A stretch of DNA of 64,000 nucleotides from Bacteroidales bacterium. GTDB taxonomy: Bacteria; Bacteroidota; Bacteroidia; Bacteroidales; F082. The DNA is taken from assembly GCA_017965765.1 (NCBI GenBank), contig JAGCPJ010000074.1:2272-66271 (forward strand), given 5' to 3'. This document shows, in pieces, positions 1 to 64,000 of the stretch. Within the stretch, counting starts at the first letter, position 1. Each line of letters begins with the position of its first letter. The position numbers were made by a program, and so were the translations under genes. Below the pieces are notes generated by a model. It saw only the letters and a list, made by a program, of their open reading frames with translations, did no database searches and was not told the origin of the DNA.

Positions 1-57
1 AGGTACCTTTTGCAGGTGCAAAGATACAGGTTTTTTCGTAACTGGCAATAGTTTTTG

Positions 58-1464
58 TTAAAATAATCCTCTGGCCGAGATTTTTAAGTAGTTCCAGCCT
101 ACGATGGCCATGAGTAGCAAGGCGCAATAGACATAGAAGAAGGGGAAGTCTTTTTTCCGGAACCTTTGCATGGCAAATGCCGCTAGCATCAAGATGCCGG
201 GCATGGCGGGCAACTGGTACCGCTCGCTCATCACGGCGAAAGAGAAGGCCATGAGCAGGATATAACCCAAGGTGAAGCTTCCTATCAGACTAAGGTTGCG
301 CCATTGGCGGTCCCTGAAGGCGACCACGATGCTCCACATCGCAAAGAAAGCCATGAAGTTCTTTATGAAATAGGCGCCGTTCATCATCTTTTGGGTGTCG
401 TTGGCGACTTCCACCAAGTTGCTTAATGGCAGGACAAAAGCGCCTGGAGCCAGCCATTTCCAGTTAGCAAATTCTGCATATTTCATCCCCAGTTGACGGT
501 ATTTCTCCACTAAATATCCGCTTTCCTTAACGTTGACTTTCAAAATGATGAGCATCTCACGCCCGATGGGTGTGAACAAAAATAGCAGGCCTAATGCGGC
601 TACCGCTCCCGTGACGATCCATCTGGTCTTGGTGTTCAGTTCTTCCTTCTTCTTGGCCCATACGGCCACTACGAAACTCAAAATGAGCAACATCCCGATG
701 ATGGTTCTGAAACCGAAAGCCATTGCCGTCAACAAGATGGGAAGGAAGATGTTCCAAAACGTAAATCTCTTGCTATGGAGCAAGTAGTCCATTCTTTCCA
801 AGGCAAAGGTGGCCACGAAAAGCATCTCGGTTTCCTTCAGATAGGTGCCGTTGTAATGGAGGAATTGGGGCAGGAATACCGCCATCACGGCAGCGAGCTT
901 TCCCGCTTTTTCTCCTAGGTTTCTTTGGGCGAGACGATAGATGAAAATGCAGGTAATGGCGCTCATGAGGGCCTTTAGCAATCGTGGAACGAGGATGTTC
1001 TTGTCCAGGGTGTAGAGGCCGGTCAGGTATAAGATATAGCCTTGATCGGAGAAACCCATCGTTTGGGCATTCAGTTCATGGAAGCCCTGTCGGAACTGTC
1101 CTTCTTTGAGGAGTGTTGAGAGGTAAGCCGCCCAACGGTGGTAACCCATACTGTCCGCAGCGTTGTATTCCAAACTGATGCCTGTTTGCCAATAATAGTA
1201 AAAAAGGATGGCGACCACATAGATCAATCTGATGGCGAATGCTGTCCAAAACACTTTTTTTGAAAATACCCTGCTGTTGTCGTGTTGCCAGCGTTGGTTG
1301 AAGACGTAGGTTAGCAAGAAGAAAAACAGCACGGCGCCAATACCCCAGGCCATCCATAGAGGCTTCAACGCTTGGTTTCTGAAGCAGAGGCTGACGATGA
1401 GCAACGACAGCAAGTAGATGCCGATGCCCATCCAGCAAAATAGTCGATGCAGTCGCCTTGGCAT
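58..1464 (-). CDS. polytopic membrane protein, GT-C (ArnT/PMT)-like glycosyltransferase fold (tentative)
   Basis: 468-aa uninterrupted ORF with about 12 hydrophobic helices and one larger loop. It is tightly packed against the next gene (1464/1467). Function is inferred from topology and size only. Confidence 0.5.
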   Translation of the reverse strand: MPRRLHRLFCWMGIGIYLLSLLIVSLCFRNQALKPLWMAWGIGAVLFFFLLTYVFNQRWQHDNSRVFSKKVFWTAFAIRLIYVVAILFYYYWQTGISLEYNAADSMGYHRWAAYLSTLLKEGQFRQGFHELNAQTMGFSDQGYILYLTGLYTLDKNILVPRLLKALMSAITCIFIYRLAQRNLGEKAGKLAAVMAVFLPQFLHYNGTYLKETEMLFVATFALERMDYLLHSKRFTFWNIFLPILLTAMAFGFRTIIGMLLILSFVVAVWAKKKEELNTKTRWIVTGAVAALGLLFLFTPIGREMLIILKVNVKESGYLVEKYRQLGMKYAEFANWKWLAPGAFVLPLSNLVEVANDTQKMMNGAYFIKNFMAFFAMWSIVVAFRDRQWRNLSLIGSFTLGYILLMAFSFAVMSERYQLPAMPGILMLAAFAMQRFRKKDFPFFYVYCALLLMAIVGWNYLKISARGLF

Positions 1465-1466
1465 GT

Positions 1467-2297
1467 TTAGTCGATGTCAATCAGAGGTCCTTTACCCGCC
1501 TTTTTGACCACTTTTTCGGGACGGATATTGAGTTTAGCCCTTTCGTTGCTTAAGTTGACCATATCGAGTCGCTCGAAACGATGCCAGAGGTACTCGTTGG
1601 TGAAGTTGAAATACTCGTTGTTGAGTTCATTGATAGTGGCGTGGTAGTCTTCCGTCAAGGTGTCTGAAACGGTTTCGAAACTGATAATGAGGCTGTCTCC
1701 AACAGGGAAATAGAGGTATTCAAACGGATGATAGATCGTATCTCGTTTGCCCTCCGTGTCTTTGGGATAGATGTGAACTTGGTAGCCTATGGTGTCGTCT
1801 GCGAAGTAGAGGTACCAATTGTGCATGTCTTCTTCGGTGTAGTAGTAGTACTCATGCCACGACTCGGGAATCACATGGTTGTAGTAGTCTTTGTCCCACC
1901 TTGTGTAATACCTTAAGAACCATAGTTTTTGTTCTATCAAGGAAATATCCACCCAGTTTTGGACTACAGGGATGTCTTTTTTGACTTTGCCGTCGGAGGA
2001 CTGCACGGTGAGCCGGGCTTCACGGTCGTGGCCGGAGGTGTTGCGCTCGGCGTTCACTTCGATGACCGTATTTCCTTTTTCGCCATTTTCCTGGCTTAAT
2101 GCAAACCACCCCGTCTCTCCGTTGTATTGGATGTTCCAACTGCAGTCGGCGTTGATGGAAAACACGTCGGTACCACCTAGGTAGTTGAAGGCGATTCTGT
2201 CTTTTTGGATTTCCAAATGGTGTTTTTTCCCGCAGGAGGTTGCCAAAACACTGAAGGCAAGGAGGATGATCACCATCCCAAGGGCTTGTTTTTTCAT
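1467..2297 (-). CDS. BACON-domain-like lipoprotein
   Basis: Start chosen at MKKQALGMVIILLAFSVLATSC (lipobox); the ORF track extends to 2327. The segment FNYLGGTDVFSINADCSWNI...GWFALSQENGEKGNTVIEVNAERNTSGHDREARLTVQS fits the BACON pattern. Confidence 0.6.
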   Translation of the reverse strand: MKKQALGMVIILLAFSVLATSCGKKHHLEIQKDRIAFNYLGGTDVFSINADCSWNIQYNGETGWFALSQENGEKGNTVIEVNAERNTSGHDREARLTVQSSDGKVKKDIPVVQNWVDISLIEQKLWFLRYYTRWDKDYYNHVIPESWHEYYYYTEEDMHNWYLYFADDTIGYQVHIYPKDTEGKRDTIYHPFEYLYFPVGDSLIISFETVSDTLTEDYHATINELNNEYFNFTNEYLWHRFERLDMVNLSNERAKLNIRPEKVVKKAGKGPLIDID

Positions 2298-2301
2298 GGG
2301 C

Positions 2302-2946
2302 TTATTGTTCTTCTTCGTCATACACATGGGCAGTCAGTTCCAGCGCTCCGAGGTATTCGCTGTTGCTGATGCGGTCTTCTTTTTTGTTGATGAATGCCAG
2401 ATAGGCGTGGAAGGTACCCGTAACGTTGTTGTCGAGCAGTTGCAGGCAGTATTTGTCTTTTCTGGTTTCTTTTTTGATTTCCCAGAAAGCGAGTTGCTGT
2501 TCGGGGCTATAGAGGAGCACAACGGCTTTGTCGTTTTCCTTGGCGCCAATGTCTGCGCTGTTGTCCTCCCACCGGAACACGGCCACATGGTCGCTGATGC
2601 TGGCGGTGGCTTTTTTGGCGGGCGAAAGGGTGCCTTCGGTGATCCTGACGTGGCTGAAGTCAAGCTCGTTTTCAACGAAGGCGGTGCGCATCAAACTGGA
2701 GGTGGCTGCCTGGTACGGGTTTTGGTTTTCCCTGCGTTCAACAAAGGCAATTCTCAGGAATTCTTTCAAGGGTTTCAGGAAGGCGTTGGCCTGTTGCATC
2801 TTGCCCCGTTGCTTGAGCTGACCCTCCGATTTCCGGTCGTTGGGGGTGGGTAAGGAACGGACATAGACACCGGTTTTTCCGTTGACGATGACCATCTTTC
2901 CGAGCTTGCCCGAGATCATCCCGTTGAAAATATTGACTTTGGCCAT
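2302..2946 (-). CDS. conserved hypothetical protein (DUF6266-like N-terminus, from memory)
   Basis: Start set at MAKVNIFNGMISGKLGKMVIVNGKTGVYVRSLP because a minus-strand TATCTTTG box lies about 20 nt upstream. The ORF track extends to 3003. Confidence 0.5.
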   Translation of the reverse strand: MAKVNIFNGMISGKLGKMVIVNGKTGVYVRSLPTPNDRKSEGQLKQRGKMQQANAFLKPLKEFLRIAFVERRENQNPYQAATSSLMRTAFVENELDFSHVRITEGTLSPAKKATASISDHVAVFRWEDNSADIGAKENDKAVVLLYSPEQQLAFWEIKKETRKDKYCLQLLDNNVTGTFHAYLAFINKKEDRISNSEYLGALELTAHVYDEEEQ

Positions 2947-2964
2947 GTTGTTTTTCTTTGACTG

Positions 2965-2972
2965 CAAAGATA
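2965..2972 (-). promoter_or_regulatory. Bacteroidota -7 box TAnnTTTG (TATCTTTG)
   Basis: The plus strand reads caaagata. It lies about 20 nt upstream of the ATG at 2946. Confidence 0.45.
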
Positions 2973-3142
2973 CATTTATTTTCATACAAAGCACTAAAAT
3001 CACCGGGGATTTCTCGTTTTTTCTCTTAAAATCTTAAAATTAAGCTTGTATTAAACTCAATACTACTTCGCTCTTTACCGAACGAGCTACGAAACAAAAC
3101 CGAAACAAATAAATTTTCATGAAAAGTATCAACAAAATCCAT

Positions 3143-3150
3143 TATCTTTG
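3143..3150 (+). promoter_or_regulatory. Bacteroidota -7 box TAnnTTTG (TATCTTTG)
   Basis: tatctttgcac lies 25 nt upstream of the ATG at 3175. Confidence 0.5.
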
Positions 3151-3174
3151 CACCTCATTTTTTAATTAAGGTGT

Positions 3175-6100
3175 ATGATTGAACGGATCGAGCGGTTTGT
3201 GAGGAAGTACTACTTCAACCGTCTGGTGCAAGGGGTGCTGATTGGCGCCGTGCTCTGGATGGTGTTCTTCCTCTTGGTGAACACCCTCGAGTATTTTTCC
3301 TGGTTCTCCTCCAACATCCGTTTGGTCCTCTTCATCCTCTTGCTCGCCGTCAGTGCCTTCGTGCTGGTGTTCTTCCTGGCGGTTCCCCTGGTCAACCTGA
3401 TCCGTTACCGAAAAAAGATGTCGGTGGAAACCGCCGCCCTGATGATCGGCCGGTTTTTCCCTGAGGTCCAGGACAAGTTGCTCAACACCATCCAGCTCTC
3501 TGAAGCTATGGCGAACGATGCTTCGAACGCCCTCCTCGCTGCCGCCATCGACCAAAGGACCCGTGAACTTAGTCCCATTCGTTTCACTGACGCCGTCAAC
3601 CTCAAGGAAAATCGTCGCTACTTTTGGGTCTTCCTACCCTTGGTACTGCTGTTGGTCTGCTTGGCCATCTTCCTTCCTCATTTTGCCGTGCAACCCACCC
3701 AACGGATCGTCAACTATGGGCAAACCTACCAGAAGCCCCTGCCCTTCCAGGTAAACTACGTTGCCGATACGTTGGAGACGAGCCAGGGCGTCGATCAGAC
3801 GTTTTCCATCCAGGTGGTCGGTGACCGTATTCCCGATGCCTTCTATGTCCAAAGCACCCTAGGCCGTCAGGTGTTCCAGAAACAGTCGGTCAACGATTTC
3901 AGCTATACCTTCAAGAATCCGAGGCACGACCTCTCTTTTCAGGTGGTCGGCGGTGAATACGTGAGTCCTCCCCTAGTCCTTAAGGTCCACCCTAATCCCG
4001 CACTCCTCTCCTATCAGTGCCAAGCCTCCTACCCTGCCTATATCCATCGTTCTCCGGAGGTCTTCGAGGGTAAGACGCGCTTGCTGGTCCCCCAGGGTTC
4101 CAAGTTGAAATTCTTGTTTGCCCTTCGCGATTGCGACTCGGCTTTCTTTGTGAAGGACTCTTTGACTACAGCCATGGCCGTCATGAAAGATGCGGCGGAC
4201 TACGACTTGGTCGCGGACCATTCCACCGACTTCGAATTCTTTGGTCACAATCGCTGGTCCCAACAGTTCGACCCCCTGCGTTTCACGGTCGAGGTTATTC
4301 CTGACGCCTATCCCGACATCCGGGTGGAATCCTACGACGAATCGCTTTCAACGGTGGTCTATTATTCGGGTTTGATCGCCGATGACTATGGGTTTACCAA
4401 GCTTACCTTCAACTGCCACATCAAACAACCGGTGGAAAAGAAGATCACCCTGCCGTTGGTGTTCGACCGTTCGCAAAACAGGACTTCGTTCTTCCATCAT
4501 TTCGATATGGATAGCCTGGGCATCCTTCCGGGACAGGACATGGAGGTGTATTTCGAAGTCTGGGACAACGACGGCTACCATGGTCCCAAGTCGAAACGCT
4601 CTCAGGTCTTTACCTACCACAAACCTTCTTCCGCAATGCTTGATTCGGTGGCTGACCAGTCGGAACAGGACATCCTCGATCGCATGTCGCAACGCGCCGA
4701 TGACGCCACCAAACTTCGCGATGATATCGAGAAGATGCTTCAAGAGCTGGCTTCCAAGAAGGAACTCGACTGGTCAGACAAAGAGAAGCTGAAGGAAATG
4801 CTTGAGAAGCAACAGCAAATTGAAGAGGAATGGAACCGGCTGCAAGAGGAGCAGGAGAAACTCAGCGACTTTTTGAAAGAACATGAACTCGCCAACGAAG
4901 AGCTGTTGCAGAAACAGGAAAAGATCAATGAGCTTTTTGAGGAGCTGATCCCGGAGGAGTTGAAGAAGATGATGGAGGAAATCGAGAAATTACTTGATGA
5001 GATGCCTCGTGACCAGATGCAGCAGATGCTTCAAAACCTAAAAAACAACAACCAGAAGATGCAGGATCTGCTTGATCGTAACCTTTCGCTTTTGGAACAG
5101 CTTCGGATGGAAAAGGAACTCAACGAGTTTATGGAGCAATTGAACCAACTCGGAGAGCAGCTGCAACAGGAAAATGAAGAGGAATCGATGTCTGCGGAAG
5201 AAGGCCAGCGCGAGTTTGATGCGCTGATGCAGCAATTTGACAGCCTTCAGCAGAAGAATGAACAGTTACAGGACCCGTTCGATCTTCAAAAAGACGAGCA
5301 GTTGGAGGAATCCATTGAGCAAGACCTTCAGGAGGCCATGGACATGGAACAGCAGCAAAACAATGCGGGTGGCCAACAGCCTCAAGGTGCCAAGCAGAAG
5401 AAAAAGAACGCTGGAAAGAAAATGCAGGAGATGGCTAATGCGATGATGATGCAGATGCAAATGGGCGGTATGGAACAGATGGCTGAGGACTCGCGACTGG
5501 TGAGGATCTTGCTGGAAAACGTGGTGCGCGCCTCTCACCAACAGGAGTCGCTGATGCATGATCTGGGTCGTATGAGGTCGGACGATCCTTCGCTGCGTCA
5601 GAAGATCGTCGAGCAGAAGGACCTCACGGATAATTTCACGATGATTCAGGACTCGTTGCGTGCCATGGCCTTAAGGCAGCCGGCCATTCAGAATTTCGTG
5701 TTTGATGAGTTGAAGGTGATCGATCGCCAAACGAGTGTCGCCCTGAAATACATGAATGACTTGCATCTCCCTGCTGCCGTGAGTAACCAACAGACGGCTT
5801 TGCGGTCCATGAACAACCTGGCATTGATGTTGGCTGAGTCGCTTGAGGACATGGAAAATGCGATGATGGCCATGGGTGGCGGTCAGAGTTGCAAGAAACC
5901 CCAAAGTGGCTCCACGGGTCAACAGATGAAGAACATGCAAGAACTGCAGCAGCAGCTTGGGGAACAGTTAAAACAACTCCAAGAAAAGATGCAGCAGCAA
6001 AATAGCGGGATGCCCTCTTCCCAACTTTCCGAGGAACTGGCTCGTATGGCTGCGGAGCAGGAGATGATCCGTCAGGGGATGCAGCAGATGCTCAAGGAGA

Positions 6101-6453
6101 TGAAAGAGAACGGTCAGCTCGGGGATGACGGTTTGAACCAGATCATCAAGGATATGGAGAAATTGGAAGAAGATCTCGTCAATAAAAGAGTTAACAAGAA
6201 AACCATTGAACGTAACCGGGAGATTTTGTCGCGGATGTTGGAGTCGGAAAAGGCCCAGCAAAAGCGCGACCAAGAGGAGAAGCGCAAATCCAATGAGTAC
6301 AAGGGCTCCCGTTTTGATCGTCATGTGGATGAATTGCTCTATCAGCAGCACTTGAAGAAGAACCAGGATTTCTTGGAACAAAACCCCATCCAATACTATC
6401 CTTACTACAAAGCGAAAATCAACGACTATTATTTAAAGAAAAACCTGAACTAG
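3175..6453 (+). CDS. large membrane-anchored coiled-coil protein, Q/E/M-rich (DUF4175-like, tentative)
   Basis: 1092-aa ORF with N-terminal TM helices (LIGAVLWMVFFLLV, LVLFILLLAVSAFVLVFFLAV, FWVFLPLVLLLVCLAIFL). Residues ~500-1050 are a long low-complexity E/Q/K/M coiled-coil region. The gene sits directly upstream of ybeY-mnmG. Confidence 0.7.
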   Translation: MIERIERFVRKYYFNRLVQGVLIGAVLWMVFFLLVNTLEYFSWFSSNIRLVLFILLLAVSAFVLVFFLAVPLVNLIRYRKKMSVETAALMIGRFFPEVQDKLLNTIQLSEAMANDASNALLAAAIDQRTRELSPIRFTDAVNLKENRRYFWVFLPLVLLLVCLAIFLPHFAVQPTQRIVNYGQTYQKPLPFQVNYVADTLETSQGVDQTFSIQVVGDRIPDAFYVQSTLGRQVFQKQSVNDFSYTFKNPRHDLSFQVVGGEYVSPPLVLKVHPNPALLSYQCQASYPAYIHRSPEVFEGKTRLLVPQGSKLKFLFALRDCDSAFFVKDSLTTAMAVMKDAADYDLVADHSTDFEFFGHNRWSQQFDPLRFTVEVIPDAYPDIRVESYDESLSTVVYYSGLIADDYGFTKLTFNCHIKQPVEKKITLPLVFDRSQNRTSFFHHFDMDSLGILPGQDMEVYFEVWDNDGYHGPKSKRSQVFTYHKPSSAMLDSVADQSEQDILDRMSQRADDATKLRDDIEKMLQELASKKELDWSDKEKLKEMLEKQQQIEEEWNRLQEEQEKLSDFLKEHELANEELLQKQEKINELFEELIPEELKKMMEEIEKLLDEMPRDQMQQMLQNLKNNNQKMQDLLDRNLSLLEQLRMEKELNEFMEQLNQLGEQLQQENEEESMSAEEGQREFDALMQQFDSLQQKNEQLQDPFDLQKDEQLEESIEQDLQEAMDMEQQQNNAGGQQPQGAKQKKKNAGKKMQEMANAMMMQMQMGGMEQMAEDSRLVRILLENVVRASHQQESLMHDLGRMRSDDPSLRQKIVEQKDLTDNFTMIQDSLRAMALRQPAIQNFVFDELKVIDRQTSVALKYMNDLHLPAAVSNQQTALRSMNNLALMLAESLEDMENAMMAMGGGQSCKKPQSGSTGQQMKNMQELQQQLGEQLKQLQEKMQQQNSGMPSSQLSEELARMAAEQEMIRQGMQQMLKEMKENGQLGDDGLNQIIKDMEKLEEDLVNKRVNKKTIERNREILSRMLESEKAQQKRDQEEKRKSNEYKGSRFDRHVDELLYQQHLKKNQDFLEQNPIQYYPYYKAKINDYYLKKNLN

Positions 6454-6454
6454 T

Positions 6455-6874
6455 ATGATTTGTTTTCATGTTCTCGATGTGGCTATGCCTGCCTTGGACT
6501 TTGACGAGGTACGTTCCTGGATCACGTCGGTGGTGACCGATGCAGGTTATCGTGTCGGTGAGTTGCATTATTATTTTTGCAGTGACGAGGCCTTGTTGGA
6601 GATCAATCGGCAACGCTTGGGTCATGATTTTTATACGGATATCGTGACTTTTCCTTTGGGGGACTGTGATGAGGTTATCTCCAGTGAATTCTGTTTGAGC
6701 TTGGATCGTATCCAAGAGAACGCTGAATCGTTTGGTCGTAGTTACGCGAGTGAATTGCATCGGGTGATCATTCATGGAGTGTTGCATTTGGTTGGGTTTG
6801 ACGATTTGACCGATGCTGAGGAGCAACAGATGCGTGAAAAAGAGGAAGAATGTTTGAAACATATATTTAAATAA
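6455..6874 (+). CDS. ybeY: rRNA maturation endoribonuclease YbeY
   Basis: 139 aa with the metal-binding motif HGVLHLVGFDD. Confidence 0.9.
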   Translation: MICFHVLDVAMPALDFDEVRSWITSVVTDAGYRVGELHYYFCSDEALLEINRQRLGHDFYTDIVTFPLGDCDEVISSEFCLSLDRIQENAESFGRSYASELHRVIIHGVLHLVGFDDLTDAEEQQMREKEEECLKHIFK

Positions 6875-6925
6875 TTAATAATCAACTAGATAGCTTTTTG
6901 TTTCACACGGAACACGAAATACACT

Positions 6926-8800
6926 ATGCTGTTTAAAGAATACGATATTATTGTTGTCGGTGCCGGTCATGCTGGTTGTGAAGCGGCTGCCGCTGCTGCG
7001 CATTTGGGAGATCGGGTCCTGTTGATCACGATGGATCTTCGCTTGTTTGCGTCTATGTCCTGTAATCCTGCTATGGGGGGTATTGCCAAGGGACAGATCG
7101 TTCGTGAGATCGACGCCTTGGGTGGCTTGGCTGGCGTGGTTTCTGATAAGACGATGATCCAATTCCGAATGTTGAACCGTTCTAAAGGTCCAGCGATGTG
7201 GAGTCCCCGATGCCAGAGCGACAAAATGATGTTTTCCGCTGAATGGCGTAGTCAATTGGAAAAGGTAGAGGGATTGGATTTTTGGCAAGATCATGTGGAC
7301 GGCTTGTTGTTTGAAGGTGACCGCATCTGTGGGGTTCATGCCTTTATGGGCGGCGACATCCATGCCAAGGCTGTGATCCTAACCAATGGCACCTTTTTGA
7401 ATGGATTGATTCATATTGGTGAGATGCACTTTTCTGGCGGTCGTATCGGGGAAGCTTCAAGTCACGGGATTTCAGAACAACTCAAGGAGAATGGTTTTGA
7501 AGTTAAACGTCTCAAAACCGGTACTCCGATGCGCATTTATGGTAGGACCATTGATTTTTCGAAATTAGTGGAGCAACCCGGCGATGATGAAGTTACGGGC
7601 TTTTCCTATTTGGATATCCCCAAAATCTCCCATCAAAGAAGTTGTTACATTGCTAGGACTTCGACTAAGGTTCATGATATCCTAAGAAAGGGTTTCCAAT
7701 ACTCACCCATGTTTACGGGTCGCATCCAAGGGGTGGGGCCCCGCTATTGTCCCAGCATCGAGGACAAGATCGAGCGGTTTGCCGACAAAGACTCCCATCA
7801 GCTGTTTGTGGAACCTGAGGGTTGGACCACACAAGAGTATTATCTGAATGGCTTTAGCTCTTCCTTGCCACAAGAAATCCAATATGAAGCGCTACAAGCT
7901 ATTGAGGGTTTTGAAAATGCAAAGATATTCCGTCCCGGGTATGCTATTGAATATGATTACTTCCCTCCGGAGCAACTGCATCATTCCTTGGAAACGCGTT
8001 TGATTCATGGATTGTTCTTTGCCGGACAGATCAATGGGACCACCGGTTACGAGGAAGCGGGCTGTCAAGGGCTGATGGCCGGTATCAATGCACACCTGAT
8101 GCTCCATGATGAAGCACCACTCGTGCTCTCTCGCTCTGAGGCGTATATCGGCGTATTGATTGACGATCTGATTACCAAAGGTGTGGACGAGCCCTATAGA
8201 ATGTTCACCAGCCGTGCAGAATACCGCATCCTCTTACGTCAGGACAATGCTGACACGCGACTGACCGAACGTTCCTATCGTCTTGGCCTGGCTACGGAAG
8301 AAAGATTCCAACGCTGTCTTTCCAAGAAAGCCAAAGTTGCTGAGATCGTTGACTATCTGAACAATACAAGCGTTACTCCTGAGGTTGTGAACGCCTTCTT
8401 GGCTGCCCATGACACCTCTCCCATTGCTCAAAAAGCCAAGCTGGGATACATCCTGCTGCGTCCACAATTGGGTTTGTTCGATATGATCCACGCCCTCCCC
8501 TTCCTTTCAGAACGTTATGATTTAAGCCAACCTTTCATGAGGGAATGTGTGCAGGAGGCGGAGATCTTGATTAAATATGATGGGTATATCACCAAAGAAT
8601 ATGATCTTGCGGAGAAGCTGAACCGTTTGGATTATGTTAAGTTGCCTGCTGATTTTGATTTCCATTCGTTGACTTCGCTCTCCTACGAGGCACGGGAAAA
8701 GTTGAATCGTTACCGTCCAACCACCCTTGGTCAAGCGAGTAGAATCAGTGGGATCTCCCCTGCTGATATTTCCGTATTAGCCATATTCTTAGGTAGATAG
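6926..8800 (+). CDS. mnmG: tRNA uridine 5-carboxymethylaminomethyl modification enzyme MnmG (GidA)
   Basis: 624 aa. N-terminal FAD fold YDIIVVGAGHAGCEAA. Conserved TGTPPR-like KTGTPMR and GPRYCPSIEDK motifs. Confidence 0.95.
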   Translation: MLFKEYDIIVVGAGHAGCEAAAAAAHLGDRVLLITMDLRLFASMSCNPAMGGIAKGQIVREIDALGGLAGVVSDKTMIQFRMLNRSKGPAMWSPRCQSDKMMFSAEWRSQLEKVEGLDFWQDHVDGLLFEGDRICGVHAFMGGDIHAKAVILTNGTFLNGLIHIGEMHFSGGRIGEASSHGISEQLKENGFEVKRLKTGTPMRIYGRTIDFSKLVEQPGDDEVTGFSYLDIPKISHQRSCYIARTSTKVHDILRKGFQYSPMFTGRIQGVGPRYCPSIEDKIERFADKDSHQLFVEPEGWTTQEYYLNGFSSSLPQEIQYEALQAIEGFENAKIFRPGYAIEYDYFPPEQLHHSLETRLIHGLFFAGQINGTTGYEEAGCQGLMAGINAHLMLHDEAPLVLSRSEAYIGVLIDDLITKGVDEPYRMFTSRAEYRILLRQDNADTRLTERSYRLGLATEERFQRCLSKKAKVAEIVDYLNNTSVTPEVVNAFLAAHDTSPIAQKAKLGYILLRPQLGLFDMIHALPFLSERYDLSQPFMRECVQEAEILIKYDGYITKEYDLAEKLNRLDYVKLPADFDFHSLTSLSYEAREKLNRYRPTTLGQASRISGISPADISVLAIFLGR

Positions 8801-8830
8801 CTCTTTGTTTCACGTGAAAAATGTTGTGTA

Positions 8831-9700
8831 ATGAATACTTGTCCTTGGTGCGGTACTCCTTCGAATAAGACCTACCTTTCGGTCAAAGACCATTTCCTTA
8901 GTCAAGAGTGTTTTGACGTTTTGGAGTGTGATCATTGTGGGTTGCTATTTACCGATCCACGACCTGATGCTTCGGTCATTGGTAAGTATTACAAGTCCGA
9001 GGAATACTACAGCCATCAGCAAAACAAATCTGGTTTTATCCCTCGGCTGTATGAACTGGTGAAAAAACCCAATTTGAATCGCAAAGTCAAGCTTGCTTTG
9101 GGCCAGCGTAGCGTTGGACGATTGTTGGATATTGGGTGTGGGGTTGGTGATTTCCTGGTCGCTGTGAAACAGCGTGGTTTCGACGTGGTCGGTGTGGAGC
9201 CCTCTCCTGATGCTCGTGCTATTGCGGCAACGAGACTTGGTTTCGCTCCTTTGGATCCCAGTGCGTTGTCCACCCTACCAGATGCCTCTTTCGATGTAAT
9301 CACGATGTGGCATGTGTTGGAACATGTGGATGACTTGAAAACAGAAATCGCTGAGCTGTCCAGGCTACTGGAACCCGATGGTTCATTGATTATTGCGCTT
9401 CCTAATTTCAAGTCGTTTGATGCCACTTATTACCAAGAAGCTTGGGCGGCTTGGGATGTCCCTCGGCATTTGAACCATTTTTCGCCTGCCTCCATCCGTA
9501 CCATCTTTGGTGAAACAGATCTTAAATTGCTTGATATTCAAAAACTTATATGGGATGCCTACTACATTTCCTATCTCAGTGAAAAGTATCTTGGGCACCG
9601 CCTTCCCCTAATCCGTGGTTTTGTTACCGGCCTTCGATCCAATGCTAAGGCTCGTCGGTCTGGTATGTATTCAAGTTTGGTTTATCGTTTTTGTAAATAA
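8831..9700 (+). CDS. class I SAM-dependent methyltransferase with N-terminal Cys4 zinc ribbon
   Basis: CPWCG...CDHCG ribbon, followed by SAM motif I LLDIGCGVGDF and an acidic loop. Confidence 0.8.
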   Translation: MNTCPWCGTPSNKTYLSVKDHFLSQECFDVLECDHCGLLFTDPRPDASVIGKYYKSEEYYSHQQNKSGFIPRLYELVKKPNLNRKVKLALGQRSVGRLLDIGCGVGDFLVAVKQRGFDVVGVEPSPDARAIAATRLGFAPLDPSALSTLPDASFDVITMWHVLEHVDDLKTEIAELSRLLEPDGSLIIALPNFKSFDATYYQEAWAAWDVPRHLNHFSPASIRTIFGETDLKLLDIQKLIWDAYYISYLSEKYLGHRLPLIRGFVTGLRSNAKARRSGMYSSLVYRFCK

Positions 9701-9827
9701 ATGCGTTTTGCCTAAATTTGCCCTTAATTTCGCTTCTATGCTATTTTCACCCTCGTTTTGAATCCACCTTCATTTTTTTCAAAATCGTTCAAATTTGGCC
9801 TTGTTTTTGTAAGTCAATAGAAATCAA

Positions 9828-12800
9828 ATGAATAAGCTTTTCAAGCATCTTAAAAAACCCATTCCGTTCATCCTTTGGTCGCTTTTGGTCCTCCTGAGCC
9901 TGATCATTGGTTTTCATTTTTTTTCTTTCTCCAATTTCTCCCACGATCTTTTTGCCAAACGTGTCCAGCGTACCATATACCAAATCGACGATCAATTACA
10001 AAAACGGGAAGTCGATTTCATTCACGCCATCCAGCAGCCTACCACCTCGGAGCCTTTACTTTTGAACGCTTTTGACAACGTTACTTCTGAAGGTCTTGTT
10101 GTCTTTCGAAACGATACCTTGGTCTATTGGAATAGCAACCTTGTTGAACCCCGGGTATTGCGAAAACGTGTCGCCTTGTCTTCCGATACCCTCATCAATG
10201 TCTCTTCAGGGGATTTCTTGGTTTCGTCCGGCGTTTCCGGCCAATATGTTTACTATCTCTTCAGCTTGATCAATACTACCTATCCCATCGAGAATGAGTT
10301 CTTTGTCAACGAATTCCAGCATGTCTTTGGTCGCCATAGAGTGGATTTTCAGCCAGAGGAGAAGTTCAACACCTACCCCATCTACACGAAAGAGGGTCAC
10401 CTCCTCTCCTATCTCTCCATCGATTTTCCTTCGTTTTGGGGTTCTTATAATCTTCCCCTGCTCTTGATCTGCCTGATGTTGATGGTGCTTTGCGCTACCC
10501 TGCTCATCACGCGGGGCCTTGTCGCCAAAACTACGGCTAAAACCTCGACTAAAAAGACGGCTGACCGCTTGCCCAACCACAAGCAATGGCTGCCTATTTG
10601 CGCATATCTTCTGCTGGTCGTTCTGGCGGTACCAGTCTTCCGTTGGCTCTTTTGGTATGGCTTTGAACATGGGTTCATCCTCCCCACCAACATGCGCATG
10701 GGCTTCGCTTGTTTCTACCTCTTCTTGGGTCTTCTGGCCGTGGCCCTCGGCGTCATCTTACTCAACCGCTGGTGGGGACGTCGCCTCTCGTTGGTGGCAA
10801 TGTTGGGACAACTCGTACTTTGGAGTCTGTTGCTGACACTGCTTTACGGGGCAACGTATAAAAACTTTGAGAATCGAAAAATCAGACAGTTGGCTCAGGA
10901 CCTGTCTGAAGAACGGGATCCCGAATTTGAGCGCTCTTATCGACAATTTCTGGTGATGGCCCAGCAGGATACCACTTTCTTCACCACGGTGCTTTCCGAC
11001 GACATCATGGACGAAGTTGCGGAGGATTATATGCGGAATTTCCTCTTCGATTCGGTGATGAACCAATACGACGTGGAACTTACCCTTTGTACCCCTGGTC
11101 AGGAACTCGATGTGCAACCCTACCACGTGGTTGCTGACTGCCAAGAATATTTCATTGAAAAGGTCGATGCCAATAACGGCATCGACCTGGGTGACGGACT
11201 TGCCTTCATGGACTATAACACACTCGATCCAAGCTACCTTTCCATCATCAACGTCGTGGAGACCGACACCATTCCCAACCGTTCCCTGTATTTTGAGTTC
11301 TCCAAGCCGATTGCACCCCAGGGATTCGGCCTTCCCAAGATCTTGCAAAACGTGGCCACCAAGTTGCCTTCGGACTATTCCGTGGCTTGCTATCAAGACA
11401 GCCTTTTGATCTATAAATACGGGTCCTACGTCTATCCCAACTATCTTTCCGACTACCGGCATAACAAGAACGATTTCAGCTATGGAAGGAAACTGAAGCA
11501 CTACAACTACCAAGCCTCCCCGTCCAAAGTCATCGCCATTAGCTTGCACCGCCGTGGATGGATGGAGACTACGGCGCCTTTCGTGGTGTTTTTCCTTGCC
11601 TTGTTGGTGTTGTTCCTGCTCCTCTATTTTGTCGGCGGCTTGAGTTCGGGCAAACCTACCCTGCGGACCCTGAGCTACAAGTTCCAAATCACCCTGCTGA
11701 TTACCCTGGGACTCTCCTTCCTGTTTGTGGGTCCTGTATCAGTGTTTTACCTCAGTAGATTGTACCAGCAGAAGGCCGAAGACTATCACTTTGAACGTAC
11801 CCGGACGCTGTTGCTTGACATTACGGGCGAGGTGGATTTCTCGTTCCTGAAACAACCGGGCTTCAAGAACATGCTCGACGACATCCTCAGGCACTATTCC
11901 GAGACTTTCTTCACGGATATCAACATCTATGGCCTTGATGGGAAAATGCTGGCCACCACCAGTCCGGAGATCTTCGATCTGCACCTGCTCTCCTCGCTGA
12001 TGAACGCAGAAGCCTACCATAGCATGCGTGACGACAAGATGTTGTATTTCCTTCACGATGAGCAATTGGGCAAAGCTGTCTATCAGTCGGCCTACATCGC
12101 CATCCAAGATAACGAGGGCAACACCCTTGCCTACCTTAACACGCCCTATTTTGCCGGCTCTTCAGAGTTGCGCTCCGAAATCCGCAACTATGTGCTGACT
12201 TATGTCAACATCATCCTGCTGATCATCTTCCTTTCCGTCCTCATCGTGCTTTGGATTACCCGTAACGTCACCAAGCCATTGACCACGCTACAAGAGAAAG
12301 TGAAGCAGCTCGATATCACCAAGCGTAACGAACAGCTCGAGTGGAACAGCAAGGATGAGATCGGGGCACTGATCACGGAATACAACAAAAAGGCGGTGGA
12401 ACTTCAAAAGAGCGCCGAGGAGTTGCGTCGCAACGCCATGGAATCCGCTTGGCGCGGTGTTGCCCGACAAGTGGCTCATGAGATCCATAACTCGTTGACC
12501 CCCATGCGACTCAGCGCACAGATGCTGGAACAGGCCGCCGACCGACATTCCGATGACTTGGAGGGCAAAATCAAACGCACCACGGGTACCTTGATCGAAC
12601 AAATCGACGCCTTGTCCGACATCGCCTCGTCCTTCTCCAACTATGCCAAACTACCCGAAAACAATCCACAGCCGCTCAACTTGGCTGAACTGGTCGGCAA
12701 CGTGGTCAACCTCTACAACAACGCCGACAACATCACCTTCGTTTACCGTTACGATCCCTCGAAAGACCATACCTTCAATGGTGACAAGACCCATCTGAAT

Positions 12801-13106
12801 AGCGCCGTAAGCAACCTCATCAAGAACGCCACGCAGGCCATCGGCAACAAGCCGGAGGGTAGGGTAGAGGTTACCTTGGAATCCTTGGACAGCACTTTTG
12901 TCATCCGAGTGAAGGACAACGGTAAAGGCATCAAGGAAGAAGACAAGAAGATGATTTTCTTGCCCAACTTCACTACCAAGTCGGGAGGTTCCGGCGTGGG
13001 TTTGTCGCTGACACACAACATCATCCAAGCTGCCGGAGGCATCATCTCCTTCGAAAGCCAGGAAGGGGAGGGGGCAGAGTTTATCATCGAATTGCCGAAA
13101 AATTGA
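9828..13106 (+). CDS. membrane sensor histidine kinase
   Basis: 1092 aa with multiple TM blocks. H-box VAHEIHNSLTPM, N-box NLIKNATQA, G-boxes VKDNGKGI and GGSGVGLSL. Confidence 0.85.
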   Translation: MNKLFKHLKKPIPFILWSLLVLLSLIIGFHFFSFSNFSHDLFAKRVQRTIYQIDDQLQKREVDFIHAIQQPTTSEPLLLNAFDNVTSEGLVVFRNDTLVYWNSNLVEPRVLRKRVALSSDTLINVSSGDFLVSSGVSGQYVYYLFSLINTTYPIENEFFVNEFQHVFGRHRVDFQPEEKFNTYPIYTKEGHLLSYLSIDFPSFWGSYNLPLLLICLMLMVLCATLLITRGLVAKTTAKTSTKKTADRLPNHKQWLPICAYLLLVVLAVPVFRWLFWYGFEHGFILPTNMRMGFACFYLFLGLLAVALGVILLNRWWGRRLSLVAMLGQLVLWSLLLTLLYGATYKNFENRKIRQLAQDLSEERDPEFERSYRQFLVMAQQDTTFFTTVLSDDIMDEVAEDYMRNFLFDSVMNQYDVELTLCTPGQELDVQPYHVVADCQEYFIEKVDANNGIDLGDGLAFMDYNTLDPSYLSIINVVETDTIPNRSLYFEFSKPIAPQGFGLPKILQNVATKLPSDYSVACYQDSLLIYKYGSYVYPNYLSDYRHNKNDFSYGRKLKHYNYQASPSKVIAISLHRRGWMETTAPFVVFFLALLVLFLLLYFVGGLSSGKPTLRTLSYKFQITLLITLGLSFLFVGPVSVFYLSRLYQQKAEDYHFERTRTLLLDITGEVDFSFLKQPGFKNMLDDILRHYSETFFTDINIYGLDGKMLATTSPEIFDLHLLSSLMNAEAYHSMRDDKMLYFLHDEQLGKAVYQSAYIAIQDNEGNTLAYLNTPYFAGSSELRSEIRNYVLTYVNIILLIIFLSVLIVLWITRNVTKPLTTLQEKVKQLDITKRNEQLEWNSKDEIGALITEYNKKAVELQKSAEELRRNAMESAWRGVARQVAHEIHNSLTPMRLSAQMLEQAADRHSDDLEGKIKRTTGTLIEQIDALSDIASSFSNYAKLPENNPQPLNLAELVGNVVNLYNNADNITFVYRYDPSKDHTFNGDKTHLNSAVSNLIKNATQAIGNKPEGRVEVTLESLDSTFVIRVKDNGKGIKEEDKKMIFLPNFTTKSGGSGVGLSLTHNIIQAAGGIISFESQEGEGAEFIIELPKN

Positions 13107-13126
13107 GGCCGACCCAATATAAATGC

Positions 13127-13134
13127 TAATTTTG
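13127..13134 (+). promoter_or_regulatory. -7 box TAnnTTTG (TAATTTTG)
   Basis: Lies 26 nt upstream of the ATG at 13160. Confidence 0.45.
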
Positions 13135-13159
13135 CGTTTGAAACAACGAATATAAAACA

Positions 13160-14653
13160 ATGGCTGAAAGCAGACTAGGCTCCTTAGCGAAACAAACCGC
13201 CATCTATGGTTTGAGCAGCATCATTGGCAGGTTTTTGAATTACCTGCTGGTGCCCCTTTATACCTACAAAATCGCCGCCGAATCCGGGGGCTATGGCATC
13301 GTTACCAACTTGTATGCCTATACCGCACTGCTCTTGGTCATCCTCACCTTCGGCATGGAAACCACCTTCTTCCGTTTCTCCAACAAAGAAGGTGTCGATC
13401 CCAACAAGGCTTTTTCCACTTCGGGATTGGCGGTGGGACTGGTTGCCTTGGTCTTCGTGGCTTTGGTCAGCCTCTTGCTGCATCCGATTTCCAACGCCCT
13501 GCATTATGCCGAACATCCAGAGTTTGTGGAGATTATGGCCATCATCGTGGCGCTGGATGCCTTCCAAGCCATCCTCTTCGCCCGTCTGCGCTACGAAAAC
13601 AAAGCCATCAAATTTGCCACGCTGAAGCTGCTGTTCATCTTCCTTAATATCGGGATGAACCTGTTTATCTTCCTGGTCGCTCCAGGGCTGAAAGAAAGCC
13701 ATCCCGCACTCATGGGATGGTACGAAAACAGCTATCAGGTCGGTTACATCTTCATCGTCAACCTCATCTGTACGGGCTTGATCACCTTGGGCTTCATCCC
13801 TGAGATCAAAAAGTTGCGCTTTGGCATCGACGGCAAGATGCTGAAAGCGATGCTGAAATACACTTGGCCTTTGCTGCTCTTGGGTCTGGCGGGCATCCTC
13901 AACCAGGTGGCGGACAAGATCTGCTACCGTTTCATTGTTCCCGGGGCAGAAGGCGATGTGCAATTGGGTATCTACGGCGCCTGTGTGAAGATAGCTATGA
14001 TCATGGCGATGATCACCCAGGCTTTCCGTTACGCCTACGAGCCTTTCGTCTTTGGTGGCAAGCGCGATACTGCTGACAAGGAAACCCAGGCCAAGGTGAT
14101 GAAATATTTCATCATCTTCACCCTGTTCGCCTTCCTTGCCGTGGTGATGTACATGCCCATCCTGAAGCACATCATCAAGAACGACTATTGGGAAGGTCTG
14201 CGCGTGGTGCCCATCGTGATGATGGCCGAGATCTTCATGGGCATCTATTTCAACCTCTCGTTCTGGTATAAGCTCATCGACCAGACTTGGTGGGGTGCCG
14301 TTTTTTCCGCCATTGGCTGTATCGTGCTGTTGGCCATCAACTTCATTTTTGTGCCCAAATACGGCTACATGGCTTGTGCCTGGGGCGGTTTCGCGGGCTA
14401 TGGCACCTGCATGGTGTTGTCGTTCCTCGTGGGCCAGAAAAAGGCTCCGATACCCTATAATTTGAAATCCGCTTTCCTCTATTTCGCCATTGCCATTGCC
14501 TTGTTCTTTGCCCAGAAATACATCCACATTGAAAGCACGATTTGGACCTTGGTGATCAACACGATGTTGCTGCTGGTTTTTGTGGCGGTTATTTGCGTGG
14601 TTGAGAAGGACCTGATAAAAGGGGTGATGGGGAAGCTGAGAGCTAAGAGCTGA
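13160..14653 (+). CDS. MOP-superfamily oligosaccharide/polysaccharide flippase (Wzx-like)
   Basis: 497 aa with about 14 TM helices. N-terminus LAKQTAIYGLSSIIGRFLNYLLVPLYT is typical of Wzx-like flippases. The last ~6 codons and the stop lie inside an AGCTRAG heptamer array. Confidence 0.75.
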   Translation: MAESRLGSLAKQTAIYGLSSIIGRFLNYLLVPLYTYKIAAESGGYGIVTNLYAYTALLLVILTFGMETTFFRFSNKEGVDPNKAFSTSGLAVGLVALVFVALVSLLLHPISNALHYAEHPEFVEIMAIIVALDAFQAILFARLRYENKAIKFATLKLLFIFLNIGMNLFIFLVAPGLKESHPALMGWYENSYQVGYIFIVNLICTGLITLGFIPEIKKLRFGIDGKMLKAMLKYTWPLLLLGLAGILNQVADKICYRFIVPGAEGDVQLGIYGACVKIAMIMAMITQAFRYAYEPFVFGGKRDTADKETQAKVMKYFIIFTLFAFLAVVMYMPILKHIIKNDYWEGLRVVPIVMMAEIFMGIYFNLSFWYKLIDQTWWGAVFSAIGCIVLLAINFIFVPKYGYMACAWGGFAGYGTCMVLSFLVGQKKAPIPYNLKSAFLYFAIAIALFFAQKYIHIESTIWTLVINTMLLLVFVAVICVVEKDLIKGVMGKLRAKS

Positions 14654-14663
14654 GAGCTGAAAG
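14634..14663 (+). repeat. heptamer array AGCTGAG/AGCTAAG x4.3
   Basis: agctgag agctaag agctgag agctgaa ag. It spans the flippase stop codon (14651-14653). Confidence 0.9.
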
Positions 14664-14685
14664 TTAAATCTAATTAAACGAATTT

Positions 14686-14715
14686 TTGAATCTTGAAATC
14701 TTTGAATCTTGAAAT
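14686..14715 (+). repeat. 7/8-nt array TTGAATC/TTGAAATC x4
   Basis: ttgaatc ttgaaatc tttgaatc ttgaaat. It ends exactly at the dut ATG (14716). Confidence 0.85.
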
Positions 14716-15153
14716 ATGAAATTAAAAATAGTCAATGAATCGAACAATCCACTGCCAGCGTATGAGACCCAAAACTCGGCTGGAATAGACTTGCGCGCCT
14801 ACCTGCCGGAAGGCCCGGTCACTTTGAACCCGATGCAGCGTTTTCTGGTGCCGACGGGTCTTTACATGGAGATCCCCGAAGGTTACGAGGGACAGGTGCG
14901 ACCCCGCAGCGGCCTGGCCATCAAGAGTGGTATCACCGTGTTGAACACCCCAGGTACCATCGATGCAGACTACCGGGGACAGGTGTGCGTGATTCTGATC
15001 AACCTGTCCAACCAGCCATTCGTGATCAACAGCGGCGACCGCATCGCCCAGCTGATCATCGCCCGTTGTGAACAAGTAGAACCTGTGCAGGTGGACATCT
15101 TGTCGGAAACGGAACGCGGTGCAGGAGGATTTGGACATACGGGAAAGCGATGA
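14716..15153 (+). CDS. dut: dUTP diphosphatase
   Basis: 145 aa with motifs [21 protein letters not shown] and GGFGHTG. Confidence 0.95.
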
Positions 15154-15197
15154 AACGGAAAACGGAGAACGGAAAACGGAAAACGGAGAACGGAAAA
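15152..15197 (+). repeat. GGARAAC heptamer array, single arm (6.5 units)
   Basis: gaaacgg aaaacgg agaacgg aaaacgg aaaacgg agaacgg aaaa. It fills the whole spacer between the dut stop (TGA 15151-15153) and the next ATG (15197). Confidence 0.95.
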
Positions 15198-16837
15198 TGG
15201 GTAAGAGAACGAGATTATTGGGATTGTTGGTAGTGTTGTTTTTCGCAACAGCCTTGGAGGGATTGGCGCAAGGAGACCTCCGGAAAAACGCCATGTATTT
15301 CTCCAAAGGCATCGAATTGAAATACAAGGACGACGTGGACGGCGCCATCGAGAATTTCGAGAAAGCCCTCCAAAGTATGCCCGACGATGCTGCCAGCATG
15401 TTCGAGTTGAGCGAGCAATATGTCAAGGCGGGTAGGGTAGAGGATGCCTTTGCGAGCATCAAGAAAGCCGTCGAGCTGGACCCCGATAACAAATGGTACC
15501 AGATGCGACTGGCACGCTTCTACCGCAACTTTGAGCAATATGCCGACTTCATCCAAGTGTATGAGTCGCTGACCGCCAAATACCCCGAAGACATCGATAT
15601 GCTCAGCGAACTGATCGAAGTCTATCTGATCGCCGGGGAATACGACTCGGCACTTAACAAACTGGATCTGCTGGAGACCCAAATTGGCCATAACCCGTTG
15701 ATCAGTGAACAACGGCTGGAGATCTACAAACGCCAAGGTAAAACCAAACAGGAGATCGCGGCGCTGCAAGAGATGATCGCCCAAAACCCGGAAAACACCC
15801 GATACTACCATATCCTTGCCAAGGTGTATATGGAAAACAAGAAAGAAAAAGAGGCGGCGAAGCTCTATGAACAGATCAAAAGCATCGACCCCTCCGACCC
15901 CTACATCAATATTTCGCTGTTGGAGTACTACGAAAAGAAAGGCGATTTGGACAAGGCCTTCGAAGAACTGATCGCCGCCATCAAAAACAAGAACTTGGAC
16001 TTCAACACTAAGGCGAACATCTACGAGTATTGGTTCAACAAGTTCCAGACGTCAAAGAATATCGACCAGCAGGCGCTCCAGGCGGGCAACGCCTTTTTGG
16101 AGACCTATCCCGACAACAAGATGGGGTATCTGATCCTAGGCTCCTACTACCTTAACCGCAAGGAATACGAGCCTTGCAGCGACATGGCTAGGCATGCTTT
16201 GACTCTCGACCCGGCCAACTACGCCGCATGGCAGAACCTGGTCTGGTGCGATGTCTCGATGAATGCCACGGACTCCTTGATGGTCCATGCCACGCAAGCT
16301 GTTCAGCTTTATCCCACCCAGCCCTATTTCTACTGGTTCGCCGGTTCCGCCTACGCCATGAAAGAGGAGGACCAAGAGGCAATATCCTATTTCGAACGTG
16401 GCCGTCGTTTCGTCACCGACAAGAGCATGTTGGTGGACTTCGATGGCATGCTCGGCGACCTCTATCACTCCTTGGGTGATGAGGAACAGGCCTTCCTGGC
16501 CTACGACAGGGTGCTGAGCAACGACCCCGACAAGACATTGGTGTTGAACAACTATGCCTATTACCTCGCTTTAGGCAAAAAGGAGCTGGATAAGGCTTTG
16601 GCAATGGCTTCCCATGCCGTGGAACTGGAGCCTGACAACGCCGTCTATCTGGATACCTACGCCTGGGTGCTTTACCAGCGTGGAGAATATGAAGCCGCAG
16701 AAGTCCAAATGAGCAAATCGATCAAGTTGTTGAAACAACCCGATAAGACCTATTACCATCATTATGCCGATATCCTCGAGAAACTGAACAAACAGGATAA
16801 GGCGAATGAATACCGTGACAAGGCAGCAGGGCTATGA
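15197..16837 (+). CDS. tetratricopeptide-repeat (TPR) protein, secreted
   Basis: Start set at MGKRTRLLGLLVVLFFATALEGLAQ (signal peptide). The ORF track start at 15119 would read through the repeat and overlap dut. Multiple TPR units are present (AxxxFxxAxxxxPdn patterns). Confidence 0.8.
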   Translation: MGKRTRLLGLLVVLFFATALEGLAQGDLRKNAMYFSKGIELKYKDDVDGAIENFEKALQSMPDDAASMFELSEQYVKAGRVEDAFASIKKAVELDPDNKWYQMRLARFYRNFEQYADFIQVYESLTAKYPEDIDMLSELIEVYLIAGEYDSALNKLDLLETQIGHNPLISEQRLEIYKRQGKTKQEIAALQEMIAQNPENTRYYHILAKVYMENKKEKEAAKLYEQIKSIDPSDPYINISLLEYYEKKGDLDKAFEELIAAIKNKNLDFNTKANIYEYWFNKFQTSKNIDQQALQAGNAFLETYPDNKMGYLILGSYYLNRKEYEPCSDMARHALTLDPANYAAWQNLVWCDVSMNATDSLMVHATQAVQLYPTQPYFYWFAGSAYAMKEEDQEAISYFERGRRFVTDKSMLVDFDGMLGDLYHSLGDEEQAFLAYDRVLSNDPDKTLVLNNYAYYLALGKKELDKALAMASHAVELEPDNAVYLDTYAWVLYQRGEYEAAEVQMSKSIKLLKQPDKTYYHHYADILEKLNKQDKANEYRDKAAGL

Positions 16838-17400
16838 AACGGAGAACGGAGAACGGAAAACGGAAAGTTGAGAACGGATTATTTTCCGTTCTCCGTTTTC
16901 CGTTTTCCGTTTTCTTGTTGTTGCTCTTGCTGACCGTCGCCTGTACCTCCAAGAAGAAAACCGTCTCGCCGATGGCGCATGCCAAGGACTATACCTGGAT
17001 GAGTGCTAAGGTAAACGGAGAACTGAGCACGGAAAACGGAGAAAATGTCCGTTTCACCGGGTTGCTCCGAATGCATCGCGACAGTACGGTGTGGCTTTCG
17101 GTCTCTGCATTCATGGGGGTGGAAAACGCCCGCATCTTGGTGACCAACGACTCCGTGACGATGCTCAACCGGGTCAACCAGACCTATCTGGCCGAACCCA
17201 TCTCGAGCCTAATGGAAACCCATCAGGTACCCTCTTTGCAAGAACTCCAGTCCCTGCTGCTTGGCAATGGCAGCAGCGACCATCTGGAACTTCACTGGGC
17301 CCCCTATACCGCCAAGATCCAATACGAAGACATCCATTGGGACGAGCCGACCACCTTCCCCATGAAAATCAACAAAAAGTACGAAAGGGTGAAATTATGA
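16834..17400 (+). CDS. DUF4292-like (LolB-fold) lipoprotein
   Basis: 188 aa with lipobox LLLLLTVAC. It holds the conserved position between the TPR gene and the M23 peptidase. Its first ~27 codons are encoded by a heptamer palindrome, and its ATG overlaps the upstream stop (ATGA). Confidence 0.6.
   Translation: MKRRTENGKRKVENGLFSVLRFPFSVFLLLLLLTVACTSKKKTVSPMAHAKDYTWMSAKVNGELSTENGENVRFTGLLRMHRDSTVWLSVSAFMGVENARILVTNDSVTMLNRVNQTYLAEPISSLMETHQVPSLQELQSLLLGNGSSDHLELHWAPYTAKIQYEDIHWDEPTTFPMKINKKYERVKL
16836..16914. repeat. GGARAAC heptamer palindromic element (both arms)
   Basis: The left arm is gaaacgg agaacgg agaacgg aaaacgg aaagttg agaacgg. The loop is attatt. The right arm is ttccgtt ctccgtt ttccgtt ttccgtt ttc. 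Confidence 0.95.
17013..17055 (+). repeat. degenerate GGARAAC-type array inside CDS
   Basis: aaacgg agaactg agcacgg aaaacgg agaaaat gtccgtttc encodes NGELSTENGENVRF. Confidence 0.5.
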
Positions 17401-18653
17401 GACATGGGATTATCATAGGACTATCATTATTCATGGTTTTGCTCTTCGCTCCGGGTGCGTATGCCCAAAAGAGCAAGGAATCGCTGGAAAAGCAGATCAA
17501 GACCCTTCAAAAGGATATCGAGACCGCCAACAAACTGTTGAAGGAAACCTCGAAAAACAAGGAGGTGACCTTGAACCAGGTGTCGTTGATGGACCAGAAG
17601 ATCAAAAAACGCCAGAAGCTCATCAACGCCTGCAACGAGCAGATCAAGGTGCTGGACCAGAACATCAACAAAGGGGAGAGCAACATCAAGAATCTCAATG
17701 GAGAGCTGAAGAAACTACAAGGAGAGTATGCCAAGATGGTGACGTTTGCCCACAAGAACCGGAGCCATTACGACATGCTGGAGTTCTTGTTCGCCTCTGA
17801 AGACTTCAACCAAGCCTACCGTAGAATGCGTTATATCCAGCAGTTTACGGAAGCCAGGAAGACCAAGATGGAACAGATCAGTGGCCTCCGCAAGCAGGTG
17901 ACCGACGAGGTGGAAGCCAACCGGAAAAACCGGGAAGAACAAACGCTGTTGTTGGAGGAAGAGCGCAGCCAGCAGGACGCGTTGATCAAGGAAAAGGCCG
18001 AACTGAACGACCAGGTAGCCAAGTTGAAGAAGCAGGAAGGTAACATCCAACAGAGCATCAAGGACAAGCAGGCACAGGCCAAGAAGTTCCAAAAGGAGAT
18101 CGACAAGATCATTGCGGAGGAAATCCGTAAGGCTAACGAACGCGCCGCAAAAGAAGCAGCCAAAAAGGCCAAGGATGCCAAAGCAGCGGCCAATGCCAAA
18201 CCCGACAAAATGGCGCTCACACCTTCAGAAAAGGTGCTCTCCACGACGTTTACGGCCAACAAGGGTAAGCTGCCTTGGCCTGTGGAGCGGGGGGTCATCT
18301 CCAGTTCCTACGGCAGGCATGCCTCAGCCGTCTCCAGTAAGGTGATGGTGACCAACAATGGCGTTGACATCGCCACCACGGAAAACGCCCGCGCACGTTG
18401 TGTTTTTGAAGGCGTGGTGGTGAGCGTGGTCAGGCCATCGGCCTCGAACATCGGCGTCATCATCCGTCATGGGGACTACTTTACGGTGTATTCGCAACTC
18501 GACGAGGTGTTTGTGAGCCGTGGCGACAAGGTAAAGACGAAGCAGGATATTGGAAAGATTCACACCGACAAAGCCGAGCGAAAGACCGAGCTGCATTTCG
18601 AGCTGCGGCAAGGCACAGAGACGTTGAACCCGGCGGCATGGCTGGCGAGATAA
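17397..18653 (+). CDS. M23 family metallopeptidase with N-terminal coiled coil (EnvC-like murein hydrolase activator)
   Basis: Start set at MRHGIIIGLSLFMVLLFAPGAYAQ (in frame with the track ORF 17091..18653; ATG overlaps the upstream stop). A long coiled coil is followed by a LytM-type C-terminus (GVDIAT..., IIRHGDYFTVYSQL, ELHFELRQG). Confidence 0.85.
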   Translation: MRHGIIIGLSLFMVLLFAPGAYAQKSKESLEKQIKTLQKDIETANKLLKETSKNKEVTLNQVSLMDQKIKKRQKLINACNEQIKVLDQNINKGESNIKNLNGELKKLQGEYAKMVTFAHKNRSHYDMLEFLFASEDFNQAYRRMRYIQQFTEARKTKMEQISGLRKQVTDEVEANRKNREEQTLLLEEERSQQDALIKEKAELNDQVAKLKKQEGNIQQSIKDKQAQAKKFQKEIDKIIAEEIRKANERAAKEAAKKAKDAKAAANAKPDKMALTPSEKVLSTTFTANKGKLPWPVERGVISSSYGRHASAVSSKVMVTNNGVDIATTENARARCVFEGVVVSVVRPSASNIGVIIRHGDYFTVYSQLDEVFVSRGDKVKTKQDIGKIHTDKAERKTELHFELRQGTETLNPAAWLAR

Positions 18654-18656
18654 AAA

Positions 18657-18673
18657 ATGCGGAATGCGGAATT
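18657..18673 (+). repeat. heptamer array ATGCGGA x2.4
   Basis: atgcgga atgcgga att. It begins 4 nt after the M23 stop codon. Confidence 0.7.
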
Positions 18674-18691
18674 AAATAGAGGCAACAACCA

Positions 18692-18823
18692 ATGAAATGG
18701 AAATTTATCATATTGGGTTTGATCACGGTAGTTATGATGCTATTGATGGCTGGATGCCGAACGGAACGTTTTGGGCAACGCAAGGCACCGCGCAACTGCC
18801 ATTCCTGTACCAAGTGGGGTTAA
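18692..18823 (+). CDS. small predicted lipoprotein (43 aa), absent from the ORF track
   Basis: The translation is MKWKFIILGLITVVMMLLMAGCRTERFGQRKAPRNCHSCTKWG. It has a classic n-h-c signal with lipobox LMAGC and a Cys-rich basic tail. It is intergenic and on the same strand as its neighbours. Confidence 0.4.
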   Translation: MKWKFIILGLITVVMMLLMAGCRTERFGQRKAPRNCHSCTKWG

Positions 18824-18857
18824 TTAACTATTTTTTGCCTTTCTCCTTAAATAGTTG

Positions 18858-18865
18858 TACCTTTG
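18858..18865 (+). promoter_or_regulatory. -7 box TAnnTTTG (TACCTTTG)
   Basis: tacctttgcac lies 66 nt upstream of the ATG at 18931. Confidence 0.45.
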
Positions 18866-18930
18866 CACCCGCTTTAGACATGGAAATCTAACTTAAATCA
18901 TTATAAACCAATTCATTAACAAAAACCCAA

Positions 18931-21900
18931 ATGAAAAAATCATTACTTTCATTGGTGCTCATTTGCTTCGCCCTCTTGGGCGTGGCCAAAGCACAGCAAA
19001 CGGTGACCATCGGTGATTTGGCAAGTGCTACCAACAACTCCAATTTCCCGATGAACTCACTTTACAACTATTCTTATTCGCAACAGATTTACACTGCTGA
19101 CGAAATCAACATGGCAGGTACCATCACTTCCATCACGATTTGGATGTATGGTAATGAGAACCTCTATGAAATGCCCTTCGACATTTACATGGTTGAAACA
19201 GACAAGGACGCTTTTTCGAGCAAAACTGATTGGGTTACCGTAACCTCCGACGACATTGTGTACTCTGGCTCGGTAACCGTTCACAACACCGAAGCTGAAG
19301 CCTACACCTTCGAACTCAGCACTTCTTTTAACTACACCGGCGTAGGCAACCTGCTGATTGCTTTCAACAACACCACCGGTCAATGGAAGAGTGGTCTGAA
19401 TGGTATGGTGTTCGGCGCTGCGGGTGATCCTGTAAGAGCCATCTATGCCATTCAGGACAGCGGTGCCTACGATCCCACAGCTCCGACCTTTACGGCCAAT
19501 GCCACCACTAATATAAAAAATGTCATTGAACTTGACATTACTCCTGCTGGCAGCCCAACCTGCGAGAAACCCTCAAACCTTATGGTTAGCGACATCACGG
19601 CTGACGAAGCTACCTGCACTTGGGAGAGCGAAGTGGGCAGCTATTATTTCGAATGGAAAAAGACTTCCGATGAAGCTTGGATTGGCAACCCGACCAACTA
19701 CAACGAATATACGTTGACAGAACTTGAATCCAACACCACCTACAATGTTAGAGTGAAAGCGGTGTGCGATACCGATTTGGAAAGCGGCTACAGAACCGCA
19801 AGTTTCACCACGGCTAATGCTTGCGCCGCTCCTACCGACTTGCAGATTACGGATGTCACTGAGTCTTCAGCAACATTGAGCTGGACTGCTGGTTATCAAG
19901 AGACCGAATGGACGGTGAAATACAAGAAGTCGACTGATACTGAGTATATGGAAGAAACCATTAACGGCACTCCCACCATCACGCTTAGCGGCCTTAACTC
20001 CTGCGCTTCCTACGACGTGCAGGTTTACAACTGCGAAAACTACATCTCGGGCAACTTCATCACAGCTGCCGGCATCCCGCTGGTTGAAGAATTCGGCACC
20101 ATCAACGTTCCTGCTGGTTGGGCGCGCTACAACACCTTGCTAACCGATGACGTCTTGAACGGTACCACCGCTTTGACCTCACAGAATGGCGGTTGGCACT
20201 GCAGCGCTAGCAATGGCGTGTTCGACAGCCATGCCCATGTCAATATCTATGGCAATTCCTGCAAGTACTGGTTGGTTACCCCGACCCTCCCGATGGAAGA
20301 CAACGTGCAACTCACCTTCGATATGGCTTTGACAAAATATTCAGGCAATATCCAACCCATTGATAACACCTTGGGAGAAGACGACCGGTTTGTCGTGCTG
20401 ATTACCACCGACGGCGGCACTACTTGGGAAATCCTGCGTGAGTGGAACAACACCGGATCCGAATATGTTTACAACGACATTGTTTGCAGCGCTATCGGTG
20501 AGCCTGTGGCCATCGACCTGAGCAGCTATGCCGGACAGACCATCGCCGTGGCATTCTACGGCGAATCCACCGTTTCCGAAAGCGGCAGCGACAACAACCT
20601 GCACATTGACAATGTGAGCATCGACTACATCCCCGCCTGTGCCAAACCTACCGGCCTGGCCGCTGCCGATGTGCTCCCCCACCAAGCTACCATCATTTGG
20701 ACTGCCGACGCTACCGCTTGGCAAGTTCAACTGAACGATGAAGACCCCATTGATGTGAACGAAGCCACCTACACTTTCGAAAACCTCGATCCTGAAACAA
20801 CCTACACCGTCAAGGTACGTGCCAACTGCAGCGGCACTTACAGCGATTGGACTAACGCCGTGAGCTTCACCACCACCATAGCCTGTCCAGTACCCGAGTA
20901 TTTGAGTGCGGTTGAAGATGGCTTGGACGCATACGTGTCATGGGGTATTGTTTTAGGTACCGATTGGGAAGTGGCTTTATCCACTGATCCTGATGCTGAC
21001 CCTGCTGAAAATATTGTTGCCACTTTGGAAGACCCTGACGAAACCGTTTATAGCGTATTTGACCTTGATCTTGGCGACTACTACTTCTGGGTTCGCGCCT
21101 ACTGCGGCCCCGAAGACGGCTACAGCCAATGGGAAGGTCCCGTCAGCGTGCATATCGGTTACTGCGAGCCTAGACCGACAAGCAGAGACGGCAAGGGTAT
21201 CACTAAAGTGCTCTTCGGTATGGGCGACGATATGGTGACTAATGTGGATGAGACCTACGGTCTTCCCGCCGCCTCACCTTTCTACGGCGACTACTCGTCC
21301 ATGGTTGGCGCCGTACAGGCCGGTGTGGAATCGGAGATCCTCATCACCTACGCCACTGGTTCCAGCAACGTTTACAGCTATGGTACCATCATCTGGGTGG
21401 ACTGGGACAACAGCTTGAGTTTCGAAGACAGCGAGATTGTCTATACCGGCATGAGCGATCAGGGTTCCGGCGGTGTCCCGGAAGTGCTTGAAGCCACCCT
21501 CACCGCACCCGCCGATCAACCTGTGGGCGACTACCGTATGCGTATCGCTGGTGCTGATAGCTATTTCGACAGCTATATTAATGGTTCCGCCACCGCAAAT
21601 CATAGTGCTTGCTTCACAAGCTCCTATGCAGTTTGCCACGACTATACCCTGCGTGTGCTTGAGGCTCCTTCCTGCCTGATTCCTACGGGCGTTACTTACA
21701 GCTCAAGTGGCACCGAAGCCACCATCAGCTGGACCAGCGATGCCGAGGCATGGAACATGCGCCTTAACGGCGTTGAGGTTGACGATGTCATCACCAATCC
21801 TTACATCTTGACCGGACTTGAACTGGGCACCCTTTACAGTGTGGAAGTGCAGGCCGACTGTGGCGATAACGGCACCAGCGAATGGACCAATGCCGTCAGC

Positions 21901-23367
21901 TTCACCACCGACCTCTGTTTGCCCGATGAAATGTGCGCAATCAACTACAGCTTCACCGACCAATACGATGACAGCTGGAACCAAGCATACATGAACATTG
22001 TGGATGCAACAACAGGAGAAGTGCTTTACGAACTGACCATGCCCGATGTCACTGGACCTTACGAAGGTTCCTTCAACGTTTGCGACGGTCGCGAGATCCA
22101 ATTCGTTTGGGTGAGCGGAAACTATCCTAGAGAATGTGGATACACCTTCACTCACAATGGCGAGGTCATCCTTGAAAAAGCTACCAATTCAGCAGCTCCC
22201 GAAGCAGGTGTTTGCTTCACCTACAATGTGGACTGCGGCTTCCCCACCATCTCTATGACCATCGAAGCTCACAACGGTGAGAAAGGTCACTACTACCTCA
22301 TTACCTCACCCATCGGTAACATTCTACCTTCTGCTGTGGAAGGCATGATTGCCGCCGATGAAGAAGATTACGACCTCTATATGTTCAGCCAGATTCCTGA
22401 CGCTGAAGGCAACGAATGGCTCAACTTCAAGGCTAATGAGTTCGCCGAACTCGAAGTCCACAAGGCTTACCTCTATGCCAGCAAGAACGGCACCACCCTC
22501 GTCTTCGACGCTTCCAACATCGACACTGAATTCTACGACTATCCGGATACGGATGTTGATCTGGAATATGTTGACGGCGCTGAATTTGCAGGCGTCAACC
22601 TCGTGGGTAACCCCTTCCCGGGAGGCGCTACTGTTGCCAGAGCTTTCTACACCCTTATGAATGACGAAGAATTTGTGCCTCAGGCCGCTTATAGCGAGAT
22701 TGCATGTGCGCAAGGCATCGCCGTCGTCGCAGAAGGCGCTGACGAAACAGTGCGTTTCATCTGGTCCGGTAACTTTGATTTTGACAAGAGCGCCAATGCC
22801 GCCCTCAACGTCACCCAGAACGGCAAACTCATCGACCGCGCCATCATGTCCTTCGGCGGCAACGATCTGCGCAAGGTCCAGCTCAACTCCAACCACACCA
22901 AGGTCTATATGCCCGTCAACGGCATGGACTGCGCTGTGGCCAGCGTGGAAAGCTTCGGCGAGATGCCTGTCAACTTCAAGGCTGAAAATGACGGCACCTA
23001 CACCCTCAACTTCACCAGCGAGGCTGTCAACTTCAGCTACCTGCACCTCATCGACAATATGACCGGTGCCGAGGTTGACCTCCTTGCCAACCCGACTTAC
23101 AGCTTCGAGGCTAAGAGCAGCGACTACGCTTCACGCTTCAAACTGGTGTTCGCCACGGGCAACAACAGCGAGAGCAGCGAGTTCGCTTTCGTGAGCAACG
23201 GCAACATCATCGTCAACGGCGAGGGCACCCTCCGCGTCATCGACATGACCGGCCGCGTCATTGCCGCTGAGCAAATCAACGGTGTCAGCAACATCAAACT
23301 GAATGCCGCCGCCGGCGTGTATGTGCTCCAACTCAACGACAAGACTCAGAAGATCGTCATTAAATAA
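18931..23367 (+). CDS. very large T9SS-secreted surface protein (Fn3 repeats, choice-of-anchor-J-like and GEVED-like modules, T9SS C-terminal domain)
   Basis: 1478 aa with signal peptide MKKSLLSLVLICFALLGVAKAQ. It has repeated CxxPxxLxxxxxTxxxAxxxW...YxxxVxAxC Fn3-like units. The C-terminal beta-sandwich ends GVYVLQLNDKTQKIVIK. Confidence 0.85.
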   Translation: MKKSLLSLVLICFALLGVAKAQQTVTIGDLASATNNSNFPMNSLYNYSYSQQIYTADEINMAGTITSITIWMYGNENLYEMPFDIYMVETDKDAFSSKTDWVTVTSDDIVYSGSVTVHNTEAEAYTFELSTSFNYTGVGNLLIAFNNTTGQWKSGLNGMVFGAAGDPVRAIYAIQDSGAYDPTAPTFTANATTNIKNVIELDITPAGSPTCEKPSNLMVSDITADEATCTWESEVGSYYFEWKKTSDEAWIGNPTNYNEYTLTELESNTTYNVRVKAVCDTDLESGYRTASFTTANACAAPTDLQITDVTESSATLSWTAGYQETEWTVKYKKSTDTEYMEETINGTPTITLSGLNSCASYDVQVYNCENYISGNFITAAGIPLVEEFGTINVPAGWARYNTLLTDDVLNGTTALTSQNGGWHCSASNGVFDSHAHVNIYGNSCKYWLVTPTLPMEDNVQLTFDMALTKYSGNIQPIDNTLGEDDRFVVLITTDGGTTWEILREWNNTGSEYVYNDIVCSAIGEPVAIDLSSYAGQTIAVAFYGESTVSESGSDNNLHIDNVSIDYIPACAKPTGLAAADVLPHQATIIWTADATAWQVQLNDEDPIDVNEATYTFENLDPETTYTVKVRANCSGTYSDWTNAVSFTTTIACPVPEYLSAVEDGLDAYVSWGIVLGTDWEVALSTDPDADPAENIVATLEDPDETVYSVFDLDLGDYYFWVRAYCGPEDGYSQWEGPVSVHIGYCEPRPTSRDGKGITKVLFGMGDDMVTNVDETYGLPAASPFYGDYSSMVGAVQAGVESEILITYATGSSNVYSYGTIIWVDWDNSLSFEDSEIVYTGMSDQGSGGVPEVLEATLTAPADQPVGDYRMRIAGADSYFDSYINGSATANHSACFTSSYAVCHDYTLRVLEAPSCLIPTGVTYSSSGTEATISWTSDAEAWNMRLNGVEVDDVITNPYILTGLELGTLYSVEVQADCGDNGTSEWTNAVSFTTDLCLPDEMCAINYSFTDQYDDSWNQAYMNIVDATTGEVLYELTMPDVTGPYEGSFNVCDGREIQFVWVSGNYPRECGYTFTHNGEVILEKATNSAAPEAGVCFTYNVDCGFPTISMTIEAHNGEKGHYYLITSPIGNILPSAVEGMIAADEEDYDLYMFSQIPDAEGNEWLNFKANEFAELEVHKAYLYASKNGTTLVFDASNIDTEFYDYPDTDVDLEYVDGAEFAGVNLVGNPFPGGATVARAFYTLMNDEEFVPQAAYSEIACAQGIAVVAEGADETVRFIWSGNFDFDKSANAALNVTQNGKLIDRAIMSFGGNDLRKVQLNSNHTKVYMPVNGMDCAVASVESFGEMPVNFKAENDGTYTLNFTSEAVNFSYLHLIDNMTGAEVDLLANPTYSFEAKSSDYASRFKLVFATGNNSESSEFAFVSNGNIIVNGEGTLRVIDMTGRVIAAEQINGVSNIKLNAAAGVYVLQLNDKTQKIVIK

Positions 23368-23409
23368 ACGGAAAACGGAGAACGGAAAACGGAAAATTTT
23401 CCGTTCTCC
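23368..23409. repeat. GGARAAC heptamer element, asymmetric hairpin
   Basis: aacgg aaaacgg agaacgg aaaacgg aaaa|ttttccgttctcc. It starts at the base after the TAA stop. Confidence 0.9.
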
Positions 23410-23448
23410 ATCCTATTAGAGAGTTCAACATAAAAACCAATCAATACT

Positions 23449-23676
23449 ATGAAAAAAGTTGTTTTGACTATCGCTATCGTTCTCGGTCTGGGTATGGCTT
23501 CATTCGCTCAGAACGGTTTGTTCGGCAAGGGCGGTGAAGAAGGCGCCAAGGACATCGACATGCCCACCCTCCCCGGCCACGGCCTAACCACCAACCAGAA
23601 CGCTCCCCTGGGCAGCGGCGCTTTGCTGCTCCTCGGCTTCGGCGCTGCTTACGCCATGAGCAAGAAGAGAAAGTAA
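23449..23676 (+). CDS. small secreted protein with C-terminal motif-TM-basic tail
   Basis: 75 aa with signal peptide MKKVVLTIAIVLGLGMASFAQ. The C-terminus is LPGHGLTTNQNAPLGSG-ALLLLGFGAAYAM-SKKRK. Confidence 0.55.
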   Translation: MKKVVLTIAIVLGLGMASFAQNGLFGKGGEEGAKDIDMPTLPGHGLTTNQNAPLGSGALLLLGFGAAYAMSKKRK

Positions 23677-23681
23677 TTCTC

Positions 23682-25331
23682 TCAAAACCCTTCCAGCTGC
23701 ATCGTCACCGTGGGGATGAGCAATAATGCCCCGACGATGATCAGCACCAAGATGAACTTCCAGATGAAACGCACCCATTTTTCCCATGGGATGCGGGCCA
23801 CACCCAAGGTGGCAATGAGCACCCCAGAGGTTGGGGTGATCATGTTCGTGAAACCATCACCGAACTGGAAGGCCATGACCGTGGTCTGACGTGAGATATC
23901 AATCAAGTCGCTGAAGGGCGCCATGATCGGCATGGTGATGGCCGCCTTGGCCGAACCCGACGGAATCACGATATTGATCAAGGTCTGGATGCCGTACATG
24001 ATTTCCGTGGAAGCAATGGCTCCCAGGTTGTTCATCGATTTCGACAAACCATAGAGAATGGTGTCGATGACCCCACCGTCCTGTAACACGATGACGATGC
24101 CGGCCGCCAGTCCCACGACCACCGCCGCCGAAAGGATATCCCCCATGCCTTCGATGAACAACTTCGCGATCTCACTCGCGCTTTTGTTGATGCTGAGACC
24201 GCTACACACGCCCATGAACAGGAAAAGCGTGGCAATTTCCATGATGTACCAGTCGTACCCCAACACGCCGATGATCAGGTAATAAACCGTGCCGAACAGC
24301 ATCGTCAGGACGAAATACGGCACCGCCTTCCGTAAGGCAAAGAAGCCAATCAAGGCAAACAATCCCGCACCGATGGGCAACAAGGGTAGGGTAGTGGCAC
24401 TGTTCCCAACCTTCAACGTAGTCATGGGATAGCGAATCGCGCAAAAGAGCAGTAGGGCGGTGATGGCGGCGTAAACCCACCAGGAAACGGAAAACGGAGA
24501 ACGGAAAACGGATAATTCTTCGTTCTCCGTTCTCCGTTCTCCGTTTTCCGTTCTCCTCCAGTACTCATCATCCTCATAAACAATCGACGCCGTCGGGTTC
24601 TTCTTCACCTTGTTGGCATACCATAGGACGAAGGCGATGCCGATGATGGTCAGGATCACCCAACAGACCGCCCGGTAGCCGATGCCCGAAAACAACGGGA
24701 TCTCCGCGATCCCTTGCGCAATGCCAATAGTAAAGGGGTTGAGCATGGCCCCGGAGAAACCAATATGCGCCGCCACATACACCATGCAGACACCCACGAT
24801 GGAGTCGTAACCCATGGAGATGGCCAAAGGAATGATGATCAACGTAAAAGCAATGGTTTCCTCGCTCATCCCAAACACCGAACCAAACAAGCTGAAGAGA
24901 ATCATCACCAAGGTAATGATGATGTTGTTCACACCGATCTTGCGAATCAGCTTGTTGTGTTCCAATCGCTTGGTAATTCGTAAAAACGCCATGATGCCCG
25001 TGTCGATGGCCTTGCTTTTGTTCATGATCCAAAAAGCACCGCCGATGATCAAGATGAACACGATGATGCTGCTTTGCTTCACGAAACCCTTGAACAAGGC
25101 CGAGAACACCTGCCAGGTCTGCGGTTCAGCATGGAAGTCTGCCGCATACGCCTCAGGTAGCTGGTCTTGGTAGTAAAACGTCATCACCGTTTCTCCTCCA
25201 ACCTGCTCGGAGACATATTTCCCGGGCTTGATGAACCACGTCATCATGGCGGCGATGAGGATGCAACAAAAAACAATGACAAAAGTATGGGGTACCTTGC
25301 GTTTTTTCATGGCGGTATTTATGATTTGCAA
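23682..25331 (-). CDS. YfcC / C4-dicarboxylate anaerobic carrier family transporter
   Basis: 549 aa, polytopic. The N-terminus KVPHTFVIVFCCILIAAMMTWFI is typical of the YfcC family. It carries an in-frame heptamer palindrome ([25 protein letters not shown]). Confidence 0.75.
   Translation of the reverse strand: MQIINTAMKKRKVPHTFVIVFCCILIAAMMTWFIKPGKYVSEQVGGETVMTFYYQDQLPEAYAADFHAEPQTWQVFSALFKGFVKQSSIIVFILIIGGAFWIMNKSKAIDTGIMAFLRITKRLEHNKLIRKIGVNNIIITLVMILFSLFGSVFGMSEETIAFTLIIIPLAISMGYDSIVGVCMVYVAAHIGFSGAMLNPFTIGIAQGIAEIPLFSGIGYRAVCWVILTIIGIAFVLWYANKVKKNPTASIVYEDDEYWRRTENGERRTENEELSVFRSPFSVSWWVYAAITALLLFCAIRYPMTTLKVGNSATTLPLLPIGAGLFALIGFFALRKAVPYFVLTMLFGTVYYLIIGVLGYDWYIMEIATLFLFMGVCSGLSINKSASEIAKLFIEGMGDILSAAVVVGLAAGIVIVLQDGGVIDTILYGLSKSMNNLGAIASTEIMYGIQTLINIVIPSGSAKAAITMPIMAPFSDLIDISRQTTVMAFQFGDGFTNMITPTSGVLIATLGVARIPWEKWVRFIWKFILVLIIVGALLLIPTVTMQLEGF
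24484..24556. repeat. GGARAAC heptamer palindromic element inside CDS
   Basis: The left arm is gaaacgg aaaacgg agaacgg aaaacgg. The loop is ataattcttc. The right arm is gttctcc gttctcc gttctcc gttttcc gttctcc. Confidence 0.95.
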
Positions 25332-25348
25332 TAATACGAAAAAATGAC

Positions 25349-25356
25349 TATTTTTG
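25349..25356 (+). promoter_or_regulatory. -7 box TAnnTTTG (TATTTTTG)
   Basis: Lies 41 nt upstream of the ATG at 25397. Confidence 0.4.
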
Positions 25357-25396
25357 TCCGCTTGAAAAGTGAAATCGTTACACTTAATATAAAAAC

Positions 25397-27034
25397 ATGA
25401 AAATCAAACATTTAACCATTGTTGCAGTGCTAGCTTTGATGGCAGTCTCCTGCACACAGAAACCAACACAACCCGTGGAACAACCCCAACCCAAGCTGAT
25501 AGACAAATATGCGGAATACACCCTGACTTCCGACATCAGCCATCTGAGCGAGAACGAAAAGGAGATGCTCCCCCTGCTCTTCGAAGCCGCCGACATTATG
25601 GAAAGCCTCTTCTGGAGAGAGAACTACGGCGACAAGGACGAACTGCTGTCACGCATCAGCGATCCTGATGTGCGTCAATTCGCCTGCATCACTTACGGCC
25701 CTTGGGACGGCCTCAACGACAACAAACCCTTTGTGGAAGGCTTCGGCGAAAAACCTGCCGGCGCCCAGTTCTATCCTCAGGACATGACCGAGGAAGAATG
25801 GAATGCCTTCGACGACCCCAACAAGAACAGCCAATACACCATGATCGTCCGCGACGAGAACGGTGCCTTGAAATGCGTGTGGTACCATGACTATTTTGAT
25901 CAGGAGATCAAAAAGGCCGCTTCCCTGCTTGACGACGCCTCAGAACTCGCTGGCGACGAAGAGTTTGCCGACTACCTGAGACTCCGCGCCAAAGCCCTCC
26001 GTACCGATGACTACTTTGAAAGCGACATGCGCTGGATGGATGTCCGCAACAACAATATCGACATGGTCATCGGACCCATCGAGAACTACACGGACGCCCG
26101 CTATGGCATCAAGGCTTCCCACGAGGCCTTCATCCTGATCAAGGACCAGGAATGGACCAAGCAGCTGGCCCGCTACGCCGCCTTCGTGCCGGAACTCCAA
26201 AAACAACTTCCCGTGCCCGAAGAGTACAAGAAAGAAGTCCCAGGCTCTGATGTCGATCTCGCCGCTTATGACGCCGTGTATTACGCCGGCGACTGCAACG
26301 CCAACAGTAAGACCATCGCCATCAACCTGCCTAACGATGAACGCGTACAACTCGAGAGAGGCACCCGCAAACTTCAACTGAAGAACGCCATGGCCGCCAA
26401 GTTCGAAAACATCCTCGTGCCCATCGCCCATACCTTGATGACCCCCGAATCCATGGACCATATCAAGTTTGACGCCTTCTTTGCCAACGTGATGTTCCAT
26501 GAGACCGCCCACGGCATGGGTATCAAGAACACCATCACCGGCAAAGGTACCGTCCACAGCGCCCTCGGCAATACCTACAACGCCATAGAGGAAGCCAAAG
26601 CCGATGTGCTGGGCCTCTATCTGGTGACCAAACTCGCCGAGATGGGTGAATACACCACCACCGAACTCGTGGACAACTACACCACTTTCCTCGCCGGTAT
26701 CTTCCGCTCCGTGCGTTTCGGCGCCGCCAGCGCCCACGGCAAAGCCAACATGCTTGAATTCAACTATATGCAGAACGAAGGTGCTTTCACCCGCAACGAA
26801 CAAGGCCAATATGCCATCGACTTCGAAAAGATGAAAGCCGCCGTGGAAAAACTCGCCGGTGCCATCCTCATCTGCCAGGGCAACGGTGACTATGAAGCCA
26901 CCAAAAACTGGTTGGGCGACATGAGCGTCATCAAACCTGCACTCCAAGCCGACCTTGACCGTGTCAACGAAGCCGGCATCCCCGTGGATATCTTCTATCA
27001 CATGGGACCGGAAGTGCTTTTAGGTGATAAATGA
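25397..27034 (+). CDS. M49 (dipeptidyl-peptidase III)-like zinc peptidase lipoprotein
   Basis: 545 aa with lipobox LMAVSC. Zinc motif HETAHGMG and a second motif EEAKADVLG match the DPP III-type arrangement. Confidence 0.7.
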   Translation: MKIKHLTIVAVLALMAVSCTQKPTQPVEQPQPKLIDKYAEYTLTSDISHLSENEKEMLPLLFEAADIMESLFWRENYGDKDELLSRISDPDVRQFACITYGPWDGLNDNKPFVEGFGEKPAGAQFYPQDMTEEEWNAFDDPNKNSQYTMIVRDENGALKCVWYHDYFDQEIKKAASLLDDASELAGDEEFADYLRLRAKALRTDDYFESDMRWMDVRNNNIDMVIGPIENYTDARYGIKASHEAFILIKDQEWTKQLARYAAFVPELQKQLPVPEEYKKEVPGSDVDLAAYDAVYYAGDCNANSKTIAINLPNDERVQLERGTRKLQLKNAMAAKFENILVPIAHTLMTPESMDHIKFDAFFANVMFHETAHGMGIKNTITGKGTVHSALGNTYNAIEEAKADVLGLYLVTKLAEMGEYTTTELVDNYTTFLAGIFRSVRFGAASAHGKANMLEFNYMQNEGAFTRNEQGQYAIDFEKMKAAVEKLAGAILICQGNGDYEATKNWLGDMSVIKPALQADLDRVNEAGIPVDIFYHMGPEVLLGDK

Positions 27035-27035
27035 A

Positions 27036-27062
27036 AATTCGTTTAATTCGTATAATTCGCCG
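27036..27062 (+). repeat. 9-nt array AATTCGNNN x3
   Basis: aattcgttt aattcgtat aattcgccg. It begins 2 nt after the stop codon. Confidence 0.7.
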
Positions 27063-27084
27063 TTAATATTAAATCCAAGTATAA

Positions 27085-29295
27085 ATGAAAAAATTACTCG
27101 TATTTGCGCTCGCCATCATGGCTATGATGGGCAGCGTGCGTGCCGACGAAGGCATGTGGCTCCCGATGTTTGTGGGACGCCTCAACTATGTTGACATGCA
27201 GAAGATGGGTCTGCAGCTGACCCCCGAAGAGCTGTACAGCATCAACCATAACAGTCTGAAGGACGCCATCGTGGGTCTCGGCAGCGACGCCAAACCCCGC
27301 GGCTTCTTCTGCACCGGCGAGATCGTCTCCGAGCACGGTCTCCTCTTCACCAACCACCACTGCGGCTACAGCGCCGTCCAGAAACTCAGCTCCATGGAGC
27401 ATGACTATCTGCACGATGGCTTCTGGGCCAGAAACTATTCTGAAGAGATCCCCGCTCCCGATATGAGCGCCTCCTTCCTCGTCCGTATGGAAGACGTTAC
27501 CCAAGAGGTCCTCGCCGTGGTTACCTCCGACATGGACTGGCAGACCCGCACCAAGACCATCAACGCCAAAATCAAAGACCTGGAAGCCCAAGCCTCCGAA
27601 GACGGCAAGTACAACCCCGTCATCAAAGGTTTCTTTGAGGGCAACGAGTACTACATGTTTGTGTATAAAGTCTATACCGATGTCCGTCTCGTGGGCGTGG
27701 CCAACGAGTCCATCGGTAAGTTTGGCGGCGACACCGACAACTGGATGTGGCCCCGTCACACTGGCGACTTCTCCATCTTCCGCGTGTATGCCGACAAGGA
27801 TGGTAACCCTGCCGAATATAGCGCCGATAATGTGCCGCTGACTCCCAAGCACTACCTCCCTATCAGCATCGATGGCGTGAAGCAAGATGACTTCACCATG
27901 ATCTGGGGTTTCCCGGGCACCACTGAACGCTACATGTCAAGCTACGGCATCGACTACAACGTGGATACCTTCTATCCCATCATCATCGACGTCTTCGGTA
28001 AGGAACTCGAAGTGATGGATGAGTTCATGCAAAAGGACGACGCCATCAACCTGATGTATGCCGACAACCACGCTGGCCTGGCCAACACCTGGAAGAACTT
28101 CATCGGACAATGCACCATGCTCCGCAAGAACAAAGTCAGCGAAGCCAAGGTGAAACTCGAAAACAACTTCATGCTGTGGGTGGGCCGCAACGAAAAACAT
28201 GAATATGAAAACGCCCTCCCGAACCTGAAAGAGAGCTACAGCCAACTCGGTCAGGTGGCCAAACACCTCTTCTACCCCAACTTCACCGCTCAGATGGGCC
28301 CCGTGGGTGCCGCCATGGCTTTCACTGGCTATTACATGGCCTCCGAAAGCGATGACAAAGAGGCAAGAGAAGCCGCTGCTATGGAACTCCAAGGCATGGA
28401 CGTGGATGCCATGTTCGAAGGCACCGATCCTCAAGTGGAGCACAAGATGTTCGCCGAGATGCTGAAAGTCTATCGCAAAGCCTTCGACGAAGCCGACCTT
28501 CCGGAATTCTATAGCAAACTCGTTGACAAGAAGTTCAAGGGCAACATCGACGCTTTCGCCGACTACGTCTATGAGAACTCCATCTTCGCTACCCCCGAAA
28601 CCATTAAGGCTTTCATCGCCAAACCCAGCACCAAGAAGCTGAAGAAAGACGTCGCCTTCCAAATGAGCCAGCAGCTGACCGAAAAGATCATGCAAGCTGC
28701 CCCCGCCTACCGTATGGCCCAAACCGCCATCCAGGAGAACGACCACATCTTCGTGAAGGGTCTGCGTGAATACTATGCCACCATGTATCCCGACAAGTTC
28801 CTCTATCCCGATGCCAACTCCACCATGCGTATGAGCTATGGCTCGGTGCAGGACTACATGCCTGCCGACGCTGTGCATTACGACTATGTGTGCACCGCCA
28901 ATGGTATCCTCGAGAAATATGTGCCCGGCGACTATGAGTTCGACGCTCCCAAGCGCCTCCTCGAACTCATCGAACGCAAAGACTATGGTGCCTACGCTGA
29001 CGAGAACGGCGAACTCATCGTGTGCTTCCTCTCCACCAACGACATCACTGGCGGTAACTCCGGTAGCCCCATCATGAACGCCAAGGGCGAACTCATCGGT
29101 CTGGCCTTCGACGGCAACTGGGAAGCCATGAGCGGTGACGTCAACTTCGAGCCCAAACTCCAACGCACCATCAACGTCGATATCCGCTACGTGCTCTTCA
29201 TCATCGACAAGTACGCTGGTGCCACCAACCTCATCAACGAACTCGATATCCGCAAGTCAGAGCCGGAACCGGTTCGCGAGGAAGAGGAAATTTAA
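27085..29295 (+). CDS. S46 family dipeptidyl-peptidase (DPP7/DPP11-type)
   Basis: 736 aa. After the signal peptide comes the hallmark N-terminus DEGMWLP. Catalytic His is in TNHHCG and catalytic Ser in GGNSGSP. Confidence 0.9.
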   Translation: MKKLLVFALAIMAMMGSVRADEGMWLPMFVGRLNYVDMQKMGLQLTPEELYSINHNSLKDAIVGLGSDAKPRGFFCTGEIVSEHGLLFTNHHCGYSAVQKLSSMEHDYLHDGFWARNYSEEIPAPDMSASFLVRMEDVTQEVLAVVTSDMDWQTRTKTINAKIKDLEAQASEDGKYNPVIKGFFEGNEYYMFVYKVYTDVRLVGVANESIGKFGGDTDNWMWPRHTGDFSIFRVYADKDGNPAEYSADNVPLTPKHYLPISIDGVKQDDFTMIWGFPGTTERYMSSYGIDYNVDTFYPIIIDVFGKELEVMDEFMQKDDAINLMYADNHAGLANTWKNFIGQCTMLRKNKVSEAKVKLENNFMLWVGRNEKHEYENALPNLKESYSQLGQVAKHLFYPNFTAQMGPVGAAMAFTGYYMASESDDKEAREAAAMELQGMDVDAMFEGTDPQVEHKMFAEMLKVYRKAFDEADLPEFYSKLVDKKFKGNIDAFADYVYENSIFATPETIKAFIAKPSTKKLKKDVAFQMSQQLTEKIMQAAPAYRMAQTAIQENDHIFVKGLREYYATMYPDKFLYPDANSTMRMSYGSVQDYMPADAVHYDYVCTANGILEKYVPGDYEFDAPKRLLELIERKDYGAYADENGELIVCFLSTNDITGGNSGSPIMNAKGELIGLAFDGNWEAMSGDVNFEPKLQRTINVDIRYVLFIIDKYAGATNLINELDIRKSEPEPVREEEEI

Positions 29296-29327
29296 GAAAC
29301 GGAAAACGGAGAACGGAAAACGGAAAA
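29296..29327 (+). repeat. GGARAAC heptamer array, single arm (4.5 units)
   Basis: gaaacgg aaaacgg agaacgg aaaacgg aaaa. It begins at the base after the TAA stop (29293-29295). Confidence 0.95.
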
Positions 29328-29333
29328 TGAAAG

Positions 29334-31160
29334 GTGAACCGATGGATGCTCATACAACTTTTGTTGCTTGTGCCGTTTTTTGGCATAGGGCAGCCTGCTG
29401 AGAAGGCTTGCTTCTCGGCGCCAGGAGGCTTCTATGAGGATCAATTCACCCTTGAAATCTCCCCGTTTTATCCGCAACACCATATCCGTTTTACGACCAA
29501 CGGCAACCGTCCAACAGCACAGTCCAGGCTTTACACCGGACCGCTGCTGCTGGACGGTTGTCTTTATTCCACTTCCGATAACTACACCATCCAGATCTCT
29601 CCCGACGACCTTGTGTATGTTCCCCAAACAGTGCCGCATGGTATCGTGATTCGGGCCGCCGTGTTCGACGAAAACGAGGAATGTATCAGCGAGGTGACGA
29701 CGCAGAGCTATTTCATCCGCGCTTTGGGATGCGACACCCATGGCCTTCCCGTTATGTCACTCTGTGCTGACTCGCTCGACCTCTTCGACCAGGAGTACGG
29801 AATCTTCGTCCCAGGGGTGCACTTCGACCCCTCGAATCCCAACTGGACGGGGAACTATTATATGACTGGCGAGGCTTGGGAACGCACCATCAATGTCGAG
29901 TTCTATGAACAAAACAACGAAGGCATCAACCAACGTGCTGGCTTGCGTACCCATGGCGGCAACGGACGACGCTTCCCACAAAAATGCATGAAACTTTATG
30001 CCCGCGAAGCGTATGGCAAGAAACGCTTTGAACACCGTTTCTTTGACAACCTCCCCCTGAACAGTTTCAAACACCTGGTACTGAAGCCCTTCGCTGCCTC
30101 TTGGAACGATACAGGGGTGAACGACCATATCAGTAACCAGATCGCTGCCCAGTTGAATGTGGAATCGCTGGCCTCCCGTCCGGTAGTCCTGTATCTCAAT
30201 GGGGAATATTGGGGTATTTATTACATCCATGAACGTCCCGATGAGCGTTATCTCGAAGACCATTTCGACGTCGATATCACCAAGGTAAACCTTCTCTCAG
30301 GCTGGAATCCAAATGTTGACTGTGGCGTTCCCGACCATTTCAACGCTCTGTTTAAATGGCTGGAGACCGTTGACTTATCTGATCCACAAGCTTATGGGAG
30401 CCTCCAACAGGAGATTGATCTGGATAATTTCATCGATTGGCAAATCCTGGAGTTGTTCCTCGAAAACAAGGACTGGCCCTCCAATAACATGCGTTGTTGG
30501 CAACAGGACGATGGCCCGTGGCGCTGGATCTTCTTTGACGGCGATGCCTGCATGGTTAGGAATACTACCCAGGCTTTTGACAATGCCATCTATGTGGGTG
30601 ACGGTGTGTGGCCCTCAAGTACCAAAGCCACGTTGCTTTTCAGGAAACTGCTGGAAAACGACCAGTTCAAAAACGAGTTCAAGTCTCGTTTCTATGTCTT
30701 GCTGAGCAACGTCTTCAGGTATGCCAATACCGGTCCGATGTTTAACGAGATCAGACAACAACTGGAACCTGAAATCCCTCTCCAGTCAGATCGATTTGCC
30801 ATTCCAGAAAGTGTCAGCGATTGGAATGACAATATGCAGAACGTCCACTGGTTTCTGATGAAACGTGGCGAAACCATCTTGCCGCTGCTGGATGACTATG
30901 TTCAAGATACCGCGGAGTACCACTTGCTGGTGTCGTGTCTTTACCCCAATCCTAGCCAGGGAGAAGTAAAGGCAAAGATAACTTCCGATGCGGTGAAAAT
31001 CGAAACCTGTATCTTGTATGACTTGCAAGGCCGTCAGGTGAGTTGCTGGAATGCCTTCCTCGATACGGGAACCAATATCATCGATTTTGACTTGCCCGCT
31101 ACTCCAGGGGTCTATTTCCTTAGGATAGGATCCATCATCAACAAAATTGTGAGACAATGA
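29334..31160 (+). CDS. CotH kinase-family protein with T9SS C-terminal sorting domain
   Basis: 608 aa. CotH-like blocks: GLRTHGGNGRRFPQKCMKLYAREAYGKKRFEHRFF, LNGEYWGIYYIHERPDERYLEDHF, DWPSNNMRCWQ. The C-terminus LYPNPSQGEVKAKI...GVYFLRIGSIINKIVRQ is a T9SS CTD. The start is GTG 29334 or ATG 29346. Confidence 0.7.
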   Translation: MNRWMLIQLLLLVPFFGIGQPAEKACFSAPGGFYEDQFTLEISPFYPQHHIRFTTNGNRPTAQSRLYTGPLLLDGCLYSTSDNYTIQISPDDLVYVPQTVPHGIVIRAAVFDENEECISEVTTQSYFIRALGCDTHGLPVMSLCADSLDLFDQEYGIFVPGVHFDPSNPNWTGNYYMTGEAWERTINVEFYEQNNEGINQRAGLRTHGGNGRRFPQKCMKLYAREAYGKKRFEHRFFDNLPLNSFKHLVLKPFAASWNDTGVNDHISNQIAAQLNVESLASRPVVLYLNGEYWGIYYIHERPDERYLEDHFDVDITKVNLLSGWNPNVDCGVPDHFNALFKWLETVDLSDPQAYGSLQQEIDLDNFIDWQILELFLENKDWPSNNMRCWQQDDGPWRWIFFDGDACMVRNTTQAFDNAIYVGDGVWPSSTKATLLFRKLLENDQFKNEFKSRFYVLLSNVFRYANTGPMFNEIRQQLEPEIPLQSDRFAIPESVSDWNDNMQNVHWFLMKRGETILPLLDDYVQDTAEYHLLVSCLYPNPSQGEVKAKITSDAVKIETCILYDLQGRQVSCWNAFLDTGTNIIDFDLPATPGVYFLRIGSIINKIVRQ

Positions 31161-33094
31161 ACAAACGCAAGAAACACATCATAATACTTTGCGTGTTATC
31201 AGTGGTACTGATAATTGTATTTTACGTTTTCCGTTTTCCGTTTTCCGTTTTCCGCCCGCTGTCCAATTTCGGTCCAGGTCGGACGATTTGCCTCGATATG
31301 GATCTGGACAACGCCGTGCTGGAGGGCATCACCCTTCCTTCGGCCAAGCAAACGGCATCGGGTTCGGGCTTGTTTGAGTTCCGTTTTCTCACTTTATCGA
31401 AGAAATACAACTATTACAAGATCTACTACCAGAACGAAAGCTATAAGTTTCCGGATACCTCGGCCTTGGCGAACGAGAATTTCTACGGCAGTTGGGAAGA
31501 TGTGAGCGTCGGCTTCAAACCCATTGAGCATCGCCGTACCAAAGATGCCTTCCGTATCGTAGGCAATCCCCGCGACGAAAGAAACTATTATGGTGCAGAC
31601 CTTTCAGAGAACAGTTTCAATGCTGCGCATATACAATCGGTCATCAACGACATCCACAACGTGCCTGAATGGTACAACTCCGTGGTGGAGAAAGCCGAAA
31701 AGAACGGTCGCAGCGTCGATGAGCAACTCCAGCAAGACGCCCTTTGGGTCATCAACGACCGTAAGAACCAAGGGGATTGCAACCATCGCTGGAAACGCAA
31801 CCCACGGGTGGGCGAATATAGTTTCATGCTGGTGCTCTGTAACGAGGCGGGGTTGAAGGAAATCCCGGACCCTGTGCAACATATTGGCACAACCGATGAA
31901 AATGGCCAATACGTGAATCCCTACGGCTGGTTCGATACGCATCCATCGAAAAACTATAAAGTCATCAAGTCGAGGCGGCGACTGAAGACCCGTGCTGTTA
32001 TCGCGGTGGACAAAGGCGTATTTTGCGATAACACCGACGACACGCTGTACAAAAACGCCCTCTACGAACAGTTTTTCAGCTCCATCAGCCAGCAATATAC
32101 CCTGCGAAACATCCCCGTCATCCAGGATGTGGTGGGCGACAACCCTTATTCTCGTGCCGATTATGAAGCCAACAAGACGAAGTATGACTCCGCGCAGCTG
32201 CATTGGGATTACCCCGTGGTCTCTTCCACGCCCTGCCAAACGGTGCGCCTCTCTGACGATCGACAGTATATCCGTCTCATCAATCCGGGCAACGACGACC
32301 CTGAGCATCTGAAAAAAGAATCGACGGGCATCCGCACCCGTGTGGGCTTCACCTACGGCAAGTTCCGTGGCAAGATCAAGTTCCCGGTGATGCTCAACGA
32401 TGAAAATGTTTGGAACGGTCTGACCTACGCTTTCTGGTTGATTTACAGCGATAACCATGCTTGGAACAACCGTCGTCACGATGCGGCGGAAGGTGGCTAT
32501 GTGGACAAGAGCGACGACTCGGACAACCCCGTGCGACATCCGGACTACTATTACTCCGAAATTGATATCGAGATCGTGAAGGCTTCGCGTTTTTGGCCGA
32601 AAGACTATTATGGCAGGCGTGCCGACAGCGTCTGCGTCGTACAAGACGAGACCCTGAACGACGATGTGATGTACTGCTGCACCAACTGGGACCTCGCCGT
32701 GCCGTCACCCAAATATTTCTCTTGGGGCATCGACACCATCCCTTACGGCAAGGACCGCAGATTCGAAACCTTGCGTTGGTACAAGCTCTATAAAGCCCTG
32801 ACAGAGCGTTCCCCGATGAGCAATCAAGCCTTCAAGTCGCCTTGGTATTGTTATGAAATTGAATGGCGTCCCACCGAAATCATCTGGCGTCTCGGTCCCG
32901 ATCCTGAGCATTTGAAGGTGATGGGCTATATGAATGACAAGTTCACCAGCATCCCTAACAACCAGATGCGTTGTGTCGTCACCCAGGAATACCACTATTC
33001 CGAGTGGTGGCCCCCCATTGTGTGGGAACAGGGCTTGATTCCCTATAACAAAAGCGACATCGAGGGAAAAGTATATGAGATCGTCGTGGAGTAA
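31157..33094 (+). CDS. GH16-like (concanavalin-fold) glycoside hydrolase family protein, membrane anchored
   Basis: 645 aa. The catalytic-type motif SEIDIEIV matches E-[ILV]-D-[IVAF]-E, and GLTYAFWLIY lies upstream. The ATG overlaps the CotH stop (ATGA). The N-terminal anchor runs into a heptamer arm (VFRFPFSVFR). Confidence 0.6.
   Translation: MNKRKKHIIILCVLSVVLIIVFYVFRFPFSVFRPLSNFGPGRTICLDMDLDNAVLEGITLPSAKQTASGSGLFEFRFLTLSKKYNYYKIYYQNESYKFPDTSALANENFYGSWEDVSVGFKPIEHRRTKDAFRIVGNPRDERNYYGADLSENSFNAAHIQSVINDIHNVPEWYNSVVEKAEKNGRSVDEQLQQDALWVINDRKNQGDCNHRWKRNPRVGEYSFMLVLCNEAGLKEIPDPVQHIGTTDENGQYVNPYGWFDTHPSKNYKVIKSRRRLKTRAVIAVDKGVFCDNTDDTLYKNALYEQFFSSISQQYTLRNIPVIQDVVGDNPYSRADYEANKTKYDSAQLHWDYPVVSSTPCQTVRLSDDRQYIRLINPGNDDPEHLKKESTGIRTRVGFTYGKFRGKIKFPVMLNDENVWNGLTYAFWLIYSDNHAWNNRRHDAAEGGYVDKSDDSDNPVRHPDYYYSEIDIEIVKASRFWPKDYYGRRADSVCVVQDETLNDDVMYCCTNWDLAVPSPKYFSWGIDTIPYGKDRRFETLRWYKLYKALTERSPMSNQAFKSPWYCYEIEWRPTEIIWRLGPDPEHLKVMGYMNDKFTSIPNNQMRCVVTQEYHYSEWWPPIVWEQGLIPYNKSDIEGKVYEIVVE
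31225..31254 (-). repeat. GGARAAC heptamer array, single arm, reverse orientation (4 units), inside CDS
   Basis: cgttttc cgttttc cgttttc cgttttc cg. Confidence 0.9.
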
Positions 33095-33113
33095 GAACCC
33101 ACGAAATCCGTGA

Positions 33114-34463
33114 TTATCTTACAAATCCGTTGGGTTCCATATCCACGCGATAACTGTATTCGGCATTGTCCCAAAGCGATTGCTCCAAAGAAATGCCTTT
33201 TTCCTTGGCTTGACGTTGCACGCTCTCCAGCCATTCGGGTGATTCCTTGATGCGCTGGATGTTCTTCTCGATCTCGGCATTGCGGAACGCAAGGTAGAGG
33301 CTGTCGGCCGCGTCGTATTGTTCCGAGGGTTTGTAACGGAAAACATTGTCGTAGCCGCTCAGATAACGCTCAATGAAACCGTATGGCCAAAGATGGTTGG
33401 TGGCCTCTGTGCAAAGAAGTAGTACAAAATCCTGATTTTCAATTTCTTGCTTGTAATCAACGGCTTCCACGTTTTGGATGGGCGAACGCTCGGGATAGAT
33501 GGTTTTGTTGTAGAACCAGAAGCCGCCATCGGAAAACAAGTGCTGAGGGAGCGCGATATTCCACGCATAGACGGTCCACCAATAAGAGTCGGAAATGGCC
33601 AACACCTTGGGTTTGTAGCCTTCCGTAAAGTGGAACACGGGCTGGTCAATGGTGTTGCGGGGTAACGGCAGCAGCAGGTTCATCATCTTGTATAAGTCGT
33701 CGTCCTGGTTCATCAGGAAAGTGGTGTCGAAGGCATCGATGACGGCATGGGCTTGGACCTGTCCCGTAATGCTTTCCATATAACGCACCAGCGAATCTAC
33801 AGCCAAGGAAGCCGTATAGGCCGTCCAGTGTGCACTCAGATTGCAATAGAACGGGTGGAGCTCGCGGTTTTTAAATGATATGAAGTATTGGTTGAAATCT
33901 ATCATCTCAACGTTTTGTGCTTCAAACGCTTTCAGGTATTCTTTATAATTATTGGTCTCCCGACCGTTTTTATAGTATTTTTCAGGAATCAGTTCGGGAT
34001 AATAGGAGGCCTTGCCTAGGGTGAAGACGGGCAGCAGGGTGATGCCTTTGGTGTGGAGCATCTCCTGGATGAGCTTGAGTTTTCGGGTGTTGTCTTGAAT
34101 GGCCTTGTCGCCGATATAGGTCTCGCCCGTATAGCTGATGATATACGACTCCTCGATAAAGGTAAAGTCGTCCTTGCCTTTCACGGGACCGATGGCAGAG
34201 ACCTTGCCAAAGGCAGAATATAGCAGCTGGTTGTTCAGGCGGATCATGGTGTTCCTAAACCCGGAGTGCTCTGTACACCAGGTCATCAGCGAGTCTTGCA
34301 CGGTCTCTTTCATCAGGGTCTTCAGGGTGATCTTGGGTAGGGGTGTCTCCACAAAAGCACCGTCCAAGGGCTTCTCCTTCACAACATGGAAGATGCCTTG
34401 CAGCATGGGCAGGAAGAGCACCAGCAGCAGCAACAGAAACCATATTTTCTTGAACGTTTTCAT
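33114..34463 (-). CDS. AlgJ/AlgX-like permuted-SGNH O-acyltransferase-family protein (type B)
   Basis: 449 aa with signal anchor MKTFKKIWFLLLLLVLFLP. A His block SAHW is followed ~85 aa later by ISDSYWW. The C-terminal module is PEWLESVQRQAKEKGISLEQSLWDNAEY. The ATG overlaps the upstream MBOAT stop (TGATG). Confidence 0.65.
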   Translation of the reverse strand: MKTFKKIWFLLLLLVLFLPMLQGIFHVVKEKPLDGAFVETPLPKITLKTLMKETVQDSLMTWCTEHSGFRNTMIRLNNQLLYSAFGKVSAIGPVKGKDDFTFIEESYIISYTGETYIGDKAIQDNTRKLKLIQEMLHTKGITLLPVFTLGKASYYPELIPEKYYKNGRETNNYKEYLKAFEAQNVEMIDFNQYFISFKNRELHPFYCNLSAHWTAYTASLAVDSLVRYMESITGQVQAHAVIDAFDTTFLMNQDDDLYKMMNLLLPLPRNTIDQPVFHFTEGYKPKVLAISDSYWWTVYAWNIALPQHLFSDGGFWFYNKTIYPERSPIQNVEAVDYKQEIENQDFVLLLCTEATNHLWPYGFIERYLSGYDNVFRYKPSEQYDAADSLYLAFRNAEIEKNIQRIKESPEWLESVQRQAKEKGISLEQSLWDNAEYSYRVDMEPNGFVR

Positions 34464-35953
34464 CAGAACCTGAAGTATATGAAGGGGTTGAAACTACCTT
34501 TAAGGATGAACGAAGCGGAGAGCAAGAGGAGGACAAGCATCAGCAAGCCGAGGAGAAGGCAACGGGGAGTGGAAAGTTTAAAGTTTAAAGTGGAAAGTTT
34601 ATCTAATTTCGACCGCAGGGTGGCACTGGGAACCAAACCGATGAAGGAGAAGATGGCGGCGATGATCAGGGTGAAGACAAATTGGCTGTTGACAAAAAGG
34701 GCCGGTGTGCTCCCATTGGCGCCAAACATGGCCCCTACGTAATGCACGGCGTAGCCGATGGTGTCGGAGCGGAACAGCACCCAGCCGATCATCACAATCA
34801 CGAACGTGAGGGGAACGGAAAACGGAGAACGGAAAGTGGAAAATTTTCCACTTTCCGTTCTCCGTTTTCCGTTTAATAGCTTATCCAAACAAATGAACAA
34901 CCCATGGTACGCGCCCCAAGCCACGAAAGTCCAGGCTGCGCCGTGCCAGAGACCGGAGAGGAAGAACACAATCCAAAGGTTGAGATAGGTCCTGCGAATC
35001 CCTTTTCTGTTGCCTCCCAAGGGGATATAGAGGTAGTCCATCATCCAGCGACCCAAAGTGATGTGCCAGCGTTTCCAAAACTCGGTGACGCTCCGACTGA
35101 TGTAGGGGTTATTGAAGTTCTCGGGGAACTTGAATCCAATCATCCTTCCAATGCCGATGGCCATGTCGCTGTAACCGGCGAAGTCGAAATAGATCTGGAA
35201 GGTGTAGGCGAGGATCCCCAGCCAGGCCGTGCTGGTGCCGATCTGCTGGGCGGGTAACGCAAACACTTGATCGGCATATTCCGCCAAGATATTGGCTATC
35301 AGCATCTTCTTTGATAAACCCAGGACAAAGCGGTAGAATCCCAAAATCCTGTTGTCCGTGGTCTCGTTGGCACTGCGGTCGGTGATCTGGTCGGCAATCT
35401 CGTTGTAACGCACGATGGGACCTGCAATCAACTGCGGGAAAAGCATGATGTACAACGCATAATCGGCGATGTTGTTCAGGGGTTTCGCCGTCCCACGATA
35501 GACATCGATGCTATAGCTCATCTTCTGGAAGGTGAAGAAGGAGATCCCAATGGGAAGGACAACCTTGGTCCAATGGATGGAATGGGCCCCAAAGACCCCA
35601 AGTAGCGCATTGAAGTTCTCAATGAAGAAGTTAGCGTATTTGAAATAGGCGAGGAGTCCAATATTCAATAGAATGGATAGCACCAAAAACGTTTTCCGTT
35701 CTCCGTTTTCCGTTTTACCTCCCATTCGGTCGGTGAGCCCTTCGGGGTTCCGTTTCCCCACTTCCCTCACCAAGAAGTAGTCGATGAGGATGGAAAGCAG
35801 CAGGATCAACAGGAACCTGGGCGAGCCGAAGCCATAGAACAGCAGGCTGAAGAACAACGCTACCGCGTTTTTGAGGCGGCGTCCTACGAGAAGATAGACC
35901 GCCAGGAACACAGGCAGGAAGTAGAAGAGGAATATGCTGCTGCTGAATACCAT
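34463..35953 (-). CDS. MBOAT-family membrane O-acyltransferase (AlgI/DltB-like), paralog 1
   Basis: Start set at MVFSSSIFLFYFLP, as in the three paralogs (the track extends to 35998). Motifs present are FWKRWHITLG and the catalytic-His block LSGLWHGAAW. It carries three in-frame repeat insertions. Confidence 0.85.
   Translation of the reverse strand: MVFSSSIFLFYFLPVFLAVYLLVGRRLKNAVALFFSLLFYGFGSPRFLLILLLSILIDYFLVREVGKRNPEGLTDRMGGKTENGERKTFLVLSILLNIGLLAYFKYANFFIENFNALLGVFGAHSIHWTKVVLPIGISFFTFQKMSYSIDVYRGTAKPLNNIADYALYIMLFPQLIAGPIVRYNEIADQITDRSANETTDNRILGFYRFVLGLSKKMLIANILAEYADQVFALPAQQIGTSTAWLGILAYTFQIYFDFAGYSDMAIGIGRMIGFKFPENFNNPYISRSVTEFWKRWHITLGRWMMDYLYIPLGGNRKGIRRTYLNLWIVFFLSGLWHGAAWTFVAWGAYHGLFICLDKLLNGKRRTESGKFSTFRSPFSVPLTFVIVMIGWVLFRSDTIGYAVHYVGAMFGANGSTPALFVNSQFVFTLIIAAIFSFIGLVPSATLRSKLDKLSTLNFKLSTPRCLLLGLLMLVLLLLSASFILKGSFNPFIYFRF
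34569..34603 (+). repeat. heptamer array GTGGAAA/GTTTAAA x5 inside CDS
   Basis: gtggaaa gtttaaa gtttaaa gtggaaa gtttatc. It encodes DKLSTLNFKLST in MBOAT-1. Confidence 0.85.
34814..34873. repeat. GGARAAC heptamer element, perfect 30+30 nt palindrome inside CDS
   Basis: aacggaaaacggagaacggaaagtggaaaa|ttttccactttccgttctccgttttccgtt. All 30 positions pair. It is 60 nt (20 codons) and encodes NGKRRTESGKFSTFRSPFSV. Confidence 0.97.
35690..35755 (-). repeat. composite element: reverse heptamer arm + 40-nt module B (truncated form) inside CDS
   Basis: cgttttccgttctccgttttccgtttt-acctcccattcggtcggtgagcccttcggggtt-ccgttt. It encodes KRNPEGLTDRMGGKTENGERKT on the minus strand. Confidence 0.95.
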
Positions 35954-35958
35954 CGGTC

Positions 35959-37974
35959 TTAAGGATTGTCGTGTTGTTGTCTGTTGTTCTTGATCCATTC
36001 CACGTCATGGGCAATCGTCACCAAGAAGGGCTTTTTGTTGCTCAGGGCTTTTTCCTTGATGCTTTTCAGGGACTTCTGGCTGATCCAAAAACCATGTTCA
36101 ATGAGGTAGTTCTCATACAGGGTCTTGAGTCTTTCGGGAGTGCACGACGCTTCGTTTTCCCTGTTTTGATACACCCAGAGTACATCGTCACGGAAGGCTT
36201 TGTCCAGGCTGACTTGCTTGTCGCGGGCTTTCTTCCGCAAGGTCTCAAGCGCGCTTTCGGTACCCATGCGTTGCATGATGTCGCTGAAGATGCAAGCCCG
36301 TTGCATCAGCGTGTCGTTCTCAAAGGCGTTGTGGCTGATGAGGCTGTCGATGATGGCCAGCGCCAAAGGTCTCAGCTCTTTTCGGCTCCCTTGGCTTTCG
36401 GGCCTCCTCCGCAAGCTGTCGAGGGTCATTTCCACCCAATGGTCGATATAGTCGTAAGGGGTGAAGAGCACGTTATTCTGGATGAGGGGTCTGCCGTTGA
36501 TGAGGTTTCCACTCTCGATCTCGAAGACCTTGTCGAGGTTGAGCGAGTCGTGCTTGGCCTTGCATTCCATCAGGAACGACCAGTCCTTGTTGTTCCGGAT
36601 TGCCCGTTCTGCAAGCAGCTGTCTCAGCTTGGGATTGCGACAGGTGGGCACCTCGGTCCCTCGCAACTCCTCGAAGAGTTCAGGGTTGCGTATCAACTTG
36701 ACGTCCGCATAGTTCAGGTAGTTTTTTCGCTCCCATCCGTCCACAGGATGGTAAAGGGCCAGGCTGTCGGCCACCTCTTGTCTTTTCTCTTGAAAGCGCT
36801 CATCGCTGATGCACAGCCCGATCAAGGTCTTGCCAAAGAACTGGAAACCGTCGTTGTACAGCTGTGGTGCGTTCTTGAAATAGATGACATAGTCGTGGCA
36901 CAGCACTTCCCTCAGGTAGTTGATCTGGTTCAGGTCGAGGATGGTCTGTTCTTCGTTGGTGTAGTATTGGGCGTCATAGAAGATGAGATCGCGGCGGCTG
37001 AATACCTTTTCGAAGGGCACCCGCGGGGTCATGTACCAGAAGTAGGAGGTGCCGATGAACAATGCGGAGGGATACACGGTGTTACTGTCGGCCTCGATGG
37101 TGACAGGGATCTCCCATAAAGGCATGTGTTGCTTGGGTATCTTGACGATGTTCAGCAGTTCTGCCAGATCCCGGTCTTTGCTGTTGACATCTTTCTCGGC
37201 CACTTCGTACGGGGTTCCCATGACGATGTCGGCCAGCTGGTCGCCTTTCAAAGTCTCCATGAACCGGAACAGCGAATCGGTTGCCAGCACCGCTCCAGAG
37301 GCCCAGTGACTGCCTTTTTCGTAGAACAGGGTGAAGGGGTAGTCGTGACGGAGGGTCTGGAACCATGGGGTCATGTTGATATGCGGGAAGCCGGCCTTGG
37401 TGAGTTGTTCGTTGTAATACACGTCAGCGTGGAAGGTGGTGTCGATAAACCGTTGGGGTCGCAGGTGTTCGGGATAGATGTAGCTCTTCACGGGCAAGGT
37501 GAAGGTCATCAGCTCCACGCCGTATTCTTTGAGGATCGCCCGGATCTTCACCAGCGACCGGGTCTCGATGGCGAGGTTTTGCTCAAACTCCTCGTTGCTG
37601 AGGTTGTGCCGTTGGTTCATCCTGCCGAAGTACTGCACGGTTCCGTCTTTTTGGTACAACCACCCGTCCTTGCCCACGGTAATCTCGCCGCTGAAGGTCT
37701 TGTGATAAAAGTCATAGACATACTGGTTGTACATGCGGATGACGGGGATCCTGAACCCGAAGTTCTCGCTGATGTAGGTCTCGGTCTGTCGCTGCCACTG
37801 GCCGTTTTTATAGTTTTCGAAGCTGAGCTCGGGTTTTGGAGCTTTGTGATACACACCGCTTAGCCTTTGGAATTTGAACAACTTGAAGTGCTCTTCCATC
37901 ATCGGGAGGAAGAGGAAGAGCATCAGGATGCCGAACAGGATAGGATAGAGCAGCGTGCGTTTCTTCATGGCCAA
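35959..37974 (-). CDS. AlgJ/AlgX-like permuted-SGNH protein, long form with triplicated C-terminal module (type B)
   Basis: 671 aa with signal anchor. The AlgJ-like N-region is ENFGFRIPVIRMYNQYVYDF...VGKDGWLYQKD. The His block is KGSHW. The Ser block is IGTSYFW (GTS rather than GDS). Three C-terminal helical modules are present. Confidence 0.65.
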   Translation of the reverse strand: MAMKKRTLLYPILFGILMLFLFLPMMEEHFKLFKFQRLSGVYHKAPKPELSFENYKNGQWQRQTETYISENFGFRIPVIRMYNQYVYDFYHKTFSGEITVGKDGWLYQKDGTVQYFGRMNQRHNLSNEEFEQNLAIETRSLVKIRAILKEYGVELMTFTLPVKSYIYPEHLRPQRFIDTTFHADVYYNEQLTKAGFPHINMTPWFQTLRHDYPFTLFYEKGSHWASGAVLATDSLFRFMETLKGDQLADIVMGTPYEVAEKDVNSKDRDLAELLNIVKIPKQHMPLWEIPVTIEADSNTVYPSALFIGTSYFWYMTPRVPFEKVFSRRDLIFYDAQYYTNEEQTILDLNQINYLREVLCHDYVIYFKNAPQLYNDGFQFFGKTLIGLCISDERFQEKRQEVADSLALYHPVDGWERKNYLNYADVKLIRNPELFEELRGTEVPTCRNPKLRQLLAERAIRNNKDWSFLMECKAKHDSLNLDKVFEIESGNLINGRPLIQNNVLFTPYDYIDHWVEMTLDSLRRRPESQGSRKELRPLALAIIDSLISHNAFENDTLMQRACIFSDIMQRMGTESALETLRKKARDKQVSLDKAFRDDVLWVYQNRENEASCTPERLKTLYENYLIEHGFWISQKSLKSIKEKALSNKKPFLVTIAHDVEWIKNNRQQHDNP

Positions 37975-39309
37975 TCAGTTGTTTGCTTTCTTTTTTCTTT
38001 CGGTGATTACATACATGGCATTGCGGCGCAGGTTTTCTTCTGTGCTCAAACCTCGTTCCTTGGCCTGGCGTTCAACGGCTTGCATCCATCCAGGATTGTC
38101 TGAGATTTCTTGCATCACCAGTCGAAGTGTTGTCTCTAGGTCGTCAGGATCTCTGGCGTACAGTTCCATGGCGCTTTCGGGGAATCCGTACATGTATTGG
38201 TAAAAACAAGGCGCCGTGAAGACGGCCATGACGATGTCGGCTTCTTTGAGGACCTTGGGTGCTTCAATCAGGTATTTCACCTCTCTGCCGTTGTAGGCTT
38301 GGTTGGAAGAGGCGATGTCGCGGTTGTATTTCCAGTAATCCCACTGGTGGAAGGCCTCGACGAAACAGGAGTTTCGCAGTTGGATGAAATAACTGTCGCC
38401 GATGACGAGCAGGTTGGGATGGTCCTTGCCAACCGTATCGGTCAAAGCGAAAACAGGTCGTGGCAGGGCGGGTTTCTCTATCGGGAAGAGCAGGTTCAAC
38501 TGGCCTTCTAACTCGCCGTCTTGGACGGAGTAGTCGGAGGTGGGGTTGGGGTCAAGGTATTCGATGGACGGCAGCTGGTAGCCTGTCAAGTCCTCCAGTG
38601 TTCGCAACAGGGTGTCGGCGACCATGGGGATGCAGGCCTCGGACCAATGGGTGCCCGTCCGGGTATAGAGCGGGTAGGGGAAGTGGTCCTTGAGGGACTT
38701 GAAGTAGTTGAGGAAGTCGATGTGCGGGATGCCGTTTTCCTTGAAGAGTTGGATATAATATTCTTCCAGCGAGAAGTCGGCGATTTGCCGCTGGTAGGTG
38801 GTGGGCATGAATTCGGGATAGACCGCGGTCTTGGAGGGGGCGAAGACGAAGAGGAACTCGGTGCCGTGCCGATGCAGGGTGTCGATGAGCCGCAAGGTGG
38901 CTTCCACGTTGCTCCGGGCTTCGGCTTTGGCGGCCTCCACATCGGGATAAAACACCAAGAGGCGCTCTCCGGTGATCTCTTCCAGATACATCTTCAGGTA
39001 GAGTTCCTTGTTCTTGCCGCACACCACGTTGTCGTTGGTGATCTTGTTGAAGCAGGTGTAGGCGATCTGGTTATAGTTCCGGATCAGGAATTCCCGAAAT
39101 CCGGTGTTTTCCTTGGCATAGTCGGTGAGATAGTCTTGGAAGGTGCCGTCGTAGTAGGTGCTGAAACGCAGCGGCACGGTGTCGAGTTCATCGGTATAGC
39201 CGTGGAGTGGCTTGGTGTTCACGGCATGGGTGAGACCTTGCAGCAGCACGGCCAGCAGCATCGCAAGGATGCAGGCAAATTGTATCGTGTAGCAGACAGG
39301 TCTTTTCAT
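37975..39309 (-). CDS. AlgJ/AlgX-like permuted-SGNH protein (type A)
   Basis: 444 aa with signal anchor. Blocks DYAKENTGFREFLIRNYNQ, TGTHW and VIGDSYF are present. The C-terminal module is NPGWMQAVERQAKERGLSTEENLRRNAMYV. Confidence 0.65.
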   Translation of the reverse strand: MKRPVCYTIQFACILAMLLAVLLQGLTHAVNTKPLHGYTDELDTVPLRFSTYYDGTFQDYLTDYAKENTGFREFLIRNYNQIAYTCFNKITNDNVVCGKNKELYLKMYLEEITGERLLVFYPDVEAAKAEARSNVEATLRLIDTLHRHGTEFLFVFAPSKTAVYPEFMPTTYQRQIADFSLEEYYIQLFKENGIPHIDFLNYFKSLKDHFPYPLYTRTGTHWSEACIPMVADTLLRTLEDLTGYQLPSIEYLDPNPTSDYSVQDGELEGQLNLLFPIEKPALPRPVFALTDTVGKDHPNLLVIGDSYFIQLRNSCFVEAFHQWDYWKYNRDIASSNQAYNGREVKYLIEAPKVLKEADIVMAVFTAPCFYQYMYGFPESAMELYARDPDDLETTLRLVMQEISDNPGWMQAVERQAKERGLSTEENLRRNAMYVITERKKKANN

Positions 39310-39321
39310 GGTTGTCGTGGG

Positions 39322-40827
39322 TTAGAATCGGAAGTAGATGAAGGGATTGAAGTTGGAGACACACAAGGAGCCGGCAGAAAGGATGAGGAGCACTAGTGTG
39401 ATGGCAAACATAATCCAGGAGCGTCTTGGGGTGTAATGGTCGGCGAAGACGAGTTCCTGAAGTCGCAGGCCGCCTTTGGTCAGGGTAAGGAAGGAGAAGA
39501 CCAGTGCCAGGGCAAGGACAAACCAATATTGCGAGTCGGCACGCACAAAGTCTCCACTTCTAAAACTGAACATGGCTTGGTAGAAGTCTCCGATAGGGGC
39601 GATACCTTCCACACGGAACAACACCCAGCCGATCAGTACGATGAGGAAAGTGAAGGGAACGGAAAGCGGAGAACGGAGAACGGAGAATTTTCCGTTTTCC
39701 GTTTTACCTCCCATTCGGTCGGTGAGCCCTTTGGGGTTCCGTTTTCCGTTCAATAGCTTGTCCAAGCAAATGAACAACCCATGGTAGGCGCCCCATAGGA
39801 CAAAATTCCAGCTGGCGCCGTGCCACAATCCCGAAAGCAGGAAGCAGAGCCACAGGTTGAAATACATCCTGCCTTTGCCCTTGCGGTTGCCGCCCAAGGG
39901 GATATACAAATAGTTCATGATGAAGTTACCCAAAGTGATATGCCATCGTTTCCAGAACTCAGTGATGTTGTGACTGGTATAGGGGTTGTTAAAGTTCTCG
40001 GGAAAACGGAAGCCCATCATCTTACCGAGACCGATGGCCATGTCGCTGTACCCTGAGAAGTCGAAATAGATCTGCATGGTGTAGGAAAGGGCTGCCAGCC
40101 AGGCGGTTCCCGATGATAAGTCACCATAGTTCATGGCAAAGACCTGGTCGGCGTAAACGGCCAAGGTGTTGGCGATAAGCACTTTCTTTGCCAAGCCGAT
40201 CACAAAACGGTAAAAGCCCAACACACGGTCTTCCATGGTGCTGTCCCGTTCCACCAGTTGGGCTGCCACACTGTTGTAGTTGACGATGGGGCCTGCGATA
40301 AGCTGGGGAAACATCATGATATACAGTACATAGTCGGTCAGCTTTTGGCTGGGAGGAGTCACGCCGCGATAGACGTCAAGGGTATAGGTGATGGATTGGA
40401 AGGTGAAGAACGAGATGCCTATGGGCAAGGCAACTTTCATCCAAGATACAGGCTCATGATGGAACCAACCCAAGATTCCATTGAGATTTTCCATCATGAA
40501 ATTGGCGTACTTGAAATAGAGCAGCAACCCCAGCGAAAGGATGATGGAGATGGCACAAAGAATAGTTTTCCACTTTCCGTTTTCCGTTTTACCTCCCATT
40601 CGGTCGGTGAGCCCTTCGGGGTTCCGTTTCGCCATCGCCCTCACCACATAGTAGTTGACGATGCACTCTCCGACCAAAAGGAAGACAAAGTCGGGTGCGC
40701 CGTAAGCGTAAAACACGATGGAAAACAAAAGCAGGGTATAGTTCCTGAACTTCCGTGGTGTGAGGAAATAGGCCACCAGGAAGATGGGCAGGAAGAAGAA
40801 GAGGAAGATGTTGCTGCTGAATACCAT
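39322..40827 (-). CDS. MBOAT-family membrane O-acyltransferase, paralog 2
   Basis: 501 aa. N-terminus MVFSSNIFLFFFLP, with FWKRWHITLG and LSGLWHGASW. It has two in-frame composite repeat insertions. Confidence 0.85.
   Translation of the reverse strand: MVFSSNIFLFFFLPIFLVAYFLTPRKFRNYTLLLFSIVFYAYGAPDFVFLLVGECIVNYYVVRAMAKRNPEGLTDRMGGKTENGKWKTILCAISIILSLGLLLYFKYANFMMENLNGILGWFHHEPVSWMKVALPIGISFFTFQSITYTLDVYRGVTPPSQKLTDYVLYIMMFPQLIAGPIVNYNSVAAQLVERDSTMEDRVLGFYRFVIGLAKKVLIANTLAVYADQVFAMNYGDLSSGTAWLAALSYTMQIYFDFSGYSDMAIGLGKMMGFRFPENFNNPYTSHNITEFWKRWHITLGNFIMNYLYIPLGGNRKGKGRMYFNLWLCFLLSGLWHGASWNFVLWGAYHGLFICLDKLLNGKRNPKGLTDRMGGKTENGKFSVLRSPLSVPFTFLIVLIGWVLFRVEGIAPIGDFYQAMFSFRSGDFVRADSQYWFVLALALVFSFLTLTKGGLRLQELVFADHYTPRRSWIMFAITLVLLILSAGSLCVSNFNPFIYFRF
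39656..39750 (-). repeat. full composite element (~95 nt): forward arm + reverse arm + module B + reverse arm, inside CDS
   Basis: The forward arm is ggaacggaaagcggagaacggagaacggagaa. The reverse arm is ttttccgttttccgtttt. Module B is acctcccattcggtcggtgagccctttggggtt. The terminal reverse arm is ccgttttccgtt. Together they encode NGKRNPKGLTDRMGGKTENGKFSVLRSPLSVP. Confidence 0.95.
40566..40629 (-). repeat. composite element (truncated): reverse arm + module B, inside CDS
   Basis: ttttccactttccgttttccgtttt-acctcccattcggtcggtgagcccttcggggtt-ccgttt. It encodes KRNPEGLTDRMGGKTENGKWKT. Confidence 0.95.
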
Positions 40828-40837
40828 GTTTGTTGTA

Positions 40838-42544
40838 TTAGAATAATTCTCCGTTGATAAGTTTTTCTTGGATGACCCACCGTGCGTCTTCTTGCATGAC
40901 GGTTTCGTAATCCTTGCCTTTATCCTTGGCTTTGCGTTCTAGGAAAAGGGTTTGCTTGGGGTCGTTTCGCCACAGGTTGATGAGTTTCTCAACCTCATAT
41001 TGTATGATGGTAGCCGTATCGGCTTGGATTTCATCCTTAAGCAACGGCCGTCCGAACAAGACATTCTCGGCCTCTTTGTCCAAGAGTTCGGCAAAAGACC
41101 GTTCGGTTTTTGAGGCAGCCATTTCCAAGGTCGTTTTCCACAGTTTGTCATTGGCAATGGTGTTGGCTTGCTGGGCCAGGGCAATGGCTTTGGTGTTGCG
41201 GATGGTCGGCATGGCTTCGCCACGTAATCCAGGGATCAGTTCTGGATTGCTTTTTAAGAGATTAATGGCATATTGGCGCAAGGAATCAGGTGATATCTCG
41301 CAATAATGTTGTGCGTAATACTTCGCTTTGAAAGCACTATCGTTGCCCAAGCTATCCATCACCCAGGGGATCTGTGCGTCAAAAAGGCTGTCGGTGACAC
41401 AAAGCTGGATCAAGGCATCTTCCACAAAGTCGTATGAAGCCCTACTCCACTGATAACCAGATGAATACCAAACAACATAATCGGCATTCAAAAGGGAACG
41501 CAACCGATTGATTTCGGTGACAGGATGCCGTTCTTTGTCGAAACCGACAAAAGCCGCTTTGTTATAGAACCAGATTTCAACATCGGCAAGGATTTCTTTC
41601 CAAGGCATGTAGGTCTCTAGGTCCCAAATGAAGGAATCACCAACGAAAAGCACTTTGGGTTTGTGACAACCTTCATCGCAGTCAATGGTGATGTCGGCGC
41701 GATATTTCGGGGAATCGTTACCTATTGGGAAGAGGAGATTGAGCGTTTGTTCGTCGTTTTCGAGATATTCCGTGTCTAGTGCTATCAACTGATTGACATG
41801 GATGTCGGGGATGCCAAAGCCGTTGAGGCTGTCCATGTAGCTGAACAGGCTGTCGAAGCCATAGACGGCAGCATAGCGCCAATGCGTGTCGCGTTTTGGG
41901 AACAAGGGAAACGAAGCCGTGTCTTTCATGGCCAAATACCACTTGGTCATCTCCACATGTGGGAAACCAATCGCCGTCATCAGCGAATCGTAATAGGCCG
42001 CTGTATGGATGACATTGCCTTTGGGTGGTTCGTGGTAGGGTAGGTATTCGGAATAGATTTCCGCTTTGTCGGGTGCCATAAAACATAGGAACTCAACGCC
42101 ATAGTCTTTCAAAACATAACGTAGTTTGTTCATCATCCTGACATTCTTTTGCGCCCAGATTCTGGCATTGTCGTAGGTTTTGTAGAAATGGAGCGGCTCA
42201 ATGCCATAATACTCCCGAAAAGCTTCTGAATAAAACAGATAGCCGTCTTTTCCCGGGGTGATAAAGTGGCAATGGGTTTTGTTGAAACAGCTGTAGGAAA
42301 CCTGGTTGTAAAGCCGGATGGCCCATTCTCGGAACCCAGTGTTTTCCTTGGCATAGTCGGTGAGATAGTCCTGGAACGTGCCGTCGTAATAGGTGCTGAA
42401 GTTCAGCGGTACGGTGTCGAGTTCATCGGTGTAGCCGGCAAGCGGCTTGGTGTTCACGGCATGGGTGAGACCTTGCAGCAGCACGGCGAGCAGCACCACT
42501 AGGATGCTGGCAAATTGTATCGTGTAGCGGACAGGTCTTTTCAT
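40838..42544 (-). CDS. AlgJ/AlgX-like permuted-SGNH protein (type B body with type A N-terminus)
   Basis: 568 aa. It is the only paralog with the canonical His block RDTHW. The Ser block is FVGDSFIW. It has two C-terminal helical modules. The first ~70 aa are nearly identical to those of the 37975..39309 product. Confidence 0.65.
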   Translation of the reverse strand: MKRPVRYTIQFASILVVLLAVLLQGLTHAVNTKPLAGYTDELDTVPLNFSTYYDGTFQDYLTDYAKENTGFREWAIRLYNQVSYSCFNKTHCHFITPGKDGYLFYSEAFREYYGIEPLHFYKTYDNARIWAQKNVRMMNKLRYVLKDYGVEFLCFMAPDKAEIYSEYLPYHEPPKGNVIHTAAYYDSLMTAIGFPHVEMTKWYLAMKDTASFPLFPKRDTHWRYAAVYGFDSLFSYMDSLNGFGIPDIHVNQLIALDTEYLENDEQTLNLLFPIGNDSPKYRADITIDCDEGCHKPKVLFVGDSFIWDLETYMPWKEILADVEIWFYNKAAFVGFDKERHPVTEINRLRSLLNADYVVWYSSGYQWSRASYDFVEDALIQLCVTDSLFDAQIPWVMDSLGNDSAFKAKYYAQHYCEISPDSLRQYAINLLKSNPELIPGLRGEAMPTIRNTKAIALAQQANTIANDKLWKTTLEMAASKTERSFAELLDKEAENVLFGRPLLKDEIQADTATIIQYEVEKLINLWRNDPKQTLFLERKAKDKGKDYETVMQEDARWVIQEKLINGELF

Positions 42545-42556
42545 GGTCGTTGTAGG

Positions 42557-44110
42557 TTAGAATCGGAAGTAGATGAAGGGACTGAAGCCCGTGGCGTTGA
42601 GGGCGCCCAAGCAGAAGACGAAGGCGCAGAGGCTGACCACGAAGGCTAAGATATGCTGTCTTTTGTTGTATTCGGTGAAATAGACCTTGTCCTGGACTTT
42701 GAGACCGAACTTCGAGAGGGTGAAGAAGGAGAAGAAGGCGGCGATGAGCATGGTCACATAGAGATGGGGGTTCTCGCCGAAGTGGAAGGGGACGAAGTCA
42801 AAGGCAAAGAGCCGCTTGATGAAGAGCCAGGAGAGGTCGATGCGCTCTATGCGGAAGAAGCAACGGGTGAGCACGATGAGGCAGAAGGTGAAGAAGACGG
42901 ACGGGATGCGGCCCATCCGCTCATTGAACTTCTTAAGGAAGAGCTTGTCGGCACAGATGAAGATGCCTTGCAACGCGCCATACACCACGAAGTTCCACGC
43001 GGCACCATGCCAGAGACCGGAGACGAGGAAACAGAACCATAGGTTGAAGTACTTTCGGGCCTCGGTCTTGACGCGGCTGCCTCCCAAGGGGAAGTATAGG
43101 TAATTCGTGATGAATACGCAGAAGGTCTGGTGCCAGCGACGCCAGAACTCGGAGATGGTCGTGGAGACATAAGGGTTGTCGAAGTTTTCGGGGAAACGGA
43201 AACCCATCATGCGGCCCAAGCCGATGGCCATGTCGCTGTAACCCGCAAAGTCGAAATAGATCTGGAAGGTGAAGGCCAGGATGGTGATCCAGGCCGTGGT
43301 GGAGTCGATGGCGGCGATCTTGTTGGCGATGTCGGCCAACTGGGCGGAGGTCAACACATCGTAGTTCGAGGGACCCAATACCTGGTCCACCTGGAAACCA
43401 ATGACATCGGCGATGAGCACCTTCTTGCACAAACCTAACACAAAACGGTAAAAACCGTGCAGCCGGTCGGTGTAAAGCGACTCTCGGTTGCGGATCTGGT
43501 CGGCGATATCGCAATAGCGGACGATGGGACCGGCGATGAGCTGCGGAAACATCACGATGTAAAGCATGTAGTCGCTCAACCGCTCCATCGGCTTGTTGAC
43601 GCCTCGGTAGGTGTCCAAGGTGTAGGTCACGCTCTGGAAAGAGAAGAACGAAATGCCAATGGGCAACAAGATCTTGGTCCAAGAGAGGCTCTTGAAGCCC
43701 GCCCAACCGAGGATGGTGTTCAGGTTCTGCATCGTAAAGTTGCCGTATTTGAAGTAAAACAGCAACCCAATGCTGATGGCAATGGAGAGGCCGCAAAGCA
43801 ACTTTGATAACGGAAAACGGAACCCCGAAGGGCTCACCGACCGAATGGGAGGTAAAACGGAAAACGGAAAATTTTCCGTTCTCAGTTTTCCGTTTTCCTT
43901 TTCTTTTGCCTTCATCATCCAACGCACTAGATAAAAGTTGGCGATGGTGGAAAGGATCAAGTGGATGATGAACTCCGGGGCGCCGTAGGCGTAAAACAAC
44001 AAGGAGGCGAACAGCAACACGTAATTCCGGATCTTTCGCGGCGTCAGGAAATAGACCGCAAAGAAAATCGGCATGAAGTACAATAGAAATACGTTGCTGC
44101 TGAATACCAT
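42557..44110 (-). CDS. MBOAT-family membrane O-acyltransferase, paralog 3
   Basis: 517 aa. N-terminus MVFSSNVFLLYFMP, with FWRRWHQTF and VSGLWHGAAW. It has one composite insertion, in the opposite orientation to paralogs 1 and 2. Confidence 0.85.
   Translation of the reverse strand: MVFSSNVFLLYFMPIFFAVYFLTPRKIRNYVLLFASLLFYAYGAPEFIIHLILSTIANFYLVRWMMKAKEKENGKLRTENFPFSVLPPIRSVSPSGFRFPLSKLLCGLSIAISIGLLFYFKYGNFTMQNLNTILGWAGFKSLSWTKILLPIGISFFSFQSVTYTLDTYRGVNKPMERLSDYMLYIVMFPQLIAGPIVRYCDIADQIRNRESLYTDRLHGFYRFVLGLCKKVLIADVIGFQVDQVLGPSNYDVLTSAQLADIANKIAAIDSTTAWITILAFTFQIYFDFAGYSDMAIGLGRMMGFRFPENFDNPYVSTTISEFWRRWHQTFCVFITNYLYFPLGGSRVKTEARKYFNLWFCFLVSGLWHGAAWNFVVYGALQGIFICADKLFLKKFNERMGRIPSVFFTFCLIVLTRCFFRIERIDLSWLFIKRLFAFDFVPFHFGENPHLYVTMLIAAFFSFFTLSKFGLKVQDKVYFTEYNKRQHILAFVVSLCAFVFCLGALNATGFSPFIYFRF
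43809..43898 (+). repeat. full composite element (~90 nt), forward orientation, inside CDS
   Basis: The leading forward arm is aacggaaaacgg. Module B is aaccccgaagggctcaccgaccgaatgggaggt. A second forward arm is aaaacggaaaacggaaaa. The reverse arm is ttttccgttctcagttttccgttttcc. This is the reverse complement of the architecture at 39656-39750. It encodes KENGKLRTENFPFSVLPPIRSVSPSGFRFP on the minus strand. Confidence 0.95.
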
Positions 44111-44130
44111 GTCGGTGATTAATTAATCTG

Positions 44131-44138
44131 CAAAAATA
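44131..44138 (-). promoter_or_regulatory. -7 box TAnnTTTG (TATTTTTG), internal to the array
   Basis: The plus strand reads caaaaata. It lies in the only sizeable gap (40 nt) of the array, ~20 nt upstream of the MBOAT-3 ATG. Confidence 0.4.
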
Positions 44139-44150
44139 ACAATTCTATCG

Positions 44151-45509
44151 TTATGGTTGTTGACTCTCGTAGGCTTCCTGTTTTTTCTTGTCTGCATCAA
44201 GCACATAGATGGCATTGTTGCGAAGGTTTTCCTCTACGCTGACGTTCCGCTCGGAAGCCTGTTCCACGATACGCTCATACCACTGTGGATTATTCTTTAT
44301 CTCATTGATTTTCAGTTGAATAGTTTCTTCTTCGCTTAAAGATCCTTTGGCAAATAGCCGGAAGGCGGTCTGCTCAAAGCCCCAGAGGTATTCGTAGATG
44401 TAGGCGGAGGTGACGATGGCGACCACGATGTCGGTTTCTTCCAGCATCTCGTAGGCCTTGGCATAATAGGGCACTTTCTTCCAGTTGAGGTATTCTCTGC
44501 TGGAGAGGATGTTGTCGTTGTATTGCCAGAAATCCCAGCGGTTGAAGGCGTCGGCGAAACAGGAGTTGACCAGCTGGATGCTGTAGCTGTCTCCGACAAT
44601 CAGCAGGTTAGGCTTGTCCTTCCCGAGGGTGTCCGTCAAAGTGAAACTGGGTCTCGACACGGCGGGTTTCTTCACGGGGAAATACAGGTTCATCAAGGCC
44701 TCGAGCTCGCCGTCCTGTTCCGAATAGTCGGTGCTGTAGTTCTCGTCCAGAACCTGGATGTCGGGGAATCGGTAGGGTGTCATGGCTTCCAGTTTTCTCA
44801 AGAGGGTGTCGGCCACAAGGGGAATGGTGGCTTCGGACCAATGGGAACCGTACCGGGTGTAAAGCGGGTAGGGGAAGGTGTCCCGCAATGTCTTGAAGTA
44901 GTGGGTGAAGTCGATATGGTTGATGCCGTGTGCCTTGAACTGTTCGATATAGTATTGGGAGAGCAGGAAGTCGCAGTGTTCCAAGCTGTCGCGATAGGCG
45001 TCGGGCAGATTCTCGGGATAGGTGAGCACCTTGGAAGGGGCGAAGACGAAGAGAAATTGTGTGCCGTGACGCTGTAGGGTGTCGATGAGCCGCAGGGTCT
45101 CCTGGACGTGCTCTCGGGCTACCGCTTTGGCGCTGTCTGCGGTCTTGAAGTATTCTTTGACGCGTTTTCCGGTGACGTCGTCGAGGTACATCTTCATGTA
45201 CAGCTCGTTGTTTTTGCCGCATACCACGTTGTCATTGGTGATCTTGTTGAAGCAGAGATAGCAGCATTGGTTGTAGTTTCGGATGAAAAACTCCCGGAAG
45301 CCTGTATGCACACGGGCATAGTCGGTGAGGTAATCCTGATAGCTGCCGTCGAGCCAAGTGTCCACCTTCAGCTTCACGGGCCTTTTGGCGTCATAGAAAC
45401 CCACCAAAGGCTTTGCGGGCACCCAATGCGTCAGTCCTTGGACGAAGATGGCCACCAAGAACCCCATGAGGCAAAGGAAGGGAATCGTAAAATGGGGGCG
45501 GTTTTTCAT
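44151..45509 (-). CDS. AlgJ/AlgX-like permuted-SGNH protein (type A)
   Basis: 452 aa and a close paralog of 37975..39309. Blocks DYARVHTGFREFFIRNYNQ, YGSHW and IVGDSYS are present. The C-terminal module is NPQWYERIVEQASERNVSVEENLRNNAIYV. Confidence 0.65.
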   Translation of the reverse strand: MKNRPHFTIPFLCLMGFLVAIFVQGLTHWVPAKPLVGFYDAKRPVKLKVDTWLDGSYQDYLTDYARVHTGFREFFIRNYNQCCYLCFNKITNDNVVCGKNNELYMKMYLDDVTGKRVKEYFKTADSAKAVAREHVQETLRLIDTLQRHGTQFLFVFAPSKVLTYPENLPDAYRDSLEHCDFLLSQYYIEQFKAHGINHIDFTHYFKTLRDTFPYPLYTRYGSHWSEATIPLVADTLLRKLEAMTPYRFPDIQVLDENYSTDYSEQDGELEALMNLYFPVKKPAVSRPSFTLTDTLGKDKPNLLIVGDSYSIQLVNSCFADAFNRWDFWQYNDNILSSREYLNWKKVPYYAKAYEMLEETDIVVAIVTSAYIYEYLWGFEQTAFRLFAKGSLSEEETIQLKINEIKNNPQWYERIVEQASERNVSVEENLRNNAIYVLDADKKKQEAYESQQP

Positions 45510-45518
45510 GGCGTCGGC

Positions 45519-47048
45519 TTAGAATCTGAAATAGATGAAGGGGCTGAAACGGGAAGCATTCAAGGCGGCGATGCAGAAGAGGAAGGCTGCCACGCTGAGG
45601 ATCCAAACAAAGATGTGCTGCCTGTCGGTGAATGCGTGGTTATACACCCAGTCCTGCAGTTTCCTGCCTGCTTTGGTGAGGGTGATGAAAGAAAATATGG
45701 CGGCCAAGAGCAGGGTGACGTAGAACCTGGGATTGAGGCTGAAAGGTAACGGCGCAAACTGGAAGGCAAACATCCTGCCGATGAAAGTCCAAGCCAAGTC
45801 GAGCTTCTCTATACGGAAGACCATCCACGTCACCGTGACGAAGAGAAAGGTGAGGAGAACGGAAAACGGAGAACGGAGAACGGAGAGTTTTCCGTTTTCC
45901 GTTCTCCGTTTTCCGTTGAATACCTTGTCCAAGCAGATGAAAAGCCCGTGCAAGGCGCCCCAAACCACGAAATTCCAGCTGGCACCATGCCAGAGGCCAG
46001 AGAGCAGGAAGCAGATCCAGAGGTTGAGGTAGGTGCGTGCCTTGCCTTTGCGGTTGCCGCCTAAGGGGAGGTAGAGGTAGTTCTTGATGAAGGCGCCCAA
46101 AGTGATGTGCCAGCGGCGCCAGAACTCCGTGATCGACTTGGAGACGTACGGGTTGTTGAAGTTCTCCGGGAATTTGAACCCCATAATACGGCCCAAGCCG
46201 ATGGCCATGTCGGAATAGCCCGCGAAATCGAAGTAGATCTGGAAGGTATAGGCCAGTGCCACCATCCAGGCGGTGGTGGAGTCAAGCATGGCAATGCGTT
46301 CCGTGAGGGTTGCCAGACGCTCTGCGCTGATCGCCGATAGGTTAGCGGGACCCAAGATGGCATCGACTTCCATCCCGATGACATCGGCGATGAGGATCTT
46401 CTTGCAAAGGCCGATGACAAAACGGTAGAACCCTTGCAGACGGTCTGCGTACCCTGACTCGCGATGGCGGATCTGGTCGGCTACGTCGCAATAGCGGACG
46501 ATGGGACCCGCGATGAGCTGGGGAAACATCGTGATGTAGAGCATGTAGTCGCTGAGCTTTTTCATGGGCTGGTTCACCCCCCTGTAAGTGTCCAAGGTGT
46601 AGGTGACACTTTGGAACGAGAAGAACGAAATGCCAATGGGAAGGAGAATCTTGGAGAACGGAGAACGGAGAACGGAAAACTGAGAATAACCGAGACGGCC
46701 TAAAAGCCAAAATAGGTTTTCCGTGAAGAAGTTCGCGTACTTGTAGAAGACCAACAATCCGATGGGAATGGCAATGGACAGCCCACAAAGGATCTTGGAG
46801 AATGGGGAGTTTTCCGTTTTCCGTATTCCGTTTTCCGTTTCCTTTGCTGCTACCATGGCTTTCACCAAGTAGAAATTGGCAATGGTGGAGACAACAAGCT
46901 GGATCAGGAAATCGGGCGCACCCCAGGCGTAGAACAGCAAGGAAGCGAAGAGCAAGGCGTAGTTTCTGGCCTTCCTGGGCAACAGAAAGTACAACAGGAA
47001 GAATCCTGGCATGAAGTACAGTAGAAATACATTGCTGCTAAATACCAT
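45519..47048 (-). CDS. MBOAT-family membrane O-acyltransferase, paralog 4
   Basis: 509 aa. N-terminus MVFSSNVFLLYFMP, with FWRRWHITLG and LSGLWHGASW. It has three in-frame heptamer insertions. Confidence 0.85.
   Translation of the reverse strand: MVFSSNVFLLYFMPGFFLLYFLLPRKARNYALLFASLLFYAWGAPDFLIQLVVSTIANFYLVKAMVAAKETENGIRKTENSPFSKILCGLSIAIPIGLLVFYKYANFFTENLFWLLGRLGYSQFSVLRSPFSKILLPIGISFFSFQSVTYTLDTYRGVNQPMKKLSDYMLYITMFPQLIAGPIVRYCDVADQIRHRESGYADRLQGFYRFVIGLCKKILIADVIGMEVDAILGPANLSAISAERLATLTERIAMLDSTTAWMVALAYTFQIYFDFAGYSDMAIGLGRIMGFKFPENFNNPYVSKSITEFWRRWHITLGAFIKNYLYLPLGGNRKGKARTYLNLWICFLLSGLWHGASWNFVVWGALHGLFICLDKVFNGKRRTENGKLSVLRSPFSVLLTFLFVTVTWMVFRIEKLDLAWTFIGRMFAFQFAPLPFSLNPRFYVTLLLAAIFSFITLTKAGRKLQDWVYNHAFTDRQHIFVWILSVAAFLFCIAALNASRFSPFIYFRF
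45855..45917. repeat. GGARAAC heptamer palindromic element inside CDS (27/30 arm matches)
   Basis: gagaacggaaaacggagaacggagaacggagag|ttttccgttttccgttctccgttttccgtt. It encodes NGKRRTENGKLSVLRSPFSV. Confidence 0.95.
46653..46687 (+). repeat. GGARAAC heptamer array, forward single arm, inside CDS
   Basis: ggagaac ggagaac ggagaac ggaaaac tgagaat. It encodes SQFSVLRSPFS on the minus strand. Confidence 0.9.
46810..46842 (-). repeat. GGARAAC heptamer array, reverse single arm, inside CDS
   Basis: ttttccgttttccgtattccgttttccgtttcc. It encodes KETENGIRKTENSP on the minus strand. Confidence 0.9.
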
Positions 47049-47050
47049 GG

Positions 47051-48457
47051 CTATTCTTTTTGTTGTTCTTTGAGGTATTGCATCACTGCGCTGGACCTGC
47101 GGGTGGGAATGCTGTCTTTCAAGGCGGGAAGGAAGATGTGGGGCGAATGGGTCACCACATACTCAGCTTCGTGGACCACCGTGGTGTCAAGGGGAATCTG
47201 ATACTCTTCCGCACGCCGTTGCAAGGCCGCTAACCACGCCTTGTTTTGCTTGATGTTTTCAACCAGATCTGTTTTGATTTGCCGTAGTTCCTCATCGTCG
47301 TAACACAGTCTCGGCAACAGTCGGGTGGAGAAGCCGTTGCTCATCTTGTAGAGTTGCGTCGTGCTGTAGGCGAGCATCACAAAGTCGGCATCCAGCACTT
47401 CTTTGACGAGGTCGAGTTCGGAGGTGTTGTGGTAGGGCTCTTCAAAATAGACGGTGCTGTTGTAGTACCAGTAGGGTGTTGCGCCGAAGATTTCCTTGAA
47501 CGGGGTGTGGTTGAGGATGTTCCAGTAGAAGGAGTCGCCAATGGTGATGAGGACGGGACGCTTGGCCGTGGGGTCTTCAATCACCTCGGTCTTGGCAAAA
47601 TAGTTCGGTGCGGTCTTCAAAGGCCGGATGAGGTTCATCAGTTGCTCCAAGTCGTTGTCGGGATCCACCGTCTGGACATATTTCTCTCCGATGCTGAAAT
47701 TCAACAGGTTGACATGGCCCAATGCCTCCATGTAGCGTACCAGGCTGTCGGCGACATACATGGCGGCCAGGTTGCTCCAGTGGGTTCCGGTCTGGGGAAA
47801 GAGCGGGAAGTCAGCGGTGTCTTTCATCTGGAGGAACCACTGTCCTACATCGATGTAGTTGACGCCCATTTCGGAGAACTTCTTGCCGTAGTAGTCGTAT
47901 GCGGTGATCTCTTTTTCACGGAAGTATTTCGTGTTTTCAGGCAGGTGTTCCGGATAGATGGCTTCCTTCCCGGGCAGCAGCAGCACAAAGAGATGGGTGC
48001 CGTAGGCTTCCAGGATATGTTGGATCTGGTAAAGCATGAGCGCTTCGGTGTCGAACTGTTTGGCCATGTCGATTGCATCTTTCGAATAGCGATGGGCATT
48101 GCCTTGGTAATATTCTTCCACACTCATCGCCTCGTAGTACCATTGGTCGTCGCTGATGTAGATGCCTTTGTTTTTCAGGTTCGAGTAGTGGAACAGGTCC
48201 CATTGGGTCTGATTGTATAGCCTGGTCAGCGGTTCCCGGAAACCGTAATGGTTCTGGAGATGGCGCTCCACGCCTTGCTGAAAACGTTGGTTTTTCCAAT
48301 GCTCGTACGTCAATGTCGGGATAGGCTGCTCAGCGACGACACCTTTCAAGCTGCGAAACTTGATGATGTGGAGTTGCTGCAAGGGCAAGGCGATCACCAC
48401 CACGGCGGTGAGGATGAATAATATGCGTTTGGTACGTGTATTCATGCGCTTTATCAT
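47051..48457 (-). CDS. AlgJ/AlgX-like permuted-SGNH protein (type B), first gene of the array
   Basis: 468 aa. The AlgJ-like N-region is LQNHYGFREPLTRLYNQTQW, with TGTHW and TIGDSFYW. The C-terminal module is NKAWLAALQRRAEEYQIPLDTTVVHEAEYV. An alternative start at 48445 (MNTRTKRILF) is suggested by the promoter box at 48459-48466. Confidence 0.65.
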   Translation of the reverse strand: MIKRMNTRTKRILFILTAVVVIALPLQQLHIIKFRSLKGVVAEQPIPTLTYEHWKNQRFQQGVERHLQNHYGFREPLTRLYNQTQWDLFHYSNLKNKGIYISDDQWYYEAMSVEEYYQGNAHRYSKDAIDMAKQFDTEALMLYQIQHILEAYGTHLFVLLLPGKEAIYPEHLPENTKYFREKEITAYDYYGKKFSEMGVNYIDVGQWFLQMKDTADFPLFPQTGTHWSNLAAMYVADSLVRYMEALGHVNLLNFSIGEKYVQTVDPDNDLEQLMNLIRPLKTAPNYFAKTEVIEDPTAKRPVLITIGDSFYWNILNHTPFKEIFGATPYWYYNSTVYFEEPYHNTSELDLVKEVLDADFVMLAYSTTQLYKMSNGFSTRLLPRLCYDDEELRQIKTDLVENIKQNKAWLAALQRRAEEYQIPLDTTVVHEAEYVVTHSPHIFLPALKDSIPTRRSSAVMQYLKEQQKE

Positions 48458-48458
48458 G

Positions 48459-48466
48459 CAAAAATA
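48459..48466 (-). promoter_or_regulatory. -7 box TAnnTTTG (TATTTTTG) for the MBOAT/AlgJ array
   Basis: The plus strand reads caaaaata, in the divergent 52-nt spacer shared with the U32 peptidase gene. Confidence 0.45.
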
Positions 48467-48497
48467 GAAAATAATCTTACGAAACGTTTAAAAACCG

Positions 48498-48505
48498 TAC
48501 CTTTG
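48498..48505 (+). promoter_or_regulatory. -7 box TAnnTTTG (TACCTTTG)
   Basis: It lies immediately upstream of the ATG at 48510/48516, implying a very short leader or leaderless transcript. Confidence 0.4.
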
Positions 48506-48509
48506 CTTC

Positions 48510-50264
48510 ATGAAAATGACTCAGATAGAACTACTTTCCCCGGCCAAGAACCTTGAAGTGGGTCTGGCTGCCATTGACCATGGTGCCGATGCGGTGTATA
48601 TCGGGGGTCCCGCCTTCGGCGCTCGCGAAAAGGCGGGAAACAGCATCGAGGATATCGAAAAGCTTTGCCAGCACGCACATTTGTTCAATGCCAAGGTCTA
48701 TGTCACCTTGAACACGTTGTTGTATGAGCGAGAGTATGAGCCTGCCCGTCAGCTGGCATGGGATTGCTGGAATGCGGGCGTGGATGCCCTCATCGTCCAG
48801 GACTTGAATCTGCTGAATCTCGACCTGCCGCCCATCCCTCTTCATGCCAGCACCCAATGCGACAACCTCACCGTGGAACGGGTAAAGGAGTTGGAACAGC
48901 TTGGTTTTGAGCAAGTTGTTCTTGGCCGCGAACTGACCATCGATCAGATACGGGAGATCCGAAACCAGACCACGGTACCGCTGGAGTTCTTCGTCCACGG
49001 TTCCTTGTGTGTCAGCCATAGCGGCCAGTGTTACCTGAGTGAGTACATTGGCAACCGCTCCGCCAACCGTGGGGCTTGTGCCCAGCCTTGTCGCCTTCCT
49101 TGGGACCTGCTTGGAGTTAGGAGTGAGGAGTTAGGAGTGAGGAGTAAGGACAATTGGATAACAATAATCAAAGGCAAGCACCTGCTTTGCTTGAAAGACC
49201 TGAACAACAGTGCGCATCTGGAAGAGCTGCTGGATGCGGGGATCACCAGTTTCAAGATCGAAGGTCGGCTGAAGGAAGCCGACTATGTGAAGAATATCAC
49301 TGCCTATTACCGCCAGCAGCTGGATGCCATCTTTGCGCGCAGGCCTGAATATGGACAGGCCTCGTGGGGGCATTGTACTTATGACTTTGAAGTCAATCCC
49401 GAGAAGTCTTTCAACCGTGGGTTCACGGATTATTTCATCCATGGGAGACAGCCCAACATTGGGTCGCCCGATACTCCCAAATCGATGGGCGAGTACCTCG
49501 GGGAGGTGAAATGGTGCAACTCGGTTCAGATGGAAATCCCCACCGATAAAGTGATGCATAATGGTGATGGGCTTTGTTTCCTGAAGGATGGGGAGCTGAT
49601 CGGTATTCGTGCCGATGTGGTCAATGGCCACAAGGTGTCGTGCAACCGTCCTCATGGCGCCTACCGTGGTGCGAGAATCTATCGCAACTACGACATTGAA
49701 TGGCAACGTCAGGTCGAGGCTTCCAAGGGCAATCGCAAGATCGACTTGGAGTTGGCGTTGGAAGAAACCGAGGAAGGGTTCGAGTTGAACGGAAAACGGA
49801 GAACGGATAACGGAGAATTTTCCGTTTTCCGTGTTCCGTTTTCAGTTTCCAAGATTCCCGCAACTAATCCTGAAAAGGCTACCGAGAACATCCGTAAGAA
49901 GTTGATGCAGTGGGGCGACACGATCTATCAGCCTGTCAGCTTGGAGCTTCGCTTCTCCCAGCCTTACCTGATTCCGGCTTCTGTGTTGGGTGAGATGAAA
50001 CGTGGGCTGGTGGAGAAACTCAAGGGGGAGTGGAAAACGGAAAACGGAGAACGGAAAACTAGCCATGGACAGGAACCATTTTCCGTTCTCCGTGCTCCAC
50101 TTTCCGTTCTCATGACTTGTCACCATTGCATCCGTTATGCCAACGGGATGTGCTTGAAAACGCACCCTGCCTACACGGGACCATTGTTCATCCGCAACGG
50201 CGAGAACACCTTCCGTCTGGAGTTTGATTGCAAGCAATGTATCATGAAAATATATTCGGAATAA
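48510..50264 (+). CDS. peptidase U32 family protein
   Basis: 584 aa. EFFVHGSLCVSHSGQCYLS matches the U32 signature E-x-F-x2-G-[SA]-[LIVM]-C-x4-G-x-C-x-[LIVM]-S. It carries three in-frame heptamer-repeat insertions. Confidence 0.8.
   Translation: MKMTQIELLSPAKNLEVGLAAIDHGADAVYIGGPAFGAREKAGNSIEDIEKLCQHAHLFNAKVYVTLNTLLYEREYEPARQLAWDCWNAGVDALIVQDLNLLNLDLPPIPLHASTQCDNLTVERVKELEQLGFEQVVLGRELTIDQIREIRNQTTVPLEFFVHGSLCVSHSGQCYLSEYIGNRSANRGACAQPCRLPWDLLGVRSEELGVRSKDNWITIIKGKHLLCLKDLNNSAHLEELLDAGITSFKIEGRLKEADYVKNITAYYRQQLDAIFARRPEYGQASWGHCTYDFEVNPEKSFNRGFTDYFIHGRQPNIGSPDTPKSMGEYLGEVKWCNSVQMEIPTDKVMHNGDGLCFLKDGELIGIRADVVNGHKVSCNRPHGAYRGARIYRNYDIEWQRQVEASKGNRKIDLELALEETEEGFELNGKRRTDNGEFSVFRVPFSVSKIPATNPEKATENIRKKLMQWGDTIYQPVSLELRFSQPYLIPASVLGEMKRGLVEKLKGEWKTENGERKTSHGQEPFSVLRAPLSVLMTCHHCIRYANGMCLKTHPAYTGPLFIRNGENTFRLEFDCKQCIMKIYSE
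49113..49149 (+). repeat. heptamer array GGAGTTA/GGAGTGA x5.3 inside CDS
   Basis: ggagtta ggagtga ggagtta ggagtga ggagtaa gg. It encodes GVRSEELGVRSKD. Confidence 0.9.
49787..49850. repeat. GGARAAC heptamer palindromic element inside CDS
   Basis: gaacggaaaacggagaacggataacggagaa|ttttccgttttccgtgttccgttttcagtttcc. It encodes NGKRRTDNGEFSVFRVPFSVS. Confidence 0.95.
50030..50111. repeat. GGARAAC heptamer palindromic element with 20-nt loop, inside CDS
   Basis: The left arm is gtggaaaacggaaaacggagaacggaaaa. The loop is ctagccatggacaggaacca. The right arm is ttttccgttctccgtgctccactttccgttctc. It encodes WKTENGERKTSHGQEPFSVLRAPLSVL. Confidence 0.95.
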
Positions 50265-50332
50265 ATAGGGTATTTATTCGGTATTTACCGAACGAGCTGC
50301 GAACAAATTACGAAATAAATCTATAAAATACT

Positions 50333-52129
50333 ATGAATCTCTGGCAACTTTTTAGGAACGTAAAGCCTTTTGTCAAACCGTACAAATGGTTGGTGTTCGT
50401 TACTTTGGTCCTGACGTTGATCGGCTCCCTCATGGCCCAGGTCAACGCCATTGTGTTGGACTGGACCGTCGATCAGGTGAACGGCTTGGTTACCAACGGT
50501 GTGGATTGGGGTGCCCAGGCCATACGCATCATCACCATCATCTCCATTGTCCTCTTGGGAAAAGAAATCCTTTCGGCAGGCATCACTTTCGCACAGAACT
50601 ATTTCGGTGAACGGATGCGTATCTTTGTCAGCCGCGACCTCGCCCAAAGTGTCATCGAGAAGGTGCTTACCTTCAAGATGGCGTTTTTCAATTCAGGAGA
50701 CAATGCCACGGGCAAACTTCAGGCGCGTATCGACCAGGGCGTGAGTAGCCTCTCGCGCACAGTGCAGAACTTCTTCATCGACCTCTTGCCGCTGTTTACC
50801 AGCGCCTTGTTGGCTCTGATCCTGATGTTTATCGCCAACGTCTATGTGGGACTGGTGGCTTTGGGTATCGTGCCGATCTATTTTTGGATCACCTACCGCC
50901 AGGCACGTCGCCTCAAAGGTTGGCGCCGCGAGATGCGTTCCCATCTGGAGACCAAAAGCCAGGGCATCAAGAATATCATAGATTCCATCAACGTCATCAA
51001 GAGCTTCAACCGTGAGCAAATCGAGGGACAGAAACAGCTCGACATCCAGAACCAAGTCACGGAAAACCAGATGAAGACCCGTAAGGTGGCCTTTTATTAC
51101 AACGGCATCAAGAGCTTCGTGAAGCAGGTGGGTACGGTCCTGGTGATCATCCTCACCGCCTATTTGGTCTTGAAAGGCTATCCCGGCATGACCATCGGCA
51201 AGATCATGTACCACGTGATGCTGTTCAGCAATGTCATCGCCCCCATCACCCAGCTGCAACGCATCTTCGACGATGTCAACGATGCCCTGATCTACGCCGA
51301 GGGCTTCTTCGGCATCCTCGATTCGGAAAAGGATATCGAGCCTTCAGGGAGCTATAAACCCGAGAAGATCCATGGTCGCTTCGAGATGAAGCATGTGGAT
51401 TTCACCTACCCCAATGGCAACCAGGCTTTGTTCGACGTCAGCATGACCATCGAGCCAAACAAGATCACCGCCTTGGTGGGTCTGTCGGGCGCTGGCAAGA
51501 GTACCATTGTCAACCTGCTCGACAAGTTCTATGAACCCCAGGTGGGCACCATCACCCTTGATGGCATTGATTTGCGGGAGTACGACACCAAGTTCCTACG
51601 AGAGAACATCGGACTGGTGTTGCAGAAGAACCACATTTTCGACGGCACCATCGAGGAGAACATCCTTTATGGCAAACCCAACGCCACGCATGAGGAGGTG
51701 GTGGAAGCCGCCAAGAAGTCGTACATCTATGATCAGATCATGCAGCTGCCCAAGCAGTTCGAAAACAAGGCCTCCGACCTCTCGGGGGGACAGCAGCAGC
51801 GCATCGCCATTGCCCGTATGTTCCTCAAGAACCCGCCCATCATCTTCTTGGATGAGCCTACCGCCAGCCTCGATGCCATCGCCACGGAGCAGATCAAGAA
51901 CAGCTTGGACGCCATCAAAAAGGACCGTACGGTCATCATCATATCGCACAGCATCTCTCAGATCATCGATGCCGATCTCATCTACGCACTCCAGACCGGT
52001 CGCGTGGAAGAATCCGGCGACCCCGACGAGATCTACAAGAAAGGCGGCATCTACAAGGACATTATCGATGCCTCGGCCCGCAGCTTGAATATTGAGAAGA
52101 TCGCCCGGACGATTGGGGATGAGGGTTAA
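50333..52129 (+). CDS. ABC transporter, fused permease/ATP-binding exporter (MsbA-like)
   Basis: 598 aa with six N-terminal TM helices. Walker A GLSGAGKST, signature LSGGQQQR, Walker B IIFLDEPTASLD. Confidence 0.9.
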   Translation: MNLWQLFRNVKPFVKPYKWLVFVTLVLTLIGSLMAQVNAIVLDWTVDQVNGLVTNGVDWGAQAIRIITIISIVLLGKEILSAGITFAQNYFGERMRIFVSRDLAQSVIEKVLTFKMAFFNSGDNATGKLQARIDQGVSSLSRTVQNFFIDLLPLFTSALLALILMFIANVYVGLVALGIVPIYFWITYRQARRLKGWRREMRSHLETKSQGIKNIIDSINVIKSFNREQIEGQKQLDIQNQVTENQMKTRKVAFYYNGIKSFVKQVGTVLVIILTAYLVLKGYPGMTIGKIMYHVMLFSNVIAPITQLQRIFDDVNDALIYAEGFFGILDSEKDIEPSGSYKPEKIHGRFEMKHVDFTYPNGNQALFDVSMTIEPNKITALVGLSGAGKSTIVNLLDKFYEPQVGTITLDGIDLREYDTKFLRENIGLVLQKNHIFDGTIEENILYGKPNATHEEVVEAAKKSYIYDQIMQLPKQFENKASDLSGGQQQRIAIARMFLKNPPIIFLDEPTASLDAIATEQIKNSLDAIKKDRTVIIISHSISQIIDADLIYALQTGRVEESGDPDEIYKKGGIYKDIIDASARSLNIEKIARTIGDEG

Positions 52130-52548
52130 GGATGAATAAGCTTCAGCATCGTGTCGCACCGGTTGATGATGTCGTTGGCGAGGCGGATGCCGTCCATACA
52201 GGTAGCTTTGCTTAGGTTTCCATCGTAACCCATGGTGATATGGGCGGTGTTATATTCGGCGCTTACCATGGTTAGTAGTTTTTTATCGCGTTTCGCAATT
52301 TCAGCATAATAGATCTTGATGTCAGGGTGAAGTTGTCCTTGGCTTTTCACTTCAAACACAGCGTCTAGGATGAGCAGTACTGCGCTCCACAGGTAATGTC
52401 CGGCGGCTTTTACGTATTTTGAATCGCCATAGCAGCCTGTTTCGGGATCGAACCTGCCTTTTTCGGACAAGATCGTTTTGGCATTTTCCACGTAGCGGCG
52501 GGCTTCGTTAACAGGATCCACTACGATTTCAATAACGGGGTCTTTCAT
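52126..52548 (-). CDS. small helical protein, DUF5618-like (from memory), paralog 1
   Basis: 140 aa. The N-terminus MKDPVIEIVVDPVNEARRYVENAKTIL is shared with the ORF at 52733..53146. Confidence 0.55.
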   Translation of the reverse strand: MKDPVIEIVVDPVNEARRYVENAKTILSEKGRFDPETGCYGDSKYVKAAGHYLWSAVLLILDAVFEVKSQGQLHPDIKIYYAEIAKRDKKLLTMVSAEYNTAHITMGYDGNLSKATCMDGIRLANDIINRCDTMLKLIHP

Positions 52549-52573
52549 GACGGGTTGGTTTTATGTTTACTAG

Positions 52574-52646
52574 CAGGAGCAGAAGGGTTCGAACCTCCGA
52601 CCTTCGGTTTTGGAGACCGACATTCTACCAACTGAACTATGCTCCA
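52574..52646 (-). tRNA. tRNA-Trp (anticodon CCA)
   Basis: The cloverleaf was folded by hand. The D arm is GTTC/GAAT with loop AGTTGGTA. The anticodon arm is TCGGT-CTCCAAA-ACCGA. The T arm is GGAGG-TTCGAAC-CCTTC. The discriminator is G and no CCA is encoded. Positions 1 and 72 are both U. Confidence 0.85.
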
Positions 52647-52654
52647 ATAAGTTG

Positions 52655-52727
52655 TGGAACCTCGTGGATTCGAACCACGTTCTCAGGATTTTCAGTCCTG
52701 CGCATACACCAAGTCTGCCAAGGTTCC
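52655..52727 (-). tRNA. tRNA-Phe (anticodon GAA)
   Basis: The acceptor stem GGAACCT/AGGTTCC is perfect. The anticodon arm is CAGGA-CTGAAAA-TCCTG. The T arm is CGTGG-TTCGAAT-CCACG. The discriminator is A and no CCA is encoded. Confidence 0.88.
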
Positions 52728-52732
52728 AAGTG

Positions 52733-53146
52733 TTATTTCAACATTCTTGAGCACCGATCAATGATGTCGTTGGCGAGGCGCAACCCCGCTCCACTGACGG
52801 TTTTTTCCTGGTTTCCGTCATATCCCATATAAACATGGATGGTTTCGTAGGCCGTATTGAACAAGGCGAGTAGCTTTTTGTCGCGTTTCGCCACCTCATC
52901 CCGATAGTCGATGACATCGGGATGTAGCCGTCCGACGCTTTTCACATGGAACACGGCGTCAAGGATGAGCAGCACCCCGTTCCAAAGGGTGTTGCCAGCC
53001 ATCCGTACGTATTTGCGGTCCTGATAGAGTTGTGTCTCATAGTCGAGATTTCCATGTTCTTTCAAGATGGTTTGGGCGTTCTCCACGTAGCGGCGGGCTT
53101 CGTTAACAGGATCCACTACGATTTCAATGACTGGGTCTTTCATCAC
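52733..53146 (-). CDS. small helical protein, DUF5618-like, paralog 2
   Basis: 137 aa and a paralog of 52126..52548. Its stop codon is 5 nt from the tRNA-Phe 5' end. Confidence 0.55.
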   Translation of the reverse strand: MMKDPVIEIVVDPVNEARRYVENAQTILKEHGNLDYETQLYQDRKYVRMAGNTLWNGVLLILDAVFHVKSVGRLHPDVIDYRDEVAKRDKKLLALFNTAYETIHVYMGYDGNQEKTVSGAGLRLANDIIDRCSRMLK

Positions 53147-53190
53147 GGGTTTGTATTAATCTATTAATTCATTACGTTATAAATCTGCTG

Positions 53191-53198
53191 CAAAAATA
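53191..53198 (-). promoter_or_regulatory. -7 box TAnnTTTG (TATTTTTG)
   Basis: The plus strand reads caaaaata. It lies 45 nt upstream of the ATG at 53146 and sits in the loop of the inverted repeat aaatctgct/agcagattt. Confidence 0.4.
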
Positions 53199-53291
53199 AG
53201 CAGATTTTTTCATTTGTCAAGTATTTTGACAAAAAAATTCTATGATGTTGTGGTTGTTGATAAAGTTGTATAAACCGACAGGATTATTGAA

Positions 53292-53326
53292 GAATTCTTA
53301 CTTCTTACTTCTGTCTCCTGTCTTCT
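53292..53326 (-). repeat. heptamer array (minus-strand AGAAGAC AGGAGAC AGAAGTA AGAAGTA AGAATTC)
   Basis: The plus strand reads gaattct tacttct tacttct gtctcct gtcttct. It begins 9 nt downstream of the carboxyltransferase stop. Confidence 0.8.
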
Positions 53327-53334
53327 ACAAAAAC

Positions 53335-54942
53335 TTACATCCTGAACACCCCGAACTGCTGCTGCGGGAAGGGCTGGTTCAAGGAAGCGGCAATGCCTAA
53401 CGCCAAGATCTTGCGGGTGTCAACAGGATCGATGATGCCGTCGTCCCACAAACGGGCGGTGCTGTAGAAAGCAGAGCCTTCGTAGTCGTACTTCGCCAAG
53501 ATCTCTTTCTTCAGCTGGGCGATCTCATCTTTTGGGACTTCCAAGCCTTTGTATTTGTACTGGTCCTCCTTCACGGTGGCCAACACACTGGCAGCCTGCT
53601 CGCCGCCCATGACGGAGATCTTCGCGTTGGGCCACATGAACAACAAGCGAGGACTGTAGGCACGACCGGCCATGCCATAGTTACCGGCGCCAAAGGAACC
53701 TCCAAAGATGACCGTGAACTTGGGCACATTGGCATTGCTCACGGCATGTACCATCTTGGCACCGTCCTTGGCGATACCACCTTGCTCGTACTGCTTGCCG
53801 ACCATGAAACCGGTGATGTTCTGCAAGAACACCAAGGGGATGTTGCGTTGACAGCACAACTCGATGAAGTGGGTGGCCTTCAAGGCGGATTCGGAGAACA
53901 ACACGCCGTAGTTGGCAAGGATACCCACGGGGAAGCCCATCAGGTGGGCGAAGCCGCAGACCAGGGTGGTGGCATAGCGCGACTTGAACTCTTGAAAACG
54001 GCTGCCATCCACAATGCGGGCGATGATTTCCCGAGGGTCGGTCAGCTTGTGGAAATCGATGGGAGCCAGGCCATAGAGTTCTCGAGGATCATAAAGGGGT
54101 GCCTCCACGGGCAAGATGTCGAGTTTCTGGCGATGGCTCTTCTCCAAAGTCTTGAAGATGTTGCGGCAGATCTGCAAGGCGTGCTGGTCGTTCTCAGCCA
54201 AGTGGTCGGCCACACCCGAAATGGAAGTGTGCATCTCGCCGCCGCCGAGTTCTTCTGCCGTGACCACCTCGCCAGTAGCCGCTTTCACCAACGGCGGGCC
54301 GCCGAGATAAATCGTGCCTTGGTTGCGCACGATGATGGTCTCGTCGCTCATGGCGGGCACGTAGGCGCCACCCGCAGTACACATGCCCATCACGATGGCG
54401 ATCTGAGGGATGCCCATGGCCGACATGCGAGCCTGGTTGTAGAAGAAACGCCCGAAATGGTCGCGGTCAGGAAATACCGTGTCCTGCTCGGGAAGGAAAG
54501 CACCACCGCTATCGACCATATAGACGCAGGGGAGGTGGTTCTCCATGGCAATCTCTTGGGCACGAAGATGCTTCTTTACCGTGTATTGCATGTAGGTGCC
54601 GCCCTTCACTGTGGCGTCGTTGGCCACGATGACGGCCTCACGACCCTTGATCACACCGATGCCTGTGACGATGCCTGCCGACGGGAAGTCGTTGTTGTAG
54701 GTGCCGTAGGCGGCCATCGGAGAGAGCTCCAAAAAGGGCGTGTTCGGGTCGATGAGTAAATCGATCCGCTCGCGAGCCAGTAGCTTGTTGCGTTTCTTGT
54801 GCTTGGCCACGGCACTCTCGCCGCCACCCTGCATGGAGGCAGCCATTGCTTCACGGTACTGAGCCATCAGCTCCAAAAAGTTTTTCTCGTTCTGCTTGAA
54901 CTCAGGCGAGTCGGTCTTTATGCTCGATTTCAGGACTTGCAT
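53335..54942 (-). CDS. acyl-CoA carboxylase carboxyltransferase (beta) subunit, methylcrotonoyl/propionyl-CoA type
   Basis: 535 aa with the two-domain carboxyltransferase pattern. Blocks include [62 protein letters not shown] and [15 protein letters not shown]. Confidence 0.85.
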
Positions 54943-54986
54943 AGCGCATTGTTTCTAAGAAATCACAAAAATAAGAAAAAAAAGCA

Positions 54987-54994
54987 TATTTTTG
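54987..54994 (+). promoter_or_regulatory. -7 box TAnnTTTG (TATTTTTG)
   Basis: tatttttgcac lies 20 nt upstream of the ATG at 55014. Confidence 0.5.
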
Positions 54995-55013
54995 CACTTT
55001 CAAAACAGAATTC

Positions 55014-55892
55014 ATGTCCGAAAGAAGTTCTAGCAAACGTCGGGTAGCCGGATCGTACGCCGTGTCGCTGGTGAGCATCATGCTGGTGCTCTTTCTGTTG
55101 GGTGTGTTCGCCATCCTGATGATGCACGCCCGCAAGCTCTCCAACCACATCAAGGAGAACATCGGCTTCGAGATCGTCATGAACAGCGACGTCAAAGAGG
55201 CCAATATCCTGCGTCTGCAGAAGGAGCTCGATGCCATGCCGGCCGTGAAATCCACGGAATACATCACCAAAGAGGAGGCCATCACACGGCTGAGCGAAGA
55301 CCTCGGCGAGGACTTCCTCGACTGGCTGGGCAACGAGGCCAACCCGCTGCTGCCTTCCATCGACGTGCGCTTCCATGCGGATTACGCCAACAACGACAGC
55401 CTCTCTGTGCTGGAATCGCAACTGCTCGAAAACACAGATGTGAAAGAGGTCTATTACCAGAAATCGCTGGTAGATCTCATCAACAACAATATCCGTAAGA
55501 TCGCTACCGCGTTGATGATCATCAGCCTCATCCTTCTTGTAATCGCCATCGCATTGATACGCAACACGATACGTTTGTCCATCTACTCAAAGCGCTTCAC
55601 CGTGCGCTCCATGCAGCTGGTAGGAGCCACCGAGAGCTTCATCCGTCGCCCCTTCCTCCGCTCGGGCGTGCTGCAAGGTTTCCTCGGAGGACTGCTCGCC
55701 GACCTGCTGCTGGTTGTCATGCTGTATGGCATCTCCAAACGCATCCCTGACCTGACACTCATCCAGGATATCAAGGTGCTGGGAGCGATCTTTGTAGGTA
55801 TCATCGTGCTTGGCGTGGTCCTGGCCTGGTTCTCCACAAGGTCGGCACTGAACAAATTCCTGAAAGCAGACCTGGACAAACTGTATAACTGA
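55014..55892 (+). CDS. ftsX: cell-division FtsX-like permease
   Basis: 292 aa. It has one N-terminal TM, a periplasmic domain and three C-terminal TMs in the FtsX arrangement. Confidence 0.8.
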   Translation: MSERSSSKRRVAGSYAVSLVSIMLVLFLLGVFAILMMHARKLSNHIKENIGFEIVMNSDVKEANILRLQKELDAMPAVKSTEYITKEEAITRLSEDLGEDFLDWLGNEANPLLPSIDVRFHADYANNDSLSVLESQLLENTDVKEVYYQKSLVDLINNNIRKIATALMIISLILLVIAIALIRNTIRLSIYSKRFTVRSMQLVGATESFIRRPFLRSGVLQGFLGGLLADLLLVVMLYGISKRIPDLTLIQDIKVLGAIFVGIIVLGVVLAWFSTRSALNKFLKADLDKLYN

Positions 55893-55916
55893 AAACGGAA
55901 AACGGAAAACGGAAAA
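55891..55916 (+). repeat. GGARAAC heptamer array, single arm (3.5 units)
   Basis: gaaaacgg aaaacgg aaaacgg aaaa. It overlaps the ftsX stop codon (TGA 55890-55892). Confidence 0.9.
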
Positions 55917-55929
55917 TAATAATCAGACT

Positions 55930-56193
55930 ATGGCAAAACAAAAAAATATCGCTCCCGAAGCGGTTGAAGAGAAAAAAACAATGCCCTTCACCAAGATGAA
56001 CTATATCCTGGTGCTGGCGGGTATCGCCCTCATCGCCCTCGGCATGATCCTGATGATCGGCGGCGGCTCTTCCGACCCCGATGTATTCAACGAAAAGATG
56101 TTCAACTTCCAACGACTCACCCTTTCACCCATTCTGATCCTTTTGGGTTTTGCAGTTGAGATCGTTGCCATTTTCTGGAGGAAAAAGAAATGA
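55930..56193 (+). CDS. small two-TM protein (DUF3098-like)
   Basis: 87 aa with two hydrophobic helices. It holds the conserved position between ftsX and uppP and overlaps the uppP start (ATGA). Confidence 0.6.
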
Positions 56194-56990
56194 GTTGGAT
56201 TCAAGCATTGATCTTGGGCATCATCCAAGGCCTTACGGAATACCTTCCCGTCAGCAGTAGTGGCCATCTGGCCATCGGACAAGCACTCTTTGGCCTTGCC
56301 GACGGCGAGTCGAACCTCACCTTCACCGTGGTCCTTCACGTGGCTACCGTGTTGAGCACCGTGGTCATCCTCTGGAGCGAGATCGTCTGGATCTTCCGAG
56401 ACCTGTTCAAATGGAAATGGAACGAAGGCACCCGCTATATCGTCAACATCCTCATCTCCATGATCCCCGTAGCCATCGTGGGCTTCTTCTTCAAGGACAA
56501 GATCGAAGCAGTTTTCGGCTCGGGACTCCTCATCGTGGGCATCATGCTGCTGGTGACGGCCGCTTTGCTGACGTTCTCCTATTTCGCCAAACCCCGACAA
56601 AAAGAGCGTATCACGGGCTTCCACGCCTTCATCATCGGTATCGCTCAGGCTTGCGCCGTCATGCCTGGCCTGTCGCGCTCGGGTTCCACCATCGCTACGG
56701 GCTTGCTGCTGGGTGACAAAAAAGAAAAACTCGCCCAGTTCTCCTTCCTGATGGTCATCCCTCCCGTACTCGGAGAGGCCTTGCTCGACGTCAAAGACAT
56801 GTTCGAAGTGGGCGTTTCCGAGGCCATGGGCGGCATCTCCCCCCTGGCGCTCATCGTCGGCTTCCTCGCCGCCTTCATCACAGGCTGCTTCGCATGCAAG
56901 TGGATGATTAACTTGGTGAAGAAAGGCAAACTCGTGTGGTTTGCCGTGTATTGCGCCCTTGTCGGTATCCTCGCCATCGTCTTTGCTTGA
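56190..56990 (+). CDS. uppP: undecaprenyl-diphosphate phosphatase
   Basis: 266 aa with [15 protein letters not shown] and [10 protein letters not shown] motifs. Confidence 0.92.
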
Positions 56991-57724
56991 TGTTCTACGT
57001 AGAAGAAGGTACGGTGTTTCTCATCGACAAGCCCATCGACTGGACTTCGTTCGATACGGTGAACTTCATCCGTTCCCTGTTCATGCGCTTTTATGGCATC
57101 CGTAAACTCAAAGTGGGTCATGCAGGAACACTGGATCCACTGGCTACCGGACTGCTCATCCTCTGCGCAGGTCCCATGACCAAACAGATCGAAGACTTCC
57201 AAGCTCAAGTCAAGACCTATACAGGCACGATGATCCTCGGACAGACCACCCCGACCTTCGACCTGGAAAGCGACCCCGACAACTTCTATCCTACCGAAGG
57301 CATCACCGCCGAACAGATCGATCAAGCACGCCAACAGTTCATTGGCGACATCAAACAATATCCTCCCAAATACTCCGCCATCAAAATCAAAGGGAAACGC
57401 GCCTTCGACTATGCACGCTCCGACGAAGAAATAGAACTCAAGGCGCGCGACATCCATATCGACGATTTCAAAGTCAACATGGATCGCTTTCCGGAATTGG
57501 ACTTCGAAGTGACCTGCAGCAAAGGGACGTATATACGAAGCCTCGCCAACGACTTCGGAAAAGCCCTGAACAACGGCGCCTGCCTGAAAACCCTCCGTCG
57601 CACCCGTATCGGCGAATTCCATGTGGAAGATGCTTGGCAGCTCGAAGACCTCAAACAAGCCATCATTGACTCTGGAGAGGAGTATAGGGAATGGAAAAAA
57701 CAGAACGAAATAAGTAAAACTTGA
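56990..57724 (+). CDS. truB: tRNA pseudouridine(55) synthase
   Basis: Start set at [15 protein letters not shown] (in frame with the track ORF from 56936; it overlaps the uppP stop as TGATG). The catalytic block is KVGHAGTLDPLATGLL. Confidence 0.9.
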   Translation: MFYVEEGTVFLIDKPIDWTSFDTVNFIRSLFMRFYGIRKLKVGHAGTLDPLATGLLILCAGPMTKQIEDFQAQVKTYTGTMILGQTTPTFDLESDPDNFYPTEGITAEQIDQARQQFIGDIKQYPPKYSAIKIKGKRAFDYARSDEEIELKARDIHIDDFKVNMDRFPELDFEVTCSKGTYIRSLANDFGKALNNGACLKTLRRTRIGEFHVEDAWQLEDLKQAIIDSGEEYREWKKQNEISKT

Positions 57725-57743
57725 CAAAACTTGTTTCGCGTAT

Positions 57744-57751
57744 TATCTTTG
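57744..57751 (+). promoter_or_regulatory. -7 box TAnnTTTG (TATCTTTG)
   Basis: tatctttgcag lies 22 nt upstream of the ATG at 57773. Confidence 0.5.
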
Positions 57752-57772
57752 CAGCGTTAAAACCTTGTTGAG

Positions 57773-58837
57773 ATGAAATTATCACAATTCAAGTTCAATC
57801 TGCCACAAGAGCTGATTGCATCTTATCCTGCCAAAAACCGTGACGAAGCCCGCCTGATGGTGCTGAACCGCAGAGCCCAAACCATTGAGCACCGCGTGTT
57901 TAAGGACTTGGTGGATTATGTTAAGGACGGCGACGTCTTCGTGCTGAACAATACCAAGGTGTTTCCCGCCCGCCTCTATGGCGAAAAGGAAAAGACAGGC
58001 GCCAAGATCGAGGTGCTGCTGCTGCGCGAACTGAACCACGAGAGCCGCCTGTGGGACGTCCTCGTCGATCCCGCCCGTAAGATCCGTATCGGTAACAAAC
58101 TTTACTTCGGCGAAGGCGAAGAACTGGTGGCCGAAGTCATCGACAATACCACGACCCGTGGCCGTACCCTGCGCTTCCTCTTCGATGGCACCTACGAGGA
58201 ATTCAAGAAGACCATCTTCTCCCTGGGACACACCCCACTGCCCAAAGAGATCCTCGACCGTAGAGAGGACAAAAACGTGGTTCCCGAAGACGCCGAGGAC
58301 TTCCAAACCATCTATGCCAAGGTGGAAGGCGCCGTTTCCGCTCCTACCGCAGGCATGCACTTCAGCAAGATCCTCATGAAACGCCTTGAACTCATCGGAG
58401 CCTCCTTCGCAGAACTGACACTGCATCCTGGCATGGGCAACTTCCGTGATATCGAAGTGGAAGACCTGACCAAACATAAATGCGACTCGGAAGAGATGGT
58501 CGTGGATCAAACCTGCTGCGATATCGTCAACGAAGCCAACAAACGCCATAACAACGTCTTCGCCGTGGGTACCACCACCATGAAAGCCCTGGAAACTGCC
58601 CAGACCATCGAAGGGAAGATCAAGCCATTCAACGGCTGGACCAACAAGTTCATCTTCCCGCCTTATACATTTTCCGTGGCCAATTGCATGATCACCAACT
58701 TCCACCTGCCCAAGTCACCCATGATGATGGAAGTGGCTGCCTTCGCAGGCTATGACTTCCTCATGAAAGCCTACAAAGAAGCCGTCAACGAGAAATACCG
58801 CTTCTTTACTTACGGAGACGCGATGCTGATTATATGA
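57773..58837 (+). CDS. queA: S-adenosylmethionine:tRNA ribosyltransferase-isomerase
   Basis: 354 aa. The N-terminus is [26 protein letters not shown], and the blocks AGMHFS and [10 protein letters not shown] are present. Confidence 0.95.
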
Positions 58838-58859
58838 TTCGGAATTCGGAATTCGGAAT
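58837..58859 (+). repeat. heptamer array ATTCGGA x3.3
   Basis: attcgga attcgga attcgga at. It starts on the last base of the queA stop codon. Confidence 0.85.
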
Positions 58860-58949
58860 ACCACACTTCAGGTCATTGCGAGGAGGAACGACGAAGCAAT
58901 CCACAATAACCCCAACAGTGAAATCATTGAATTAAAAACAACCTAAATA

Positions 58950-60473
58950 ATGAATCAAGAAGATTTTTTCAAGAAGATAACCGCTCACGCGAAAGAATAC
59001 GGTTTTATTTTCCCCTCAAGCGAGATCTATGACGGCCTCTCCGCCGTCTATGACTACGGCCAAAACGGCGTGGAGCTGAAGAAAAACATCCGCGAATACT
59101 GGTGGAAAGCCATGGTGCAGCTGCACGAGAACATCGTCGGCATCGACGCCGCCATCTTCATGCACCCCACCACCTGGAAGGCCTCCGGCCACGTCGATGC
59201 CTTCAACGACCCGCTCATCGACAACCGCGACAGCAAGAAACGTTACCGCGCCGATGTGCTCGTCGAGGACTACATGGCCAAGATCGAAGAAAAGATTAAT
59301 AAAGAGGTGGAGAAAGCCCGTAAGCGCTTCGGCGATGCCTTCAACGAGGAGCAGTTCGTGACTACCAACCCGCGCGTCCTTGAGCACAAGGCCAAAATCG
59401 AGGAGATCAGCCACCGCCTCTATGGTGCCATGGAACGTAACGACCTCGATGCCATCAAGCAACTCATCCTCGACTTGGAGATCGTCTGCCCCATCAGCGG
59501 CACCCGCAACTGGACCGACGTGCGTCAGTTCAACCTGATGTTCGCCACCAAGATGGGTAGCGTAGCCGACGGCTCCGACACGATTTACCTGCGTCCCGAG
59601 ACGGCACAGGGCATCTTCGTCAACTACCTCAACGTGCAGAAGACCGGCCGCATGAAGATCCCGTTTGGCATCGCCCAGACCGGCAAGGCCTTCCGTAACG
59701 AGATCGTGGCCCGTCAGTTCATCTTCCGTATGCGCGAGTTCGAGCAGATGGAGATGCAGTTCTTCGTCCGTCCCGGCACGGAACTCGAATGGTTCCAACA
59801 CTGGAAGCAGGAACGCCTCAACTGGCACCTCTCACTGGGTCTGCCTGCTGAGAAATACCGTTTCCACGACCACGAGAAACTGGCCCACTATGCCAACGCC
59901 GCCACCGACATCGAGTTCGACTTCCCCTTCGGCTTCAAGGAGCTGGAAGGCATCCACAGCCGCACCGACTTCGACCTCTCGGCCCATGCCAAATACTCGG
60001 GCAAGAAACTCCAATACTTCGACCCCGACACCAACGAGAGCTACACGCCTTACGTCATCGAGACCTCCATCGGCCTCGACCGCATGTTCCTCGCCATGTT
60101 CAGCAACGCCTACACCGAGGAGAAGCTGGAAGACGGCTCGGAGCGCGTGGTGCTGAAGCTGCCGGCCATCCTGGCACCTTACAAGGTCGCCGTGCTGCCG
60201 TTGGTCAAGAAAGACGGTCTGCCGGAGAAGGCCCGTGAGATCATCGACAGCCTGAAGTTCGACTTCATGTGCCAGTACGAGGAGAAAGACTCCATCGGCA
60301 AGCGCTACAGAAGACAAGATGCCATCGGCACCCCGATGTGTGTCACGGTGGATAACGACACCTTGGTGGACAACACCGTCACCGTCCGCGACCGCGACAC
60401 GATGGCTCAGGTCCGCGTCCCGATCGACAACCTGCGCAGTATGATTTTCGACGAATTGAAGCCGAAAAAGTAA
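58950..60473 (+). CDS. glyQS: glycine--tRNA ligase (dimeric class II, GlyQS type)
   Basis: 507 aa. Blocks include YGFIFPSSEIYDGLSAVYDYGQNG, RPETAQGIF, FRNEI and GLDR. Confidence 0.95.
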   Translation: MNQEDFFKKITAHAKEYGFIFPSSEIYDGLSAVYDYGQNGVELKKNIREYWWKAMVQLHENIVGIDAAIFMHPTTWKASGHVDAFNDPLIDNRDSKKRYRADVLVEDYMAKIEEKINKEVEKARKRFGDAFNEEQFVTTNPRVLEHKAKIEEISHRLYGAMERNDLDAIKQLILDLEIVCPISGTRNWTDVRQFNLMFATKMGSVADGSDTIYLRPETAQGIFVNYLNVQKTGRMKIPFGIAQTGKAFRNEIVARQFIFRMREFEQMEMQFFVRPGTELEWFQHWKQERLNWHLSLGLPAEKYRFHDHEKLAHYANAATDIEFDFPFGFKELEGIHSRTDFDLSAHAKYSGKKLQYFDPDTNESYTPYVIETSIGLDRMFLAMFSNAYTEEKLEDGSERVVLKLPAILAPYKVAVLPLVKKDGLPEKAREIIDSLKFDFMCQYEEKDSIGKRYRRQDAIGTPMCVTVDNDTLVDNTVTVRDRDTMAQVRVPIDNLRSMIFDELKPKK

Positions 60474-60500
60474 TAACAACACTTACAAATCAATCCAACT

Positions 60501-61220
60501 ATGAAAAAAGCCATCTATTTGTTGTTCTTTGTAACATCATTGATTTGCGTAGCCTGTGGAGGTTCCGCCAACAAAAACACTGCACAAAATAGCGATGAAA
60601 CCACTGCCTCACAGGTTGAAGCAACAACAACTGCCGTAGAAATCAACGAAATAGACCCTGTCGGTGTCTATGAAATAATGACCGCTCAAGAACTCGGCAA
60701 AGCCTACGATGGCGAAGACGACGAGGAAGATGAAGACGGCTACGACAGTCCACAGGACTGCTATCCCACCTCAAACATCTATGCCACAAGCCGCCTTGCC
60801 GCGCAGGGTAATGTCAACTACGACGAGAAAAACCTCTACGATGAAGACTACCAGACATCGTGGGCGGAAGGCGTCGACGGCTATGGCATTGGCGAGAAGA
60901 TCACTTTTGCTTTCAATGATGTAAACGCCGGATTCACGGGCATCGAAATCGCCAACGGTGATTACGCCAGCGAGGACTCTTGGAAGAACTATTCAAGAGT
61001 AAAGAAGATGAAACTCAGTTTCAACGGCGAGCCGATGTTTATCCTCAATCTCAAGGACGAAATGGGCAACCAAGTGTTTAGTTGGGACAAGGAACTCAAT
61101 GTAAAAGACGAAGAGTTACTCAGAGAATTCACCGTAACACTTGAAATCATGGATGTTTACAAGGGCGACCTGTACGACAACACGGTTATTTCGGAAGTGC
61201 TCCCCTCAGGTTGCTACTAA
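60501..61220 (+). CDS. lipoprotein with discoidin-like (NADase-type glycan-binding) domain
   Basis: 239 aa with lipobox LICVAC. The segment YDEKNLYDEDYQTSWAEGVDGYGIGEKITFAF resembles the glycan-binding-domain signature (from memory). Confidence 0.55.
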   Translation: MKKAIYLLFFVTSLICVACGGSANKNTAQNSDETTASQVEATTTAVEINEIDPVGVYEIMTAQELGKAYDGEDDEEDEDGYDSPQDCYPTSNIYATSRLAAQGNVNYDEKNLYDEDYQTSWAEGVDGYGIGEKITFAFNDVNAGFTGIEIANGDYASEDSWKNYSRVKKMKLSFNGEPMFILNLKDEMGNQVFSWDKELNVKDEELLREFTVTLEIMDVYKGDLYDNTVISEVLPSGCY

Positions 61221-61296
61221 AACTGAACCAAGACAGCCGTAGATCATCCCTGTAGAAACGGTGCAGCACCGTCTCTACATAGACAACACCATAGAC

Positions 61297-61340
61297 AACG
61301 GTTGGATTTCGATTTTGCAACAAATTGAAATCCAACCGTT
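61297..61340 (+). terminator. strong hairpin, candidate intrinsic terminator
   Basis: aacggttggatttc-(16 nt loop)-gaaatccaaccgtt forms a perfect 14-bp stem followed by TTTAATTTATT. It lies 77 nt downstream of the stop at 61220. Confidence 0.5.
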
Positions 61341-61420
61341 TAATTTATTGTATCTTTGCGACATGATAGACAAGCCCCCGAAAGGGCTTGACAAGTTGTT
61401 TTTCGTTTGGAGAATTGCTA

Positions 61421-61428
61421 TACTTTTG
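61421..61428 (+). promoter_or_regulatory. -7 box TAnnTTTG (TACTTTTG); a second box TATCTTTG lies at 61351-61358
   Basis: tacttttgcat lies 49 nt upstream of the ATG at 61477. Confidence 0.4.
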
Positions 61429-61476
61429 CATTGCAAACCTCAATAACGAGACAATAACAATTAAAAACCTAATACC

Positions 61477-63357
61477 ATGAAAAAGTTATTCGCAATTGCA
61501 TTAATGATGGCCTTGGCCAACATTGGTTTCTCGCAAGAATATATCCAACAACCGACAGCCATAAACACATGGACCTATGTATGGGAATACGGTGTTGAAT
61601 TTCCCTATAACAAGAACATCTCGCTTCAATATGATGAAAGAGGGAACCTGTCCTATTATTATCATGTCATCAATTACCCCGGTTCTCCCTATACCAATAC
61701 TATGTGGTTTACGCATGATGCCTTGAATCGTCTGACGTTTAAGGAAACATCTTACCAAGAATATAATCAATTCGGTACGTACAGATATTACTACACCTAC
61801 GATGAGTTGTCAAATCTTACGGAATGTCTCGTCATGAAAAGAGATAGAGAGTCCATGTATAATACCGATGAGTTCATCATCGACTCCAAAGATGTTTACC
61901 AATACGAGAACGGGAAAAAGACTCGTTTGGATCATTTTAAGGATAGTACATTGGTCCTACAGTATTACTTCCTATACGAATACTCCGACAACGACGATTG
62001 GTTTTCTGAAACAAAATACGATGCAAACGATCAGCCTCTTACAAGAACAGAATACGCTTATTCAGGCACCCATGACCCGCTTTCGAAAACCGTCTTCAAC
62101 TGGTCAGCCGAAACACAATCGTGGCTTGTTGCATCCCAAACGGAATTCTTTTACGAAGACGGCCATCTCATAGAGAAACGAATTACCGACAGTCAACAGA
62201 AAAAACAACTTTACAACTATGATGAAAACGGGAACTGCACACGAATCTTGTTCCAAACCTTGGTGGACGGTGTTTATGTTGACCAAAATAGGGCTAATTA
62301 CCTTTATGACGAGAACAATCTCTGCACCAACGCCAACGCCGAACGATGGAACGACACCACATGGGTTTTGGGTGGCTTCCCATCAGGAACTTTCCTGTTT
62401 TTTGACGAGCTCTATGCTGATGCCAATGATGCTATAGGCACCCTCAGTAATTGCACTCGCGCGGAAGTGACGGAATATATCACCACGCCCAATCCAAAAT
62501 ACCTACAGACGATGCCCAACCTCGAAGGCGAATGGTACTACGAAATCCTCAACGACGACGGCGCCATCACCTACCAACATTTGGAATATGCTGCAGACAC
62601 CACTATTGGCTCCGAACGCCCTAAAATCATCGTCCGCACAAACACCATCTATGACCGCGACAAAATCACCACCGAGGTGACACTCGAATATGTGTACGAG
62701 GAGAATGGAAAGATATACTGGTGGAACAGTGATTTGCAGGAATATACAGTGCTTTATGACCTTACCGCCGAGACAGGAGACGAATGGGAAATCAAGGTGG
62801 GGACGGAAAGCCTTACAATGCATGTGGATATGGTGGAATACTACGAACTCAACGGACTTAATATCAGGAAGCTGCGCATAAGTGACGAAAACGACCTCTT
62901 CAGCGGCGACATCTTGTGCAGTTTCGGCCACATGACCAGTTTCTTCCCCGAACGACTGATGAACCGAAGCAGCAGCTTCGAGGTTACCGGATTGCGTTGT
63001 TTCTGGATCGAAGACGCCCTGCTTTACCATAACAGCGACGAGGACTGCGATGCCATCTATAGCGAGATTCATGGTGTTGATGAAGACGTCCCTTCGACAG
63101 ACTCGGGGATCTTTGCGGTCTATCCCAATCCTGCCAAAGACGTTCTCACCATCCATCATTCCGCATTCCGAATTAACTCGTTTCACTTCGTTGAGGGCTT
63201 CGCCGTTCCGAATTCCGCATTCCACATCACCAACCTCTTGGGTCAAACCGTGATGGCTGGAACCCTGACCGACACCACCATCGACATCTCGTCATTGCCT
63301 GACGGACTCTATTTCTTCACCATAGACAACCATACCGTCAAATTGATGAAACAGTGA
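61477..63357 (+). CDS. T9SS-sorted protein with YD-repeat-like N-terminal half
   Basis: 626 aa with signal peptide MKKLFAIALMMALANIGFSQ. It has recurring YDERGNL / YDELSNL / YENGKK / YEDGHL / YDENGN units. The C-terminus VYPNPAKDVLTI...ITNLLGQTVM...LPDGLYFFTI is a T9SS CTD interrupted by ATTCCGM heptamers. Confidence 0.7.
   Translation: MKKLFAIALMMALANIGFSQEYIQQPTAINTWTYVWEYGVEFPYNKNISLQYDERGNLSYYYHVINYPGSPYTNTMWFTHDALNRLTFKETSYQEYNQFGTYRYYYTYDELSNLTECLVMKRDRESMYNTDEFIIDSKDVYQYENGKKTRLDHFKDSTLVLQYYFLYEYSDNDDWFSETKYDANDQPLTRTEYAYSGTHDPLSKTVFNWSAETQSWLVASQTEFFYEDGHLIEKRITDSQQKKQLYNYDENGNCTRILFQTLVDGVYVDQNRANYLYDENNLCTNANAERWNDTTWVLGGFPSGTFLFFDELYADANDAIGTLSNCTRAEVTEYITTPNPKYLQTMPNLEGEWYYEILNDDGAITYQHLEYAADTTIGSERPKIIVRTNTIYDRDKITTEVTLEYVYEENGKIYWWNSDLQEYTVLYDLTAETGDEWEIKVGTESLTMHVDMVEYYELNGLNIRKLRISDENDLFSGDILCSFGHMTSFFPERLMNRSSSFEVTGLRCFWIEDALLYHNSDEDCDAIYSEIHGVDEDVPSTDSGIFAVYPNPAKDVLTIHHSAFRINSFHFVEGFAVPNSAFHITNLLGQTVMAGTLTDTTIDISSLPDGLYFFTIDNHTVKLMKQ
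63157..63223 (-). repeat. two ATTCCGM heptamer arrays bracketing 30 nt, inside the T9SS CTD
   Basis: cattccg cattccg aatt ...30 nt... gttccg aattccg cattcc. These units are the reverse complement of the KCGGAAT units found after the M23 and queA stops. Confidence 0.8.
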
Positions 63358-64000
63358 GTCTCCGTCGGCTACAAATAGTAACCTTATTGGTCTTATTGGC
63401 AGGTCTCGTCGCCTGCCAACAGGACAAGCGTCATTTCCAGGAAGCCGGCACCTTATTGCAACAAGGACTGGAGCAAAGTGCCGCCAAGAACACCATAGCT
63501 GCCGCCGAATGCTTTAGCCAGGCACTCGTCGCCCTCAACCAGTGCGATGGCGACAACCCTGAAATACAACGGATGAAAGCTCAAGTGGAGGACAATCTTG
63601 GCGCCATGTATTGGAAACACGGGCTGAGCGATGATGCCCTCCAGCTACACCTCAACGCCGTTACCCATCTTCGTCAACTCGATGAACCGACACTGCTGAT
63701 GAAAGCCTTGCGTAATTGTGGACGGGTGACGGCTTCCCTGCAACAGATCGAAGAAGCCCAATACTATTACGAAGAAGCCTGTGGAATCGCAACAAGGCTC
63801 AACGACACTGTGTTCTCCAACGAACTGCTGATGGAAACCAGTCACGACCTTTATTTGGAGAGAGGCAACTACCCAAAAGCCATTGAAAACGCCTCAAAAG
63901 CTTTGGCGCACGGTGCCGATCCGGGTTTTTGTAACCTTGTCATTGGCTTGTCACATTATTATCTCTATGAAAATGTCGAGGCTTTGGCTTTTCTTGAAGA
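63354..64000 (+). CDS. TPR-like lipoprotein, 5' partial (runs off the window end)
   Basis: The frame is open from GTG 63354 (overlapping the upstream stop) to the window end. The N-terminus is SLRRLQIVTLLVLLAGLVACQQ (lipobox), followed by helical repeat-like sequence. It is not in the ORF track because it has no stop. Confidence 0.5.
   Translation, partial: MSLRRLQIVTLLVLLAGLVACQQDKRHFQEAGTLLQQGLEQSAAKNTIAAAECFSQALVALNQCDGDNPEIQRMKAQVEDNLGAMYWKHGLSDDALQLHLNAVTHLRQLDEPTLLMKALRNCGRVTASLQQIEEAQYYYEEACGIATRLNDTVFSNELLMETSHDLYLERGNYPKAIENASKALAHGADPGFCNLVIGLSHYYLYENVEALAFLE

Follow-up and report, generated by a model that had tools for sequence, protein, structure and literature searches.

The 40-nt sequence recurring in the MBOAT genes of the window (the whole 64,000-nt stretch of Bacteroidales DNA that was analysed) on balance probably forms the core of a palindromic repeat that is modular and non-autonomous and belongs to a Bacteroidales lineage of the rumen or gut. 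The repeat would resemble REP/BIME, BOX and RPE, be copied and lost via its repeat arms and be tolerated in protein loops. The element is composed of tandem 7-nt units (GGAAAAC and variants), often forming two inverted arms, and of an optional 33-nt cassette, AACCCCGAAGGGCTCACCGACCGAATGGGAGGT. Gain, loss, duplication and exchange of cassettes and heptamer units happen within short evolutionary times; the changes are always precise and affect intergenic DNA as well as genes.

Exactly four matches to the 40-mer were found in the window and none in 100 shuffles. All of them lie within minus-strand MBOAT ORFs, in three (M1, M2 and M3) of the four tandem paralogs. Pfam MBOAT was assigned to M2-M4 and to the M1 ortholog in the related locus L142. 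The coordinates of the copies (three minus, one plus, one of them with a single mismatch) agree with those in the earlier note.

34463..35998, minus strand: MBOAT paralog M1, one copy; conserved MVFSS start at 35956
39322..40827, minus strand: MBOAT paralog M2, 501 aa, two copies
42557..44110, minus strand: MBOAT paralog M3, 517 aa (492 aa in L142), one copy
45519..47048, minus strand: MBOAT paralog M4, heptamer arrays present, cassette absent
35710-35749, minus strand: 40-mer copy 1, 0 mismatches
39699-39738, minus strand: 40-mer copy 2, 1 mismatch (G>A in the element's sense)
40584-40623, minus strand: 40-mer copy 3, 0 mismatches
43821-43860, plus strand: 40-mer copy 4, 0 mismatches

The loop peptide of M1 and M2 is KRNPEGLTDRMGGKTENG, while the same loop of M3 reads FPFSVLPPIRSVSPSGFRFP in an open frame; the peptides quoted previously, including that of the flipped M3 element, are right. 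Perfect identity around the copies spans 41-56 nt, whereas the 150-nt coding flanks of the loop site share 55-64% between paralogs, which bears out the claim that a near-identical 40-mer sits in diverged coding sequence. Across 111 nt, 89% of the composite at 43809-43919 agrees with the opposite strand of 39640-39750 (a comparison made via the near-identical copy L137), and the proposed reverse-complement relationship between 43809-43898 and the 39656-39750 composite thus holds. In the "flipped" M3 copy the entire quasi-palindromic element lies the other way round; it is not a module turned over between fixed arms. What had to be revised is the 40-nt unit itself: the present or absent unit is 33 nt, the last 7 nt being one heptamer of the array.

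The cassette is inserted into GGAAAAC arrays in a constant phase (GG^AAAAC), and aligned arrays with and without it differ by a clean 33 nt. When it folds, two small hairpins form. H1 is CCC-CGAA-GGG (GGC-GNAA-GCC in relatives), and H2, an imperfect hairpin of ~27 nt, is UCA-CC-GA-CC-loop-GG-GA-GG-UAA with the core pairing ACC-GA-CC-loop-GG-GA-GGU. GAA and GNA loops closed by C-G form very stable DNA mini-hairpins. Variants of H1 with GNRA loops and a co-occurring hairpin with a CUUG loop were also seen. The opposite strand of the cassette forms a C(UUCG)G hairpin followed by a U-rich run and was picked up by a terminator scan. The inverted arms of the full composites are tandem heptamers of variable length, and two of the four copies are one-armed. 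The cassettes, arrays and hairpins are as follows.

35717..35749, minus strand: cassette copy 1, M1 loop between TM2 and TM3, read as NPEGLTDRMGG
35691..35759, minus strand: one-armed heptamer array with copy 1, GGGGAAACGG-cassette-AAAACGG AAAACGG AGAACGG AAAAC, right arm absent
39706..39738, minus strand: cassette copy 2, M2 C-terminal loop, H1 variant CCCCAAAGGG
39656..39750, minus strand: full composite hairpin with copy 2, left GGAAAAC arm with cassette and right GTTCTCC arm
40591..40623, minus strand: cassette copy 3, M2 loop, same position and frame as copy 1
40565..40632, minus strand: one-armed heptamer array with copy 3
43821..43853, plus strand: cassette copy 4, M3 loop, antisense to the gene, read as LPPIRSVSPSGF
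43823-43832 and 43836-43853, plus strand: H1 and H2 of copy 4, respectively
43809..43898, plus strand: full composite hairpin with copy 4, orientation opposite to the gene
46809..46843, minus strand: cassette-less heptamer array, homologous loop of M4
34810..34870, minus strand: cassette-less heptamer hairpin, M1 site homologous to copy 2
45854..45914, minus strand: cassette-less heptamer hairpin, M4 site homologous to copy 2
49791..49844, plus strand: cassette-less heptamer hairpin in a U32 peptidase gene

The composite at 39656..39750 is predicted to fold as a junction of an outer stem, H1, H2 and an inner hairpin (-43.5 kcal/mol, z -5.6).

The comparison of the window with L142 (94-96% nucleotide identity over 17.7 kb) revealed 14 indel events and a 75-nt difference in M3 that separates the two aligned blocks. 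Every indel in the 17.7 kb falls in a heptamer array or a cassette; the changes include +33, -33, a replacement, -75 and +21. All four MBOAT cassette sites differ: in L142 the M1 site (copy 1) holds two tandem cassettes, i.e. a duplication, the copy 2 site has the cassette swapped for a GTCATTGCGAGGAGCGGAGCGACGTGGCAATCC-type module, exactly 33 nt of copy 3 are absent (in L142/P0008), and the copy 4 site contains only AACGGAAAACGGCCGTTTTC and is 75 nt shorter. M2 orthologs (74-80% amino acid identity) are mostly 471 aa long, without either element, and from one 92%-identical ortholog the cassette is exactly absent. In five conspecific assemblies (99.5-99.9% identical) the M2-loop and M3 copies are unchanged. 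The M4 loop array has lost one 7-nt unit in one of five conspecific contigs (L140), which frameshifts the gene and splits it into 411 and 113 aa.

The core is not confined to MBOAT genes. A pattern scan of the genome collection found the exact 23-nt core at 13 unrelated sites in 12 loci of three rumen Bacteroidales MAGs, of which five are in intergenic spacers between co-directional genes and the others in frame in purA-like, Vsr-like, U32 peptidase and further ORFs. Exact-core copies per MAG are few (3-6), which is low and unlike classical REPs. Within genes the cassette is read in two sense frames and one antisense frame, and tandem cassettes are read in two frames, NPEGLTDRMGGK then TPEGSPTEWEVK, in L006 and in M1 of L142; in L006 the ortholog of the U32 peptidase site (49791..49844) holds two tandem cassettes. 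Intergenic copies, situated just after stop codons, are co-directional with the upstream gene in a 23:2 ratio, and copies in CDS are 16 sense and 6 antisense (counts from a naive ORF caller, with some orthologous duplicates included). The flanking heptamers vary by lineage (AAAACGG, AAAGTGG, AAAAGTG, AATTCTC, AACTATT and others). The flanking array has period 7 in 17 of 53 copies and period 4-6 or 8-11 in none, two period-3 matches being the only other periods. Slippage alone does not explain such a strict period 7 across lineages with unrelated unit sequences. In phage and plasmid collections only chance matches to the composite and to an H2 hairpin were found, and four viral-contig matches appear coding or incidental. 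A peptide search of proteins gave six weak matches, the word index being unsuited to this peptide. An exact look-up of M3 gave no record; one with the ABC transporter gene did.

The earlier note favoured mobility, inversion or gene conversion over vertical descent. The non-vertical part of this claim is supported by the unrelated loci, by the lack of the element in most M2 orthologs and by the differences at all L142 sites; the inversion part is not supported, as the M2-loop and M3 copies have the same orientation in all five conspecific assemblies. Near-identity does not in itself prove recency: other species carry the 33-mer without a single change although their syntenic genes share only 70-88% identity, so that constraint or continual homogenisation also acts.

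We infer that the repeat spreads without an element-encoded enzyme. Through the short homology of the arrays on its two sides, other copies would serve as templates for copy-and-paste (gene conversion or template switching), and the arrays would also allow replication slippage. This would account for an insertion phase that stays constant, for indels of exactly 33 nt, for tandem duplications of 47 nt and for the local enrichment seen in the four tandem paralogs; as the indels are precise and the phase is constant, homology-driven conversion is the suggested copying mechanism. Copies within ORFs survive because none of the six frames has a stop codon in the arrays and four of them are open in the cassette, and they would be kept where length changes by multiples of three, within tolerant variable loops. 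The cassette sequence would stay constant because H2 is an old, structurally constrained hairpin, whose likely role on the 3' side of transcription units is to bind some factor or to act as RNA or as a single strand. The AA dinucleotide carried by both cassette borders, the sole candidate target-site duplication, fits a 2-nt duplication by a transposase equally well.

The H2-type element was found at >120 metagenome loci. Covariation was found in its outer stem, where both partners differ in 10 of 14 pairs (a value reached by none of 500 shuffles), compensatory variants of the inner pairs were seen, and tandem G.A and C.A mismatches are conserved. In environmental metagenomes tRNA genes precede H2 by ~140-230 nt and always share its strand. 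Of the 61 H2-type loci that have 350 nt or more of sequence upstream, 33 follow a same-strand tRNA gene, and a single copy is near a tRNA in any other arrangement. The order in the proposed element is tRNA, terminator-like hairpin, long hairpin (with a AGCUUGCU apex), third hairpin (with an inverted tRNA-trailer copy closing it), C-rich tract and H2. The structure preceding H2 usually folds as a four-way junction, and RNAalifold found two conserved islands only (MAFFT fails to align the variable stems). Carriers include at least some Bacteroidota. H2 pattern matches at GGTGAAATCACCGACCCNAGGGAGGTAATGTAGG sites, which from our own inspection we take to be a leuC/leuD-type gene junction, were left out as coding false positives. 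At the gathering score Rfam contained no family matching the window except two tRNAs, at the E-value threshold it added sub-threshold microRNA-like hairpin matches on heptamer palindromes only, and on nine metagenome loci it gave tRNAs and chance matches. No description was found in the literature on the cassette sequences, Bacteroidetes intragenic palindromes or tRNA-downstream motifs.

Several candidate identities were rejected. A Shine-Dalgarno role of GGGAGGU was ruled out by the distance of intergenic copies from start codons (13-31 nt or more), and a K-turn or a hammerhead core by inspection, as the 3-nt bulge and CUGA/GAAA are both absent. UG27 reverse-transcriptase ncRNA arrays were considered in view of tandem hairpin arrays close to tRNA sites; their units are ~150 nt (bioRxiv 10.64898/2026.09.22.753630), and no reverse transcriptase was conspicuous among the genes listed downstream.

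H2 is deeply conserved, covaries in its stem and keeps one place and one strand behind tRNA genes; these features suggest a structured element, of RNA or single-stranded DNA, that has gone unrecognised. A more specific and tentative proposal is that H2 may be the signature hairpin of an undescribed, widely distributed structured element trailing tRNA genes and recognised by a conserved factor, and that in herbivore-gut Bacteroidales the H1+H2 cassette may have been coupled to a process making or maintaining period-7 arrays, becoming a dispersed repeat that colonises ORFs.

An alternative to homology-driven copying, which we regard as rather unlikely, is that a transposase encoded in trans uses the cassette, with or without arms, as a REP- or MITE-like substrate. 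A candidate enzyme is a RAYT or IS200-type HUH protein, which would recognise the imperfect H2 on single-stranded DNA and insert at GG^AA of the heptamers. Exact 33-nt presence or absence, the constant phase, AA at both borders and the strong strand bias of the cassette are all consistent with this, as are the mismatches (tandem G.A, C.A) and covarying stem of H2, which recall HUH hairpin substrates, and the very stable DNA mini-hairpins that C-G-closed GAA/GNA loops are generally known to form. Intragenic REPs also provide a precedent (Di Nocera et al. 2013, PMC3733652). Against it, the GTAG/CGTC tag occurs neither in the 33-nt cassette nor in the heptamer borders, no RAYT or other transposase gene was seen beside the copies in the inspected loci or in the gene tables of L137-L142, the copy number is low, and the invariable location of the cassette within arrays is equally explained by recombination. 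A different co-occurring module (GTCATTGCGAG...) carries a CGTC-like end.

Somewhat less likely still, the repeat could be a selected RNA element whose transcript structure acts at the 3' side of transcription units, mobility being secondary; it would be predicted to block exonucleases, to be a site of processing or protein binding, or to terminate antisense transcription. The 23:2 sense orientation directly after stop codons points this way, although selection against the terminator-like antisense form could alone produce such a bias. The same-strand tRNA genes preceding 33 of the 61 H2-type loci (one copy being otherwise arranged), the GNRA and CUUG loops and the terminator-like opposite strand found by the scan are likewise consistent with it, but in tRNA trailers a canonical terminator hairpin precedes the element, which makes co-transcription doubtful, while copies within ORFs and rapid loss between close relatives suggest that individual copies are dispensable.

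A programmed switch, in which inverted heptamer arms would invert the cassette, or heptamer slippage would toggle genes, and so diversify or phase-vary MBOAT surface-acetylation genes, is improbable. Recombination between outer arms would turn the M2 C-terminal architecture into the M3 type with length unchanged, MBOAT/ALGX pairs are plausible surface-polysaccharide modifiers, and one conspecific contig shows the unit loss that splits M4 (411 + 113 aa). However, no orientation difference was seen at the M2-loop and M3 copies among the window and the five conspecific assemblies (consensus sequences, in which minority states are possible), the lone 7-nt variant may reflect an assembly error or an allele that is dead, and housekeeping genes and intergenic spacers hold these elements too. 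A functional peptide insert that is inherited vertically and kept identical by protein selection would fit the same loop, frame and peptide of M1 and M2, but is refuted by cassettes in unrelated genes and intergenic DNA, by their reading in two sense frames and one antisense frame, and by their absence from most orthologs (exact in the 92%-identical one).

The modular repeat favoured here adds a Bacteroidales example to the few known repeats living in frame inside genes, and two ~95% identical genomes with all indels within these elements constitute a clean natural experiment. When rumen MAG proteins are annotated, ENGKRKT, FSVFRFP, NPEGLTDRMGGK and similar peptides should be treated as repeat-encoded, not as domains. 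The 7-nt arrays would be a source of frameshift variation in surface-acetylation genes, and the function of the H2 element is now testable in cultivable Bacteroidota.

Among known repeats, the Rickettsia palindromic elements (RPE), reportedly described by Ogata et al. in 2000, and intragenic REPs are similar in being short palindromic repeats placed in frame in many unrelated genes, where they add 10-30 residues in tolerant regions, in occurring also in intergenic DNA and in varying in presence among relatives. As for RPE-type repeats, diverse ORFs carry the insertion in frame and undisrupted, and related genomes are without the insert. The present repeat differs in phylum, has no sequence similarity and no GTAG or CGTC tag, and its arms are tandem 7-nt arrays with an optional internal cassette instead of a unique palindrome; given phylum and sequence, homology to the RPE-1 to RPE-8 families is unlikely. 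Like REPs of the RAYT (TnpA-REP) type, it contains a short (20-40 nt) imperfect hairpin with conserved mismatches and strand asymmetry (H2, ~27 nt), in many dispersed, tandem or clustered copies, but the defining 5' GTAG/CGTC is absent and the number per genome seems low. As to MITE features, inverted arms exist in the full composites (two of the four copies have one arm), AA at the cassette borders is the candidate duplication, and no parent IS was identified.

BOX of Streptococcus pneumoniae is built as boxA-boxB(n)-boxC, and the modules of BOX and of E. coli BIMEs are unique sequences of 45-60 nt; we know of no such module common to a phylum. The repeat described here shares with them its modularity, the variable number of internal modules, stable predicted hairpins, the lack of coding capacity and the location in short spacers within and after operons, whereas BOX and BIMEs are extragenic and without period-7 arrays. 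Contingency loci, at which Haemophilus and Neisseria carry phase-variable repeats of 4-7 nt within surface-modification genes, are comparable in placing non-triplet repeats in ORFs of surface-modifying enzymes, where a one-unit change causes a frameshift (seen here once). In contrast to them, the arrays of this repeat are genome-wide, mostly fixed in in-frame multiples, often palindromic and present in housekeeping genes as well.

There are exactly four copies of the 40-mer AACCCCGAAGGGCTCACCGACCGAATGGGAGGTAAAACGG in the window (0 matches in 100 shuffles), all of them within three minus-strand ORFs of 511 (M1), 501 (M2) and 517 aa (M3). According to Pfam, these ORFs and a fourth one (M4) form a tandem set of MBOAT paralogs, with an ALGX-family gene after every member; the paralogs share 49–59% protein identity. 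The copies and the fourth paralog are as follows.

35710-35749, minus strand: 40-mer in M1
39699-39738, minus strand: second 40-mer of M2, with one mismatch, in the C-terminal loop
40584-40623, minus strand: 40-mer in the M2 loop
43821-43860, plus strand: 40-mer in the M3 loop
45519-47048, minus strand: M4

The scan reproduced the three reverse copies (one with a single mismatch) and one forward copy described in the earlier note. The loop peptides quoted there are correct, and the alignment places M1, M2 and M3 copies in one shared loop, as it had claimed. Its contrast between near-identical copies and diverged flanks also holds: perfect identity spans 41–56 nt, whereas the 150-nt coding flanks adjoining the loop site share 55–64% between paralogs. 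The minus-strand region 33114-48457, in which the four MBOAT genes are interleaved with six of the ALGX family, is a putative tandemly amplified polysaccharide O-acetylation cluster; the M4 copy is apparently missing from the locus of a related species (L006).

When cassette-bearing elements were aligned with cassette-less arrays from homologous positions (the loop of M4 and the C-terminal loops of M1 and M4), they differed by one clean 33-nt block, AACCCC...GGGAGGT, flanked by ...AACGG and AAAACGG.... The supposed 40-nt module is therefore a 33-nt cassette, the terminal 7 nt being a heptamer like any other. The copies at 39656-39750 and 43809-43898 are full composites, each consisting of a GGAAAAC arm, the cassette, further GGAAAAC units and an inverted GTTYTCC arm, while the remaining two have the purine arm only. 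The predicted fold of the composite combines an outer stem with the small hairpins H1 and H2 and a long inner hairpin (39650-39756: −43.5 to −54.7 kcal/mol, z −5.6 to −6.5). The M3 element, reported as flipped, has the same architecture on the opposite strand, but no module is flipped between fixed arms. GGAAAAC arrays are free of stop codons in all six frames, and the cassette in four of them. About 19 GGAAAAC-type arrays are present in the window, 12 of them within ORFs; the intergenic ones begin directly at the stop codon of the upstream gene. Period 7 predominates among tandem repeats throughout the window, also with unrelated units (AGCTGAG at 14634-14660, TTGAATC at 14686-14713, GGAGTKA at 49113-49150 and ATTCGGA at 58837-58859), and several such arrays lie in ORFs as multiples of 21 nt.

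Comparison with relatives showed that, at approximately 5% divergence, the cassette and the 7-nt units are precisely gained, lost, duplicated and exchanged, within and between genes. In L142, a close relative with 94–96% identity across the entire cluster, all four cassette sites differ.

M1 loop: one cassette in the window; two tandem cassettes in L142 (+33 nt)
M2 loop: one cassette in the window; exactly that 33 nt missing from L142
M2 C-terminal loop: cassette in the window; GTCATTGCGAGGAGCGGAGCGACGTGGCAATCC-type module in L142
M3 loop: full composite in the window; minimal palindrome AACGGAAAACGGCCGTTTTC in L142 (−75 nt)

All 14 indel events in this 17.7-kb comparison fall within heptamer arrays or cassettes, as does the 75-nt M3 difference, which separates two aligned blocks; the changes include +21 nt in the GGAGTKA array of the U32 gene and new TTGAGAG arrays. 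A second, CGTC-tag-like cassette family, GTCATTGCGAGGAGCGGAGCGACGTGGCAATCCAGTACTAC, occupies the same slot of the heptamer hairpin in L142 (reverse strand ~8823-8885, corresponding to window 39667-39737), substituting in frame for the H1+H2 cassette (peptide SGLSSTGLPRRSAPRNDSYRI); elsewhere it is fused to H1+H2, and it is also found at ~3174 of L008 and in L024. Most M2 orthologs (471 aa) have neither array nor cassette, and one 92%-identical ortholog has the array without the cassette. The non-vertical dynamics proposed earlier are supported by these data, the combination of MBOAT-only occurrence, fixed orientation and divergence matching the flanks not being what was found.

The M2-loop and M3 copies are identical in sequence and orientation in five conspecific contigs (99.5–99.9% identity), which gives no support to the suggested inversion. 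A ragged alignment end aside, these contigs show a single indel in ~20 kb: the M4 loop array (46809-46843) of L140 has lost one 7-nt unit (TTCCGTA at ~46819), a frameshift yielding ORFs of 411 and 113 aa and a candidate for slipped-strand on/off variation of a surface-acetylation gene. Position 46825 is A in the window but T in four of the five contigs, giving a perfect GTTTTCC unit.

Outside the MBOAT genes, three uncultured rumen Bacteroidales MAGs (RUI549, RUG14679 and Tb.RUG.487) carry the exact 23-nt core at 13 sites distributed over 12 loci, invariably within heptamer units (GGAAAAC in one genome, GGAAAGT in others). It lies in short spacers separating co-directional genes and in frame in unrelated ORFs, including what we take, from their N-terminal sequences, to be adenylosuccinate synthetase-like and Vsr-like proteins. 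Across lineages, arrays flanking the cassette are built from at least eight unrelated unit sequences; two period-3 hits apart, the only period among them is 7. In L006, syntenic to window 44.2-53.2 kb (70–88% nucleotide identity), two tandem cassettes of the U32 peptidase ortholog (77% amino acid identity) take the place of the cassette-less hairpin seen in the window (49791-49844). Another heptamer hairpin of the window U32 gene (48510-50264), KGEWKTENGERKTSHGQEPFSVLRAPLSV at 50032-50091, lies opposite ~60 extra residues of unrelated linker in L006, and seems to have taken the place of a gene segment rather than being simply inserted. Nearby, two tandem DUF5618 paralogs (52126-53158) flank a minus-strand tRNA pair (52574-52646 and 52655-52727); a 96-nt repeat is present at 52468-52563 and 53063-53158 (91% identity).

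We lean towards the view that cassette spread needs no element-encoded function, and infer that copying is homology-driven. The flanking arrays would supply two-sided homology, by which other copies could serve as donors in gene conversion or template switching, and would also permit slippage. Such homology would explain the constant phase (GG^AAAAC), the exact indels and 47-nt duplications, as well as the enrichment in four adjacent paralogs, arrays pre-existing at their homologous loops. Copies surviving in ORFs would be only the stop-free, in-frame outcomes in variable loops, and the cassette would remain constant because H2 is structurally constrained. Movement by a hairpin-recognising transposase is a rather doubtful alternative.

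Somewhat less probable still is a positively selected RNA element, acting on the 3' side or as an antisense terminator. Gut-type H1+H2 copies between genes are co-directional with the upstream gene in a ratio of 23:2, usually 4–50 nt past its stop, and those in ORFs are 16 sense and 6 antisense (both counts from naive ORF calls, including some orthologous duplicates). The opposite strand of the cassette (GAGCCC-UUCG-GGGUUC, then U-rich heptamers) is terminator-like and was flagged by a terminator scan, and therefore selection against such structures in mRNAs is a sufficient, albeit unproven, explanation of the bias. A programmed inversion or slippage switch of the MBOAT genes is improbable, the M4 unit loss notwithstanding. 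The tandem U32 cassettes of L006 are read in two frames (NPEGLTDRMGGK, then TPEGSPTEWEVK), so the encoded peptide is a by-product; a functional, vertically inherited peptide is effectively refuted.

H2 itself is both old and structured. In metagenomes, a scan with TCACCGACC-N3-4-GGGAGGTAA identified at least 120 loci from freshwater, marine and gut samples; matches at a coding junction, which we take to be of the leuC/leuD type, were false positives and were left out. Among the matches listed, the 18 fixed bases form the inner part of a hairpin, and its outer stem, absent from the query, shows covariation. Pairing holds in 79.5% of cells, and both sides change in 10 of 14 pairs; the observed value is not reached in any of 500 shuffles, and slid controls fall clearly below it. 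Secondary H2 copies show compensatory changes in inner pairs, with UCA, both GA steps and UAA constant, and H1 also covaries (CCC-CGAA-GGG versus GGC-GNAA-GCC). In metagenome copies with the outer stem, the 5' arm is GGAUCACC, whose 8 nt presumably also begin the 3' tail of 16S rRNA of the E. coli type, and GGAGGU lies in the 3' arm. To us, H2 (e.g. window 43836-43853 and the metagenome copies) looks like an anti-SD/SD duplex broken by tandem G.A pairs.

At non-gut loci H2 lies downstream of a tRNA gene, on the same strand. Of the matches listed, 61 H2-type loci have 350 nt or more upstream, and the arrangement holds in 33 of these (10 anticodons); just one copy near a tRNA is arranged differently, and an eleventh anticodon, tRNA-Ala, comes from one heptamer-flanked H1H2-type locus. 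The first H2 copy is typically 139–161 nt or ~200 nt past the tRNA. Immediately downstream of the gene is a conserved element of ~140–230 nt (e.g. L026 5900-6150, L076 3650-3860, L045 880-1480 and L061 4145-4560). The usual order is a terminator-like hairpin, a long hairpin (apex AGCUNGCU in 27 of 34 loci), a third hairpin, an inverted tRNA-trailer copy, a C-rich tract and H2. Four of six single-sequence folds gave a clean four-way junction, closed by the inverted trailer copy. The element is sometimes tandem (units of 45, 50, 59, 118 or 128 nt), and a T9SS PorE-like gene adjoining one locus points to a Bacteroidota carrier. It had no Rfam match in the metagenome loci searched, and is the part that could prove to be a new class.

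The cassette/array element likewise lies outside every Rfam family, and it does not belong to the GTAG/CGTC REP superfamilies, the cassette having no tag. As to MITE hallmarks, the inverted arms of the two full composites are tandem heptamers of variable length, and the sole candidate for a target-site duplication is the AA at the cassette borders. Its behaviour matches that of Rickettsia RPEs and of the intragenic REPs of Di Nocera et al. (PMC3733652), and its modularity that of BOX and BIME elements. New here are the phylum, the period-7-array arms, the optional, exchangeable cassette and its link to a deeply conserved tRNA-trailing hairpin.
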